A stretch of 37,421 nt of DNA from Christensenellales bacterium (GCA_050942555.1 JBMNNN010000003.1:1-37421); one strand, 5' to 3'. Shown: positions 1 to 37,421, counted from the stretch's first letter. Notes: generated from the letters alone by a model not told the origin. Program-made: numbers and translations.

Positions 1-418
1 CCAGGCGGCTTCTGGCGCGGTGGGCCAGCCCGACCTGATCGAGCAGCTCCATCGCCCGCTGCCTGCGCTTGCGGCGGCCTGCCAGCACCATCGGGAGCTG
101 TATGTTGTCGAGCGCGGTCAGATAGGGAATCAGGTTGCGGGCATTGTTCTGCCATATGAAGCCTACGGTTTCCTGCTTGTAGCGCACATAGTCGATCTCT
201 TTAAATTTAAGGAGGTTCTTGCCGTTCACGTAGAGCGATCCGGCCGACGGCCGGTCCAGCCCGCCGATTATGTTGAGCAGCGTGGATTTGCCGCTTCCCG
301 AGTTTCCGATGATGGCCATGAGCTCGCCGTCTTCGACCGTCAGATCCAGTCCCTGCAGCGCGATGACTTCGGTCTCCCGGGTCTTGTAGATCTTGACCAG
401 ATTCTCACACTGTATCAT
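1..418 (-). CDS. ABC transporter ATP-binding protein (LolD/MacB-type), 3' end runs off the window
   Basis: Not in the ORF track. Manual translation from ATG at 418 gives [49 protein letters not shown] with Walker A GNSGSGKS; overlaps the stop of the upstream ATPase. Confidence 0.9.
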   Translation of the reverse strand, partial: MIQCENLVKIYKTRETEVIALQGLDLTVEDGELMAIIGNSGSGKSTLLNIIGGLDRPSAGSLYVNGKNLLKFKEIDYVRYKQETVGFIWQNNARNLIPYLTALDNIQLPMVLAGRRKRRQRAMELLDQVGLAHRARSRL

Positions 419-1373
419 CGGGCTCTCCCTTTCTGGCGCGCTTACGTACGAGGATTCCCTTTACCTTGCGCAGCAGCGCGGCGGCGCGATTTCCGCCGCC
501 CGATGCCGCTTCCTCTGGGGGGCGTTTGCGCGCAAAGAATCCTTTTACCCTCCGCGGAAGCGCGGCTGTACCGTTCCTGCCCGATACCGCGCCCTGCGTT
601 ACGGGCGCAGTCTGTTCGGGCGGCTCCGGCTGCTCCGCGTCGTCCGGCTCGGCCTGCGCAGGCTCGCCGCCGTTTCCGTTGGTCGATAGGTCGTTGTCGA
701 TCACCTCGACGATCCGCCCGTCTTCCAGCGTATAGACCCTGTCGGCCAGCTCCATCATGTTCGGATCGTGCGTCGTCATGACGACGGTGGCCTTTTCCTC
801 ATTCACGAGGTCGCGGAAAAGCTTCATGACCTGCAGCGCCATATGGGTGTCAAGCTCGGCAGTGGGCTCGTCGGCGAATATGAGCGACGGCCTGTGGGCG
901 ATCGCGCGGGCGATCGCGACCCGCTGCTGCTCGCCGCCCGAAAGCTCGCCGGGACGGTGATGCATCCGGTTGCGCAGCCCGACGAAGTTCAGGCAGCTCT
1001 CTGCGCGCCTGCGTCTTCCCTTGCGGACGCCCGCGACGCGCAGCGCGAACTCGACATTTTCATACGCCGACATCAGCGATATGAGCGCGATCGACTGGAA
1101 CACGAATCCCATGCTCCGGCGGCGGAGCCGGTCTCTCCTGCCTTCGGAGATCGCGCTGATATTGCGTCCCTCAAAATAGATCTCGCCCGACGTGGGCCTG
1201 TCCAGCGTTCCGAGCAGGTTGATGAGCGTCGTCTTCCCCGAGCCCGAGCGCCCCTTCAAAATCGTGATGGTCTGAGGTATGATCTCGATATCGATATCGT
1301 CAAGGGCGCGGACGATGGTTCCGCCGTTGTTGAATACGCGGCTTAACGACCGGGTTTTGAGTATCGGCTCCAT
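405..1373 (-). CDS. ABC transporter ATP-binding protein with ~90-aa low-complexity C-terminal extension
   Basis: Walker A GRSGSGKT, signature LSGGEQQR, Walker B IFADEPT, H-loop TTHD. Start trimmed to MEPILK (ATG 1373), just after the permease stop. Confidence 0.92.
435..575 (-). repeat. Two imperfect 57-nt repeats (84-nt period) encoding basic amphipathic segments
   Basis: [19 protein letters not shown] (519-575) versus [19 protein letters not shown] (435-491). Confidence 0.7.
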
Positions 1374-1374
1374 A

Positions 1375-4215
1375 TCAGTCCTCCCCGAGCTTGATAGCCT
1401 GCGCCACCCTGATCCTGGATATGAGCGCGCCCAGTATCGCAAACCCCGACACCAGCATGAACCCGACGATCGCGTATATCCTGTAGTAATCGGCCCGGCT
1501 GCTGACGATCCGGAAGGGCGGCACCTGCTGCTCGGCGCTGTAGACCATCTGCAGCAGCGGCACGAAAAGATCGCTGGTAACGCCGCCTATCAGTATGCCC
1601 GTCAGCACCGCCGCCAGCGAGATGAGTATCTGCTCGCATATGAGCATGCCCACCACCTGGCCCTGCGTCATGCCCATCGCGCGGAATATGCCGAACTGGA
1701 GTTTGCGGCTCTGTATCGACAGTATCCAGTAGATGATGAATCCCAGCAGGCTGATGAGCATCGTCACAACGAAGCCCAGCGTCAGCGCGCCGTTTGTTCC
1801 CTGCAGCAGCGCGTCGTTCTTCCGGGCGACCATCTCCTGGCTGGCGTCGCGGATCCAGTAGAGCTTTATGCCCTTGGCAGCCATGTCGTCGTATACCGTC
1901 CGGGAAAGCGCGCCTTCTTCCTTTTTCATCCAGACCTGGTACGGCTCCAGCATCGTCTTGGCCTGCGTGTAGTTGAGGTTGGCGATCACGAAATACCGGC
2001 TTTCCTCAAGATGCGGGTTGATTCCCGGCCAGTAGTCGACGAATGCCGCGATGGCCGCCTCGATGCGCGTCTGGCCTTCCCAGTAGAACTCAAACGAGTC
2101 GCCCACCTGCATGCCCTCCTGGTCCCGGAACGCCGACGAAACGAGGACCGCGTTGGGCGCATAGGTCATCAGGTTCAGGTATTCGTTGATGTGATGGGGC
2201 AGCAGGTCCGACGACGACCAGACCACCCGCCCGAACTCGGATGGCTCGATGGCCATCAGCACGCCCCTTTTCGTGTAATTTCTGGACAGCCGGAAACGCG
2301 GCTCGGCAGGCATCAGTACCTTGGCCGTGGCCTCGATGCCCTCGATCGAGGAGATGATATCGTAATCGGGCTCGCGGTATATGATCACAGGGTCGCTGCC
2401 AAAGATCGCGGCCGCCGAAGGATCGTCCATCGAATAGATGTCCTCGGGGGGCGCGTTGTTCTCCCACTCGGTCTGAAGCGCGATATCCGCGCCGACCTCG
2501 TAATAGACGCGGTCCTCGATATTCTGGTTAATCGTGCGCGCGGAGTTCGCGGAAAACACGCCGATCGACATCGTCAGTATGATGAACAGCATCAGGAACT
2601 GCTCCCGCCCTCCGGAACGCCCGACCTGTATGAACGTGGCGTACAGCACCGGCGACCAGATCTTGTGCCCCAGCCAGTATATAAAGCGGATGATGAACGG
2701 ATAGACCCGGAGGAACAGCAGCCCCACGCCCAGCACGAACAGCGTCGATATCATGAAAAGCATCGGGTCGATGGGCACGTCGAGCGCTTCGGCAGACGTC
2801 AGCACCAGCGTAGCCTGGCGGTTTGCGAAGCTGTTGTAGCCGTACAGCGATACGCCGATAAGGATCAAATCGAGGAATATCTTCTGCCAGAACGGCGCGT
2901 TCCATCGCCGCGCCTTCTTTTGCTTCAACTCCACGATGGAAAACCTCGTCGCGCTCATCGCCGGCATGATCATCGTGAGGACCGAGAAGACTCCCGCCAG
3001 CATCGCGTACTGTATCGAGCGGATGCGCATCGTGATGGGCAGCGCGGTACGCGACACCAGCTCAAGAAATCCGTTCGACGCGCCAAGAATCCTGCATATG
3101 CCCATCGCCACAAACGGGCCCGCCGCCACCGAGACGGCTGAAAGGAGCGCGCTGTGAAGAAGATAGCTTCCGAACAGCTGCAGTCTGCCCGCACCCCGGC
3201 TTTTGAGCACGGCGATCTCATTGCGGTCGTTCTCGACGATGAGCTGGGACACCATGAATATATAGAACGCCAGCATCATGATGATGGGCGCCTGCAGCAC
3301 CCACAGCGTAATGCGGAGCTGCTTTTCCCGGATGAAATACTCCTCAAGGATCGGCTTCACGCCCATCGCGACGCGCGTGCCCGGGTACTCGGCGTACCAT
3401 TTCTCCCTGGCGTGCAGCACATCGAGGAGCGTCGGCAGGTGGTCGATCGTGAGCTTCGTGTAGTCGACCGCGTAGTACCATTCGGCCGCCGACACCGCCT
3501 GTCGCTCCTCGAGGAAATAGCGCTCGAAAAGGCCGTAGTCGAGGAGCGCGACGTCGCCCATCCGGAAGCTGTACTCGAACCACCATGCGTCGTTGGCTTC
3601 CTTGTAGGAAAAGAGTCCGACCGGCCGGACCTTGAATACGATCCCCTCTCCCAGCAGCTTACTGATGTCTTCGGCCAGATAGATCTCGTCCAGCATGAGA
3701 TCCTTTTCTTTCTGCACCGACTCGTTGATCAGCACCTCCAGCACGCCGTCCTTCATCTCGGTAGAAGGCAGGCGTCCGCTGGTGATGGTGATGTGATCCA
3801 GATAGTCGGTATACGCGACGAGCTTTATGAAAGCCTTGGACGGCTTTTCGGCCTTCTGCACCTCGGGAAGCAGCGCGATGTAGTCGATGGTCAGCTTTTC
3901 CACATGCTCGGCAATCGGCGTATCCAGTTCGCCGGGCAGTTTGTCGCGTATGTTCTGGCGGAAATACAGAAACGCGCCGTATCTGCTGTCGGGTTTGTAA
4001 TAGGTAAAACAGTTCAGCTTAAAAAGGTATCTGCCCGGATAGCTGCCCGTGCGCTGCTGATAGGCCTCCATGTCCTTTATCAGCATCCGCTGCAGTATGC
4101 CATCGGTATACATCGGAATGCTGCTGATCATCGCCACCGCGACGATCGACCCCACGAGCAGGCATGCGACCATCCACTTGTTATTGAGTATCTTGCGCAA
4201 TACGATGAAGAACAA
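1375..4215 (-). CDS. ABC transporter permease, FtsX/MacB family, two-module (946 aa)
   Basis: Two FtsX-like motifs (RNEIAVLKSRGA; RKLQFGIFRAMGM), multiple hydrophobic segments and two large extracytoplasmic loops; lies between an MFP gene and ATPase genes. Confidence 0.88.
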   Translation of the reverse strand: MFFIVLRKILNNKWMVACLLVGSIVAVAMISSIPMYTDGILQRMLIKDMEAYQQRTGSYPGRYLFKLNCFTYYKPDSRYGAFLYFRQNIRDKLPGELDTPIAEHVEKLTIDYIALLPEVQKAEKPSKAFIKLVAYTDYLDHITITSGRLPSTEMKDGVLEVLINESVQKEKDLMLDEIYLAEDISKLLGEGIVFKVRPVGLFSYKEANDAWWFEYSFRMGDVALLDYGLFERYFLEERQAVSAAEWYYAVDYTKLTIDHLPTLLDVLHAREKWYAEYPGTRVAMGVKPILEEYFIREKQLRITLWVLQAPIIMMLAFYIFMVSQLIVENDRNEIAVLKSRGAGRLQLFGSYLLHSALLSAVSVAAGPFVAMGICRILGASNGFLELVSRTALPITMRIRSIQYAMLAGVFSVLTMIMPAMSATRFSIVELKQKKARRWNAPFWQKIFLDLILIGVSLYGYNSFANRQATLVLTSAEALDVPIDPMLFMISTLFVLGVGLLFLRVYPFIIRFIYWLGHKIWSPVLYATFIQVGRSGGREQFLMLFIILTMSIGVFSANSARTINQNIEDRVYYEVGADIALQTEWENNAPPEDIYSMDDPSAAAIFGSDPVIIYREPDYDIISSIEGIEATAKVLMPAEPRFRLSRNYTKRGVLMAIEPSEFGRVVWSSSDLLPHHINEYLNLMTYAPNAVLVSSAFRDQEGMQVGDSFEFYWEGQTRIEAAIAAFVDYWPGINPHLEESRYFVIANLNYTQAKTMLEPYQVWMKKEEGALSRTVYDDMAAKGIKLYWIRDASQEMVARKNDALLQGTNGALTLGFVVTMLISLLGFIIYWILSIQSRKLQFGIFRAMGMTQGQVVGMLICEQILISLAAVLTGILIGGVTSDLFVPLLQMVYSAEQQVPPFRIVSSRADYYRIYAIVGFMLVSGFAILGALISRIRVAQAIKLGED

Positions 4216-4227
4216 AGCCGCCGCCTC

Positions 4228-5235
4228 CTAGTTGATGATCACCTTGTCCCCTTCGTTGAGGCCCTTGACGATCTCAACTTCCGTGGCTGTAGCCAGTCCC
4301 TTCTCCACGTCCACCTCGATCTTGACCCCGTCTTCGAGCACCTTGACATAGGTGCGGCCCTGGTAATCGTTGACAAGGGATTTAGGGATGACGATGACAT
4401 CGGTGCGCGAATCCTCGACAAACCGGATCGTGGCCGATTTACCCAGCGATTTGTCGTCGGACTCGTAGCCCGCGACCTCGATATAGGTGCGCAGCGTCGT
4501 GTCCCCGTCGGCAGGAATGGGCGGCACATCGTCGGGACACTGTATGACCTCGCCTTCGTATACTTCCTTGTCGATCGTCACCTCCACCTGCATGCCGGTT
4601 TTAAACTTCTTGGCGGTATCGCCCTCTATCACGAGCCGTATGGCCAGCGGGTCGATGATGCGGGCAAGATCCGTGTAGGCGCTGATCGTGTCGCCGGGAT
4701 AGACTTTGGCCAGATACGATATGATGCCATCCATCGGCGCGTACAGCTTGGATTTCTCGAGCTCTTCCACCACGGTATTGTAGTTGGCGCGGGCGATCTT
4801 GTAGTCGTAGTCGGCCATCTTGATATCATAGCTGGAAGCGCCGGTGGCCTTGAGGTTGTCCAGCCTGAGCCGGGCTTTCTGGAGATTATAGTACTGTATG
4901 GTCTTGCTGTTCTCCAGCGCATCGGTGTCCAGCTCGGCGATGATGTCGCCCTTCTTGACCGCCTGTCCGTACTTCACATAAACGGCCCGCAGCCGACCGC
5001 CCGTGTGCTCAAAGAAGCAGTCGGCCACGCTGGCCGATACGAACTTGGCCTGAGCGGTCACATATACGATGATGTCGCTGCGCTTGGCTTCGTATGTTTT
5101 GTATACGATCTCCTTGGCCTGGAGCAGCGGGACCTCCAGCGTCTCCTCCTCTTTGGGAAGCAGATAGCAGCCTGAAAAAAGCACTGTCGTGATAAGAAGC
5201 GCAGTGGCCGCTGCGCATCTGGCTAACATTCGCAT
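4228..5235 (-). CDS. Efflux membrane-fusion (RND/HlyD-type periplasmic adaptor) lipoprotein
   Basis: Lipobox LFSGC; lipoyl-like VKYGQAVKKGDIIAELD and APMDGII; C-terminal EIVKGLNEGDKVI. Confidence 0.88.
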   Translation of the reverse strand: MRMLARCAAATALLITTVLFSGCYLLPKEEETLEVPLLQAKEIVYKTYEAKRSDIIVYVTAQAKFVSASVADCFFEHTGGRLRAVYVKYGQAVKKGDIIAELDTDALENSKTIQYYNLQKARLRLDNLKATGASSYDIKMADYDYKIARANYNTVVEELEKSKLYAPMDGIISYLAKVYPGDTISAYTDLARIIDPLAIRLVIEGDTAKKFKTGMQVEVTIDKEVYEGEVIQCPDDVPPIPADGDTTLRTYIEVAGYESDDKSLGKSATIRFVEDSRTDVIVIPKSLVNDYQGRTYVKVLEDGVKIEVDVEKGLATATEVEIVKGLNEGDKVIIN

Positions 5236-5302
5236 AGTACGTCCCCTTCCGACTCCTGTTTCCGCTGAGTATCGCCCAGGTTTTTTAAGAAATTACTATG
5301 TT

Positions 5303-5331
5303 ATTATAGTGTACAACACCGGCTTATTCAA
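5303..5331 (-). promoter_or_regulatory. sigmaA-type promoter of the ABC exporter operon
   Basis: TTGAAT-17 nt-TATAAT on the minus strand in an AT-rich gap. Confidence 0.7.
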
Positions 5332-5431
5332 GGCAATTCGCAAATACCCATTGTATAAGCAGTATTTTACACTCTGTTGGATGCATTCGCCGGGTGAGCA
5401 GGCTGTCTTTGTTTTTGGTGCAGCCGCACCA

Positions 5432-7123
5432 TCAGCCGTCTTCACGCTCATTCGGTTCGCGCAGCACCTCCTCGCGCAGGCGCTTTATGCGCTTCATGAC
5501 GTCGTTTCCGCCCCGCCCGAACGCGTCATGCAGCACGCAGTATTGCTCGTACAGCGTCTGGTAGCGGGCTTTGTTCCCGGGAATCGGCCGGTATACCCGG
5601 GGCAGCACGCGGCCCATTTCCCGCGCCGCGTCGGTGATCGTGTCGTAGCCCCCTGCGGCGGATCCTGCCGCCACCGCGCCGAACATCGCCGCGCCCACGG
5701 CGGGCGCCTGCGTCGACGCGCCGATGCGGATATCCATGCCGGTCACATCGGCGTATATCTGCATCATCAGCTCGTTTTTCTGCGCGATGCCTCCGGCCGC
5801 GTAGAGCGCGTCCACCGGCACGCCATACCGGCGGAAGTTCTCGATGATGACGCGGGTCCCGTAAGCCGTCGCTTCAATGAGCGCCCGGTATATTTCCTCA
5901 GGCCGGGTGCGCAGCGTCATGCCCACGATGAGACCCGTCAGGTCCGCGTCCACCAGCACCGAGCGGTTGCCGTTCCACCAGTCCAGCGCGACGAGGCCGC
6001 TCTCCCCGGGCAGCAGCCTCGCCGCCTTTTCGGTGAGCAGCGCGTGGATGTCCATGCCGTGCTCCCGCGCCTCCCGCTCATACGCTTCGGGCACGCAGTG
6101 GTTGACGAACCACTCGAAATGGTCGCCCACGCAGCTCTGACCGGCCTCATACCCGAAGTATCCCGGCAGTATGCCGTCCTCGACGACCCCGCACATACCG
6201 GGAACGATGCGCGGCTCGGTCCCCACGACCATATGGCAGGTGGAGGTACCCATGATCATCAGCATATGGCCCGGTTCGCTGATGCCTGTCGCGGGAACCG
6301 TCACATGCGCGTCCACGTTGCAGACGGCGACCGGCGTCCCCTCGCGCAGCCCTGTCGCGCGTGCCATGTCGGCGGTCAGCCCGCCGGCCCGGTGTCCCAG
6401 CGGATATATCGGGCTGGGCAGCTTGTCGCGCACGACGTGCTCGAGCCGCGGGTCCAGCGACCGGAAAAACTCCGGCGACGGATACCCGTCCTGCCGGCTC
6501 CAGATCGCCTTGTATCCGGCGGTGCAGCTGTTACGCGCCTCCCGGCCGGTCATCATCATCACGACCCAGTCGCCCGCCTCGATGAAGCGGTCGGCGGCCT
6601 CATAGATTTCCGGAGCTTCGTTGAGGATCTGCCAGATCTTCGGGAACAACCACTCCGAGGAAATTTTCCCGCCGTACCGCTCGATGAACTTCTCCCCGCG
6701 GCGGGCGGCGATTTCGTTGATGCGATCGGCCTCCTCCTGGGCGGCGTGGTGCTTCCAGAGCTTCACATAGCTGTGGGGATGCCCGGCTAGCTCCTGCCGG
6801 AAGCAGAGCGGCTGTCCGTCGCGGTCGATCGGAAGTATCGTGCAGGCCGTAAAGTCGATGCCCAGCCCCACCACCTCCGCGGGATCGACGCCGCCCTGTG
6901 CCAGCACGTCCGGTATGGTCCGCTCCAGCGCCTCGATATAGTCGCCGGGATGCTGCAGCGCCCAGTCGGGCGGCAGCGGCGTCCCGTCGGGCAGCGCCTG
7001 ATCCATGACCCCGTGGGCATAGGACCATACCGAAGTGGCGAGCTCGCGCGCCGTGCCGAGCTCCACCAGCACCGCCCTGCTTGACTGCGTCCCATAATCG
7101 ACTCCGATCGCATACCTGCCCAT
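5432..7123 (-). CDS. araB: L-ribulokinase (FGGY family)
   Basis: [64 protein letters not shown]. Start ATG 7123 after a GGAGG RBS. Confidence 0.9.
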
Positions 7124-7154
7124 AAAAAAACCCTCCCTGGTTATTGCTGGTTCT

Positions 7155-7184
7155 ATCATACAACAGGGCGGAGGGAGGAGGCAA
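7155..7184 (-). promoter_or_regulatory. Possible sigmaA promoter of araB
   Basis: TTGCCT-18 nt-TATGAT on the minus strand. Confidence 0.45.
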
Positions 7185-7239
7185 TATAAAGATAGAGCTT
7201 CAGAGGCTAAATGCGGAAAATGAATCGTACCGCCGCGCA

Positions 7240-8364
7240 CTATGCGCGGTCGATACATATTTTCAGTTTTGAGTCAGGGGAAACAATGGTTCCGGTCAGT
7301 ATATCCTCTTCGGTAATCTGCGCCATCATAATTTCCATGCTGCCGTAGCGGTCATGATCATATATGATATGGATGAGGCCCTCTGCGTCCTGTACTGCGT
7401 CGGGATACGATACCTGGCTTCTTTCATCGAGCAGCAGCCCGTCATTCCACGTCTTGCCATCGTCCTGGGAAACCTGAGCGTACAGGTTGTTGCGGCCGAT
7501 GAAGTTTCTATGATTGATAAGCAAAAGTCTGCCCGACATCAGGCGGCGCACATGAAATCGGGAACACGGGTTTCCGATTTGCGTGGGACGTTGGTTAGAC
7601 CAGGTGATGCCTCCGTCCCGGGAGACGCTCTCATAAAGCACCGGGGCGGACCTTGAAAGCATGCGAAGACTTCCGTCGCTGCATTCATACAGCATGTGCT
7701 CAAAAAAGTCGGATTTGCTAAAACGCGCTTGTCCTAGAAGTGAAACTGTGCAGCCATTATCGTCTGAGGCGTAGACCTGAGCGTTTCGCTGCTGTTCGTC
7801 GGGATCATTGAAAATTACTGTGCCGACGTTCATAGGATGGAATGGCTTCAAGGGGCACCTGGCGACAGTATAGAGCCACCGTCCGCTGCCCAGCACGGTC
7901 GGCTTGTTCAGCATGATACCGTCACACAGTCTGCGCGGTCGGCTGAAGACCGGCTGCTCCGCATCGGGCTGATCGCACACGCTCTCCCACACCCCTTCTT
8001 TGCCATCCATATGCATATGGGCTTGCGCCCAGTATAAGCGCAGTCGGCCCAACGGATCAATCCACAGAACCTCGTCAAAAGTCCGCACGCCCTCGACATT
8101 TTCCACAACCAAGAAGGGCTTTTCCCATTCCGCGCCCGGACGCTTCCTTGCAAGCAGCACGAAGTTATCCATTCCCTCGGTATGTCCGCCGGAGTACCAT
8201 GCCGCGAAAATTGTTCCGCCGCCGGTGCGCTCAATACTGGGTATTCCCTGCCATATCCGGGTCGTATGGCGGCGCTCGAAGTCCCTAAGCAGCTTTGCAG
8301 GCAGCGCGGCCCGGTCATAGTCCGGTTTGAACCAGGGGGTGTATGCTTTCTTTCGCGTAGCCAT
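7240..8364 (-). CDS. Sialidase-like (GH33/BNR Asp-box beta-propeller) protein, no signal peptide
   Basis: Asp-boxes [16 protein letters not shown] and SQDDGKTW; WQGIP (RIP-like) near the N-terminus; SYPD near the C-terminus. Start MATRKK after AGGAG. Confidence 0.8.
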
Positions 8365-8405
8365 TTTCCTGCTCCTGTTAGACTTCTTTCCGAGCTTCAC
8401 TTCAT

Positions 8406-8434
8406 ATTGTAATAGCTGGTCGGTATCAAATCAA
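8406..8434 (-). promoter_or_regulatory. sigmaA-type promoter of the sialidase-like gene
   Basis: TTGATT-17 nt-TACAAT on the minus strand. Confidence 0.6.
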
Positions 8435-8527
8435 GTGGTGCGCAGCATTCTACCTGATAGGTCAGGTTGGGAATCGTAGCAATACCTGCTGGATATCGCG
8501 TTTATTACTCACAGTGGTATTTAACAT

Positions 8528-8559
8528 AAAAAACCGGGCGAAGTCTCCTCCGCCCGGCT
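8528..8559 (-). terminator. Rho-independent terminator after iolB
   Basis: Minus strand CCGGGCGGAG-GAGA-CTTCGCCCGG followed by TTTTTT. Confidence 0.8.
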
Positions 8560-8571
8560 CATTGATCCCGT

Positions 8572-9387
8572 CTACAGATTGTAGCGCACCATCCGCTCGG
8601 CAGCCTCAATCCACTGGTGGCAGGGCTGCGTGCGGCGGTAGAACGAACGCTTCTCCCCGGCCATCAGGTAGAGCATATAGTTCGAGTAGCCCGGCGCGCA
8701 GGCGAACGGGTGATAGCCGCGAGGCACCTCGACCGCGGTATTGTGGCCGACGCGGTATACCTCGTCCAGCGAGCCGTCCTCCGTGTATACGGCCTGGAAC
8801 CCGAATCCCGAGGGCAGGTTGAACTTGAAGAAATAGATTTCCTCCATGACCGCCTCGAAAGGAAGCTCGCTCACATCGTGCTTGTGGGGCGGGTAGCTGG
8901 CCCAGTTGCCCGGGTACGTGTAGGCCTCGCCGATGCACAGGCTGCATGTCTCCAGCCTTTCGTCTATGAGGCTGTGAAGGCCCCGCTTGAGGTTCAGGAT
9001 TCCCAGTTCGTTGACCGGCACCTCGGAGGGCTTTACCTCGAACGCCGCAAGCTTCCGGTCGGCCTTTCCGTAGCAGAAAGCGGCCTCCATGTTCTCAAGG
9101 CAGGTCACCTCGAACGCGGTGTCCACCGGGATGTAGACCGAATGGGCGGGCCCGGCGAACACGTCGCGGCGGCCTCCCACCGGGCCAAACGAAAAGCCCT
9201 CGCCCCGTACCGCGCAGATGCCCGTCATCATCACGATCACAAGCTCGCTGTCCCCGGTCTTCATTTCAAAGGTCTGATCCTTTGAAAGCTTCAGATACCC
9301 AAGTTCCAGCAGCTTCAGGCTGGAACCGTCGCCTCCGGCAATCGCCGTGTAACCGCTCTGACCTTCATACTTCCTGTAAAGATTCAT
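8572..9387 (-). CDS. iolB: IolB/KduI-family isomerase (5-deoxy-glucuronate isomerase-like)
   Basis: GGRRDVF, GNWASYPPHKHD, EEIYFF, VPRGYHP; start MNLYRK after AGGAGG. The family call is firm; the substrate is not. Confidence 0.85.
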   Translation of the reverse strand: MNLYRKYEGQSGYTAIAGGDGSSLKLLELGYLKLSKDQTFEMKTGDSELVIVMMTGICAVRGEGFSFGPVGGRRDVFAGPAHSVYIPVDTAFEVTCLENMEAAFCYGKADRKLAAFEVKPSEVPVNELGILNLKRGLHSLIDERLETCSLCIGEAYTYPGNWASYPPHKHDVSELPFEAVMEEIYFFKFNLPSGFGFQAVYTEDGSLDEVYRVGHNTAVEVPRGYHPFACAPGYSNYMLYLMAGEKRSFYRRTQPCHQWIEAAERMVRYNL

Positions 9388-9423
9388 TGTGGTTCCTCCT
9401 TTATTGCAGCGCGTGTCGCGCAA

Positions 9424-10938
9424 TCATTGACCGAAATCCCGCCGCGTGTACACCGGCTCCATCGCCTGCACGATCTGCCTGTACACGGCGAAACGCTCCT
9501 CGTAGAGCGCATGGGTGCGGGGATCAGGCTCGATGATCCGATCGATACGCACGCAGCGCTCCACCGCCTCCTCGGGGCCCGCGAACACGCCCGCGCATAC
9601 GCCGGCCAGCATCGCCGATCCGAAAGAGGAATCGTTGGCGCGGGGAAGCTGCAGCTCCATGCCCAGCACGTCGGCCGTGATCTGCCGCCAGACCGGGCTT
9701 TTGGACGCCCCGCCGATGAGACGCGCGTTCTCCACGCGGATACCCTGCTCGGTAAATACGCTCAGGCAGTCGCGCAGCGAGAAGGCGACGCCCTCCATGA
9801 CGGCCCGGCTGAAATGCGCCTTCGTGTGGCCGGCGCTGATGCCCGTGAAGCTGGCCCTCAGGTGCGGGTTGCGGTACGGCGTCAGCTCGCCCAGCAGGTA
9901 CGGATGGAAAAACAGCCCTTCGCAGCCCGGCGCGATGGTCGCGGCCGCCGCGCTGATGGCCTCGTATGCATCGGGCCCGCCGCGCGCTTCTTCGAGCTTC
10001 TCCAGCTCGCCGAACACATCGCGGTACCAGCGCATCGACGCGGCGCAGCTCTTTGTAGCCGAGCCGGGATACCACAGCCCCGGCACCACGTGCCTGTAGG
10101 TGACGAACATCGGATGCGGATGGGGCTGCCGCGTGATCGCGCAGATGCGTCCGGCCGTCGCAAGCTTTACGGTCGACTGCCCCTCGCGCACCGCGCCCGT
10201 TCCGAATACCTCCATCACGGTGTCGGTCGCTCCGGCCGCCACCAGCGTCCCCTCGGCAAGCCCGGTCTCGCGCGCGGCTTCCCGCGTCACTTTTCCCGCT
10301 TCGGCAAAGGGCGGAAGCGCTTCAGGAAGAACCGATGGATCCAGTCCCGCCAGCGCGCACAGCTCGGGGCTCCAGCGATCATTTGCCACGTCATAGAGCA
10401 TCGAGCCCGCCGCGTCGATCGTGTCGGTGCAGATCCGTCCGGTCAGCCGCCAGCGGATGTAGTCCTTGGCAAATAATATATGCCCGATGCGCTCAAACAC
10501 GTCGGGCTTGTGATTGCGTATCCACAGAAGCTGCGGAAGCGTCCAGAGCGTATCAGGCCGGTGATAGGTGACCTCGAAAAGCATATCTCCATACCGCTCG
10601 TCCAGCCAGGCGCTTTCCCGGACGCTGCGCTGGTCGGTCCACAGGATCGCGCGATCCAGCACCCGGCAGTCGCGGTCCATGAGCACCGCCGTATGGGTCG
10701 CGGCGTCCACCGCGATCGCGCGGATGTCCGACGACCGCACGCCTGACTTGCCCAGCAGGCTGGAGAGTCCCTCGCACACCGCGCGGTACCAGTCTTCGGG
10801 ATCCTGCTCGGTCCATGAGACCTCGGGATAATAGGTCGGATACTCGACCGTGGCCGATGCGACCGGTTGTCCCGACACGCTCAGCAGCGTTTCCTTGACG
10901 CCGCCCGAGCCGATATCGATGCCCAGCAAATACTCCAT
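9424..10938 (-). CDS. FGGY-family sugar kinase (xylulokinase-like)
   Basis: LLGIDIGSGGVK, EQDPEDW, ILWTDQRS, KDYIRWRLTG, PYLLGELTP, RAVMEGVAF; start MEYLL at 10938. Confidence 0.88.
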   Translation of the reverse strand: MEYLLGIDIGSGGVKETLLSVSGQPVASATVEYPTYYPEVSWTEQDPEDWYRAVCEGLSSLLGKSGVRSSDIRAIAVDAATHTAVLMDRDCRVLDRAILWTDQRSVRESAWLDERYGDMLFEVTYHRPDTLWTLPQLLWIRNHKPDVFERIGHILFAKDYIRWRLTGRICTDTIDAAGSMLYDVANDRWSPELCALAGLDPSVLPEALPPFAEAGKVTREAARETGLAEGTLVAAGATDTVMEVFGTGAVREGQSTVKLATAGRICAITRQPHPHPMFVTYRHVVPGLWYPGSATKSCAASMRWYRDVFGELEKLEEARGGPDAYEAISAAAATIAPGCEGLFFHPYLLGELTPYRNPHLRASFTGISAGHTKAHFSRAVMEGVAFSLRDCLSVFTEQGIRVENARLIGGASKSPVWRQITADVLGMELQLPRANDSSFGSAMLAGVCAGVFAGPEEAVERCVRIDRIIEPDPRTHALYEERFAVYRQIVQAMEPVYTRRDFGQ

Positions 10939-10952
10939 TTCCGCACCGCCTT

Positions 10953-11906
10953 TTATGATTGACGGTAGTGGCGGACCCGCTCGTCGATCTGCGTGGGGTC
11001 GAACGTCCCCCGCTCCAGGAATTCGTCCACCATGGCCCGCGTCGGGATGCCCGCCCGGCCGCCTACCCGGGTACACTTGATGGCCGAGACCGCCGAGGAG
11101 AACCGGGCGATGCGCGCCCCGTCCCATCCCTGCAGCAGTCCGTAGAGAAACGCGCCGTGGTACACGTCGCCCGCGCCGGTCGTATCGACGACATCGACGT
11201 TCGTGAAGGCCGGCTGCTGTACGAACTGCCCGTCCATCACGCCCGCGCTTCCGCGCGCGCCCAGCGTCACGAACACGATCGAAGGCCCCTTCTTTGCCAG
11301 CGCGAAGCAGTTGCGCTCATACTGCTCGTCGTCGAAGAGCTTCGCGTACACGAACTCCGACATGATGAGCACGTCGAGCTTCAGGATGAGCGCGGGCAGC
11401 GTGTCCCGGTAGCCGTCGGCGTCGTATGCGACGCGCACGCCCGCCTCCCGGGCCCACTCTATCGCCTGCCACGGCACATCGTCGGCCGAGCTTAGGTGCA
11501 GATAGCGCGCGGATCTGATATAGCGGCGGTCCTCCTCGTCCAGCGCGAGCGGCTCAAACGGCTTTCTGTGGACGAGGAACGCCCTTCCGCGGGTTTTGAG
11601 ATCCGACAGGCACACGCAGTACGGCGTCGCGCCGCCCGCAACGGTTCGCATCCTGCTTGCGTCGACCCCGTTATAGGCAAGGTCTTCGAGGCAGAAACGG
11701 CCATGGTGGTCGTCGCCCACCTGTCCGATAAGGCCCGCCGAACCTCCCAGCCGCGCTACGGCTACCAGCGCCGTGGGCACCTTGTTGCCGCCCTGCTGGC
11801 TGAAGGAGCGGATCGACTGCTTGCTGTCGGGCATGGGCATTTCGTCGATCACGATATTGTAGTCGAAAAATGGAGTGCCGATACCGGCGACATCGACGCG
11901 GATCAT
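10953..11906 (-). CDS. PfkB-family carbohydrate kinase
   Basis: ARLG...IGQVGDD, VTLGARG, PfkB signature DTTGAGD. Confidence 0.9.
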   Translation of the reverse strand: MIRVDVAGIGTPFFDYNIVIDEMPMPDSKQSIRSFSQQGGNKVPTALVAVARLGGSAGLIGQVGDDHHGRFCLEDLAYNGVDASRMRTVAGGATPYCVCLSDLKTRGRAFLVHRKPFEPLALDEEDRRYIRSARYLHLSSADDVPWQAIEWAREAGVRVAYDADGYRDTLPALILKLDVLIMSEFVYAKLFDDEQYERNCFALAKKGPSIVFVTLGARGSAGVMDGQFVQQPAFTNVDVVDTTGAGDVYHGAFLYGLLQGWDGARIARFSSAVSAIKCTRVGGRAGIPTRAMVDEFLERGTFDPTQIDERVRHYRQS

Positions 11907-11920
11907 CGCTCTGCCTCCTT

Positions 11921-12775
11921 TTACAGACGGAATCCGGCGAGGTTGAGCACCCGCATCTTGGCCCTTATGAATTCGATCATGCCGGGCCGTATCTCTTCCA
12001 CCGCCGACTTGTATGTTTCTCCGGGCTTCCCGCGCTTCATGACGCCGTAGAGGCCCTTGTAGAACGTCTGGAAATATTCAGTAGCCACATTGACCTTACG
12101 TATACCGCGGCGCACCGATTCGCGCACCTGCTCGTCGGGTATGTGGGAGCTTCCGTGCAGCACGAGGGGAATATTTACCCGCTCGTGTATCTCGCTGAGC
12201 CGATTAAAATCCAGCACCGGGGTGCTGATGTAGTCCCCGTGCGCGTTTCCGTAGGAGATGGCCAGAAAGTCGACGCCCGTTTCCCGGACGAATCGCCCGG
12301 CCTCGTCGGGCACTGTGAACTTGTTGGGGTTGTTGACGTCGTCGGGATTGATGCCCCGGCCGACGAAACCCAGCTCGGCCTCGACCTCTACGTCCATCGC
12401 GTGCGCCGCGCGCACCACCGTGGCGGTGTCGCGCAGGTTGTCCTCCAGAGGATGCGCCGAAGCGTCGATCATCACCGACAGGTATCCGGTGCGAAGGCCC
12501 CACATTGCCTGATCCACCGATTTGCTGTGGTCGAAATGCAGGCCGACTGGGACCCATGTTTTCGCGGCCTCGTACCGGGTCAGCAGCGCCACCGCTTCGG
12601 CCGGTATGAACGACTCGTAACCCGGGTAGTACATGATGATGACGGGCAGCCGCTCGGCCTCGGCCGCCCGGATTGAGCAGTGTATGGTTTCGTAGTTGAG
12701 CACATTGGTCGCCAGCACCCCAAAGCCGTTATCCTGGGCCAGCCTGAGTATGGCGCCGGTTTTCATGAGTGGCAT
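11921..12775 (-). CDS. Class II (metal-dependent) ketose-bisphosphate aldolase family protein
   Basis: LHFDH, SVMIDAS, VEAELG, GNAHG, PLVLHG, KVNVAT. Confidence 0.88.
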   Translation of the reverse strand: MPLMKTGAILRLAQDNGFGVLATNVLNYETIHCSIRAAEAERLPVIIMYYPGYESFIPAEAVALLTRYEAAKTWVPVGLHFDHSKSVDQAMWGLRTGYLSVMIDASAHPLEDNLRDTATVVRAAHAMDVEVEAELGFVGRGINPDDVNNPNKFTVPDEAGRFVRETGVDFLAISYGNAHGDYISTPVLDFNRLSEIHERVNIPLVLHGSSHIPDEQVRESVRRGIRKVNVATEYFQTFYKGLYGVMKRGKPGETYKSAVEEIRPGMIEFIRAKMRVLNLAGFRL

Positions 12776-12796
12776 TCGTTCACTCCTCCTGCCGCT

Positions 12797-13876
12797 CTAC
12801 AGCGCGGCGCGCCCGATCACGTCGATGAGGGTCAGTACTTCCTGCCCGGTCTTGCCCGTGAGCAGCAGTGCGTCCTCGATATCGCCTGTCACCAGCGCCT
12901 GCGCGCCTGTTTCCGACGCTTCGGCGGCACGCCCGGCCACAAGCGCGGCCGACTCTGCCGGATACATCGCGGCCAGCAGCAGCCCGCCGGTCGTCCGGGC
13001 ACGGCTCCCGTGCCACTCCATCTCGGTCAGGGCTGCGCCCAGCTGGGAGAGCACGGCGCGGGGCTGATCGGTCATAGCGAGGTAACGGGCCATGATGTCG
13101 GAGTCGTGGTAGGTGACCGACAGATCCTTAGCGTTCACCTTGATGCTGCCGTCCTCCACCGCGTCCATCAGTATTATCACGACAGGCACGATACCAAAGT
13201 CGTTCTTGCAGCCGATTTCGTCGGATAGCAGTCCGAGTACGTACGCGTCCAGCGTCGACAGCGTCGCGATGGTCCGGACGCCTTTGGCCCCAGCCAGATC
13301 CAGCACCTGCCGGGCCACGCGCTGCGCGTCCTCACGAAAACCGAGCCGGTAGAGCTGCGCGAAGCCCGACGGCGCGCCCGCGACATAGGCGCACTGTATG
13401 CCCGCCCGGTCCATCAGCGCGGCGGCCTGCGTGAAATACCGCTCGATCTGTGCGTCGGGATACGCGCCTTTATAGAGCAGCACATTGGCGTCGCCGTTCT
13501 CGGCCGATGAAAGAACCTGCTGTCCCGGATCGGCGATCATCCCGTTTTTAAGCAGCGCGTCGCGAAGCGCTGTGATGTGCGCGGGTGCCAGTTCCCGTTC
13601 GACCATGTCGAAACGGGCCTCCTGCACGTACGCGGGCGGATTCCAGTTGCCCTCGCACCAGTCGGCGCAGTAGCCGCACATGCAGCACCTGTATACCGTA
13701 TCATCGAGATCCGCGCTGTAGGGAATCGTACCGCGGAGCACATAGGAAAGCATGAGTCCGCGGGACCGCGGGTTTACGACCTCGCTGCCCGTAACCCGGG
13801 CCATGCTGCATATATGCCGGCACATGAAGCAGAACCGGCAGCTATCAATATCCTTTTGAACCTTCTTGATGTTCAA
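12797..13876 (-). CDS. Fe-S oxidoreductase subunit (GlpC/GlcF/HdrD-like): two 4Fe-4S motifs plus degenerate CCG domains
   Basis: CRFCFMCRHIC, NPRSR, CCMCGYCADWC, then a CCG-type scaffold (VTYHDS). Start probably TTG 13876 (alternative GTG 13897). Confidence 0.8.
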   Translation of the reverse strand: MNIKKVQKDIDSCRFCFMCRHICSMARVTGSEVVNPRSRGLMLSYVLRGTIPYSADLDDTVYRCCMCGYCADWCEGNWNPPAYVQEARFDMVERELAPAHITALRDALLKNGMIADPGQQVLSSAENGDANVLLYKGAYPDAQIERYFTQAAALMDRAGIQCAYVAGAPSGFAQLYRLGFREDAQRVARQVLDLAGAKGVRTIATLSTLDAYVLGLLSDEIGCKNDFGIVPVVIILMDAVEDGSIKVNAKDLSVTYHDSDIMARYLAMTDQPRAVLSQLGAALTEMEWHGSRARTTGGLLLAAMYPAESAALVAGRAAEASETGAQALVTGDIEDALLLTGKTGQEVLTLIDVIGRAAL

Positions 13877-13893
13877 TGTATGTCCACCGCCTT

Positions 13894-15321
13894 TCACAGT
13901 CCAAGTTTACCGGGGTTCATAATGCCATCGGGGTCGAGTGACTTTTTGATCGTTTGCAGCACCTTGAATCCCGAGCCGTACATTTCCCGCATCGCGTAGC
14001 TGAGCTTGAGGCCGATGCCGTGGTGCTCGTTGAGCAGCGCGCCGTTGTCCACGGCGATGTGCATGCACTCGTTCCAGATTCTGTTGTAGAGACGGGTGGC
14101 CTCGTCAGGATCGGCCGGCACGTAGTCAGGATGGATGATGAAGCGGTCGTACATCATGCAGCCCCAGTCGTACCAGTGGGAGAAGTGGGCGATGAAATGC
14201 GTGCCCGGGAAGCTCTCGGCGTGCTCCTTCATCCGATAATAGATATTTTCGATCTTGTCATAGGTCGCGACGACGTCCATCGTGCCGAACGCCTCGGGCA
14301 GGTCCATGATATAGGGCGGGTAGTAGAACTTATAGCGGTTCTCCCACCAGCTCTCGCCGAGGCGCGGCCCCAGATCCTCGGTGGCCGTCTCGAGGCATAT
14401 TTCGGCGGCAATGCGCTCCTGTATCTCGACGATATCCTTGTAGCCGTCGAATCCGTATACGAGATACGCCCCGGTACGGTCGATGCCCAGCACCTTTTTG
14501 ATCTGGTGGACAGTCTCGTTCTCGTCGTACACACGGATGACCGCGGGCTGCAGGCGATTGACCATGATGCGGCGCCCCGCGTCGAGCGCGTCGTGGGTGT
14601 TGCGGAACATGAATGCGCGGAATTGCCGCTCCTCGGGTATCGGGAACAGCTTGATCGTGGCTTTCGTCATGATGCCCAGCGTACCCTCGGAACCCACGAA
14701 CAGCTGGTTGAGGTCGGGGCCCGACGAATGGCGCGGCACCGGGGGCGTCTCGATGATTTCGCCATTGGGCAGCACCGCCTCCAGCGAAATAATGAGATCC
14801 TCTATCTTGCCGTACTTCGTGGAAAGCGTGCCGGTCCCGCGGTGCGCAAGAAAGCCGCCCAGCGTCGAGCAGGATATCGAGGCCGGGAAATGCATCGTGG
14901 ACAGATTGTGGCGGTTCACCTCCCACTCGAGATCCTGGTGAATGATGCCGGTCTGCGCGGTGACCGAGTAGGCGAGCTCATTGACCTCGAGCACCTTGTT
15001 CATACGCTTCGTATCGAGTATGATGCCTCCCTGTGCGGGAAGCGCCCCGCCCTGGGAACCCGCGCCGCCTCCCCAGACGACGAGCGGCATTTTATAGTAT
15101 CCTGCGATACGGACGATCGCCGCGACCTGCTCGGTCGTCTCGGGGTAGACGATGAAGTCGGGCTGATGCGTCAGCCGGCCCCGGTCGGCCCAGACCCTTG
15201 GAACCCAGTAGTAGTCCACCGAATGGACGATTTTCTCGGCCTGACTGGTGTGGACATGCTCCTGCCCCACCACGTCGGCGAATTCCGAGAGAATCATACT
15301 TTGCATGTAATTCCTGTCCAT
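13894..15321 (-). CDS. FAD-linked oxidoreductase, VAO/GlcD family (alkyl-DHAP synthase/YgcU-like branch)
   Basis: WGGGAGSQGG, TLGGFLA, STKYGKIED, GSEGTLG, AHFSHWY, EHHGIG, LDPDGIMNPGKL. Confidence 0.87.
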   Translation of the reverse strand: MDRNYMQSMILSEFADVVGQEHVHTSQAEKIVHSVDYYWVPRVWADRGRLTHQPDFIVYPETTEQVAAIVRIAGYYKMPLVVWGGGAGSQGGALPAQGGIILDTKRMNKVLEVNELAYSVTAQTGIIHQDLEWEVNRHNLSTMHFPASISCSTLGGFLAHRGTGTLSTKYGKIEDLIISLEAVLPNGEIIETPPVPRHSSGPDLNQLFVGSEGTLGIMTKATIKLFPIPEERQFRAFMFRNTHDALDAGRRIMVNRLQPAVIRVYDENETVHQIKKVLGIDRTGAYLVYGFDGYKDIVEIQERIAAEICLETATEDLGPRLGESWWENRYKFYYPPYIMDLPEAFGTMDVVATYDKIENIYYRMKEHAESFPGTHFIAHFSHWYDWGCMMYDRFIIHPDYVPADPDEATRLYNRIWNECMHIAVDNGALLNEHHGIGLKLSYAMREMYGSGFKVLQTIKKSLDPDGIMNPGKLGL

Positions 15322-15342
15322 GGTGCCACCTTCCCTATGCGT

Positions 15343-16191
15343 TTAATACTTCGTCTTTTCCAGCGCTTTTTCGATGCTTTGCATGGTGTCGAGCGCCTGA
15401 TCCTCGCGGTGGATGCTGACCCAGATATAGAGCGCGTCGATGAGCGCGAGCTGCGCGATGCGCGACGAGAGCGACAGCACGCGGTATTTGACTTCCTCCG
15501 ACGCCGTGAAAAGCGCATAGTCAGCCACCCGGGTGATCGGCGATTTCCCGTATGTGCACATGCATACCGTCGCCGCGCCCCGCTCGCGGGCCACCGCCAG
15601 CGCGTCCACGACGCACCGCGAGCTGCCCGAATGGGATATGCCGACGGCCACGTCGCCGGGCCGCATCGTCGCCGCGTGAATCTGCTGCATGTGCGAATCG
15701 GTGTGCGCCGCGCTTTCGATGCCGGCGCGCACCATCTTGTGCGCCGCGTCCAGCGCGACCGAAGCGGAATTGCCGCTGCCGAAGAAATATACCTTGCGCG
15801 CCGCGCTGATGAGCTCGGCCACGGCCTGGAGGCTTTTTTGATCCAGCACGCGCTTCGTATAGTCGAGGGTTCCCACGATGCTGCCGATTTCCTTGCTGAA
15901 TATGTCGGCCGCCGAGTCCTCCTTGGATGCCTCCTCGAATATCCGCTCAATCGGGTCATTGATCTCCTGCGCAAGGGAGATCTTGAAGTCCTGGTATCCG
16001 TTAAACCCCAGCTTCTTGCAGAAGCGCACGATCGTAGCCTCGGCGGTGTCGCAGTTCTCGGCGAACTCGACGATGGACAGCCGGATGATATCCCGCGCGT
16101 TGGCGCGGATATAATCGGCGATCTTATGGTCCGACGCGCTGAATATATGCTCGAGCGAATCCATTCTGTACAGGATTGCGGATTTCTCCAT
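15343..16191 (-). CDS. MurR/RpiR-family transcriptional regulator (HTH + SIS)
   Basis: EATIVRFCKKLGFNGYQDFK, FFGSGNS, ISHSG, SRIAQL; start MEKS after GGAGG. Confidence 0.92.
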   Translation of the reverse strand: MEKSAILYRMDSLEHIFSASDHKIADYIRANARDIIRLSIVEFAENCDTAEATIVRFCKKLGFNGYQDFKISLAQEINDPIERIFEEASKEDSAADIFSKEIGSIVGTLDYTKRVLDQKSLQAVAELISAARKVYFFGSGNSASVALDAAHKMVRAGIESAAHTDSHMQQIHAATMRPGDVAVGISHSGSSRCVVDALAVARERGAATVCMCTYGKSPITRVADYALFTASEEVKYRVLSLSSRIAQLALIDALYIWVSIHREDQALDTMQSIEKALEKTKY

Positions 16192-16232
16192 CGTCTCCCT
16201 CCTTTGACCGCGCATAGCGTTCCGCCTGTATG

Positions 16233-16294
16233 ATGATAGCATATATGAACATGTTTTTCAATATATCAATCGATAATCATGAAAATTATTTTTA
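16233..16294 (-). promoter_or_regulatory. sigmaA promoter of the rpiR operon with two palindromic operator candidates
   Basis: TTGAAA-17 nt-TATCAT (16261 to 16233). Imperfect palindromes TGAACATGTTTTTCA (16246-16260, overlapping -35) and TGAAAATTATTTTTA (16280-16294). Confidence 0.7.
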
Positions 16295-16408
16295 TGCCGG
16301 ACAGCCTGGGAGCCGGAATTTACCGGTTTCCCACACAATCCAAATATTTACGTACGATTCTTTTCACAGGAACGTGACGAAACCGGAATACTATTCAATG
16401 GACGGGTA

Positions 16409-16417
16409 TGCTATAAT
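16409..16417 (+). promoter_or_regulatory. Extended -10 promoter element for the plus-strand lipoprotein
   Basis: TGcTATAAT about 32 nt upstream of the GTG start. Confidence 0.55.
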
Positions 16418-16449
16418 GTCTATATTCCAGTTGCAGGAAGGGAACCGCT

Positions 16450-17628
16450 GTGAAAAAGATCATTCCGTCGCTAATCGTCATGCTGGCCGTCGCCATTTTT
16501 TCGGGATGCGCCCCGCGCGTCGCCGATCCGGCGCTGTTCGGGCAGTGGGATCTCATCGGGGGAACCGGCAGCGAACGCCTGGTCATCGAGGAGGACGGCG
16601 GCGCATTCTTTGACGACGAGGCTGTCAAATGGGAGATTACCGATGCGGGTACGCTGGAAATAGCCGACTCGGCGCGCAGGAAGAAAACCTATCGGTACGC
16701 GGTGGAGGGCGCGTTGCTGACGCTGACCGCAGAAAGCGGGCAGGACGCGCGCTACGTGCATCCCGACCAGTTTCCCGGGGATGCTGCCCAGCATGAGCAG
16801 CTCGCCGGGCTGTGGACCGATGAGGGCGGACGCCTGACGCTGTATTTCGAGGCGGACGGCGACGGGACCCGCTACGGATGGGTCGAGGAGCCCGACGCGG
16901 GCTTCACCTATGCGGCCGCCGACGGGAGGATGCGCATGACGTTCCACGGCGGAGCCGGGCAGTGGGTGCAGTACGCGTTCGCGGCCGACGGCACCCTCGA
17001 GGTGCTCTTCGAGCATGCGCCCGACGGCGGACAGGCCAACCGCACCCTGTGGAAGCAGGCCGACTCGGGACGCATACGGGGCGACTACCAGGTACTGTGC
17101 GACAATCCCCCGTCGGAGGACGGCCCGGGCATCGGGAAAATCTCGTTCGACGGACAGGGCGGCTGCGCGATCGACAACGTATACGGAAGCTACCAGCTCT
17201 TTGAAAACAATGTCGTCATCATAAACGCCCGCGGCACGCACCTGTCGCTCGCGACCGCAAGTCCCGTGGAGGGTTTCCTGACGCTCGGCGAAACAGGACT
17301 TGACCACGAATACGTCGCGGTGCGCGAGGATCCGGCGCTTGCCAATCCCGCCGCGCTCGAGTCGCTGGCCGGAATATGGTCGGACGCGGACGGCTCGCAC
17401 ATGCTGCAAATCTCGCCCGGCATCATAAGCCGCGTCGTCTGGGATGACTTCGAGGGCCAGGTAAACCTGACCGTGGTGGGCGGCTTCCTGCGGGCCGAGC
17501 CTGCCGGGGAGATGGGCGACCCATTCTATCTGTGCTATAAAAAGGTGGGCGCGGTGCTCTATGTCGCAAAAAGCGCCGCGTATCCGGAAGGATACGAGAG
17601 CTGGATTCCGCTGGAGAAGCTCTACTAA
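16450..17628 (+). CDS. Lipoprotein of unknown function with about four repeated beta-rich domains
   Basis: Signal MKKII...FSGC; recurring L/I-x-G-x-W/Y domain starts (LFGQW, LAGLW, IRGDY, LAGIW). Confidence 0.8.
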   Translation: MKKIIPSLIVMLAVAIFSGCAPRVADPALFGQWDLIGGTGSERLVIEEDGGAFFDDEAVKWEITDAGTLEIADSARRKKTYRYAVEGALLTLTAESGQDARYVHPDQFPGDAAQHEQLAGLWTDEGGRLTLYFEADGDGTRYGWVEEPDAGFTYAAADGRMRMTFHGGAGQWVQYAFAADGTLEVLFEHAPDGGQANRTLWKQADSGRIRGDYQVLCDNPPSEDGPGIGKISFDGQGGCAIDNVYGSYQLFENNVVIINARGTHLSLATASPVEGFLTLGETGLDHEYVAVREDPALANPAALESLAGIWSDADGSHMLQISPGIISRVVWDDFEGQVNLTVVGGFLRAEPAGEMGDPFYLCYKKVGAVLYVAKSAAYPEGYESWIPLEKLY

Positions 17629-17631
17629 CGT

Positions 17632-18333
17632 CTACCGGAAATAACCCAGCGCGATGCAGGCGGCGTTCAGTACGGCGTACGTGACGCCTGCCAGCACACG
17701 GCTGGGCGCCATGCGCTTCTCGATCAGCATACCCAGCGTGCGTCCAGCCAGGTATCCGCCGATAAGTCCTCCCACGTGGCCCAGTATATCGATATAGGGC
17801 TGGAAGAATCCCATCGCCAGATTGATGCCCACGTAGAGCAGCGTCTGCACGCCGAATATGAAGTTAAAGAGCCGCCTGTCGTATTTCCGAAAGGCCAATA
17901 TCGCGCCGAACAGCCCGAATACCGCGCCCGACGCCCCCAGAGAGCTGTGCGACGAAAACGCGTAGCCCAGCACACAGCCTGAGAAACCCGCCATGAGCAG
18001 TATTCCGGCATACTTCGCGCGGCCGTACAGCGCCTCCACATAGCGCCCCCATATATAGACCGCCAGGCAGTTGAAAAGTAGATGGGGCACGCTGCCGTGG
18101 AGAAAGACGGGCGTGATGAGCCGCCACCACTGCCCGGCGGTGATGAGCGGATTGATGCGCATGCCGTACCACGAGAGCACGCCCAGCGACCAGGTCCGCT
18201 GCAGCCAGTAGGACGTGACGATATCGATGCCATACACCGCCACGCACGCGAATATGAAGCCCCATGTCACCGCGGGCTTTTTTGTATTGATCGAAAAGCC
18301 CCGGAATGGCTGCCAGGAACCTCCCCCGCTCAC
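17632..18333 (-). CDS. Rhomboid-family intramembrane serine protease
   Basis: WWRLITPVFLH, HLLFN, GASGAVFG, GHVGGL. Confidence 0.92.
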   Translation of the reverse strand: MSGGGSWQPFRGFSINTKKPAVTWGFIFACVAVYGIDIVTSYWLQRTWSLGVLSWYGMRINPLITAGQWWRLITPVFLHGSVPHLLFNCLAVYIWGRYVEALYGRAKYAGILLMAGFSGCVLGYAFSSHSSLGASGAVFGLFGAILAFRKYDRRLFNFIFGVQTLLYVGINLAMGFFQPYIDILGHVGGLIGGYLAGRTLGMLIEKRMAPSRVLAGVTYAVLNAACIALGYFR

Positions 18334-19520
18334 GGCACGTCCCCGTGGTCAGAAAGGAATGCCCGCAGCCTTGCCATAGCCTCCTGGATGGTGCCCATCG
18401 AATAGGCGTAGGATGCGCGCACAAAGCCTTCGCCCGACGGGCCGAATGCGGTGCCCGGAACCAGCGCGAGCTTCTGCTCGCGCAGCAGCATTTCGCAGAA
18501 CTGCTGGCTGGTCATGCCGGTCGAACGGATGCACGGGAACGCATAAAACGCGCCGAGCGGCTCGAAGCACGGCAGGCCCATTTTATTAAACGCGTCCACG
18601 ATCACGCGGCGGCGTCGGTTGTAGGACCGCCGCATGGACGCAACCTCCGAGAAACCGTCCATGAGGCCGAAGCGCAGCCCCTCCAGCGCGGCCCGCTGCG
18701 CCATGATGGGCGCGCACAGCGCGGTATACTGGTGGATCTTGACCATCGCGGCCATGAGCTCGTCGGGTCCGCAGGCATACCCGAGGCGCCAGCCCGTCAT
18801 CGCGAAGGACTTCGAGAACCCCGACAGCAATATCGTCCGCTCCCGCATGCCCGGCAGCTCGGCGATCGATACGTGACGGGTTGCCGTATAGGTAAGCTCG
18901 CCATAAACCTCGTCGGACACGACCGCCAGGTCCGCTTCGTCTATGACTTCGGCGAGCGCGGCGAGGTCGGCCCGCTCCATCACTGCGCCGGTCGGGTTAT
19001 TGGGATAGGGCAGTATGATCGCCCGGCTGCGGGGCGTCAGCGCGTCGCGAACAGCCTGGGGCACCATCCGGAATCCCTCGTCGGCGCCGGTCCGCACGCC
19101 CACGGGCACGCCGCCCGCCAGCATCACGCAGGGCGCATAGCTGACATAGGAGGGATCGGGGATGAGCACCTCGTCGCCTGGACGCAGTATCGTCCGCAGC
19201 GCCAGATCGATCCCCTCGCTGGCTCCTATTGTCACAAGTATCTCCCGGGCAGGATCGTATTTGAGCTCGAACCGGGTCCTGAGATACTGCGCGATCGCGC
19301 TGCGCAGCTCGGGCGTTCCCCAGTTGGATGTATAGTGGGTCTCGCCCTTCTCCAGCGACCAGATCGCAGCCTCCCGCATGCGCCACGGCGTCACGAAGTC
19401 GGGTTCGCCCACGCCCAGCGATATCGCGCCCTCGACTTCATTGACGATGTCGAAAAACTGCCGGATGCCCGACGGCGGCACGGCCTTTACGACAGGATTC
19501 ACCCATTTTTCAGCGCTCAC
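18330..19520 (-). CDS. PLP-dependent aminotransferase class I/II (YugH/AlaT-like)
   Basis: PPSGIRQFFD, SLGVGEPDF, YPNNPTG, SDEVY, SKSFAMTGWRLGY; coupled to an upstream Lrp gene as in Bacillus yugG-yugH. Confidence 0.92.
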   Translation of the reverse strand: MSAEKWVNPVVKAVPPSGIRQFFDIVNEVEGAISLGVGEPDFVTPWRMREAAIWSLEKGETHYTSNWGTPELRSAIAQYLRTRFELKYDPAREILVTIGASEGIDLALRTILRPGDEVLIPDPSYVSYAPCVMLAGGVPVGVRTGADEGFRMVPQAVRDALTPRSRAIILPYPNNPTGAVMERADLAALAEVIDEADLAVVSDEVYGELTYTATRHVSIAELPGMRERTILLSGFSKSFAMTGWRLGYACGPDELMAAMVKIHQYTALCAPIMAQRAALEGLRFGLMDGFSEVASMRRSYNRRRRVIVDAFNKMGLPCFEPLGAFYAFPCIRSTGMTSQQFCEMLLREQKLALVPGTAFGPSGEGFVRASYAYSMGTIQEAMARLRAFLSDHGDVP

Positions 19521-20005
19521 GGGGTCACCGCCAGCCTGCTATCGGATTCCTCATCGAATACAACGCCGTCTTCCTTGTATTTCTTGAGTACAAAATGGGT
19601 CGCCGTCGATATGACGCCCTCGATCGTGGAGAGCTTCTCTGCGACGAAGAAGGCGACCTGCTTTAGTGTCTTGCCCTCAGCGAGCACCATGAGATCGTAG
19701 CCGCCCGACATCAGATACACCGAGCGCACCTCGGGGAAACGGTATATGCGCCGCGCGATCTCGTCGAAGCCCCGGTCGCGCTGGGGCGTCACGCGCACCT
19801 CGATAAGCGCCTCCACAAGGGACTCGTCGGTTTTATCCCGGTCGATCATCGTGTTGTACTTGACGATGACCCGGTCCTCTTCCAGCTCTCTGATCGCCGA
19901 CTCGATCTCCTTTTCGCTGACCTCCAGCATTACAGCCATCTGCGCCGGGGTCGTGCGGGAGTCCTCCAGCAGTATTTCCAGTATCTCGTTCTTCAGATAT
20001 GTCAT
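19517..20005 (-). CDS. Lrp/AsnC-family regulator (YugG/AlaR-like)
   Basis: N-terminal HTH, VTPQRDRGFDEIARRI, LMSGGYDL, TATHFVLKKYK; start MTYL after AGGAGG. Confidence 0.9.
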   Translation of the reverse strand: MTYLKNEILEILLEDSRTTPAQMAVMLEVSEKEIESAIRELEEDRVIVKYNTMIDRDKTDESLVEALIEVRVTPQRDRGFDEIARRIYRFPEVRSVYLMSGGYDLMVLAEGKTLKQVAFFVAEKLSTIEGVISTATHFVLKKYKEDGVVFDEESDSRLAVTP

Positions 20006-20028
20006 CGGATCTTCCTCCTTGCATGCCA

Positions 20029-20075
20029 TTATACGTATAAGGAGCCCGGCCGTCCAGTGCCGCCGCGCTCCTTAT
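20029..20075 (-). promoter_or_regulatory. sigmaA-like promoter of lrp overlapped by a 9-bp inverted repeat
   Basis: TGGACG-17 nt-TATAAT on the minus strand. Inverted repeat ATAAGGAGC (20037-20045) / GCTCCTTAT (20067-20075) could be an upstream terminator or an operator. Confidence 0.5.
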
Positions 20076-20091
20076 TTGCGCGCCGCGCGGA

Positions 20092-20661
20092 CTAAATAAG
20101 CACGTCGTCGAGCGTGCGCTTGCGCACCCGGTGCCGCCCGGTCTCGTCCCGGTAATAGCGCACATCTCCGTCGGGCGCGTCCTCGAAAACAGCCGCTTCG
20201 CCCGCGTATCCGAGCGCCAGCAGCGTGTCCAGCGCGTAGCGCTCGGGATCCAGCCCCTCCGCCGCCAGTATCGCTTCGCGGTCTATCGCACCCATCCAGC
20301 AGCAGCCGACGCCGTGTCCGGTCGCCAGCAGCTGTATCGTCTGCGCCGCCGCGCCCGCATCGTGCGCGCAGCCGCCGGGCGCGACAGCCCTGTCTACGAG
20401 CAGCAGTATAAAGGCCGTCGGCCGCTCTCCGGGAGCCGGCGTCCCCTGCGGCCCCAGCAGCGCCGCCCACCGGGTCAGCGGGAAAACCCGCTCTACCCGC
20501 GCCGGGTCGTCTATGATGCGGTACCGGAGCGGCTGCCGGTTGGACGCCGACGGCGACAGCCGCGCGCAGTCCACCCAGTCCACGAGCAGCGCCCGGTCGA
20601 TCGGTTTCTGCGAAAACCTGCGGACGGTACGCCTTTTGCGCACCGCTTCCCGAATATCCAT
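20092..20661 (-). CDS. Nitroreductase family protein
   Basis: RRTVRRF, ARLSPSASNRQP, DAGAAAQ, GVGCCWMG, LALGY; start MDIREA after GGAGG. Confidence 0.9.
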   Translation of the reverse strand: MDIREAVRKRRTVRRFSQKPIDRALLVDWVDCARLSPSASNRQPLRYRIIDDPARVERVFPLTRWAALLGPQGTPAPGERPTAFILLLVDRAVAPGGCAHDAGAAAQTIQLLATGHGVGCCWMGAIDREAILAAEGLDPERYALDTLLALGYAGEAAVFEDAPDGDVRYYRDETGRHRVRKRTLDDVLI

Positions 20662-20672
20662 ACGAATTCCTC

Positions 20673-21710
20673 CTATCGCCAGTCGATGGTGCGAAGCTCT
20701 TGCGCGCTCACGCCCCGCTGGAGCAGCCAGCGCCGCATCTCGGCGGGCGGGGTCGTGTGCCCCCTGAGCAGCGCGGCCCGTCCCTCGAAATGAAGCCCCG
20801 TCGCGCAGGCCGGCACGACGAAGCTGTCGCCCGCCTTGACGTCGAATCCGCGTCCGGGATCGCTGCATCGCACGCTGCCGATTCCCGACGCAACCGACCA
20901 AACCGAGAAGCCGCCAGGTCCATGGTCGATAAAAGTCCCGTCCGCGTCGATGCGCTCCAGCGCGAAGTGCCGGTTGCAAATAAGCAGGGTCCGCGCCGCG
21001 CCCGCCTCGGGCAGCGTCAGACCCGTGCGGCGCACGAAGCCCGCGTCCCAGTCGATGACCCGCAGCGCCTGCTGTGTGTGCAGGGCACGAGGCCTGCCAG
21101 TGTCCCCGTCTATCCGGTCCCAGTCGTATACGCGGTACGTCGTGTCCGACGACTGCTGTATCTCGTATACCGTCACGTTCGGGCCCAGCGCGTGCACCGT
21201 GCCGGCCGGGATATTGACGACATCCCCGGCCCTGACGGGCAGCCAGCCAAGCGCGTCACGCAGCGTCCCGCCCGCAAGAGCCGCCTCGAACGCCTCCCGG
21301 CCACCGCGCACGCCGTATACGATGCGGCCATCCTCGGGCGCATCGATTACCACCCAGGCTTCGGCCTTGCCCGCTTCCCCCTCGGCCGCGCTGCCGTCTG
21401 CCGGATGCACCTGCACCGACAACCACTGGGACGGGCCGATGAACTTGACAAGCAGCGGGAATCCCGTCCCGGACACCGCCCCGCCGTAGAAGTGCTCGCC
21501 CATCCGCGCGATATATTCGCTAAACGGTAGCCCTGAAGCCGGACCGTCCATCACCACCGACTCAAAGCCGGGACGATCGGAAACCTCCCAGCTCTCCCCC
21601 GCCTTTTCACCGCCGGGCTTCCCCAGCAATCGGCCCAGCGCGTCCCCGCCCCAGAGCTTGGGTAACACGACCGGCCGCATGCGTACCGGAAATCGATCAA
21701 ACGCCGCCAT
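20673..21710 (-). CDS. manA: Mannose-6-phosphate isomerase, class I (short Firmicute type)
   Basis: LWGG, GESWEVS, FPLLVKF, LSVQVHP, GKAEAW, PAGTVHA, EIQQSSDTTYRVYDW; extended -10 TGgTATAAT just upstream. Confidence 0.88.
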   Translation of the reverse strand: MAAFDRFPVRMRPVVLPKLWGGDALGRLLGKPGGEKAGESWEVSDRPGFESVVMDGPASGLPFSEYIARMGEHFYGGAVSGTGFPLLVKFIGPSQWLSVQVHPADGSAAEGEAGKAEAWVVIDAPEDGRIVYGVRGGREAFEAALAGGTLRDALGWLPVRAGDVVNIPAGTVHALGPNVTVYEIQQSSDTTYRVYDWDRIDGDTGRPRALHTQQALRVIDWDAGFVRRTGLTLPEAGAARTLLICNRHFALERIDADGTFIDHGPGGFSVWSVASGIGSVRCSDPGRGFDVKAGDSFVVPACATGLHFEGRAALLRGHTTPPAEMRRWLLQRGVSAQELRTIDWR

Positions 21711-21826
21711 TTGCGCCTCCATTCCTGCCTATTATACCAAATTGGGGGATGGGGCAAAAGGGGGTGATGCAAGATAACCCTCACGAACATGAGATGCCGG
21801 GCCGAATCAGGTATAGAGCGCCTTAT

Positions 21827-22966
21827 TTAATACACCTTCTCGGTTTTATAAAGCGAGCGGTCCTTGTACATCGAATAGGGCTTGCCCATATCCCGGTACT
21901 GCGAGTCCGAGGAGATGTCGACCGTATACCATCCTCCGTCCACATAGATCTGGTTCCAGGCATGGTATCCGTTGACATTGTCGCAGTAGCCGTAGTTGAC
22001 CGATACGTGAATTCCGTTGCCCCGCAGCATGCTCGCATAGAGAACCGCGAAATCGAGGCATATCCCCTTCTTCACCGAAAACGTGGTTTCCGGATCCGAG
22101 TAATACCCCGGCGGCAGCGACCCCAGCTTGTCAAAGTCGTACTTCACGTTGGCGACGATCCACTGGTATACCGCTTCGGCCTTTTGCTTCTCGGTGGACT
22201 TGCCGCTCATCAGCGTAGCGGCGTGCTTCACGCATGCCATGCCCGAATTCCAGCTCACGACCGAATTGGACTGCAGGTATTTTGCGTATGGATCCTCGAC
22301 CGCTACCGTCACCGTCTGGGAGGTCACGAACGCGTAGCTCGATCCCGATATATTCCGGAAAAGGCTGATCGTATAGGTGCCCGCCCCTTCGGTGATCGGG
22401 AACTTATGATACATGCCGTCGCTTGGCACGTCGTAGTACGCGGTTTTCCCGCCGTCCTTCTTGATGCCGATCTTGATGCGGGCCGATTCGTTGCAGGCTG
22501 CCCGGACATACTCGTCGTTCGCGGTGCTGGTATCCAGCACCGGAGCGCCCCCGGGCTGCACGACGAGATCGGGCGCTGCGGTGGGTGCGGCGGTCGGTTT
22601 GGGTGTCGTAGGGGCCGTGGTCACGGCGGTCGGCCTGGGCGTCGGGCGGGCCGTCGCCGCAGCGGTCGGCCTGGACGTCGTTTTCCCGGGAGTCCCCGCG
22701 GACAGCCCGGGCGTGCCGGTGGGCGCGGCGGTTTTGCCGGTCGTGATCCCGGCTGTCGGGGCGGGCGTTCCGGCAGACGGCATCGGGGTCGCCTCTGCGC
22801 TATACGCTGCCCGCGGCACCCGCGTCGCGGTGGACCCGGGTTCCGATGAAACCGGTTCGGCCGTAACCATACGCCAGGTGAAGCGCACACCGCAGGAGAC
22901 GCTGCACAGCATGACTGCGGTCATGAGCGCGATAGCGAGTATGGTCGCAAGAGCCTTGCGCGTCAT
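21827..22966 (-). CDS. Exported transglutaminase-like (Cys-His-Asp) domain protein with long Thr/Pro/Ala linker
   Basis: Signal peptide ending CSVSC (possible lipobox), ~90-aa T/P/A linker, small beta domain, then GICLDFA / YHAWNQIY / VDIS triad motifs. Confidence 0.85.
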   Translation of the reverse strand: MTRKALATILAIALMTAVMLCSVSCGVRFTWRMVTAEPVSSEPGSTATRVPRAAYSAEATPMPSAGTPAPTAGITTGKTAAPTGTPGLSAGTPGKTTSRPTAAATARPTPRPTAVTTAPTTPKPTAAPTAAPDLVVQPGGAPVLDTSTANDEYVRAACNESARIKIGIKKDGGKTAYYDVPSDGMYHKFPITEGAGTYTISLFRNISGSSYAFVTSQTVTVAVEDPYAKYLQSNSVVSWNSGMACVKHAATLMSGKSTEKQKAEAVYQWIVANVKYDFDKLGSLPPGYYSDPETTFSVKKGICLDFAVLYASMLRGNGIHVSVNYGYCDNVNGYHAWNQIYVDGGWYTVDISSDSQYRDMGKPYSMYKDRSLYKTEKVY

Positions 22967-23023
22967 CGGATGTCCTTTTCCTTTCCTATTTCTCCGGCCA
23001 GATTCCATTCTCTATGGCGGGCA

Positions 23024-23761
23024 TCAGCCCACTACGCCGTCAAAGGAACTGCCGGTGTGCCCGGAGACCGTCATGGGCACCTGACTCACGTTCCAGCGAA
23101 CGATCAAAAAGCGGGAGAAGCCGGACTCCGGCACAAAGCGCACCGAGAAACGCCAGTTGTCCCCATCTTCCAGTTCGGCGGATATTGCGGGGGGCAGGAC
23201 ATCGAGCACGCCGTGCAGCCGCAGGTCGCCGGGCATGTCCCCGGAGGACTGGGTGAACGACACCGTCAGATCGCCCCGCGCGGGAAGCGCTGTGTCGGGA
23301 TCAAGAATCCCGGCCGGGTTCGTTCCGGCGATCGTCAGGCCCTCTCTGGCGGCGATCCGCGAAAGTCCCTCGGCGGCATAGTACCAGTAAAGCCGGGTAA
23401 AAAGCGTCTCCGCCGCGCTTACGCGCTGGGCCCCGGTCCGCGCGCCGTCGGCCTCTCTGAGAAAATTCTCAGGCACGGTGGATGGCGCGATCCCCTCGGG
23501 CAGTTTGCCCTGCGCGAAATAACCGTCGGTAAAATAGGCGAGCGCCTTTTCCTGTGCCGCAAGAAGCACGGCGTCGATGCGCGCCGTTTTATACTCGGCA
23601 AGCCGGTCCTGTTCGTAATACTGCTCGGTCCAGGACACGTTCTTCATCGCGAGCTTCCGGTTGATCCAGCTGGATGTGACCGCAATGCCCGCAAACGTCG
23701 CCAGCACGATGATGACCAGTATGACCAGCACTGACGTAGAGCCCTTCTCATTTGCGATCAT
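23024..23761 (-). CDS. Pilin-like protein, PilX/GspK/ComGG type (no Glu5)
   Basis: MIANEKG|STSVLVILVIIVLATF: class III signal peptide-like start lacking E5; ATGA overlap with the upstream gene. Confidence 0.72.
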   Translation of the reverse strand: MIANEKGSTSVLVILVIIVLATFAGIAVTSSWINRKLAMKNVSWTEQYYEQDRLAEYKTARIDAVLLAAQEKALAYFTDGYFAQGKLPEGIAPSTVPENFLREADGARTGAQRVSAAETLFTRLYWYYAAEGLSRIAAREGLTIAGTNPAGILDPDTALPARGDLTVSFTQSSGDMPGDLRLHGVLDVLPPAISAELEDGDNWRFSVRFVPESGFSRFLIVRWNVSQVPMTVSGHTGSSFDGVVG

Positions 23762-24222
23762 GGCCGGGCCTCCTCCCGGGGCGCGCCGAAGTACCGTGCG
23801 GCGCGGATGTGCACGAGCTCCTCGGATATGCCCCCCGCGCTCACGCTCACCACGCGCACGCGCAGGTCCGCGCATCCGGGCGCGTCCTCTCCCGAATCGC
23901 CGATCCAGGCGCTCAATACGAGCGCCGCTCCCTCGGGCTCCGACGGATTCCACTCCGCGTCGAAGTACTGGCTGGTACTGCCCCCCGGGGTATACGGCTC
24001 CCCGGCCAGCTCCCGCCAGAATGCGTCGGGCGACTGGGCTACCTTGAAGCGCGAAACGATCTCGCTGGCGCGCTCCAGCGCCTTGTCGGTGTCCGACGTG
24101 CTTTGGCTGACCTGGCGCGACAGCACAAAAAGCTGCATGATGAAGCCGCCCAGCACCGCCATCGCGGCGACCGCGACGATCACCTCTACCAGCGTAAAGC
24201 CTCCTGTCGGTCTGCGGTTCAT
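23758..24222 (-). CDS. Type IV prepilin-like protein (minor pilin, PilV/GspI-like)
   Basis: MNRRPTGG|FTLVEVIVAVAAMAVL canonical N-methylation motif; ATGA overlap. Confidence 0.85.
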   Translation of the reverse strand: MNRRPTGGFTLVEVIVAVAAMAVLGGFIMQLFVLSRQVSQSTSDTDKALERASEIVSRFKVAQSPDAFWRELAGEPYTPGGSTSQYFDAEWNPSEPEGAALVLSAWIGDSGEDAPGCADLRVRVVSVSAGGISEELVHIRAARYFGAPREEARP

Positions 24223-24743
24223 GGCGTCGCCCCCTCCTGTACCGTCCTGAGCGGAATGAGGCGCGTCACGGTTTGTGTGCGTCCCGACCGGACATAGGGG
24301 ACCGTCACGCGGATCGACCGCCCGCCGTCCTCGACCGCCACATCGAATCCGTCCAGCCTGAGTATGTCGAAGCAGTATTCGCGCACGGGCTGCGCGTCGC
24401 CCACCCCGTAGAATTCCAGCAGCATCCCGTCGTCCCAGAAAATCCATATGTCGTAATCCCCGGCCGGGCCTCCGCCCGCGATGCGCAGCGCATTGCCCTC
24501 GCCCAGCGGGTTGGGCACCACCGCGATCGCTCCCTCCCGGTCGTTCTGGCAGATGCGGTTCTGAATGTAGGCGATCGCCACCCGCGCGTCCGACTGGGAC
24601 TCGAAGTTTTCGGTGACGCGCTTATAGGCGCTGTCTCCCGCCTGCACCAGCGAAAAGGCCATAAATCCGAATATGCTGAATATCACGATGATCATCAGCG
24701 GCTCCACCAGCGAGAAGCCCCGGTTGTCGGCCAGCTTTTTCAT
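24219..24743 (-). CDS. Type IV prepilin-like protein (PilW/GspJ/ComGF-like; resembles DUF4860)
   Basis: MKKLADNRG|FSLVEPLMIIVIF; RVAIAYIQNRICQND helix; ATGA overlap. Confidence 0.8.
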   Translation of the reverse strand: MKKLADNRGFSLVEPLMIIVIFSIFGFMAFSLVQAGDSAYKRVTENFESQSDARVAIAYIQNRICQNDREGAIAVVPNPLGEGNALRIAGGGPAGDYDIWIFWDDGMLLEFYGVGDAQPVREYCFDILRLDGFDVAVEDGGRSIRVTVPYVRSGRTQTVTRLIPLRTVQEGATP

Positions 24744-25048
24744 CTCGCCACCACCCATACCTCGGGCCGCAGGTTGCCGCCATTATACTGATACCGGTAG
24801 AAAAAAAGCTCCTCGTCGAGTACGATGCCGTAATTCTCCACCAGATACGATAGATCCGGAGGGTACTCGCCCTCCAGCGCGTAGCACTGCGAAAGGGCCC
24901 GGTTGATGCTGGTCGCGAGCGTCTCCGCCCGCCACAGACCGGTCCGTGCCCATGTATTATCGAGCAGCGGCACGATCGAGGCCACCATGACCGCCATCGC
25001 GGCCAGTATCAGCACAGCCGCAATCAGCCGCACGCGCACAGCTCTCAC
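24740..25048 (-). CDS. Small pilin/GspG-like membrane-anchored protein without prepilin cleavage motif
   Basis: N-terminal hydrophobic helix, long amphipathic helix, then CYALEGEYPPDLSYL, reminiscent of the GspG-type Y...GxYP...L motif; GTG start after a GGGGG RBS. Confidence 0.7.
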   Translation of the reverse strand: MRAVRVRLIAAVLILAAMAVMVASIVPLLDNTWARTGLWRAETLATSINRALSQCYALEGEYPPDLSYLVENYGIVLDEELFFYRYQYNGGNLRPEVWVVAR

Positions 25049-25060
25049 AGCGCTACCCCC

Positions 25061-26257
25061 TTATCCTATGACCGACATGATATTGATGAGCGGCATCATG
25101 ACCGACAGGAGTATGATCCCGACGATGACCGAAAGTACGAAAATCAGCACCGGTTCGATGATCGTGGTCAGCCGCCGCAGCGTGCGGTCCACCTCGTCGT
25201 CGTAGAAACCGGCCGATTTCATCAGCATCTTTCCCGTGCGCCCGGTACGCTCTCCCACCACCAGCATCCGCAGCAGCATCGGCATGAATACGCCGATACC
25301 CCGGATCGAGGATGCAAGCGTCTGTCCGGAGGCCACCTGCTCGCGGCTTTTTTCGAGGCGCCGCTCGACCCATGCGTTTCCTATCAGGTTGTCCATACGG
25401 CTAAGCGCCAGCGCCATCGGTACGCCGCTCTCAAGCAGTATCGCCAGGCTGCGCGCGAAGCGGGCTGTCACCACCCGGCTGAAAAAGGCGCCGATTCCCG
25501 GCAGATGCACCTTCAGATAGTCGATAAGGTACCGCCCGCGGCGCGTTCCCGAGAACCAGATGAACAGCACGACGAGCACGGCGAGCGCCATAGCCAGTAT
25601 CAGCACATAGCGCACGACGAAATCGCTGAGCGCGAGTAGCCCGCGCGTGATCGCGGGAAGCTCTCCTCCCATCGAGGTGAGCATGCTCTCGAACATCGGC
25701 ATGATGCGAACCACAAGAAGGCCGATGACCCATATCATGAGCACGGTCAGCATCGACGGATACAGCGTGGCCGTACGCATTTTGTGGCGGATCTCGTTCT
25801 CCTTCTCATAGTAGTCGGCCATCTGGCTGAACACGACATCCAGCGACCCGCTGTCCTCTCCCACGCCCACCATGTGGATGAGGTAGGAGGGAAAAACGTC
25901 GGTATGGCGCTGCATCGCCTCGGATAGCGTCTTGCCGCTCGATAAGCTTTCGTACATCGAGTGCATCGCCAGGCGGAGGCGCATGTTTCCCGTCTGCTCC
26001 TCCAGCATGATCATGCCGTCGGTGAGCGGTATGTCGGAATTGATCACCGCATACAGCTGTCTGCACATGACCGCGATATCGAGCGCCGAGACACCGGGCG
26101 ACAGCGTTAGTTTGAGCCGCGATACCCTGGAGATCCGGTCTATCCGGTAGCCCCGGGACCTGACGCTCGACCGGGCCGCTTCTTCGTCGCTCGCTTCCAG
26201 CACACCGGCGACCGGATCGCCGAGCTGGTTAACGCCGCGGTATGAATAGTATGGCAT
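25061..26257 (-). CDS. pilC: Type IV pilus / T2SS platform protein (PilC/GspF/ComGB family)
   Basis: MPYYSYRG...G.LEA N-terminus; two GspF repeats (VGEDSGSLD, VGERTGRT); ATLYPS, IIEPVLI, VMMPL. Confidence 0.92.
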   Translation of the reverse strand: MPYYSYRGVNQLGDPVAGVLEASDEEAARSSVRSRGYRIDRISRVSRLKLTLSPGVSALDIAVMCRQLYAVINSDIPLTDGMIMLEEQTGNMRLRLAMHSMYESLSSGKTLSEAMQRHTDVFPSYLIHMVGVGEDSGSLDVVFSQMADYYEKENEIRHKMRTATLYPSMLTVLMIWVIGLLVVRIMPMFESMLTSMGGELPAITRGLLALSDFVVRYVLILAMALAVLVVLFIWFSGTRRGRYLIDYLKVHLPGIGAFFSRVVTARFARSLAILLESGVPMALALSRMDNLIGNAWVERRLEKSREQVASGQTLASSIRGIGVFMPMLLRMLVVGERTGRTGKMLMKSAGFYDDEVDRTLRRLTTIIEPVLIFVLSVIVGIILLSVMMPLINIMSVIG

Positions 26258-26315
26258 GATAACCCCTCACTTCCTTTATGCCGCAGGGCTGTTTTCCATA
26301 TATATGCAGTACCAA

Positions 26316-26345
26316 TAACCCGTTTCTCCGCGAATGAAACAGGTT
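26316..26345 (-). terminator. Hairpin after the lgt operon, possible terminator
   Basis: Minus strand AACCTGTTTC-ATTCGCGGA-GAAACGGGTT with only a weak T tail. Confidence 0.4.
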
Positions 26346-26359
26346 GCTGCGAATTGATG

Positions 26360-26866
26360 CTAGCTGCCTTTATGGCCTCCGCCCCGAATAAGCTGCCTTG
26401 CTACCAGGAACACGCCCAGCAGTATCAGAAGGACGGCTGCGAATATCTCGTGCGTCATATCGGTGAAATGCCGCACCAGAAAGAACCCGCCCACTCCGGT
26501 CAGTATGACGACCGGTATCCACGAGCCGTCCCGTCCGCCGCTGAAGATTTTCAGCTCCGCAAGACCCAGCGCCGGCCCCAGCAGGAAGAGCGGCCACAGC
26601 ACGCGCATCTCACCCCAGCCCCGGATCGCGCAGTAAAGGAACAGTCCCCCATAAACGAGCAATATGCCACCGGGCACCAGGAGGCCCGGGTTGCGGGGCG
26701 AATGTGCAAAGGCAATGATATGAAACAGAAGCGCCAGCGTAATAAGCGCGATGGGCCACCAGACTCTCCCCCACGCCAGCGGCAGTATGCCCTGCTGATC
26801 GAGTATCATCATGACGCCCAGCAGGACCAATATGATTCCCCAGAAGAAACTCGCTGTTTTCTTCAT
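26360..26866 (-). CDS. Integral membrane protein (LiaF/LiaI-TM, DUF5668-like)
   Basis: About 6 TM helices; FWGIILVLLG and repeated WWPIALI / LWPLFLL motifs. Confidence 0.75.
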   Translation of the reverse strand: MKKTASFFWGIILVLLGVMMILDQQGILPLAWGRVWWPIALITLALLFHIIAFAHSPRNPGLLVPGGILLVYGGLFLYCAIRGWGEMRVLWPLFLLGPALGLAELKIFSGGRDGSWIPVVILTGVGGFFLVRHFTDMTHEIFAAVLLILLGVFLVARQLIRGGGHKGS

Positions 26867-26902
26867 AATCCGACTCCTCTCCCCTGTCGTGCCGGGCGGG
26901 GA

Positions 26903-28048
26903 CTACGGCTTGTCCTCTCCCCCGTTTTCGGCTTCCTGTGCGGTCTCGCCCTGGCTTTCGTCAGCCGGTTCACCGGTCTCCCCACCGGTCTGTTCCGGCT
27001 CTTCGCTCTGTGCCGGACTTTCTCCGGCGTCTCCTGCGTACCCGGTGTCCCCGGCGTCTCCGGTGTCCTCTGCGTCCGCTGCGTCCTGCTCCGAGCCGCC
27101 GTCAGCGGGCTGCGCTTCCCCTTCGGTCTCGGCGGTCAGATTCCGCCGGTGCTCCTTGCGCACCAGCACCAGATTGGGATCGATCTCATCCATATCCGGC
27201 GAAGCGCCGACTTCGTCGCCGGACGCGGGCTTCCTGTCGCCCATGTTCCGGAATATGAGCGCCGCCACCGAGCCCACGATCAAAATCGCGCTCAGTACCT
27301 GGGATACCCTCAGGTTCGTCCCCGGAATATACAGGCTGTCGGTGCGCATGGGCTCTATGAACACCCGGCCCAGTCCGTAGAGCGCCAGATACATCAGGAA
27401 CACGTTCCCGGGCCTGGCGTCCTTTTTCCTGTGCAGATACAGATACAAAACGATAAATACAAGCAGGTTCCACAGGGATTCATAGAAGAACGTCGCCATG
27501 AAGTAGGCGCCTCTGGCCTCGATGTAGACGCTTGCCGGGAAGAAATGGAACGCAGGATTGCTGATCTCGTATCCATAGGCTTCCTGGTTGACGAAGTTTC
27601 CCCAGCGGCCGATGGCCTGTCCCAGTATAAGGCTGGGCGCGAGTATATCGCACAGCCCGGTAAATGATACCTTCCGCCACCGGGAATAGATGAGTATCCC
27701 GATAAGCCCGCCTATCACGGCCCCGTATATCGCCAGACCGCCCTCCCAGACGGCCACGATATTCAGAAGCGTCCTGTACCAGACTTCGCCACGGAAATAC
27801 TGGTCCCACATGAACGCGACATAATAAAGGCGCGCCCCGATGATCGCGAAGGGGACGGTGACGAGCACCAGGTCCAGCACGACGTCCGAGTTGAACTTCC
27901 GATACTTCGCGTTGTGCATGGCCAGCAGTATTCCCGCCAGCAGCGCGGCGGCTATGATCACGCCGTACCAGTAAATTGGCTTTGTGAACTCTCCCAGGCG
28001 GATTGTAAATGCTACCGGATCCACCGTGAATTTCGAAGCGTCAAACAA
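26903..28048 (-). CDS. lgt: Prolipoprotein diacylglyceryl transferase with acidic C-terminal tail
   Basis: IYWYG, GARLYYV, WEGGLAIYG, GQAIGRWGNFVNQEAYG, YES, R.FIE..R. Start probably TTG 28048 after AGGAGG (ORF track GTG 28057). Confidence 0.95.
   Translation of the reverse strand: MFDASKFTVDPVAFTIRLGEFTKPIYWYGVIIAAALLAGILLAMHNAKYRKFNSDVVLDLVLVTVPFAIIGARLYYVAFMWDQYFRGEVWYRTLLNIVAVWEGGLAIYGAVIGGLIGILIYSRWRKVSFTGLCDILAPSLILGQAIGRWGNFVNQEAYGYEISNPAFHFFPASVYIEARGAYFMATFFYESLWNLLVFIVLYLYLHRKKDARPGNVFLMYLALYGLGRVFIEPMRTDSLYIPGTNLRVSQVLSAILIVGSVAALIFRNMGDRKPASGDEVGASPDMDEIDPNLVLVRKEHRRNLTAETEGEAQPADGGSEQDAADAEDTGDAGDTGYAGDAGESPAQSEEPEQTGGETGEPADESQGETAQEAENGGEDKP
27022..27084. repeat. Seven degenerate 9-bp tandem repeats in the lgt tail
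   Basis: ctccggcgt ctcctgcgt acccggtgt ccccggcgt ctccggtgt cctctgcgt ccgctgcgt, encoding D-A/T-G-like triplets. Confidence 0.75.
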
Positions 28049-28167
28049 ACGATCCACCTCCTGGATTTAAAATCCTATGCCCAAAAGGGCTCCGACCGGT
28101 TTTCTATGATATTCCACTTCTTTATTTCGCCATACGATCCCAAAATCCTTCGAACGGAGCGCATAAC

Positions 28168-28251
28168 ATAAAACACCCGAACTGAGGCTGCTGCCCCGCT
28201 CCGGGTGTTTCGGTCCTGATTCCGCCGGGCAACGGGCGGATTTCTCCGCCC
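28168..28251 (-). terminator. Two stem-loops downstream of the small lipoprotein; the distal one is terminator-like
   Basis: GGGCGGA-GAAA-TCCGCCC, then AAACACCCGG...TCGGGTGTTT followed by TATGTT. Confidence 0.6.
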
Positions 28252-28269
28252 TACCGCTGAAAAAGGAAG

Positions 28270-28512
28270 TTACGTCGATTTGGGTGTTGTAGTCGCCGCT
28301 CCTGTCGTTCCGGGCGACGGCGACGCGGCTTCTGGCGTGGGAGTCACCATCGGAGTCACAGCCGCAGTCGGTGTAGCTGCCGGCGTCACCACGGGCGCTA
28401 TCGTTACTCGAGGGGTCGGTGAGGGCGTCGTAGTCGGCTGGGGAGCTCGGCACCCCACCAGTGCCAGCAACAGGCACACGATGATAACCGCTATCCACGT
28501 TTTCGATCTCAA
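28270..28512 (-). CDS. Small Thr/Pro/Ala-rich lipoprotein (80 aa)
   Basis: AAGGAGG RBS, TTG start, signal peptide with lipobox LVGC (Cys21), low-complexity mature part. Confidence 0.8.
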   Translation of the reverse strand: MRSKTWIAVIIVCLLLALVGCRAPQPTTTPSPTPRVTIAPVVTPAATPTAAVTPMVTPTPEAASPSPGTTGAATTTPKST

Positions 28513-28534
28513 GACATTCGCCTCCTTTTGATTT

Positions 28535-28564
28535 TAGTATTTGCAGCGATAAACTTTTTCATTC
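28535..28564 (-). promoter_or_regulatory. sigmaG-like promoter (proximal)
   Basis: GAATG-18 nt-AATACTA, matching the forespore sigmaG consensus GNATR-18-CATNNTA apart from the first -10 base. Confidence 0.6.
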
Positions 28565-28633
28565 TTGCGGACCTACGGAACGCAGCCCCTGGTTTTTCGG
28601 TTGGTTCCGTGCTTTTTCACGCAATGGCATATT

Positions 28634-28663
28634 TATAATGCCGCGCGCATGGCCAAATCATAC
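28634..28663 (-). promoter_or_regulatory. sigmaG-like promoter (distal)
   Basis: GTATG-18 nt-CATTATA, a full match to the sigmaG consensus. Confidence 0.6.
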
Positions 28664-28698
28664 ACCGCGCTAAAAGATGCGGCGGATAACGGCGCATC

Positions 28699-28744
28699 AA
28701 AAAAGCCGCGACGGTCGATTTGAATCAGAGCCGCGCGGCTTTTT
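28699..28744. terminator. Bidirectional-looking terminator after yvcK
   Basis: AAAAAAGCCGCG...CGCGGCTTTTT inverted repeat with A/T tails on both sides. Confidence 0.7.
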
Positions 28745-28842
28745 ATCGAATTTCGCGTCAGTGATCGCAACGGGACAAATATCCGGCAGGCGGCTGCCCG
28801 GCAACGCCCGGCCGGTGCGCCGCGGGCGCTATGCCAGGGCCC

Positions 28843-30138
28843 TCACATCCGCCACTGGGCCTGGCGGTAAATATCGATGATCGCAGCAGCCAGCCTGTCG
28901 CTGTCGTGTCGCAGCAGTTCGCCCTCGACCCGCAAAAGATCCCGCTCCTCCACCAGCAGGCCCACGGAACGCAGCTCCGCCCGGTCGTATGTGACGGGCT
29001 CGGCATGGTCGTCGAGATACTTTTTCATCAGAGCGGGCGGAATGCGCAGGTTGTTATTGACAAGGATGCACTGCGCGATCCCCTCGCCCGCATGGTCGGC
29101 GAGCGCCCGCAGATGATCGGTCGCGTCGTATCCCTCGGTCTCCCCAGGCTGGGTCATGAGATTGGTCGCATAGATGCGCACCGCATGCGACGCGCGGATG
29201 GCCTGCGCGATGCCCGGCACCAGCAGATTGGGTATGATCGACGTATACAGGCTTCCCGGGCCCAGCACGATGATGTCGGCCTCGCGGATCGCGTCCAGCG
29301 CTTCGGGCAGCGCCGTGCAGCCGGCCGGTTCCAGCCAGACCTTTTCGATATGGCCGCCGTACTCCTTCTGGGCCACGCCGATGTTGGACTCCCCCTCCAC
29401 CACGGCCCCGCCGTTCAGGCGCGCGCACAGGCGGATATTGTCGAGGCTGACCGGAAGCACCCGGCCGGTCACGGCCAGTATGTCGGAGATGCGCTCGACC
29501 GCCTCGAGAAAGCCGCCCGAAATGCCGCTCATTGCGGCCAGGTACAGGTTTCCGAAGCTCTGGCCCTTGAGTTTCCCGTCGGTGAAGCGGTACTGGAGCA
29601 GCCGCTCCATATAGGGTTCCGCATCGGAAAGCGCGATGATGCAGTTACGGATGTCGCCGGGCGGCAGGATCCCCAGCTCCTCCCGCAGCACGCCCGATCC
29701 CCCCCCGTCGTCGGCCACGGTCACAACGACGGTCAGGTTCGACGTGATTTTTTTGAGGCCCCGGAGCAGCGTCGCCATGCCGGTACCGCCCCCCAGAGCG
29801 ACGATCCGCGGGCCCTTCATCAGGGTTTTCCGGAGCTTGAACACGTCGGACCAGCTCACGTCGACGCCCAGCCCGCCGTGCTTGCGCGCCCGCAGCAGCC
29901 GGATGAGCATCATTCCGATCCCGCCCAGTATGCCCGTCAGGCCTGTCAGGAGCAGTATGATGCAGAGGTCCACAGGCCCTGCGAACGCGCCGCTATTCCG
30001 GAGCCTTACGATTCCCGCGAGTCCCGCGCCCGCCAGCGCCGCCCCGCCCGCGCCCATCAGCGTGAGCCGCTTCAGGCCAATGCCGGGCTGCAGCAATGCC
30101 GCCGCCCTGCGCATCCACATCATGATGGCTTGTTTCAT
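28843..30138 (-). CDS. yvcK: YvcK/GlmR (UPF0052, UDP-GlcNAc-binding gluconeogenesis factor) with N-terminal TM segments
   Basis: ALGGGTG, VTVADDGGGSG, PPGDIRNC, GPGSLYTS, NLMTQPGET, RHD. Confidence 0.93.
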   Translation of the reverse strand: MKQAIMMWMRRAAALLQPGIGLKRLTLMGAGGAALAGAGLAGIVRLRNSGAFAGPVDLCIILLLTGLTGILGGIGMMLIRLLRARKHGGLGVDVSWSDVFKLRKTLMKGPRIVALGGGTGMATLLRGLKKITSNLTVVVTVADDGGGSGVLREELGILPPGDIRNCIIALSDAEPYMERLLQYRFTDGKLKGQSFGNLYLAAMSGISGGFLEAVERISDILAVTGRVLPVSLDNIRLCARLNGGAVVEGESNIGVAQKEYGGHIEKVWLEPAGCTALPEALDAIREADIIVLGPGSLYTSIIPNLLVPGIAQAIRASHAVRIYATNLMTQPGETEGYDATDHLRALADHAGEGIAQCILVNNNLRIPPALMKKYLDDHAEPVTYDRAELRSVGLLVEERDLLRVEGELLRHDSDRLAAAIIDIYRQAQWRM

Positions 30139-31013
30139 TACAGGCTTCTCTCCCGTTCCAGGTCCCGATGATCCACCGTCACGCGGTAACCCATCCGGGC
30201 GACGCGCTCTCCCACGGCGTCGGCTATGACCACCGAGCGGTGCATGCCGCCGGTGCAGCCCAGGGCTACGACCAGCTGCCCCTTCCCCTCCTTGATGAAC
30301 TGCGGGATCAGGAATTCGAGCATCCGGGTCGTAAGGGATAGAAAAGTCCGGGTCTCCTCCATGCCCATCACATACGCGATCACATCTTCGTCCCGCCCGC
30401 TGTGTTCTCTGAGCCGGTCGATATAGAAGGGGTTGTTGATGAACCGCACGTCGAGAACCATGTCAGCGTCGGCCGGCATCCCCCACTTGTATCCGAACGA
30501 TACGATCGTGATGGGGAACCTGTCCTCGGCCGCGCCCTCCAGGAAAAGCTCCATCAGTTTCTTACGCAGTTCCCGCGTGCTCAGGCTCGTGGTATCGATC
30601 ACGTGATGGGCGCTCTCCCGCAGACGCTGCAGCAGGTCGCGCTCCCTGTTAATCGACTCCCGAAGCGAGCCCATGCCAGCCAGCAGCGGGTGGCTGCGGC
30701 GCGTCTCCTTGAAGCGCTTAATGAGCACCGCGTCCGAGGCGTCCATGAACAGTATTTCGTACTTGGCCATGTCCTTGATCTTAAGGAGCGCCTCATATAT
30801 CGAGTCGAAGAACTCGCCGCCCCGTATATCCACGCCCACGGCGATGTTGCCGTTCCCCGAACCCGAACCGCTGCGCTGCGTGAACAGCTCTACGAACGTC
30901 GGTATGAGCATCGGCGGGAGGTTGTCGACGCAGTAATATCCGATATCCTCCATCGTTCGGATCACCTGGGACTTTCCGGCTCCCGACATGCCGGTTACGA
31001 TCACGAGCCGCAT
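30138..31013 (-). CDS. rapZ: RNase adapter RapZ / YvcJ P-loop protein
   Basis: TGMSGAGKS, CVDNLPP, DIRG, ETRRSHPL, SFGYKWG, DVRF, GCTGGMHRSV; start MRLVIV after AGGAGG. Confidence 0.94.
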   Translation of the reverse strand: MRLVIVTGMSGAGKSQVIRTMEDIGYYCVDNLPPMLIPTFVELFTQRSGSGSGNGNIAVGVDIRGGEFFDSIYEALLKIKDMAKYEILFMDASDAVLIKRFKETRRSHPLLAGMGSLRESINRERDLLQRLRESAHHVIDTTSLSTRELRKKLMELFLEGAAEDRFPITIVSFGYKWGMPADADMVLDVRFINNPFYIDRLREHSGRDEDVIAYVMGMEETRTFLSLTTRMLEFLIPQFIKEGKGQLVVALGCTGGMHRSVVIADAVGERVARMGYRVTVDHRDLERERSL

Positions 31014-31017
31014 GCGC

Positions 31018-31791
31018 TCACCTCCTTTCGTGCGATTTGAACTTCCAAACGCCGTACCCGGCGGTATTGATGACCCGCACACCGGGAATGCCCGCCTCGC
31101 GTATGATCCGCTGCGCGTTGTCAAAGCTGCCTACGCGCGACGGACGATGCGCGTCGCTTCCCGCGACGAAGCGCGCGCCGCTCATGGCAACGGTCTTCAG
31201 CGCGCCGGGCGACGGTATCCCATGCGAGTCATTGATCTCCAGCAGCGTGCGCGTGCTGGCTGCTACCGCAGCCAGCTGCGGAAGATCCACCGGAAAGCAA
31301 TAACCCGGATGGGTGATGATGTCCACGCTGTAGCGTTCCATCGCGCGCGACAGCGCCCGGGTATTGACCGTAGCCGCTGTCCTGCGCCGGGCCCCCGAGA
31401 GCCACTGCAGGTTATTCACCATACTCATGCGCAGGCCGTCCAGCACGGGCGACATGAATACCATCCTGTGCAGGCCCACAGCCAGCAGGTCGAAAAACGG
31501 GAACATCCTCGCGGGTACGTCGATCTGTCCCCGCGAATTCACGATGTTGGCCTCCACGCCCAGAAACACCGCTATATCGCGCTGATAGCGGCGATTGAGC
31601 GCGTCTACGGTGCGCCGCATACGGCGCACCTTGTCGATATTGAGCCCGATGAGCGGGTGTGCAAAGCTGTGGTCGGTGATCGCGATGGCTTTCAGCTTTT
31701 TCCGGATAGCTTCCAGGACGTTCTCCTCGATGGTCCCGCGGCCGTGGCTAAACCAGGTGTGCGTGTGGTAATCGGCGATCCATTTCATCAA
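31018..31791 (-). CDS. PHP-domain phosphatase/hydrolase
   Basis: DYHTHT, ITDHS, GVEAN, HPG, EIND, GSDAH. Confidence 0.9.
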   Translation of the reverse strand: MMKWIADYHTHTWFSHGRGTIEENVLEAIRKKLKAIAITDHSFAHPLIGLNIDKVRRMRRTVDALNRRYQRDIAVFLGVEANIVNSRGQIDVPARMFPFFDLLAVGLHRMVFMSPVLDGLRMSMVNNLQWLSGARRRTAATVNTRALSRAMERYSVDIITHPGYCFPVDLPQLAAVAASTRTLLEINDSHGIPSPGALKTVAMSGARFVAGSDAHRPSRVGSFDNAQRIIREAGIPGVRVINTAGYGVWKFKSHERR

Positions 31792-31794
31792 TGA

Positions 31795-32709
31795 CTAACG
31801 GTCCTCTCCCAGTATCCGCACCTCGGGCTCCATGCGGATACCGGTTCTCCGCTCCACCGCGTCCGCCACCCGCTGCATGAGCGCAAGGATGTCGGCCGCG
31901 GTCGCGCCCCCCATGTTCACAATGAATCCCGCGTGCAGCTCCGATATCTGCGCGCCGCCGACCCGTTCGCCCTTCAAACCGGCTTCCTCGATGAGCTTGC
32001 CGGCGAAATGTCCCTCAGGCCGCTTGAACGTGCTGCCCGCGCTGGGCAGATTGAGCGGCTGCTTTTCCCGGCGCTGCGCGGCCAGCTCGCGCATCCGCGC
32101 CTCGATAAGGTCGGCGTCCCCCGGATTGAGCTCCATTTCGGCCGCGAGCACCGTCAGTCGCTCCTGGGCGCAGCGGCTGTGACGGTACCCAAAACGCATT
32201 TCCGCGCCGTCCAGCCACCGGACGGCGCCGTCGGGGTCCATGACCTCGACCCGGCGCACGACCTGTTCCATCGCGCCGCCGTACGCGCCCGCGTTCATCA
32301 CGACCGCTCCGCCCACCGAACCGGGTATGCCCGACGCGAACTCAAGGCCCGTGAGCGACGCGGCAAGCGCGGCCCGCGCTGCCGCAGTCAGCGACGCTCC
32401 CGCCTGCGCGGTCAGGCGGTTCTGCTCCACCGCGATGCCGTGCATCCTTTCGGACAGCTTGAGCACGACGCCACGGATCCCGCCGTCGCGCACCAGCAGG
32501 TTCGTGCCGTTTCCGATCACGATCCATGGGATGTCCTGCTGCGCGCACCAGAGCACGACAGCGGCGATTTCCGCCGCGTTTTCGGGATATATCAGCGCGT
32601 CCGCCGGTCCGCCCACCCGGAAGGATGTGTGCCTGGCCATGGACTCGTCGAACAGTACCCTGCCCCGCGGCAGCAGCCCGGCAAGCGCCGCGTATCTTTC
32701 CCGCGTCAT
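31795..32709 (-). CDS. murB: UDP-N-acetylenolpyruvoylglucosamine reductase
   Basis: HTSFRVGGPAD, GNGTNLLVRDGG, GIPGSVGGAVVMNAGAYG, QPLNLPSAGSTFKRP, HAGFIVN, EPEV. Confidence 0.96.
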   Translation of the reverse strand: MTRERYAALAGLLPRGRVLFDESMARHTSFRVGGPADALIYPENAAEIAAVVLWCAQQDIPWIVIGNGTNLLVRDGGIRGVVLKLSERMHGIAVEQNRLTAQAGASLTAAARAALAASLTGLEFASGIPGSVGGAVVMNAGAYGGAMEQVVRRVEVMDPDGAVRWLDGAEMRFGYRHSRCAQERLTVLAAEMELNPGDADLIEARMRELAAQRREKQPLNLPSAGSTFKRPEGHFAGKLIEEAGLKGERVGGAQISELHAGFIVNMGGATAADILALMQRVADAVERRTGIRMEPEVRILGEDR

Positions 32710-32765
32710 CGCGATCTTCCTATCGGTTAAATAGTGCGGGAACCGCCATGATCAGCGATTCCCTG

Positions 32766-33971
32766 CTATTCTACATCATCGCCCTTATGAATACAAGGCG
32801 GCTGCAGATAAAAGCAGCGCGCGGAAACAGCGCGCCGCGCCGCCTCATCCCCCAGCGCGGCCTCAAGTACCACGGTCTCGGCCAGCTGGCTAAAGGGCCC
32901 TGGAAGCACGACCGCTCCGCGCGCGGCGGCCGACAGCAGCATATCCCGCACGGCGCCTGATCCGCTCCTGCCGCGCACCGCCGACAGGCAGCCGGTCTTT
33001 TCGCTAATGACCGACTGGTTTTCAGCCGACAGCAGCGCCGCGACAAAATCCACGGCCATATCCGAGCGCGCGGCTTCTCCGCTGTCCACCACGCACATCC
33101 ACTGGACCTGCAGCGGCTGGGCCAGATCCCGTGGAACCGGCATCACGAGTACCTCAAATCCCTTGCCCTGCCCGCGCAGCCGCTCGATGGCGGCCGCCTC
33201 CCACTGGCTGCCCATCAGTATGCCGGCCCGGCCTCCCGCGAAGCTCTCCCAGGTCTGCCACAGCGTGGCGGCCGGGTCCAGCACGCCGTCGGGCAGCGCG
33301 GCCGCGCCCGGCCCGGTAAAACACAGCAGGCCCTCCCCGGCGGCAGCGATACCATACACCTGGATAGACTGGCTGCGGCCGGTCCTGTGGGCCAGCTGTG
33401 CGGCCAGGGTCAGCAGTTCATTCGCCGTCCAGTCAGGTCCAGCGGGGAGCGCGGCGCTGCGCCGCGCGGCCATATCGGCGTTGATGAGCACCACCGTCCC
33501 GCCCCATACCCACGGAACCGCCAGCGCTCCGTCCTCCACCCAGGGGATCGCCGGGACGAGCGCCGACTCGAACTCCTGTCCGCGCGGGACCGGTACGAGC
33601 GGCAGCGTCTCGGGCGACACCATGCCGCCGGGCCAGGTGAGTATATCGGGCTGGCGGCCCGCTGCCAGCCGGGCTGAGAACTGCTCGGCCGTGATGTTCT
33701 CGATCTGGATATAGAGCCCCTTGTTCCGGTTTTCATACCAGGCGGCGACCCGCGCGAGCTGCTCGCCGCGGCTGCCCGCCGCCGTCCGCCACCCGCCCAG
33801 ATGCCACAGCAGGAGCGCTCCCTCCCACGCCGATCGCGGCGACTCGAACAGGCGGCGCGCGTCGGCCGGAGCGATACGCGGGGGCAGTACGAGCAGCGCC
33901 GCTACCGTTACCGCCGCGGCCAACGCGGTGCATAGAAGCGTTCGCCTCCAGCGGATCTGTTGCTTCATCAT
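32766..33971 (-). CDS. Membrane-anchored extracellular solute-binding-like protein (orphan)
   Basis: N-terminal TM helix; SBP family 1-like motifs GRQPDIL, AVPW.....LIN, F..GRAGIL.G; no permease nearby. Confidence 0.65.
   Translation of the reverse strand: MMKQQIRWRRTLLCTALAAAVTVAALLVLPPRIAPADARRLFESPRSAWEGALLLWHLGGWRTAAGSRGEQLARVAAWYENRNKGLYIQIENITAEQFSARLAAGRQPDILTWPGGMVSPETLPLVPVPRGQEFESALVPAIPWVEDGALAVPWVWGGTVVLINADMAARRSAALPAGPDWTANELLTLAAQLAHRTGRSQSIQVYGIAAAGEGLLCFTGPGAAALPDGVLDPAATLWQTWESFAGGRAGILMGSQWEAAAIERLRGQGKGFEVLVMPVPRDLAQPLQVQWMCVVDSGEAARSDMAVDFVAALLSAENQSVISEKTGCLSAVRGRSGSGAVRDMLLSAAARGAVVLPGPFSQLAETVVLEAALGDEAARRAVSARCFYLQPPCIHKGDDVE
32768..32796 (-). promoter_or_regulatory. 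sigmaA-like promoter for murB within the 3' end of the upstream gene
   Basis: TTGTAT-17 nt-TAGAAT on the minus strand. Confidence 0.55.
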
Positions 33972-34004
33972 ATCGGCCTCTCCCCCTTGCCCCCGCACGG
34001 TATC

Positions 34005-34033
34005 AATGTATTTTTTCCGCGCCGGCGTTATGC
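34005..34033 (-). promoter_or_regulatory. sigmaE-like (mother-cell) promoter
   Basis: GCATA-16 nt-AATACATT, close to the sigmaE consensus ATA-16/18-CATACANT. Confidence 0.5.
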
Positions 34034-34071
34034 CGGTATGCGCCCGGCGGGCTTCGCCCGCTCAGCCGGTA

Positions 34072-34452
34072 TCAGAAAATATTCCCCGGCGTCAGCGCGT
34101 ATCGGCGCGCCAGCTGCCACATTTCCCGGGATAGCGCCGTGATCTCGGGATGCAGCTCCTCCCTGTTCCGGTCGGGCAGCATGGCAAGGACACGCTGCAT
34201 CGCGATATCCACAGACTCGGCCTGCGCGTGCTCAAAGAAAAAATGGAGCTTCGGAAACAGGCGGTCCCACGCCTCGCGTATCTCCTGGGCCAGCGCGTCG
34301 GCTTCCTCCCAGCGCTCCCCGTCCACGGCTGCGGCAAGCGATTCGATGCGCGGCTGCATACGCTCCGACAATTGTTTAAGCATCGCGGTGGACGCGAATT
34401 CCAGCCCGCACACGATGACGATAATCGCTATCATGAACGCCCATGTTTTCAT
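34072..34452 (-). CDS. DUF4363-like small exported protein
   Basis: N-terminal TM helix, helical body with W..A....W and H.E, ends TPGNIF; ATGA-coupled to the DUF421 gene. Confidence 0.72.
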   Translation of the reverse strand: MKTWAFMIAIIVIVCGLEFASTAMLKQLSERMQPRIESLAAAVDGERWEEADALAQEIREAWDRLFPKLHFFFEHAQAESVDIAMQRVLAMLPDRNREELHPEITALSREMWQLARRYALTPGNIF

Positions 34453-35144
34453 GCGCCAAACCACCTTCCCTTTTTCTCGCGGCCCTGCACTCGAAGCATT
34501 CCGTCGGGCTCCAGCGTCGCGTAGAATACGTTCCGGGGATCCGTATAACCCAGCTTGGCAAGCTCGTCCCGGAGCCACTGCTCGGTATGGCCCGACTCAT
34601 GCAGGCTCTGCCGGTGAATGCGCCCGTCCATGATGAGATGGTACGACGGCTCCCGCTGCGGATTGTAAATACCCATATCCCCGGCGGTAAGCGGGCCCTT
34701 GTCCTGGCGCGGGATGACCGTGAGCATGCCGCTCGTTTCGAGTATCGCGTACTCGATGTCGGCAAGCGAGAAAAACCCCTTTTCCCGGGTCTGTTCCAGA
34801 AGATCGGAAAAATTGTACCGCGCCCTGCGCATCTCGTGCTCGAGTATCCGGCCGCGCGCGATGATGACCGCGGGACTCCCGCATATGATGCTGCGCGCCT
34901 TTTCGTTTTTCAGCATCAGCCAGGAAAGCAGCAGGTAAATAAAAAGAAGCGACGCGATGGGCACGATGCCCTGCAGTATCGGTATTCCCGGGTCTTCCAT
35001 CGGGGTGGCGGCCAGATCGGCCATCAGGATCGCGATGACGAACTCGTAGGGCTGCAGCTGCCCCAGCTCGCGCTTGCCCATGATGCGGACGGTCACGAAT
35101 ACGAACAAATACAGTATAATCGCACGAATGCCAATAAGCAGCAC
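34449..35144 (-). CDS. DUF421 / YetF-family membrane protein
   Basis: RIMGKRELGQLQPYEFV, three TMs, IEYAILETSGMLTV, LIMDG; GTG start after GGAGG. Confidence 0.9.
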   Translation of the reverse strand: MLLIGIRAIILYLFVFVTVRIMGKRELGQLQPYEFVIAILMADLAATPMEDPGIPILQGIVPIASLLFIYLLLSWLMLKNEKARSIICGSPAVIIARGRILEHEMRRARYNFSDLLEQTREKGFFSLADIEYAILETSGMLTVIPRQDKGPLTAGDMGIYNPQREPSYHLIMDGRIHRQSLHESGHTEQWLRDELAKLGYTDPRNVFYATLEPDGMLRVQGREKKGRWFGA

Positions 35145-35171
35145 GCTACCGCCTCCAACCTTATATATCTT

Positions 35172-35200
35172 TAGCTTTGGACAGGGCGGCGCAATTATGC
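35172..35200 (-). promoter_or_regulatory. sigmaG/sigmaF-like promoter of the DUF421 gene
   Basis: GCATA-17 nt-AAAGCTA; YetF-family genes are forespore-expressed in Bacillus. Confidence 0.45.
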
Positions 35201-35264
35201 GCCGGGCGGCAAATAGAAACAGCCACGCGCGGGGGTGATGGCGCGGGCGCTTTCGCCCATAACG

Positions 35265-35294
35265 GCGAAACGGCGGCATGCGCCGCCGTTTCGC
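35265..35294. terminator. Perfect 13-bp stem-loop after htrA
   Basis: GCGAAACGGCGGC-ATGC-GCCGCCGTTTCGC; no clear U-tract. Confidence 0.55.
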
Positions 35295-35322
35295 GTATTG
35301 AAAATGATCTCCCGCTGTCGGG

Positions 35323-36507
35323 TTAGCTTTCCCCCAGTACGACCGAAAGCTCTATTTCGCGTCCCTCCCGCCATACCGTCACCGTTACCGTGTCCCCGAC
35401 CGCGTGGGCATATATGATCGAAGACATCTCGTCGGTGGTCTTCGTGCGCTTCCCGTCGATGCTGAAGATGATGTCGTTGATCTTCATACCGGCCCTGCTG
35501 GCAGGTCCGTCCTCGACGATCTCCTTGACGAGGAATCCCTGCGGTATGTTGTAGTAGTCGGCCGCCGCCGCCGATATCTCCGCGCCGCGCACGCCGATCA
35601 TGGGCCGCTTGATGCGTCCCTGCATGATGAGCTCCTCGATGATGGGCCGCGCGGAGTTGATCGGTATCGCAAATCCCAGACCCTCGACAGAGTAGCCTGA
35701 TCTTGTATACATGCTCTTGACCGAGGTGATGCCGATGAGCTCACCGCGGCTGTTGAGCAGCGCGCCGCCGCTGTTGCCCGGATTGATCGCGGCGTCGGTC
35801 TGCAGCATGACGATCGTCCGTCCGTCCACGGTCACCTGCCGGTCCTTGCCGCTTATGATGCCCGCTGTGACGGTTCCGAAGAATTCACGGCCCAGCGGGT
35901 TTCCGATCGCGATCGCCAGATCCCCCACCTCGACCGCGTCCGAGTCGCCAAACGGCATGACGGTCAGATCCTGCTGCGCATCGATCTTGAGAACCGCCAG
36001 ATCGGTATACTCGTCGGTACCCACGACCTGCGCTTCCATCTCGACGCCGCTGCTCAGCGCCACCGCAACGGCCTTCGCGCCCGCGATCACGTGGTAATTG
36101 GTCACAATATATCCTTCTTCGGATATGATGATGCCCGATCCGTAACCCTGTTCCTCCAGGGCGCCGTATATCGAGCTCGCCTTGTTGGATACGCCCACCA
36201 CCGCCGGGCCGACGGCTTTCCTGATTTCCGCTATGTTGGCTTCATGGAGCATAGCCGCCCTGCCGCCCAGCTCGGGCAGTTCCCCGGGCCGCTCCACGGG
36301 CTCCCACGTCGCGGCAGGCTCCCGGGTCGCCTCGGGAGTCGGTGTCGCCTCGATCGGGCTCACGCGCCCGCCGTCCCCCAGCGTCGCGGGGAGCACATAC
36401 TGCACGAACAGCGCGCCCACGATAAACGCGATGAGTATGATGGCCGTGATAAACCATCCCCGCCCGCCCCGGGGCGTTCTCTCATCATAGAAATCATCAT
36501 GGTTCAT
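35323..36507 (-). CDS. htrA: HtrA/DegP-family serine protease with one PDZ domain
   Basis: TM anchor, GSGIII, TNYHVI, TDLAVL, IGNPLG, QTDAAINPGNSGG, C-terminal PDZ. Confidence 0.95.
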   Translation of the reverse strand: MNHDDFYDERTPRGGRGWFITAIILIAFIVGALFVQYVLPATLGDGGRVSPIEATPTPEATREPAATWEPVERPGELPELGGRAAMLHEANIAEIRKAVGPAVVGVSNKASSIYGALEEQGYGSGIIISEEGYIVTNYHVIAGAKAVAVALSSGVEMEAQVVGTDEYTDLAVLKIDAQQDLTVMPFGDSDAVEVGDLAIAIGNPLGREFFGTVTAGIISGKDRQVTVDGRTIVMLQTDAAINPGNSGGALLNSRGELIGITSVKSMYTRSGYSVEGLGFAIPINSARPIIEELIMQGRIKRPMIGVRGAEISAAAADYYNIPQGFLVKEIVEDGPASRAGMKINDIIFSIDGKRTKTTDEMSSIIYAHAVGDTVTVTVWREGREIELSVVLGES

Positions 36508-36537
36508 AGCGATACCTCTTCTACTAAATATGGTCAT

Positions 36538-36580
36538 AGTTTAGCAGGGTATTATGTCCGAATTGTGAATATATTGCAAA
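36538..36580 (-). promoter_or_regulatory. htrA promoter with OmpR-family direct repeats
   Basis: Minus strand TTTGCAATATA-TTCACAATTCG-GACATA (11-nt period) upstream of -10-like TAAACT. Confidence 0.5.
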
Positions 36581-36587
36581 AATAATT

Positions 36588-37421
36588 TTACTTATTTGTC
36601 TGATCCGGGCTTCGCGCAAGCCCGAATATGAACGTCGTGCTTCCGGATTTGCTGTTAACGGTGATGGTCTGTCCGTGCTGCTCCAGTATGCGCCGCACGA
36701 TGGACAGCCCGAGCCCCGTTCCCCTGCGGCCCGAATGGGATTTGTCGACCTTATAGAAGCGCTCGAATACATATGGCAGGTCCTCTTCGGGTATGACGCT
36801 TCCGGAGTTTCCGACGCACACCAGCACCTTGTCCTCGGACTTAAATGTCCACAAACGGATCCGCCCGCCCTCGTCCACGAACTTAATTGCGTTATCGAGG
36901 AGATTCACGATGACCTGCTCGATCCGGTCCGCGTCGGCCAAAACATAGCTTTGCTCGGGCCTGAAATCCACCTCAAGCTCGACGCCGCGCTCCTCGATGC
37001 GGTCGACGAAGCGCGCCACCACCCTGCGTATAAGCTCGTTGACCTCGAAACGCTGTATATTGAGCGGGAACTGCCCCGAATCGATCTGGGCAAGATCCAG
37101 CAGCTCGCGGATGAGCTTGGTCAGGCGGACCGACTCGTCGCGTATGATCGTCAGGTATTTGGGAAAATCCCCGGGGGGAATCGTGCCGTCCAGCATGCCC
37201 TGCGCGAAGCCCTGCATCGACGTCATCGGCGAGCGAAGCTCGTGGGACACATTGGCCACGAACGAGGTCTGCAGCTGCTCGTGCCGCTTCAGGTTTTCGG
37301 CCATCATATTAAAGCTCCTGGCCAGCTGCCCGATCTCGTCGCGGGACTCCACCCGCACTTTCTCGCCGAAATTGCCGCGCGCGATCTCCCCGGCGATTTC
37401 GTTCATTTGCCGCAGCGGACG
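36588..37421 (-). CDS. Sensor histidine kinase (HAMP-HisKA-HATPase), 5' end outside the window
   Basis: DEIGQLARSFN, VSHELRSP, NLLDNAIKF, FERFYKVD, GTGLGL. Confidence 0.95.
   Translation of the reverse strand, partial: RPLRQMNEIAGEIARGNFGEKVRVESRDEIGQLARSFNMMAENLKRHEQLQTSFVANVSHELRSPMTSMQGFAQGMLDGTIPPGDFPKYLTIIRDESVRLTKLIRELLDLAQIDSGQFPLNIQRFEVNELIRRVVARFVDRIEERGVELEVDFRPEQSYVLADADRIEQVIVNLLDNAIKFVDEGGRIRLWTFKSEDKVLVCVGNSGSVIPEEDLPYVFERFYKVDKSHSGRRGTGLGLSIVRRILEQHGQTITVNSKSGSTTFIFGLARSPDQTNK

Follow-up and report, generated by a model that had tools for sequence, protein, structure and literature searches.

The question raised by this locus is which type IV filament system, if any known one, it belongs to. 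A platform protein, four pilin-like proteins and a transglutaminase-like protein (TGase) are encoded together in it, and no ATPase is encoded with them. The window, meaning the whole stretch of 37,421 nucleotides that was analyzed, contains these six open reading frames between 21827 and 26257, all on the minus strand and at the coordinates proposed earlier by a sequence-only reading (Table 1). The three ATGA overlaps described in that reading are present exactly so in the sequence: 24743-24740 between p102 and DUF4860, 24222-24219 between DUF4860 and pil154, and 23761-23758 between pil154 and p245. Also as described, the p245 stop (23024) and the TGase ATG (22966) are separated by 57 nt; a GGAAAGGAAAAGGA stretch precedes this gap. 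A terminator scan placed no minus-strand terminator in the gap, but its total of 6 sites did not exceed the 5.0 +/- 1.9 of shuffles, so the scan carries little weight in either direction. The flanks hold lgt, a LiaF-TM membrane protein and a type-I phosphomannose isomerase; of the two flanking genes named earlier, lgt is a strong match (PF01790, 4.4e-71) and manA is a weak one (27.8 bits). The locus had been described as lacking an ATPase, PilD and PilM, and among the 29 ORFs of the window that were scanned with Pfam there was indeed no T2SSE, A24 peptidase or PilM. The PilC-LiaF-lgt and manA-TGase-p245 junctions are spanned by contigs from three other public DNA runs, which indicates that the absence of the ATPase is not a local misassembly.

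Table 1. Genes of the filament-like locus, with positions counted along the whole window.
Gene product	Coordinates	Strand	Length	Characteristics
PilC/GspF-type platform	25061-26257	-	398 aa	Pfam T2SSF 2.4e-50, two stretches
p102	24740-25048	-	102 aa	No Pfam/NCBIfam family
DUF4860 pilin-like protein	24219-24743	-	174 aa	PF16152 48.1 bits; NRG|FSLVE
Minor-pilin-like protein (pil154)	23758-24222	-	154 aa	N_methyl 24.7 bits; GG|FTLVE
p245, pilin-like, without Glu5	23024-23761	-		KG|STSVLVILVII; no family match
Transglutaminase-like protein	21827-22966	-		Transglut_core 5.4e-21; membrane-tethered

In the available text of Denise et al. 2019 (PMC6668835), a type IV filament is generically defined by an ATPase, an inner-membrane platform as well as a major pilin within one cluster. 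At this locus, the platform and class III pilins were found, and an in-cluster T2SSE ATPase was not. The window PilC is a two-domain inner-membrane platform of the PilC/GspF/TadB type, and no other T2SSF gene turned up in this genome (G000). The DUF4860 protein scored above the Pfam gathering threshold of its family (1.2e-12; cut-off 25 bits). The pil154 protein was matched by N_methyl (1.6e-05; cut-off 21.2 bits) and by TIGR02532 (18.9 bits; cut-off 16.3), and its E13 is invariant in 19 sequences. Both proteins carry the class III signal of G-1, a hydrophobic +1 and Glu5. No family was assigned to p245 by Pfam and NCBIfam profile searches; its N-terminal block G|STSVLV is kept in 16 sequences and has no Glu5. 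An N-terminus without Glu5 is the pattern of capping subunits of the GspK/PilX/ComGG type. A canonical major pilin is missing from the module.

The module's best-conserved signature is the protein p102. It is a small bitopic protein that sits in the major-pilin position, yet it lacks the prepilin cleavage motif, having neither G-1 nor E5. Its C-terminal motif is CYAxEGxYPxxLxYL, and C55, Y56, E59, G60, Y62, P63, Y73 and P95 are invariant in 24 sequences. Its homologues form at least 1198 clusters, and the named ones among the 120 matches listed are all called hypothetical. The AF2 model (pLDDT 93.8) was composed of a long N-terminal helix and a hairpin. Foldseek returned no matches for it at E <= 0.001. 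In the VIA comparison, the best match was the pilin 6xxd (Z 8.3 over 95 aligned residues, rmsd 2.6). Others were PulG (Z 6.0) and, for the head alone, 4d40 (Z 5.7) and EpsG (Z 5.2). Z values of this size are moderate for a model that is mostly helical. Pilins or pseudopilins made up 8 of the 10 best matches. The model thus places p102 in the predicted type IV pilin fold, a long N-terminal helix on a small beta-sheet head. This assignment is further backed by the homologues in three basal loci (L055-L057), which bear a canonical G|FTLIE signal. These data show that p102 is pilin-derived and no longer cleavable. The four genes had all been called pilin-like; the fold stands for all four, and the class III signal stands for three (in p245 without Glu5) and fails in p102.

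The window PilC scored below every NCBIfam equivalog cut-off: 304.6 of 424 bits for GspF, 278.7 and 249.2 of 700 for PilC, and 130.3 of 240 for ComGB. A PilC tree (quick search with SH-aLRT support, no bootstrap) placed the module PilCs in one clade of 38 rows (SH-aLRT 99), set apart from the canonical T4aP PilCs (8) that these genomes also encode. Orthology of the window PilC with canonical T4aP PilC was rejected on these scores and this separation. Loci L055-L057 are basal, and the window PilC with those of genus g6 (SH-aLRT 99) is sister to the remaining 31 rows. The N-terminus is full in the window PilC (~400 aa) and shortened (~350 aa) in the remaining 31 PilCs of the derived clade, almost every one of which adjoins its own PilT. 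The refutation proposed in the sequence-only reading, a PilC nested in a characterized clade together with an unconserved TGase linkage, did not materialize, and its claim of a distinct, apparently uncharacterized filament module gained support from the clade and the cut-offs alike.

The locus was compared with three known systems. In monoderm Clostridia, the T4aP genes are PilB-PilT-PilC-PilA-PilD-PilMNO as given in the accessible part of PMC6916266. The module shares with T4aP the two-domain PilC, subunits with class III signal peptides and, in relatives of the window, a PilT-family ATPase. It differs from T4aP in lacking its own PilB, PilM/N/O and PilD, in a first pilin gene that lost the cleavage motif, in the separate PilC clade, and in the recurrent attachment of a TGase-fold enzyme. 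Assignment of the locus to T4aP was rejected: PilB and PilM/N/O of that system are missing from it, and PilB, PilD and PilM of this genome belong to a separate canonical locus. The module descends from T4aP, since the basal L055-L057 are ordinary-looking PilB-PilT-PilC-pilin loci.

The competence operon comGA-GG of Bacilli, a pseudopilus operon, is described in PMC3244431. Like ComG, the module is a compact monoderm operon without PilMNO. With the gene order and sizes of comG as reference, its order in family f61 is also ComG-like: ATPase, platform, a pilin of ~100 aa and three pilin-like genes, the last without Glu5. Unlike ComG, the module-family ATPase is of the PilT type (130-145 of 300 bits on ComGA), PilC reaches 130 of 240 bits on ComGB, and the small pilin is uncleavable. 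The resemblance is therefore one of architecture and not of orthology, as judged from these sequence scores, and the locus was rejected as a Com pseudopilus (ComGB 130.3 of 240; ATPases of relatives 129.5-144.7 of 300 on ComGA). With the T2SS pseudopilus, it shares a platform and a short pseudopilin set whose last member lacks Glu5, and the p102 model aligns to PulG and EpsG. Unlike T2SS, it has no GspE, GspL/M or secretin. T2SS was rejected on the GspF score (304.6 of 424) and on the lack of further conserved genes adjoining the module.

The distribution of the module was surveyed in 400 Clostridia genomes. DUF4860 marks it in 35 of them, and 39 module loci were collected, 34 from other families and 5 from the two genera of the window's family (g1 and g6). 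PilC is present in 39 of these loci, p102 in 38, DUF4860 in 38, pil154 in 35, p245 in 36 (26+10), a PilT-like gene in 29 and the TGase in 18; no further conserved genes were found beside the module in the 39 loci. The core order is PilC, p102, DUF4860, pilin and PilX-like pilin. The module thus consists of a dedicated PilC, p102, three prepilin-like subunits and often a wall-facing transglutaminase-fold enzyme. The same genes in the same order are found in G001 (82-94% identity), where the TGase is cut at the contig end. The three genomes of genus g6 keep the same six genes and order at 25-48% identity, with a GC content of 38% vs 62% and with other flanks.

The ATPase-less state described earlier does not extend to the module family: of the 34 loci that come from other Clostridia families, 29 have a PilT-family ATPase adjoining the module. 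All six of the module-linked ATPases tested reached 409-460 bits on PilT/PilU (TIGR01420, cut-off 319), against just 129.5-144.7 bits on ComGA (cut-off 300). All 29 of the module-side ATPases aligned retain Walker A, Walker B, the His box and a motif resembling AIRNLIRE. No PilB was found beside the module in the 39 loci except in the three basal ones, arranged as PilB-PilT-PilC-prepilin p102-DUF4860, and PilM/PilN/PilO are not conserved beside it in any of the 39. In most lineages, therefore, the module has a PilT-family ATPase of its own and no PilB. Moreover, no PilB-type ATPase was found in 12 of the 34 module genomes, and in the 5 of these that were checked, the module PilC is the sole strong two-domain T2SSF protein. 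This indicates that in the checked PilB-less genomes the module is not an accessory of a canonical pilus. The literature search found no publication describing this type IV filament module, which is distinct, still unnamed and widespread in Clostridia yet apparently undescribed.

The module's own PilT is absent in all 5 loci of g1 and g6. The ATPase-less state is derived in the window's family, with a separate loss in G417, where PilT is deleted to a 20-aa remnant and there is no PilB either; some ATPase-less copies may therefore be on the way out. In G268, only a weak PilC and p102 remain. The view that this genome is short of pilus machinery did not hold, as a canonical PilB-PilT-PilC2-PilD-PilM locus is present and broken across contigs of the assembly (91.7% complete, 233 contigs). 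Its only T2SSE (PilB), A24 (PilD) and PilM matches lie off-window on contigs C105, C203 and C35, respectively, PilB at the beginning of a contig and PilD with pilins at the end of one. This supports the proposal that, in this genome, ATPase and peptidase are supplied in trans. Contig C105 of G001 holds PilB-PilT and the start of PilC2, cut at the contig end. In G013 and G006, PilB-PilT-PilC2-PilA-PilD-minor pilins-PilM lies 78-93 kb from the module. The canonical locus of the two genera is complete with a classical major pilin PilA of 120 aa, and the sole PilT is the one of this locus, next to one PilB. A PilT paralogue could lie in the unassembled DNA of this genome; no module-type paralogue was found in the complete g6 chromosomes.

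Between this genome and G001, dN/dS was 0.09-0.28 across the five module genes compared (PilC 0.14, DUF4860 0.09, p245 0.25), next to 0.15 for lgt and 0.18 for LiaF in the flanks. Within g6, the values were 0.044 for PilC and 0.038 for p102. These ratios show the module genes of the ATPase-less lineage to be under purifying selection.

The TGase was matched by Transglut_core (PF01841) with 75.3 bits (cut-off 23). Its N-terminal helix or anchor is followed by a disordered linker of ~100 aa that is rich in Pro/Thr. A beta-sandwich (143-221) comes ahead of the core, in which Cys303, His335 and Asp350 are invariant in 16 of 16 sequences. Residues 141-379 of the AF2 model have an average pLDDT of 81-98 per 10-residue block. 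Foldseek returned 61 PDB matches at E <= 0.001, TGase-like enzymes foremost, including 3isr (1.2e-08), 4xz7, 9crn, TG2/TG3/FXIII, TgpA, LapG and the pseudomurein endoisopeptidase PeiP; by sequence, 3isr was marginal (E 0.0033). The Cys-His-Asp core fold is like that of bacterial TGase-like cysteine proteases and isopeptidases (3isr, TgpA, LapG, PeiP; streptococcal 4xz7 and 9crn), and the beta-sandwich ahead of the core is like that of eukaryotic transglutaminases. In the literature search, none of these six bacterial proteins was found reported beside type IV filament genes. Relatives of the TGase have clear lipoboxes or anchors, and the window copy has an N-terminal hydrophobic helix. By its domain match and model, the protein is a predicted cysteine enzyme of the transglutaminase-like superfamily, membrane-tethered and extracytoplasmic. 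Of the earlier claim of a secreted Cys-His-Asp TGase, the triad and the extracytoplasmic location stand, and free release fits poorly.

The TGase adjoins the module in several orientations across genera and families, so the linkage looked for in DUF4860 neighborhoods is conserved; in the other 21 of the 39 loci it is not adjacent and thus is not obligatory for the module. The orthologue subfamily occurs in 32 of 35 DUF4860-positive and 21 of ~364 DUF4860-negative genomes, an association that is overstated because related genomes are not independent. It also adjoins PilB-PilT-PilC loci in G395, G348 and G136. Among 20 module-distant TGase loci, 18 have no filament genes within the stretch fetched. 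Released cargo or a filament-tip subunit, both suggested earlier, is a poor fit to the N-terminal anchor and to stand-alone orthologues in the 21 genomes with no detectable DUF4860.

Taken together, it is somewhat probable that the window holds a working copy of this conserved, unnamed Clostridia module, acting as an accessory pseudopilus with its motor and peptidase borrowed in trans. PilD (contig C203) would cleave the three subunits bearing G|F...E motifs. The cleaved subunits would build a short pseudopilus or priming complex on the module PilC, with p245 as the putative cap. The canonical PilB and/or PilT, which may dock on the module PilC, would supply energy in trans; the retained ~400-aa N-terminus of this PilC, compared with ~350 aa beside an own PilT, is consistent with this step. 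The p102 protein would stay membrane-bound as an uncleaved basal subunit with the pilin fold. The TGase, on its long flexible linker on the outer face of the cell membrane, would most likely cut or cross-link wall peptides or pilin subunits, which would let the structure pass through the thick wall or be fixed there. It may be that no true filament is ever formed, because the module has no canonical major pilin and p102 has neither G-1 nor E5.

Three other explanations were weighed against this accessory pseudopilus. It is unlikely that the cluster is only a tip or priming set, an extra platform with minor pilins that decorates the canonical T4aP filament with no separate machine. Such a set would be similar to the multiple minor-pilin/PilY1 clusters known in Myxococcus. 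The complete canonical T4aP of the two genera, with one PilB and one PilT, fits such a set, as do the missing cleavable major pilin and the TGase orthologues beside canonical-type PilB-PilT-PilC loci. The module, however, keeps its own PilC in a dedicated clade under purifying selection, and the PilB-less genomes with the module PilC as sole strong platform argue against a decorating role.

A Gram-positive piston resembling type II secretion, in which a short pseudopilus drives folded proteins across the wall and the TGase is cargo or is released, is quite improbable. The order of ATPase, platform, small pilin and three minor pilins, the last without Glu5, parallels that of the gsp and comG operons, and the TGase is adjacent in nearly half of the loci. 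A preprint (PMC11580942) also reports that the monoderm C. perfringens secretes a folded protein in a pilin-dependent way. Against the piston, the TGase is tethered rather than free, and most module-distant TGase loci have no filament genes nearby. PilT-family motors, in addition, are known for retraction and not for extension. Least probable is decay, a cluster left non-functional in this lineage after PilT loss. The missing cognate ATPase in all loci of g1 and g6, the fresh PilT deletion in G417 and the reduced G268 would fit decay, but six intact frames persist in two genera that are 52-75% different in protein and 24 GC points apart, dN/dS is on par with the flanks and lower still in g6, and neither the catalytic triad nor the pilin motifs have been lost.

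Beyond the accessory pseudopilus in this genome, it is possible, though we hold it only tentatively, that the module represents an unrecognized class of type IV filament machine in Clostridia powered by a PilT-family ATPase alone. If so, a genome without PilB would have as parts the dedicated PilC, the uncleavable, membrane-retained major-pilin descendant p102, three short pseudopilins and a wall-acting TGase-fold enzyme. In such a machine, a "retraction" motor would power assembly, or else a piston-like cycle, through the thick wall. The window would be the extreme form, in which even the motor is outsourced to the canonical pilus, and one PilB/PilT pair could therefore serve two platform proteins.

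The window carries six closely packed filament-type genes on the minus strand (see table); their three ATGA overlaps, and the gap of 57 nt ahead of the transglutaminase (TGase) gene, are exactly those claimed by the sequence-only reading. Its statement that the window holds no secretion ATPase, A24 prepilin peptidase or PilM agrees with Pfam scans of the other large ORFs; none of the three was found among them, and sugar kinases, an aldolase, MurB, CofD, RapZ and similar proteins were. On its flanks the cluster has lgt and a LiaF-TM membrane protein gene, as well as a weak match to phosphomannose isomerase. Three other public DNA runs supply contigs that cover 30 of the 30 bins of 20500-28200 and bridge both the PilC-LiaF-lgt and the manA-TGase-p245 junctions, which shows that this gene arrangement did not arise from misassembly. 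No RNA run was listed as containing the cluster; run X20 (share 0.10), at first guessed to be RNA and probably DNA, contributed three short, identical contigs. Promoter and terminator counts were not above those of shuffles.

Features of the cluster, of its surroundings and of related loci, with the number of the 39 compared loci that carry each gene
Feature	Location	Strand	Length	Match or remark	Loci of 39
Six-gene cluster	window 21827-26257	-			
PilC/GspF platform		-	398 aa	T2SSF 2.4e-50, two domains	39
p102		-	102 aa	no known family	38
DUF4860 protein		-	174 aa	PF16152 48.1 bits; N-terminus NRG/FSLVE	38
pil154		-	154 aa	N_methyl 24.7 bits; classical minor-pilin-like	35
p245		-	245 aa	N-terminus KG/STSVLV; without Glu5	36 (two clusters, 26 + 10)
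Transglutaminase-core protein		-	379 aa	Transglut_core 5.4e-21	18
Short ATPase					29
ORF just upstream of lgt	window 28270-28512	-	80 aa	unannotated; lipobox-like LVGC, Pro/Thr-rich tail	
ORF	window 12797-13897	-	366 aa	no Pfam family at E <= 1e-5	
ORF	window 16450-17628	+	392 aa	no Pfam family at E <= 1e-5; overlapped by a 312-aa ORF of the opposite strand	
PilT remnant	L042 (G417:C71) ~8747-8806			last 20 PilT residues, after p245	
DUF4860-like and pil154-like ORFs	L081 (G375:C122) 1327-2285			7-8 kb from a TGase orthologue	
TGase orthologue	G395:C1:2617254-2618228			directly adjoins PilB-PilT-PilC	
TGase orthologue	L057 (G348) 15703-16500			directly adjoins PilB-PilT-PilC	
TGase orthologue	L078 (G136) 9695-10492			directly adjoins PilB-PilT-PilC	

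The window cluster is a second set of filament genes, separate from a canonical type IV pilus (T4aP). The assembly of the window's genome, G000 (91.7% complete, 233 contigs), holds a single T2SSE ATPase. This long PilB opens contig C105 and is truncated there by the contig end. The one A24 prepilin peptidase is likewise truncated where C203 ends, and after it come two pilins and two large PilX-like genes; PilM is on C35, and the sole T2SSF gene found is the window's PilC. G000 has no assembled PilT, PilC2 or major pilin, and the canonical remains lie on C105, C203 and C35. Contig C105 of the sister genome, G001, encodes PilB, PilT (351 aa) and, up to its end, 85 N-terminal residues of a second PilC. 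Two complete chromosomes of a second genus of the same family (G013 and G006) carry PilB-PilT-PilC2-PilA-PilD-two pilins-two PilX-like-PilM as one locus, PilM being called by sequence inspection rather than by a family scan, 78-93 kb from the window-cluster orthologue. The genes on other contigs and the complete locus of the second genus indicate that the lineage has an ordinary T4aP, shattered in G000. The contigs break inside PilB, PilC2 and PilD in G000 (C105 start, C203 end) and G001 (C105 start), and breaks inside the canonical pilus genes of both genomes point to strain variation or repeats.

A tree of 46 PilCs bears out the sequence-only reading that the module is distinct. The PilCs of the module group in a single clade (38 rows, SH-aLRT 99) apart from the canonical T4aP PilCs of the same genomes; this tree and the ATPase tree below are quick searches with SH-aLRT only, no bootstrap and no external reference sequences. 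Three loci (L055-L057) branch first; next, the window and the second genus (99) form the sister group of the other 31. PilC is about 400 aa long in the window, the second genus, L056 and L057, and about 350 aa in the other module loci.

The small subunits belong with the pilins. The p102 model (pLDDT 93.8) combines a long helix (58 residues) with a short one and a hairpin, and pilins or pseudopilins were 8 of the top 10 hits in a VIA-align structural search against representatives. T. thermophilus PilA4, aligned over 95 of the 102 residues (Z 8.3), and PulG (Z 6.0) were among them, and a Shewanella pilin and EpsG matched by the head alone. Foldseek gave no match at E <= 0.001, so the assignment of the p102 fold rests on VIA-align and on homologues with prepilin signals. 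In the window and most derived loci, the p102 N-terminus lacks Gly-1 and Glu5; p102 is thus a pilin descendant in which PilD cleavage is not to be expected. Glu5 is kept in DUF4860 and pil154 and is missing in p245, a pattern known from GspK, PilX and ComGG. Searches of PDB sequences with DUF4860, p102 and p245 profiles gave marginal N-terminal-helix or chance matches only. Complex prediction of p102 with the three other pilin-like proteins scored 0.58, and one control also reached 0.46. A Gln beside the invariant p102 Cys was considered as a transglutaminase donor and dropped, as it is not conserved (His in the second genus).

The signals of these pilin-like proteins are degenerate in several PilB-less lineages. 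At loci L025-L033 and L037 ( families f46, f70, f45, f73 and f92), the signal peptides have no Gly-Phe at the cleavage site, and four such genomes checked (G104, G271, G320 and G325) contain only short TadV-like A24 peptidases. Judging from these sequences, the subunits in those lineages may not be processed at all.

The module is widespread in Clostridia. An identical six-gene order, transglutaminase included, was found in G001 and in three genomes of the second genus, where protein identity to the window is 25-48%, GC stands at a clearly different 38% and the cluster has other neighbours. In a Pfam search of 400 evenly drawn Clostridia genomes, DUF4860 occurred as one copy each in 35 (about 9%) from about a dozen families, and in none of 14 control genomes. 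Up to 20 kb was fetched around all 34 foreign DUF4860 matches and annotated with HMMs from the proteins of the two genera, and gene content was compared over 39 loci by all-against-all clustering. No further conserved family was present in more than 10 of the 39 loci, apart from two short-ORF clusters, one in 24 loci (median 92 aa) and one in 17 (median 134 aa), which look like spurious frames that overlap module genes. A search of genome contigs with the DUF4860 alignment returned only four genomes already in the set, the patterns being too specific. The ORFs at L081 lie in a genome negative for DUF4860 by Pfam, so the frequency of 35 in 400 is a floor. For p102, at least 1198 homologue clusters were found in a large protein collection, from metagenomes; among the 120 listed, the named ones are all 'hypothetical', and none of the 120 carries a Pfam domain. 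Source names and run labels show Lachnospiraceae-type and anaerobic-digester organisms among the carriers, and cultivable hosts for genetics therefore probably exist.

The DUF4860 neighbourhoods supported the co-occurrence with transglutaminase that the sequence-only reading had proposed, but not a general absence of ATPase, which it had put in its heading; the dedicated motor of the module family is PilT. All six module-linked ATPases tested scored 409-460 bits against TIGR01420 (PilT/PilU; cut-off 319), and 130-145 and 118-144 bits against ComGA and PilB. A ComG identity, suggested by gene order, was rejected on these NCBIfam scores. Each of the 29 aligned module-side ATPases retains Walker A/B and the His box, together with an AIRNLIRE-like motif, which we take to be a PilT signature. 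A 51-sequence ATPase tree places the module ATPases within the PilT clade, not the PilB clade, and identifies the single PilT of the two window-related genera as that of the canonical locus. PilB stands beside the module solely in the three basal loci L055-L057, which resemble ordinary PilB-PilT-PilC-pilin loci and whose p102 homologue keeps a canonical G/FTLIE signal.

A long PilB was found somewhere in 22 of the 34 other module genomes (5/5 + 17/29; one split) and was not found in the remaining 12; completeness is 99% or more in nine of these. ATPases of about 410-430 aa in PilB-less genomes were considered as short PilBs and rejected; four of four tested are of the TadA family, with TIGR03819 as best match (275-300 bits, below the 373-bit cut-off). 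In five PilB-less genomes checked, the module PilC is the only strong two-domain T2SSF protein. PilB-less genomes have short A24 peptidases next to Tad-like loci, except G134, which has none. In the PilB-less genomes as a group, the PilT-type ATPase is therefore the only candidate motor for this platform. A PilT gene is absent from all five loci of the two window-related genera. It is also missing beside the module in G137 and G373 (where it lies about 39 kb away), at L047, where the contig ends, and at the remote match L058. Absence of the ATPase is thus a derived, repeated loss and not the nature of the module. The PilT remnant in G417 is 85% identical to the PilT of a neighbour species, and neither PilB nor PilT was found in that genome at E <= 1e-30; by its sequence, this is an independent, recent loss of the module motor.

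In sixteen module-linked TGases, an N-terminal anchor and a variable linker are joined to a beta-sandwich and a core in which Cys303, His335 and Asp350 are invariant. The anchor is a hydrophobic helix in the window protein, and some relatives have clear lipoboxes. In the model, 10-residue blocks over 141-379 average pLDDT 81-98, and the Pro/Thr linker of about 100 residues is disordered. PDB matches include transglutaminase-like cysteine proteases, streptococcal TGases, TG2/TG3/factor XIII, LapG, TgpA and pseudomurein endoisopeptidase. Compared with the window, run X12 lacks 3 bases at 22676 in the linker and has 33 other letters between 22758 and 22750; strains seem to differ in the length of the tether.

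The orthologue subfamily (profile A4, E <= 1e-40) occurs in 53 of 399 class genomes, 32 of the 35 with DUF4860 versus 21 of about 364 others, a contrast overstated because kinship is ignored and related genomes are non-independent. The gene lies upstream, divergent or downstream of the module. At three loci an orthologue adjoins PilB-PilT-PilC genes instead of the derived module, and the link may be to Clostridia type IV pili in general; no filament genes were found in the stretch fetched at 18 of 20 TGase loci away from the module. The recurrent yet variable adjacency indicates a link that is recurrent and probably functional, not obligatory.

The best-supported account, which we hold with slightly better than even confidence, is that the window cluster is a working accessory pseudopilus module. 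The canonical PilD would cleave module subunits, the canonical PilB and/or PilT would supply energy in this lineage, so that one motor would be shared by two platforms, and the product would be a short pseudopilus. The TGase, as a wall-facing cysteine (trans)peptidase, would be a helper in wall remodelling or cross-linking.

It is unlikely, given a PilC in a clade of its own, though the canonical pilus is present in the same lineage, that the cluster is instead an alternative priming set for that pilus. The recurrent linkage of the TGase stands, and a secretion piston with this enzyme as cargo may be imagined; an enzyme with an anchor is poorly suited to be secreted cargo, or the distal tip subunit that the sequence-only reading also proposed, and such a piston is improbable. 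That a cluster lacking its own motor is a relic is more improbable still, as its genes are not decaying and are under purifying selection. Between G000 and G001, dN/dS is 0.14 for PilC, 0.145 for p102, 0.09 for DUF4860, 0.28 for pil154 and 0.25 for p245, versus 0.15 and 0.18 for the neighbours lgt and LiaF; in the second genus it is about 0.04 for PilC and p102.

The module belongs to the type IV filament superfamily. Such systems fall into a few well-known classes, each thought to need an assembly ATPase of the PilB/GspE/ComGA/TadA type. The literature search found no paper on DUF4860 by name and no description of the module under transglutaminase with pseudopilin, PilT/PilB/PilC, Clostridia, TFF classification or pilB absence, in line with the earlier view that it is apparently uncharacterised. 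Parts of PMC3244431, PMC6916266 and PMC6668835 deal with pil, com and tad operons and with 'generic' systems, and those parts mention neither a PilT-only module nor a transglutaminase partner; the supplements of PMC6668835 and PMC3244431 may list such loci as 'generic' or pil operons.

More surprising than the missing ATPase is that the only dedicated motor of the module family is PilT, with many carriers lacking PilB. The module pairs a dedicated platform with a PilT-family ATPase alone, or with none. If it builds anything, it bears on whether PilT-type motors extend as well as retract, on how two platforms share one motor, and on how monoderm pilus-like structures cross a thick wall. Its recurring transglutaminase-fold partner offers a concrete candidate, open to experiment, for an accessory that remodels the wall or cross-links.
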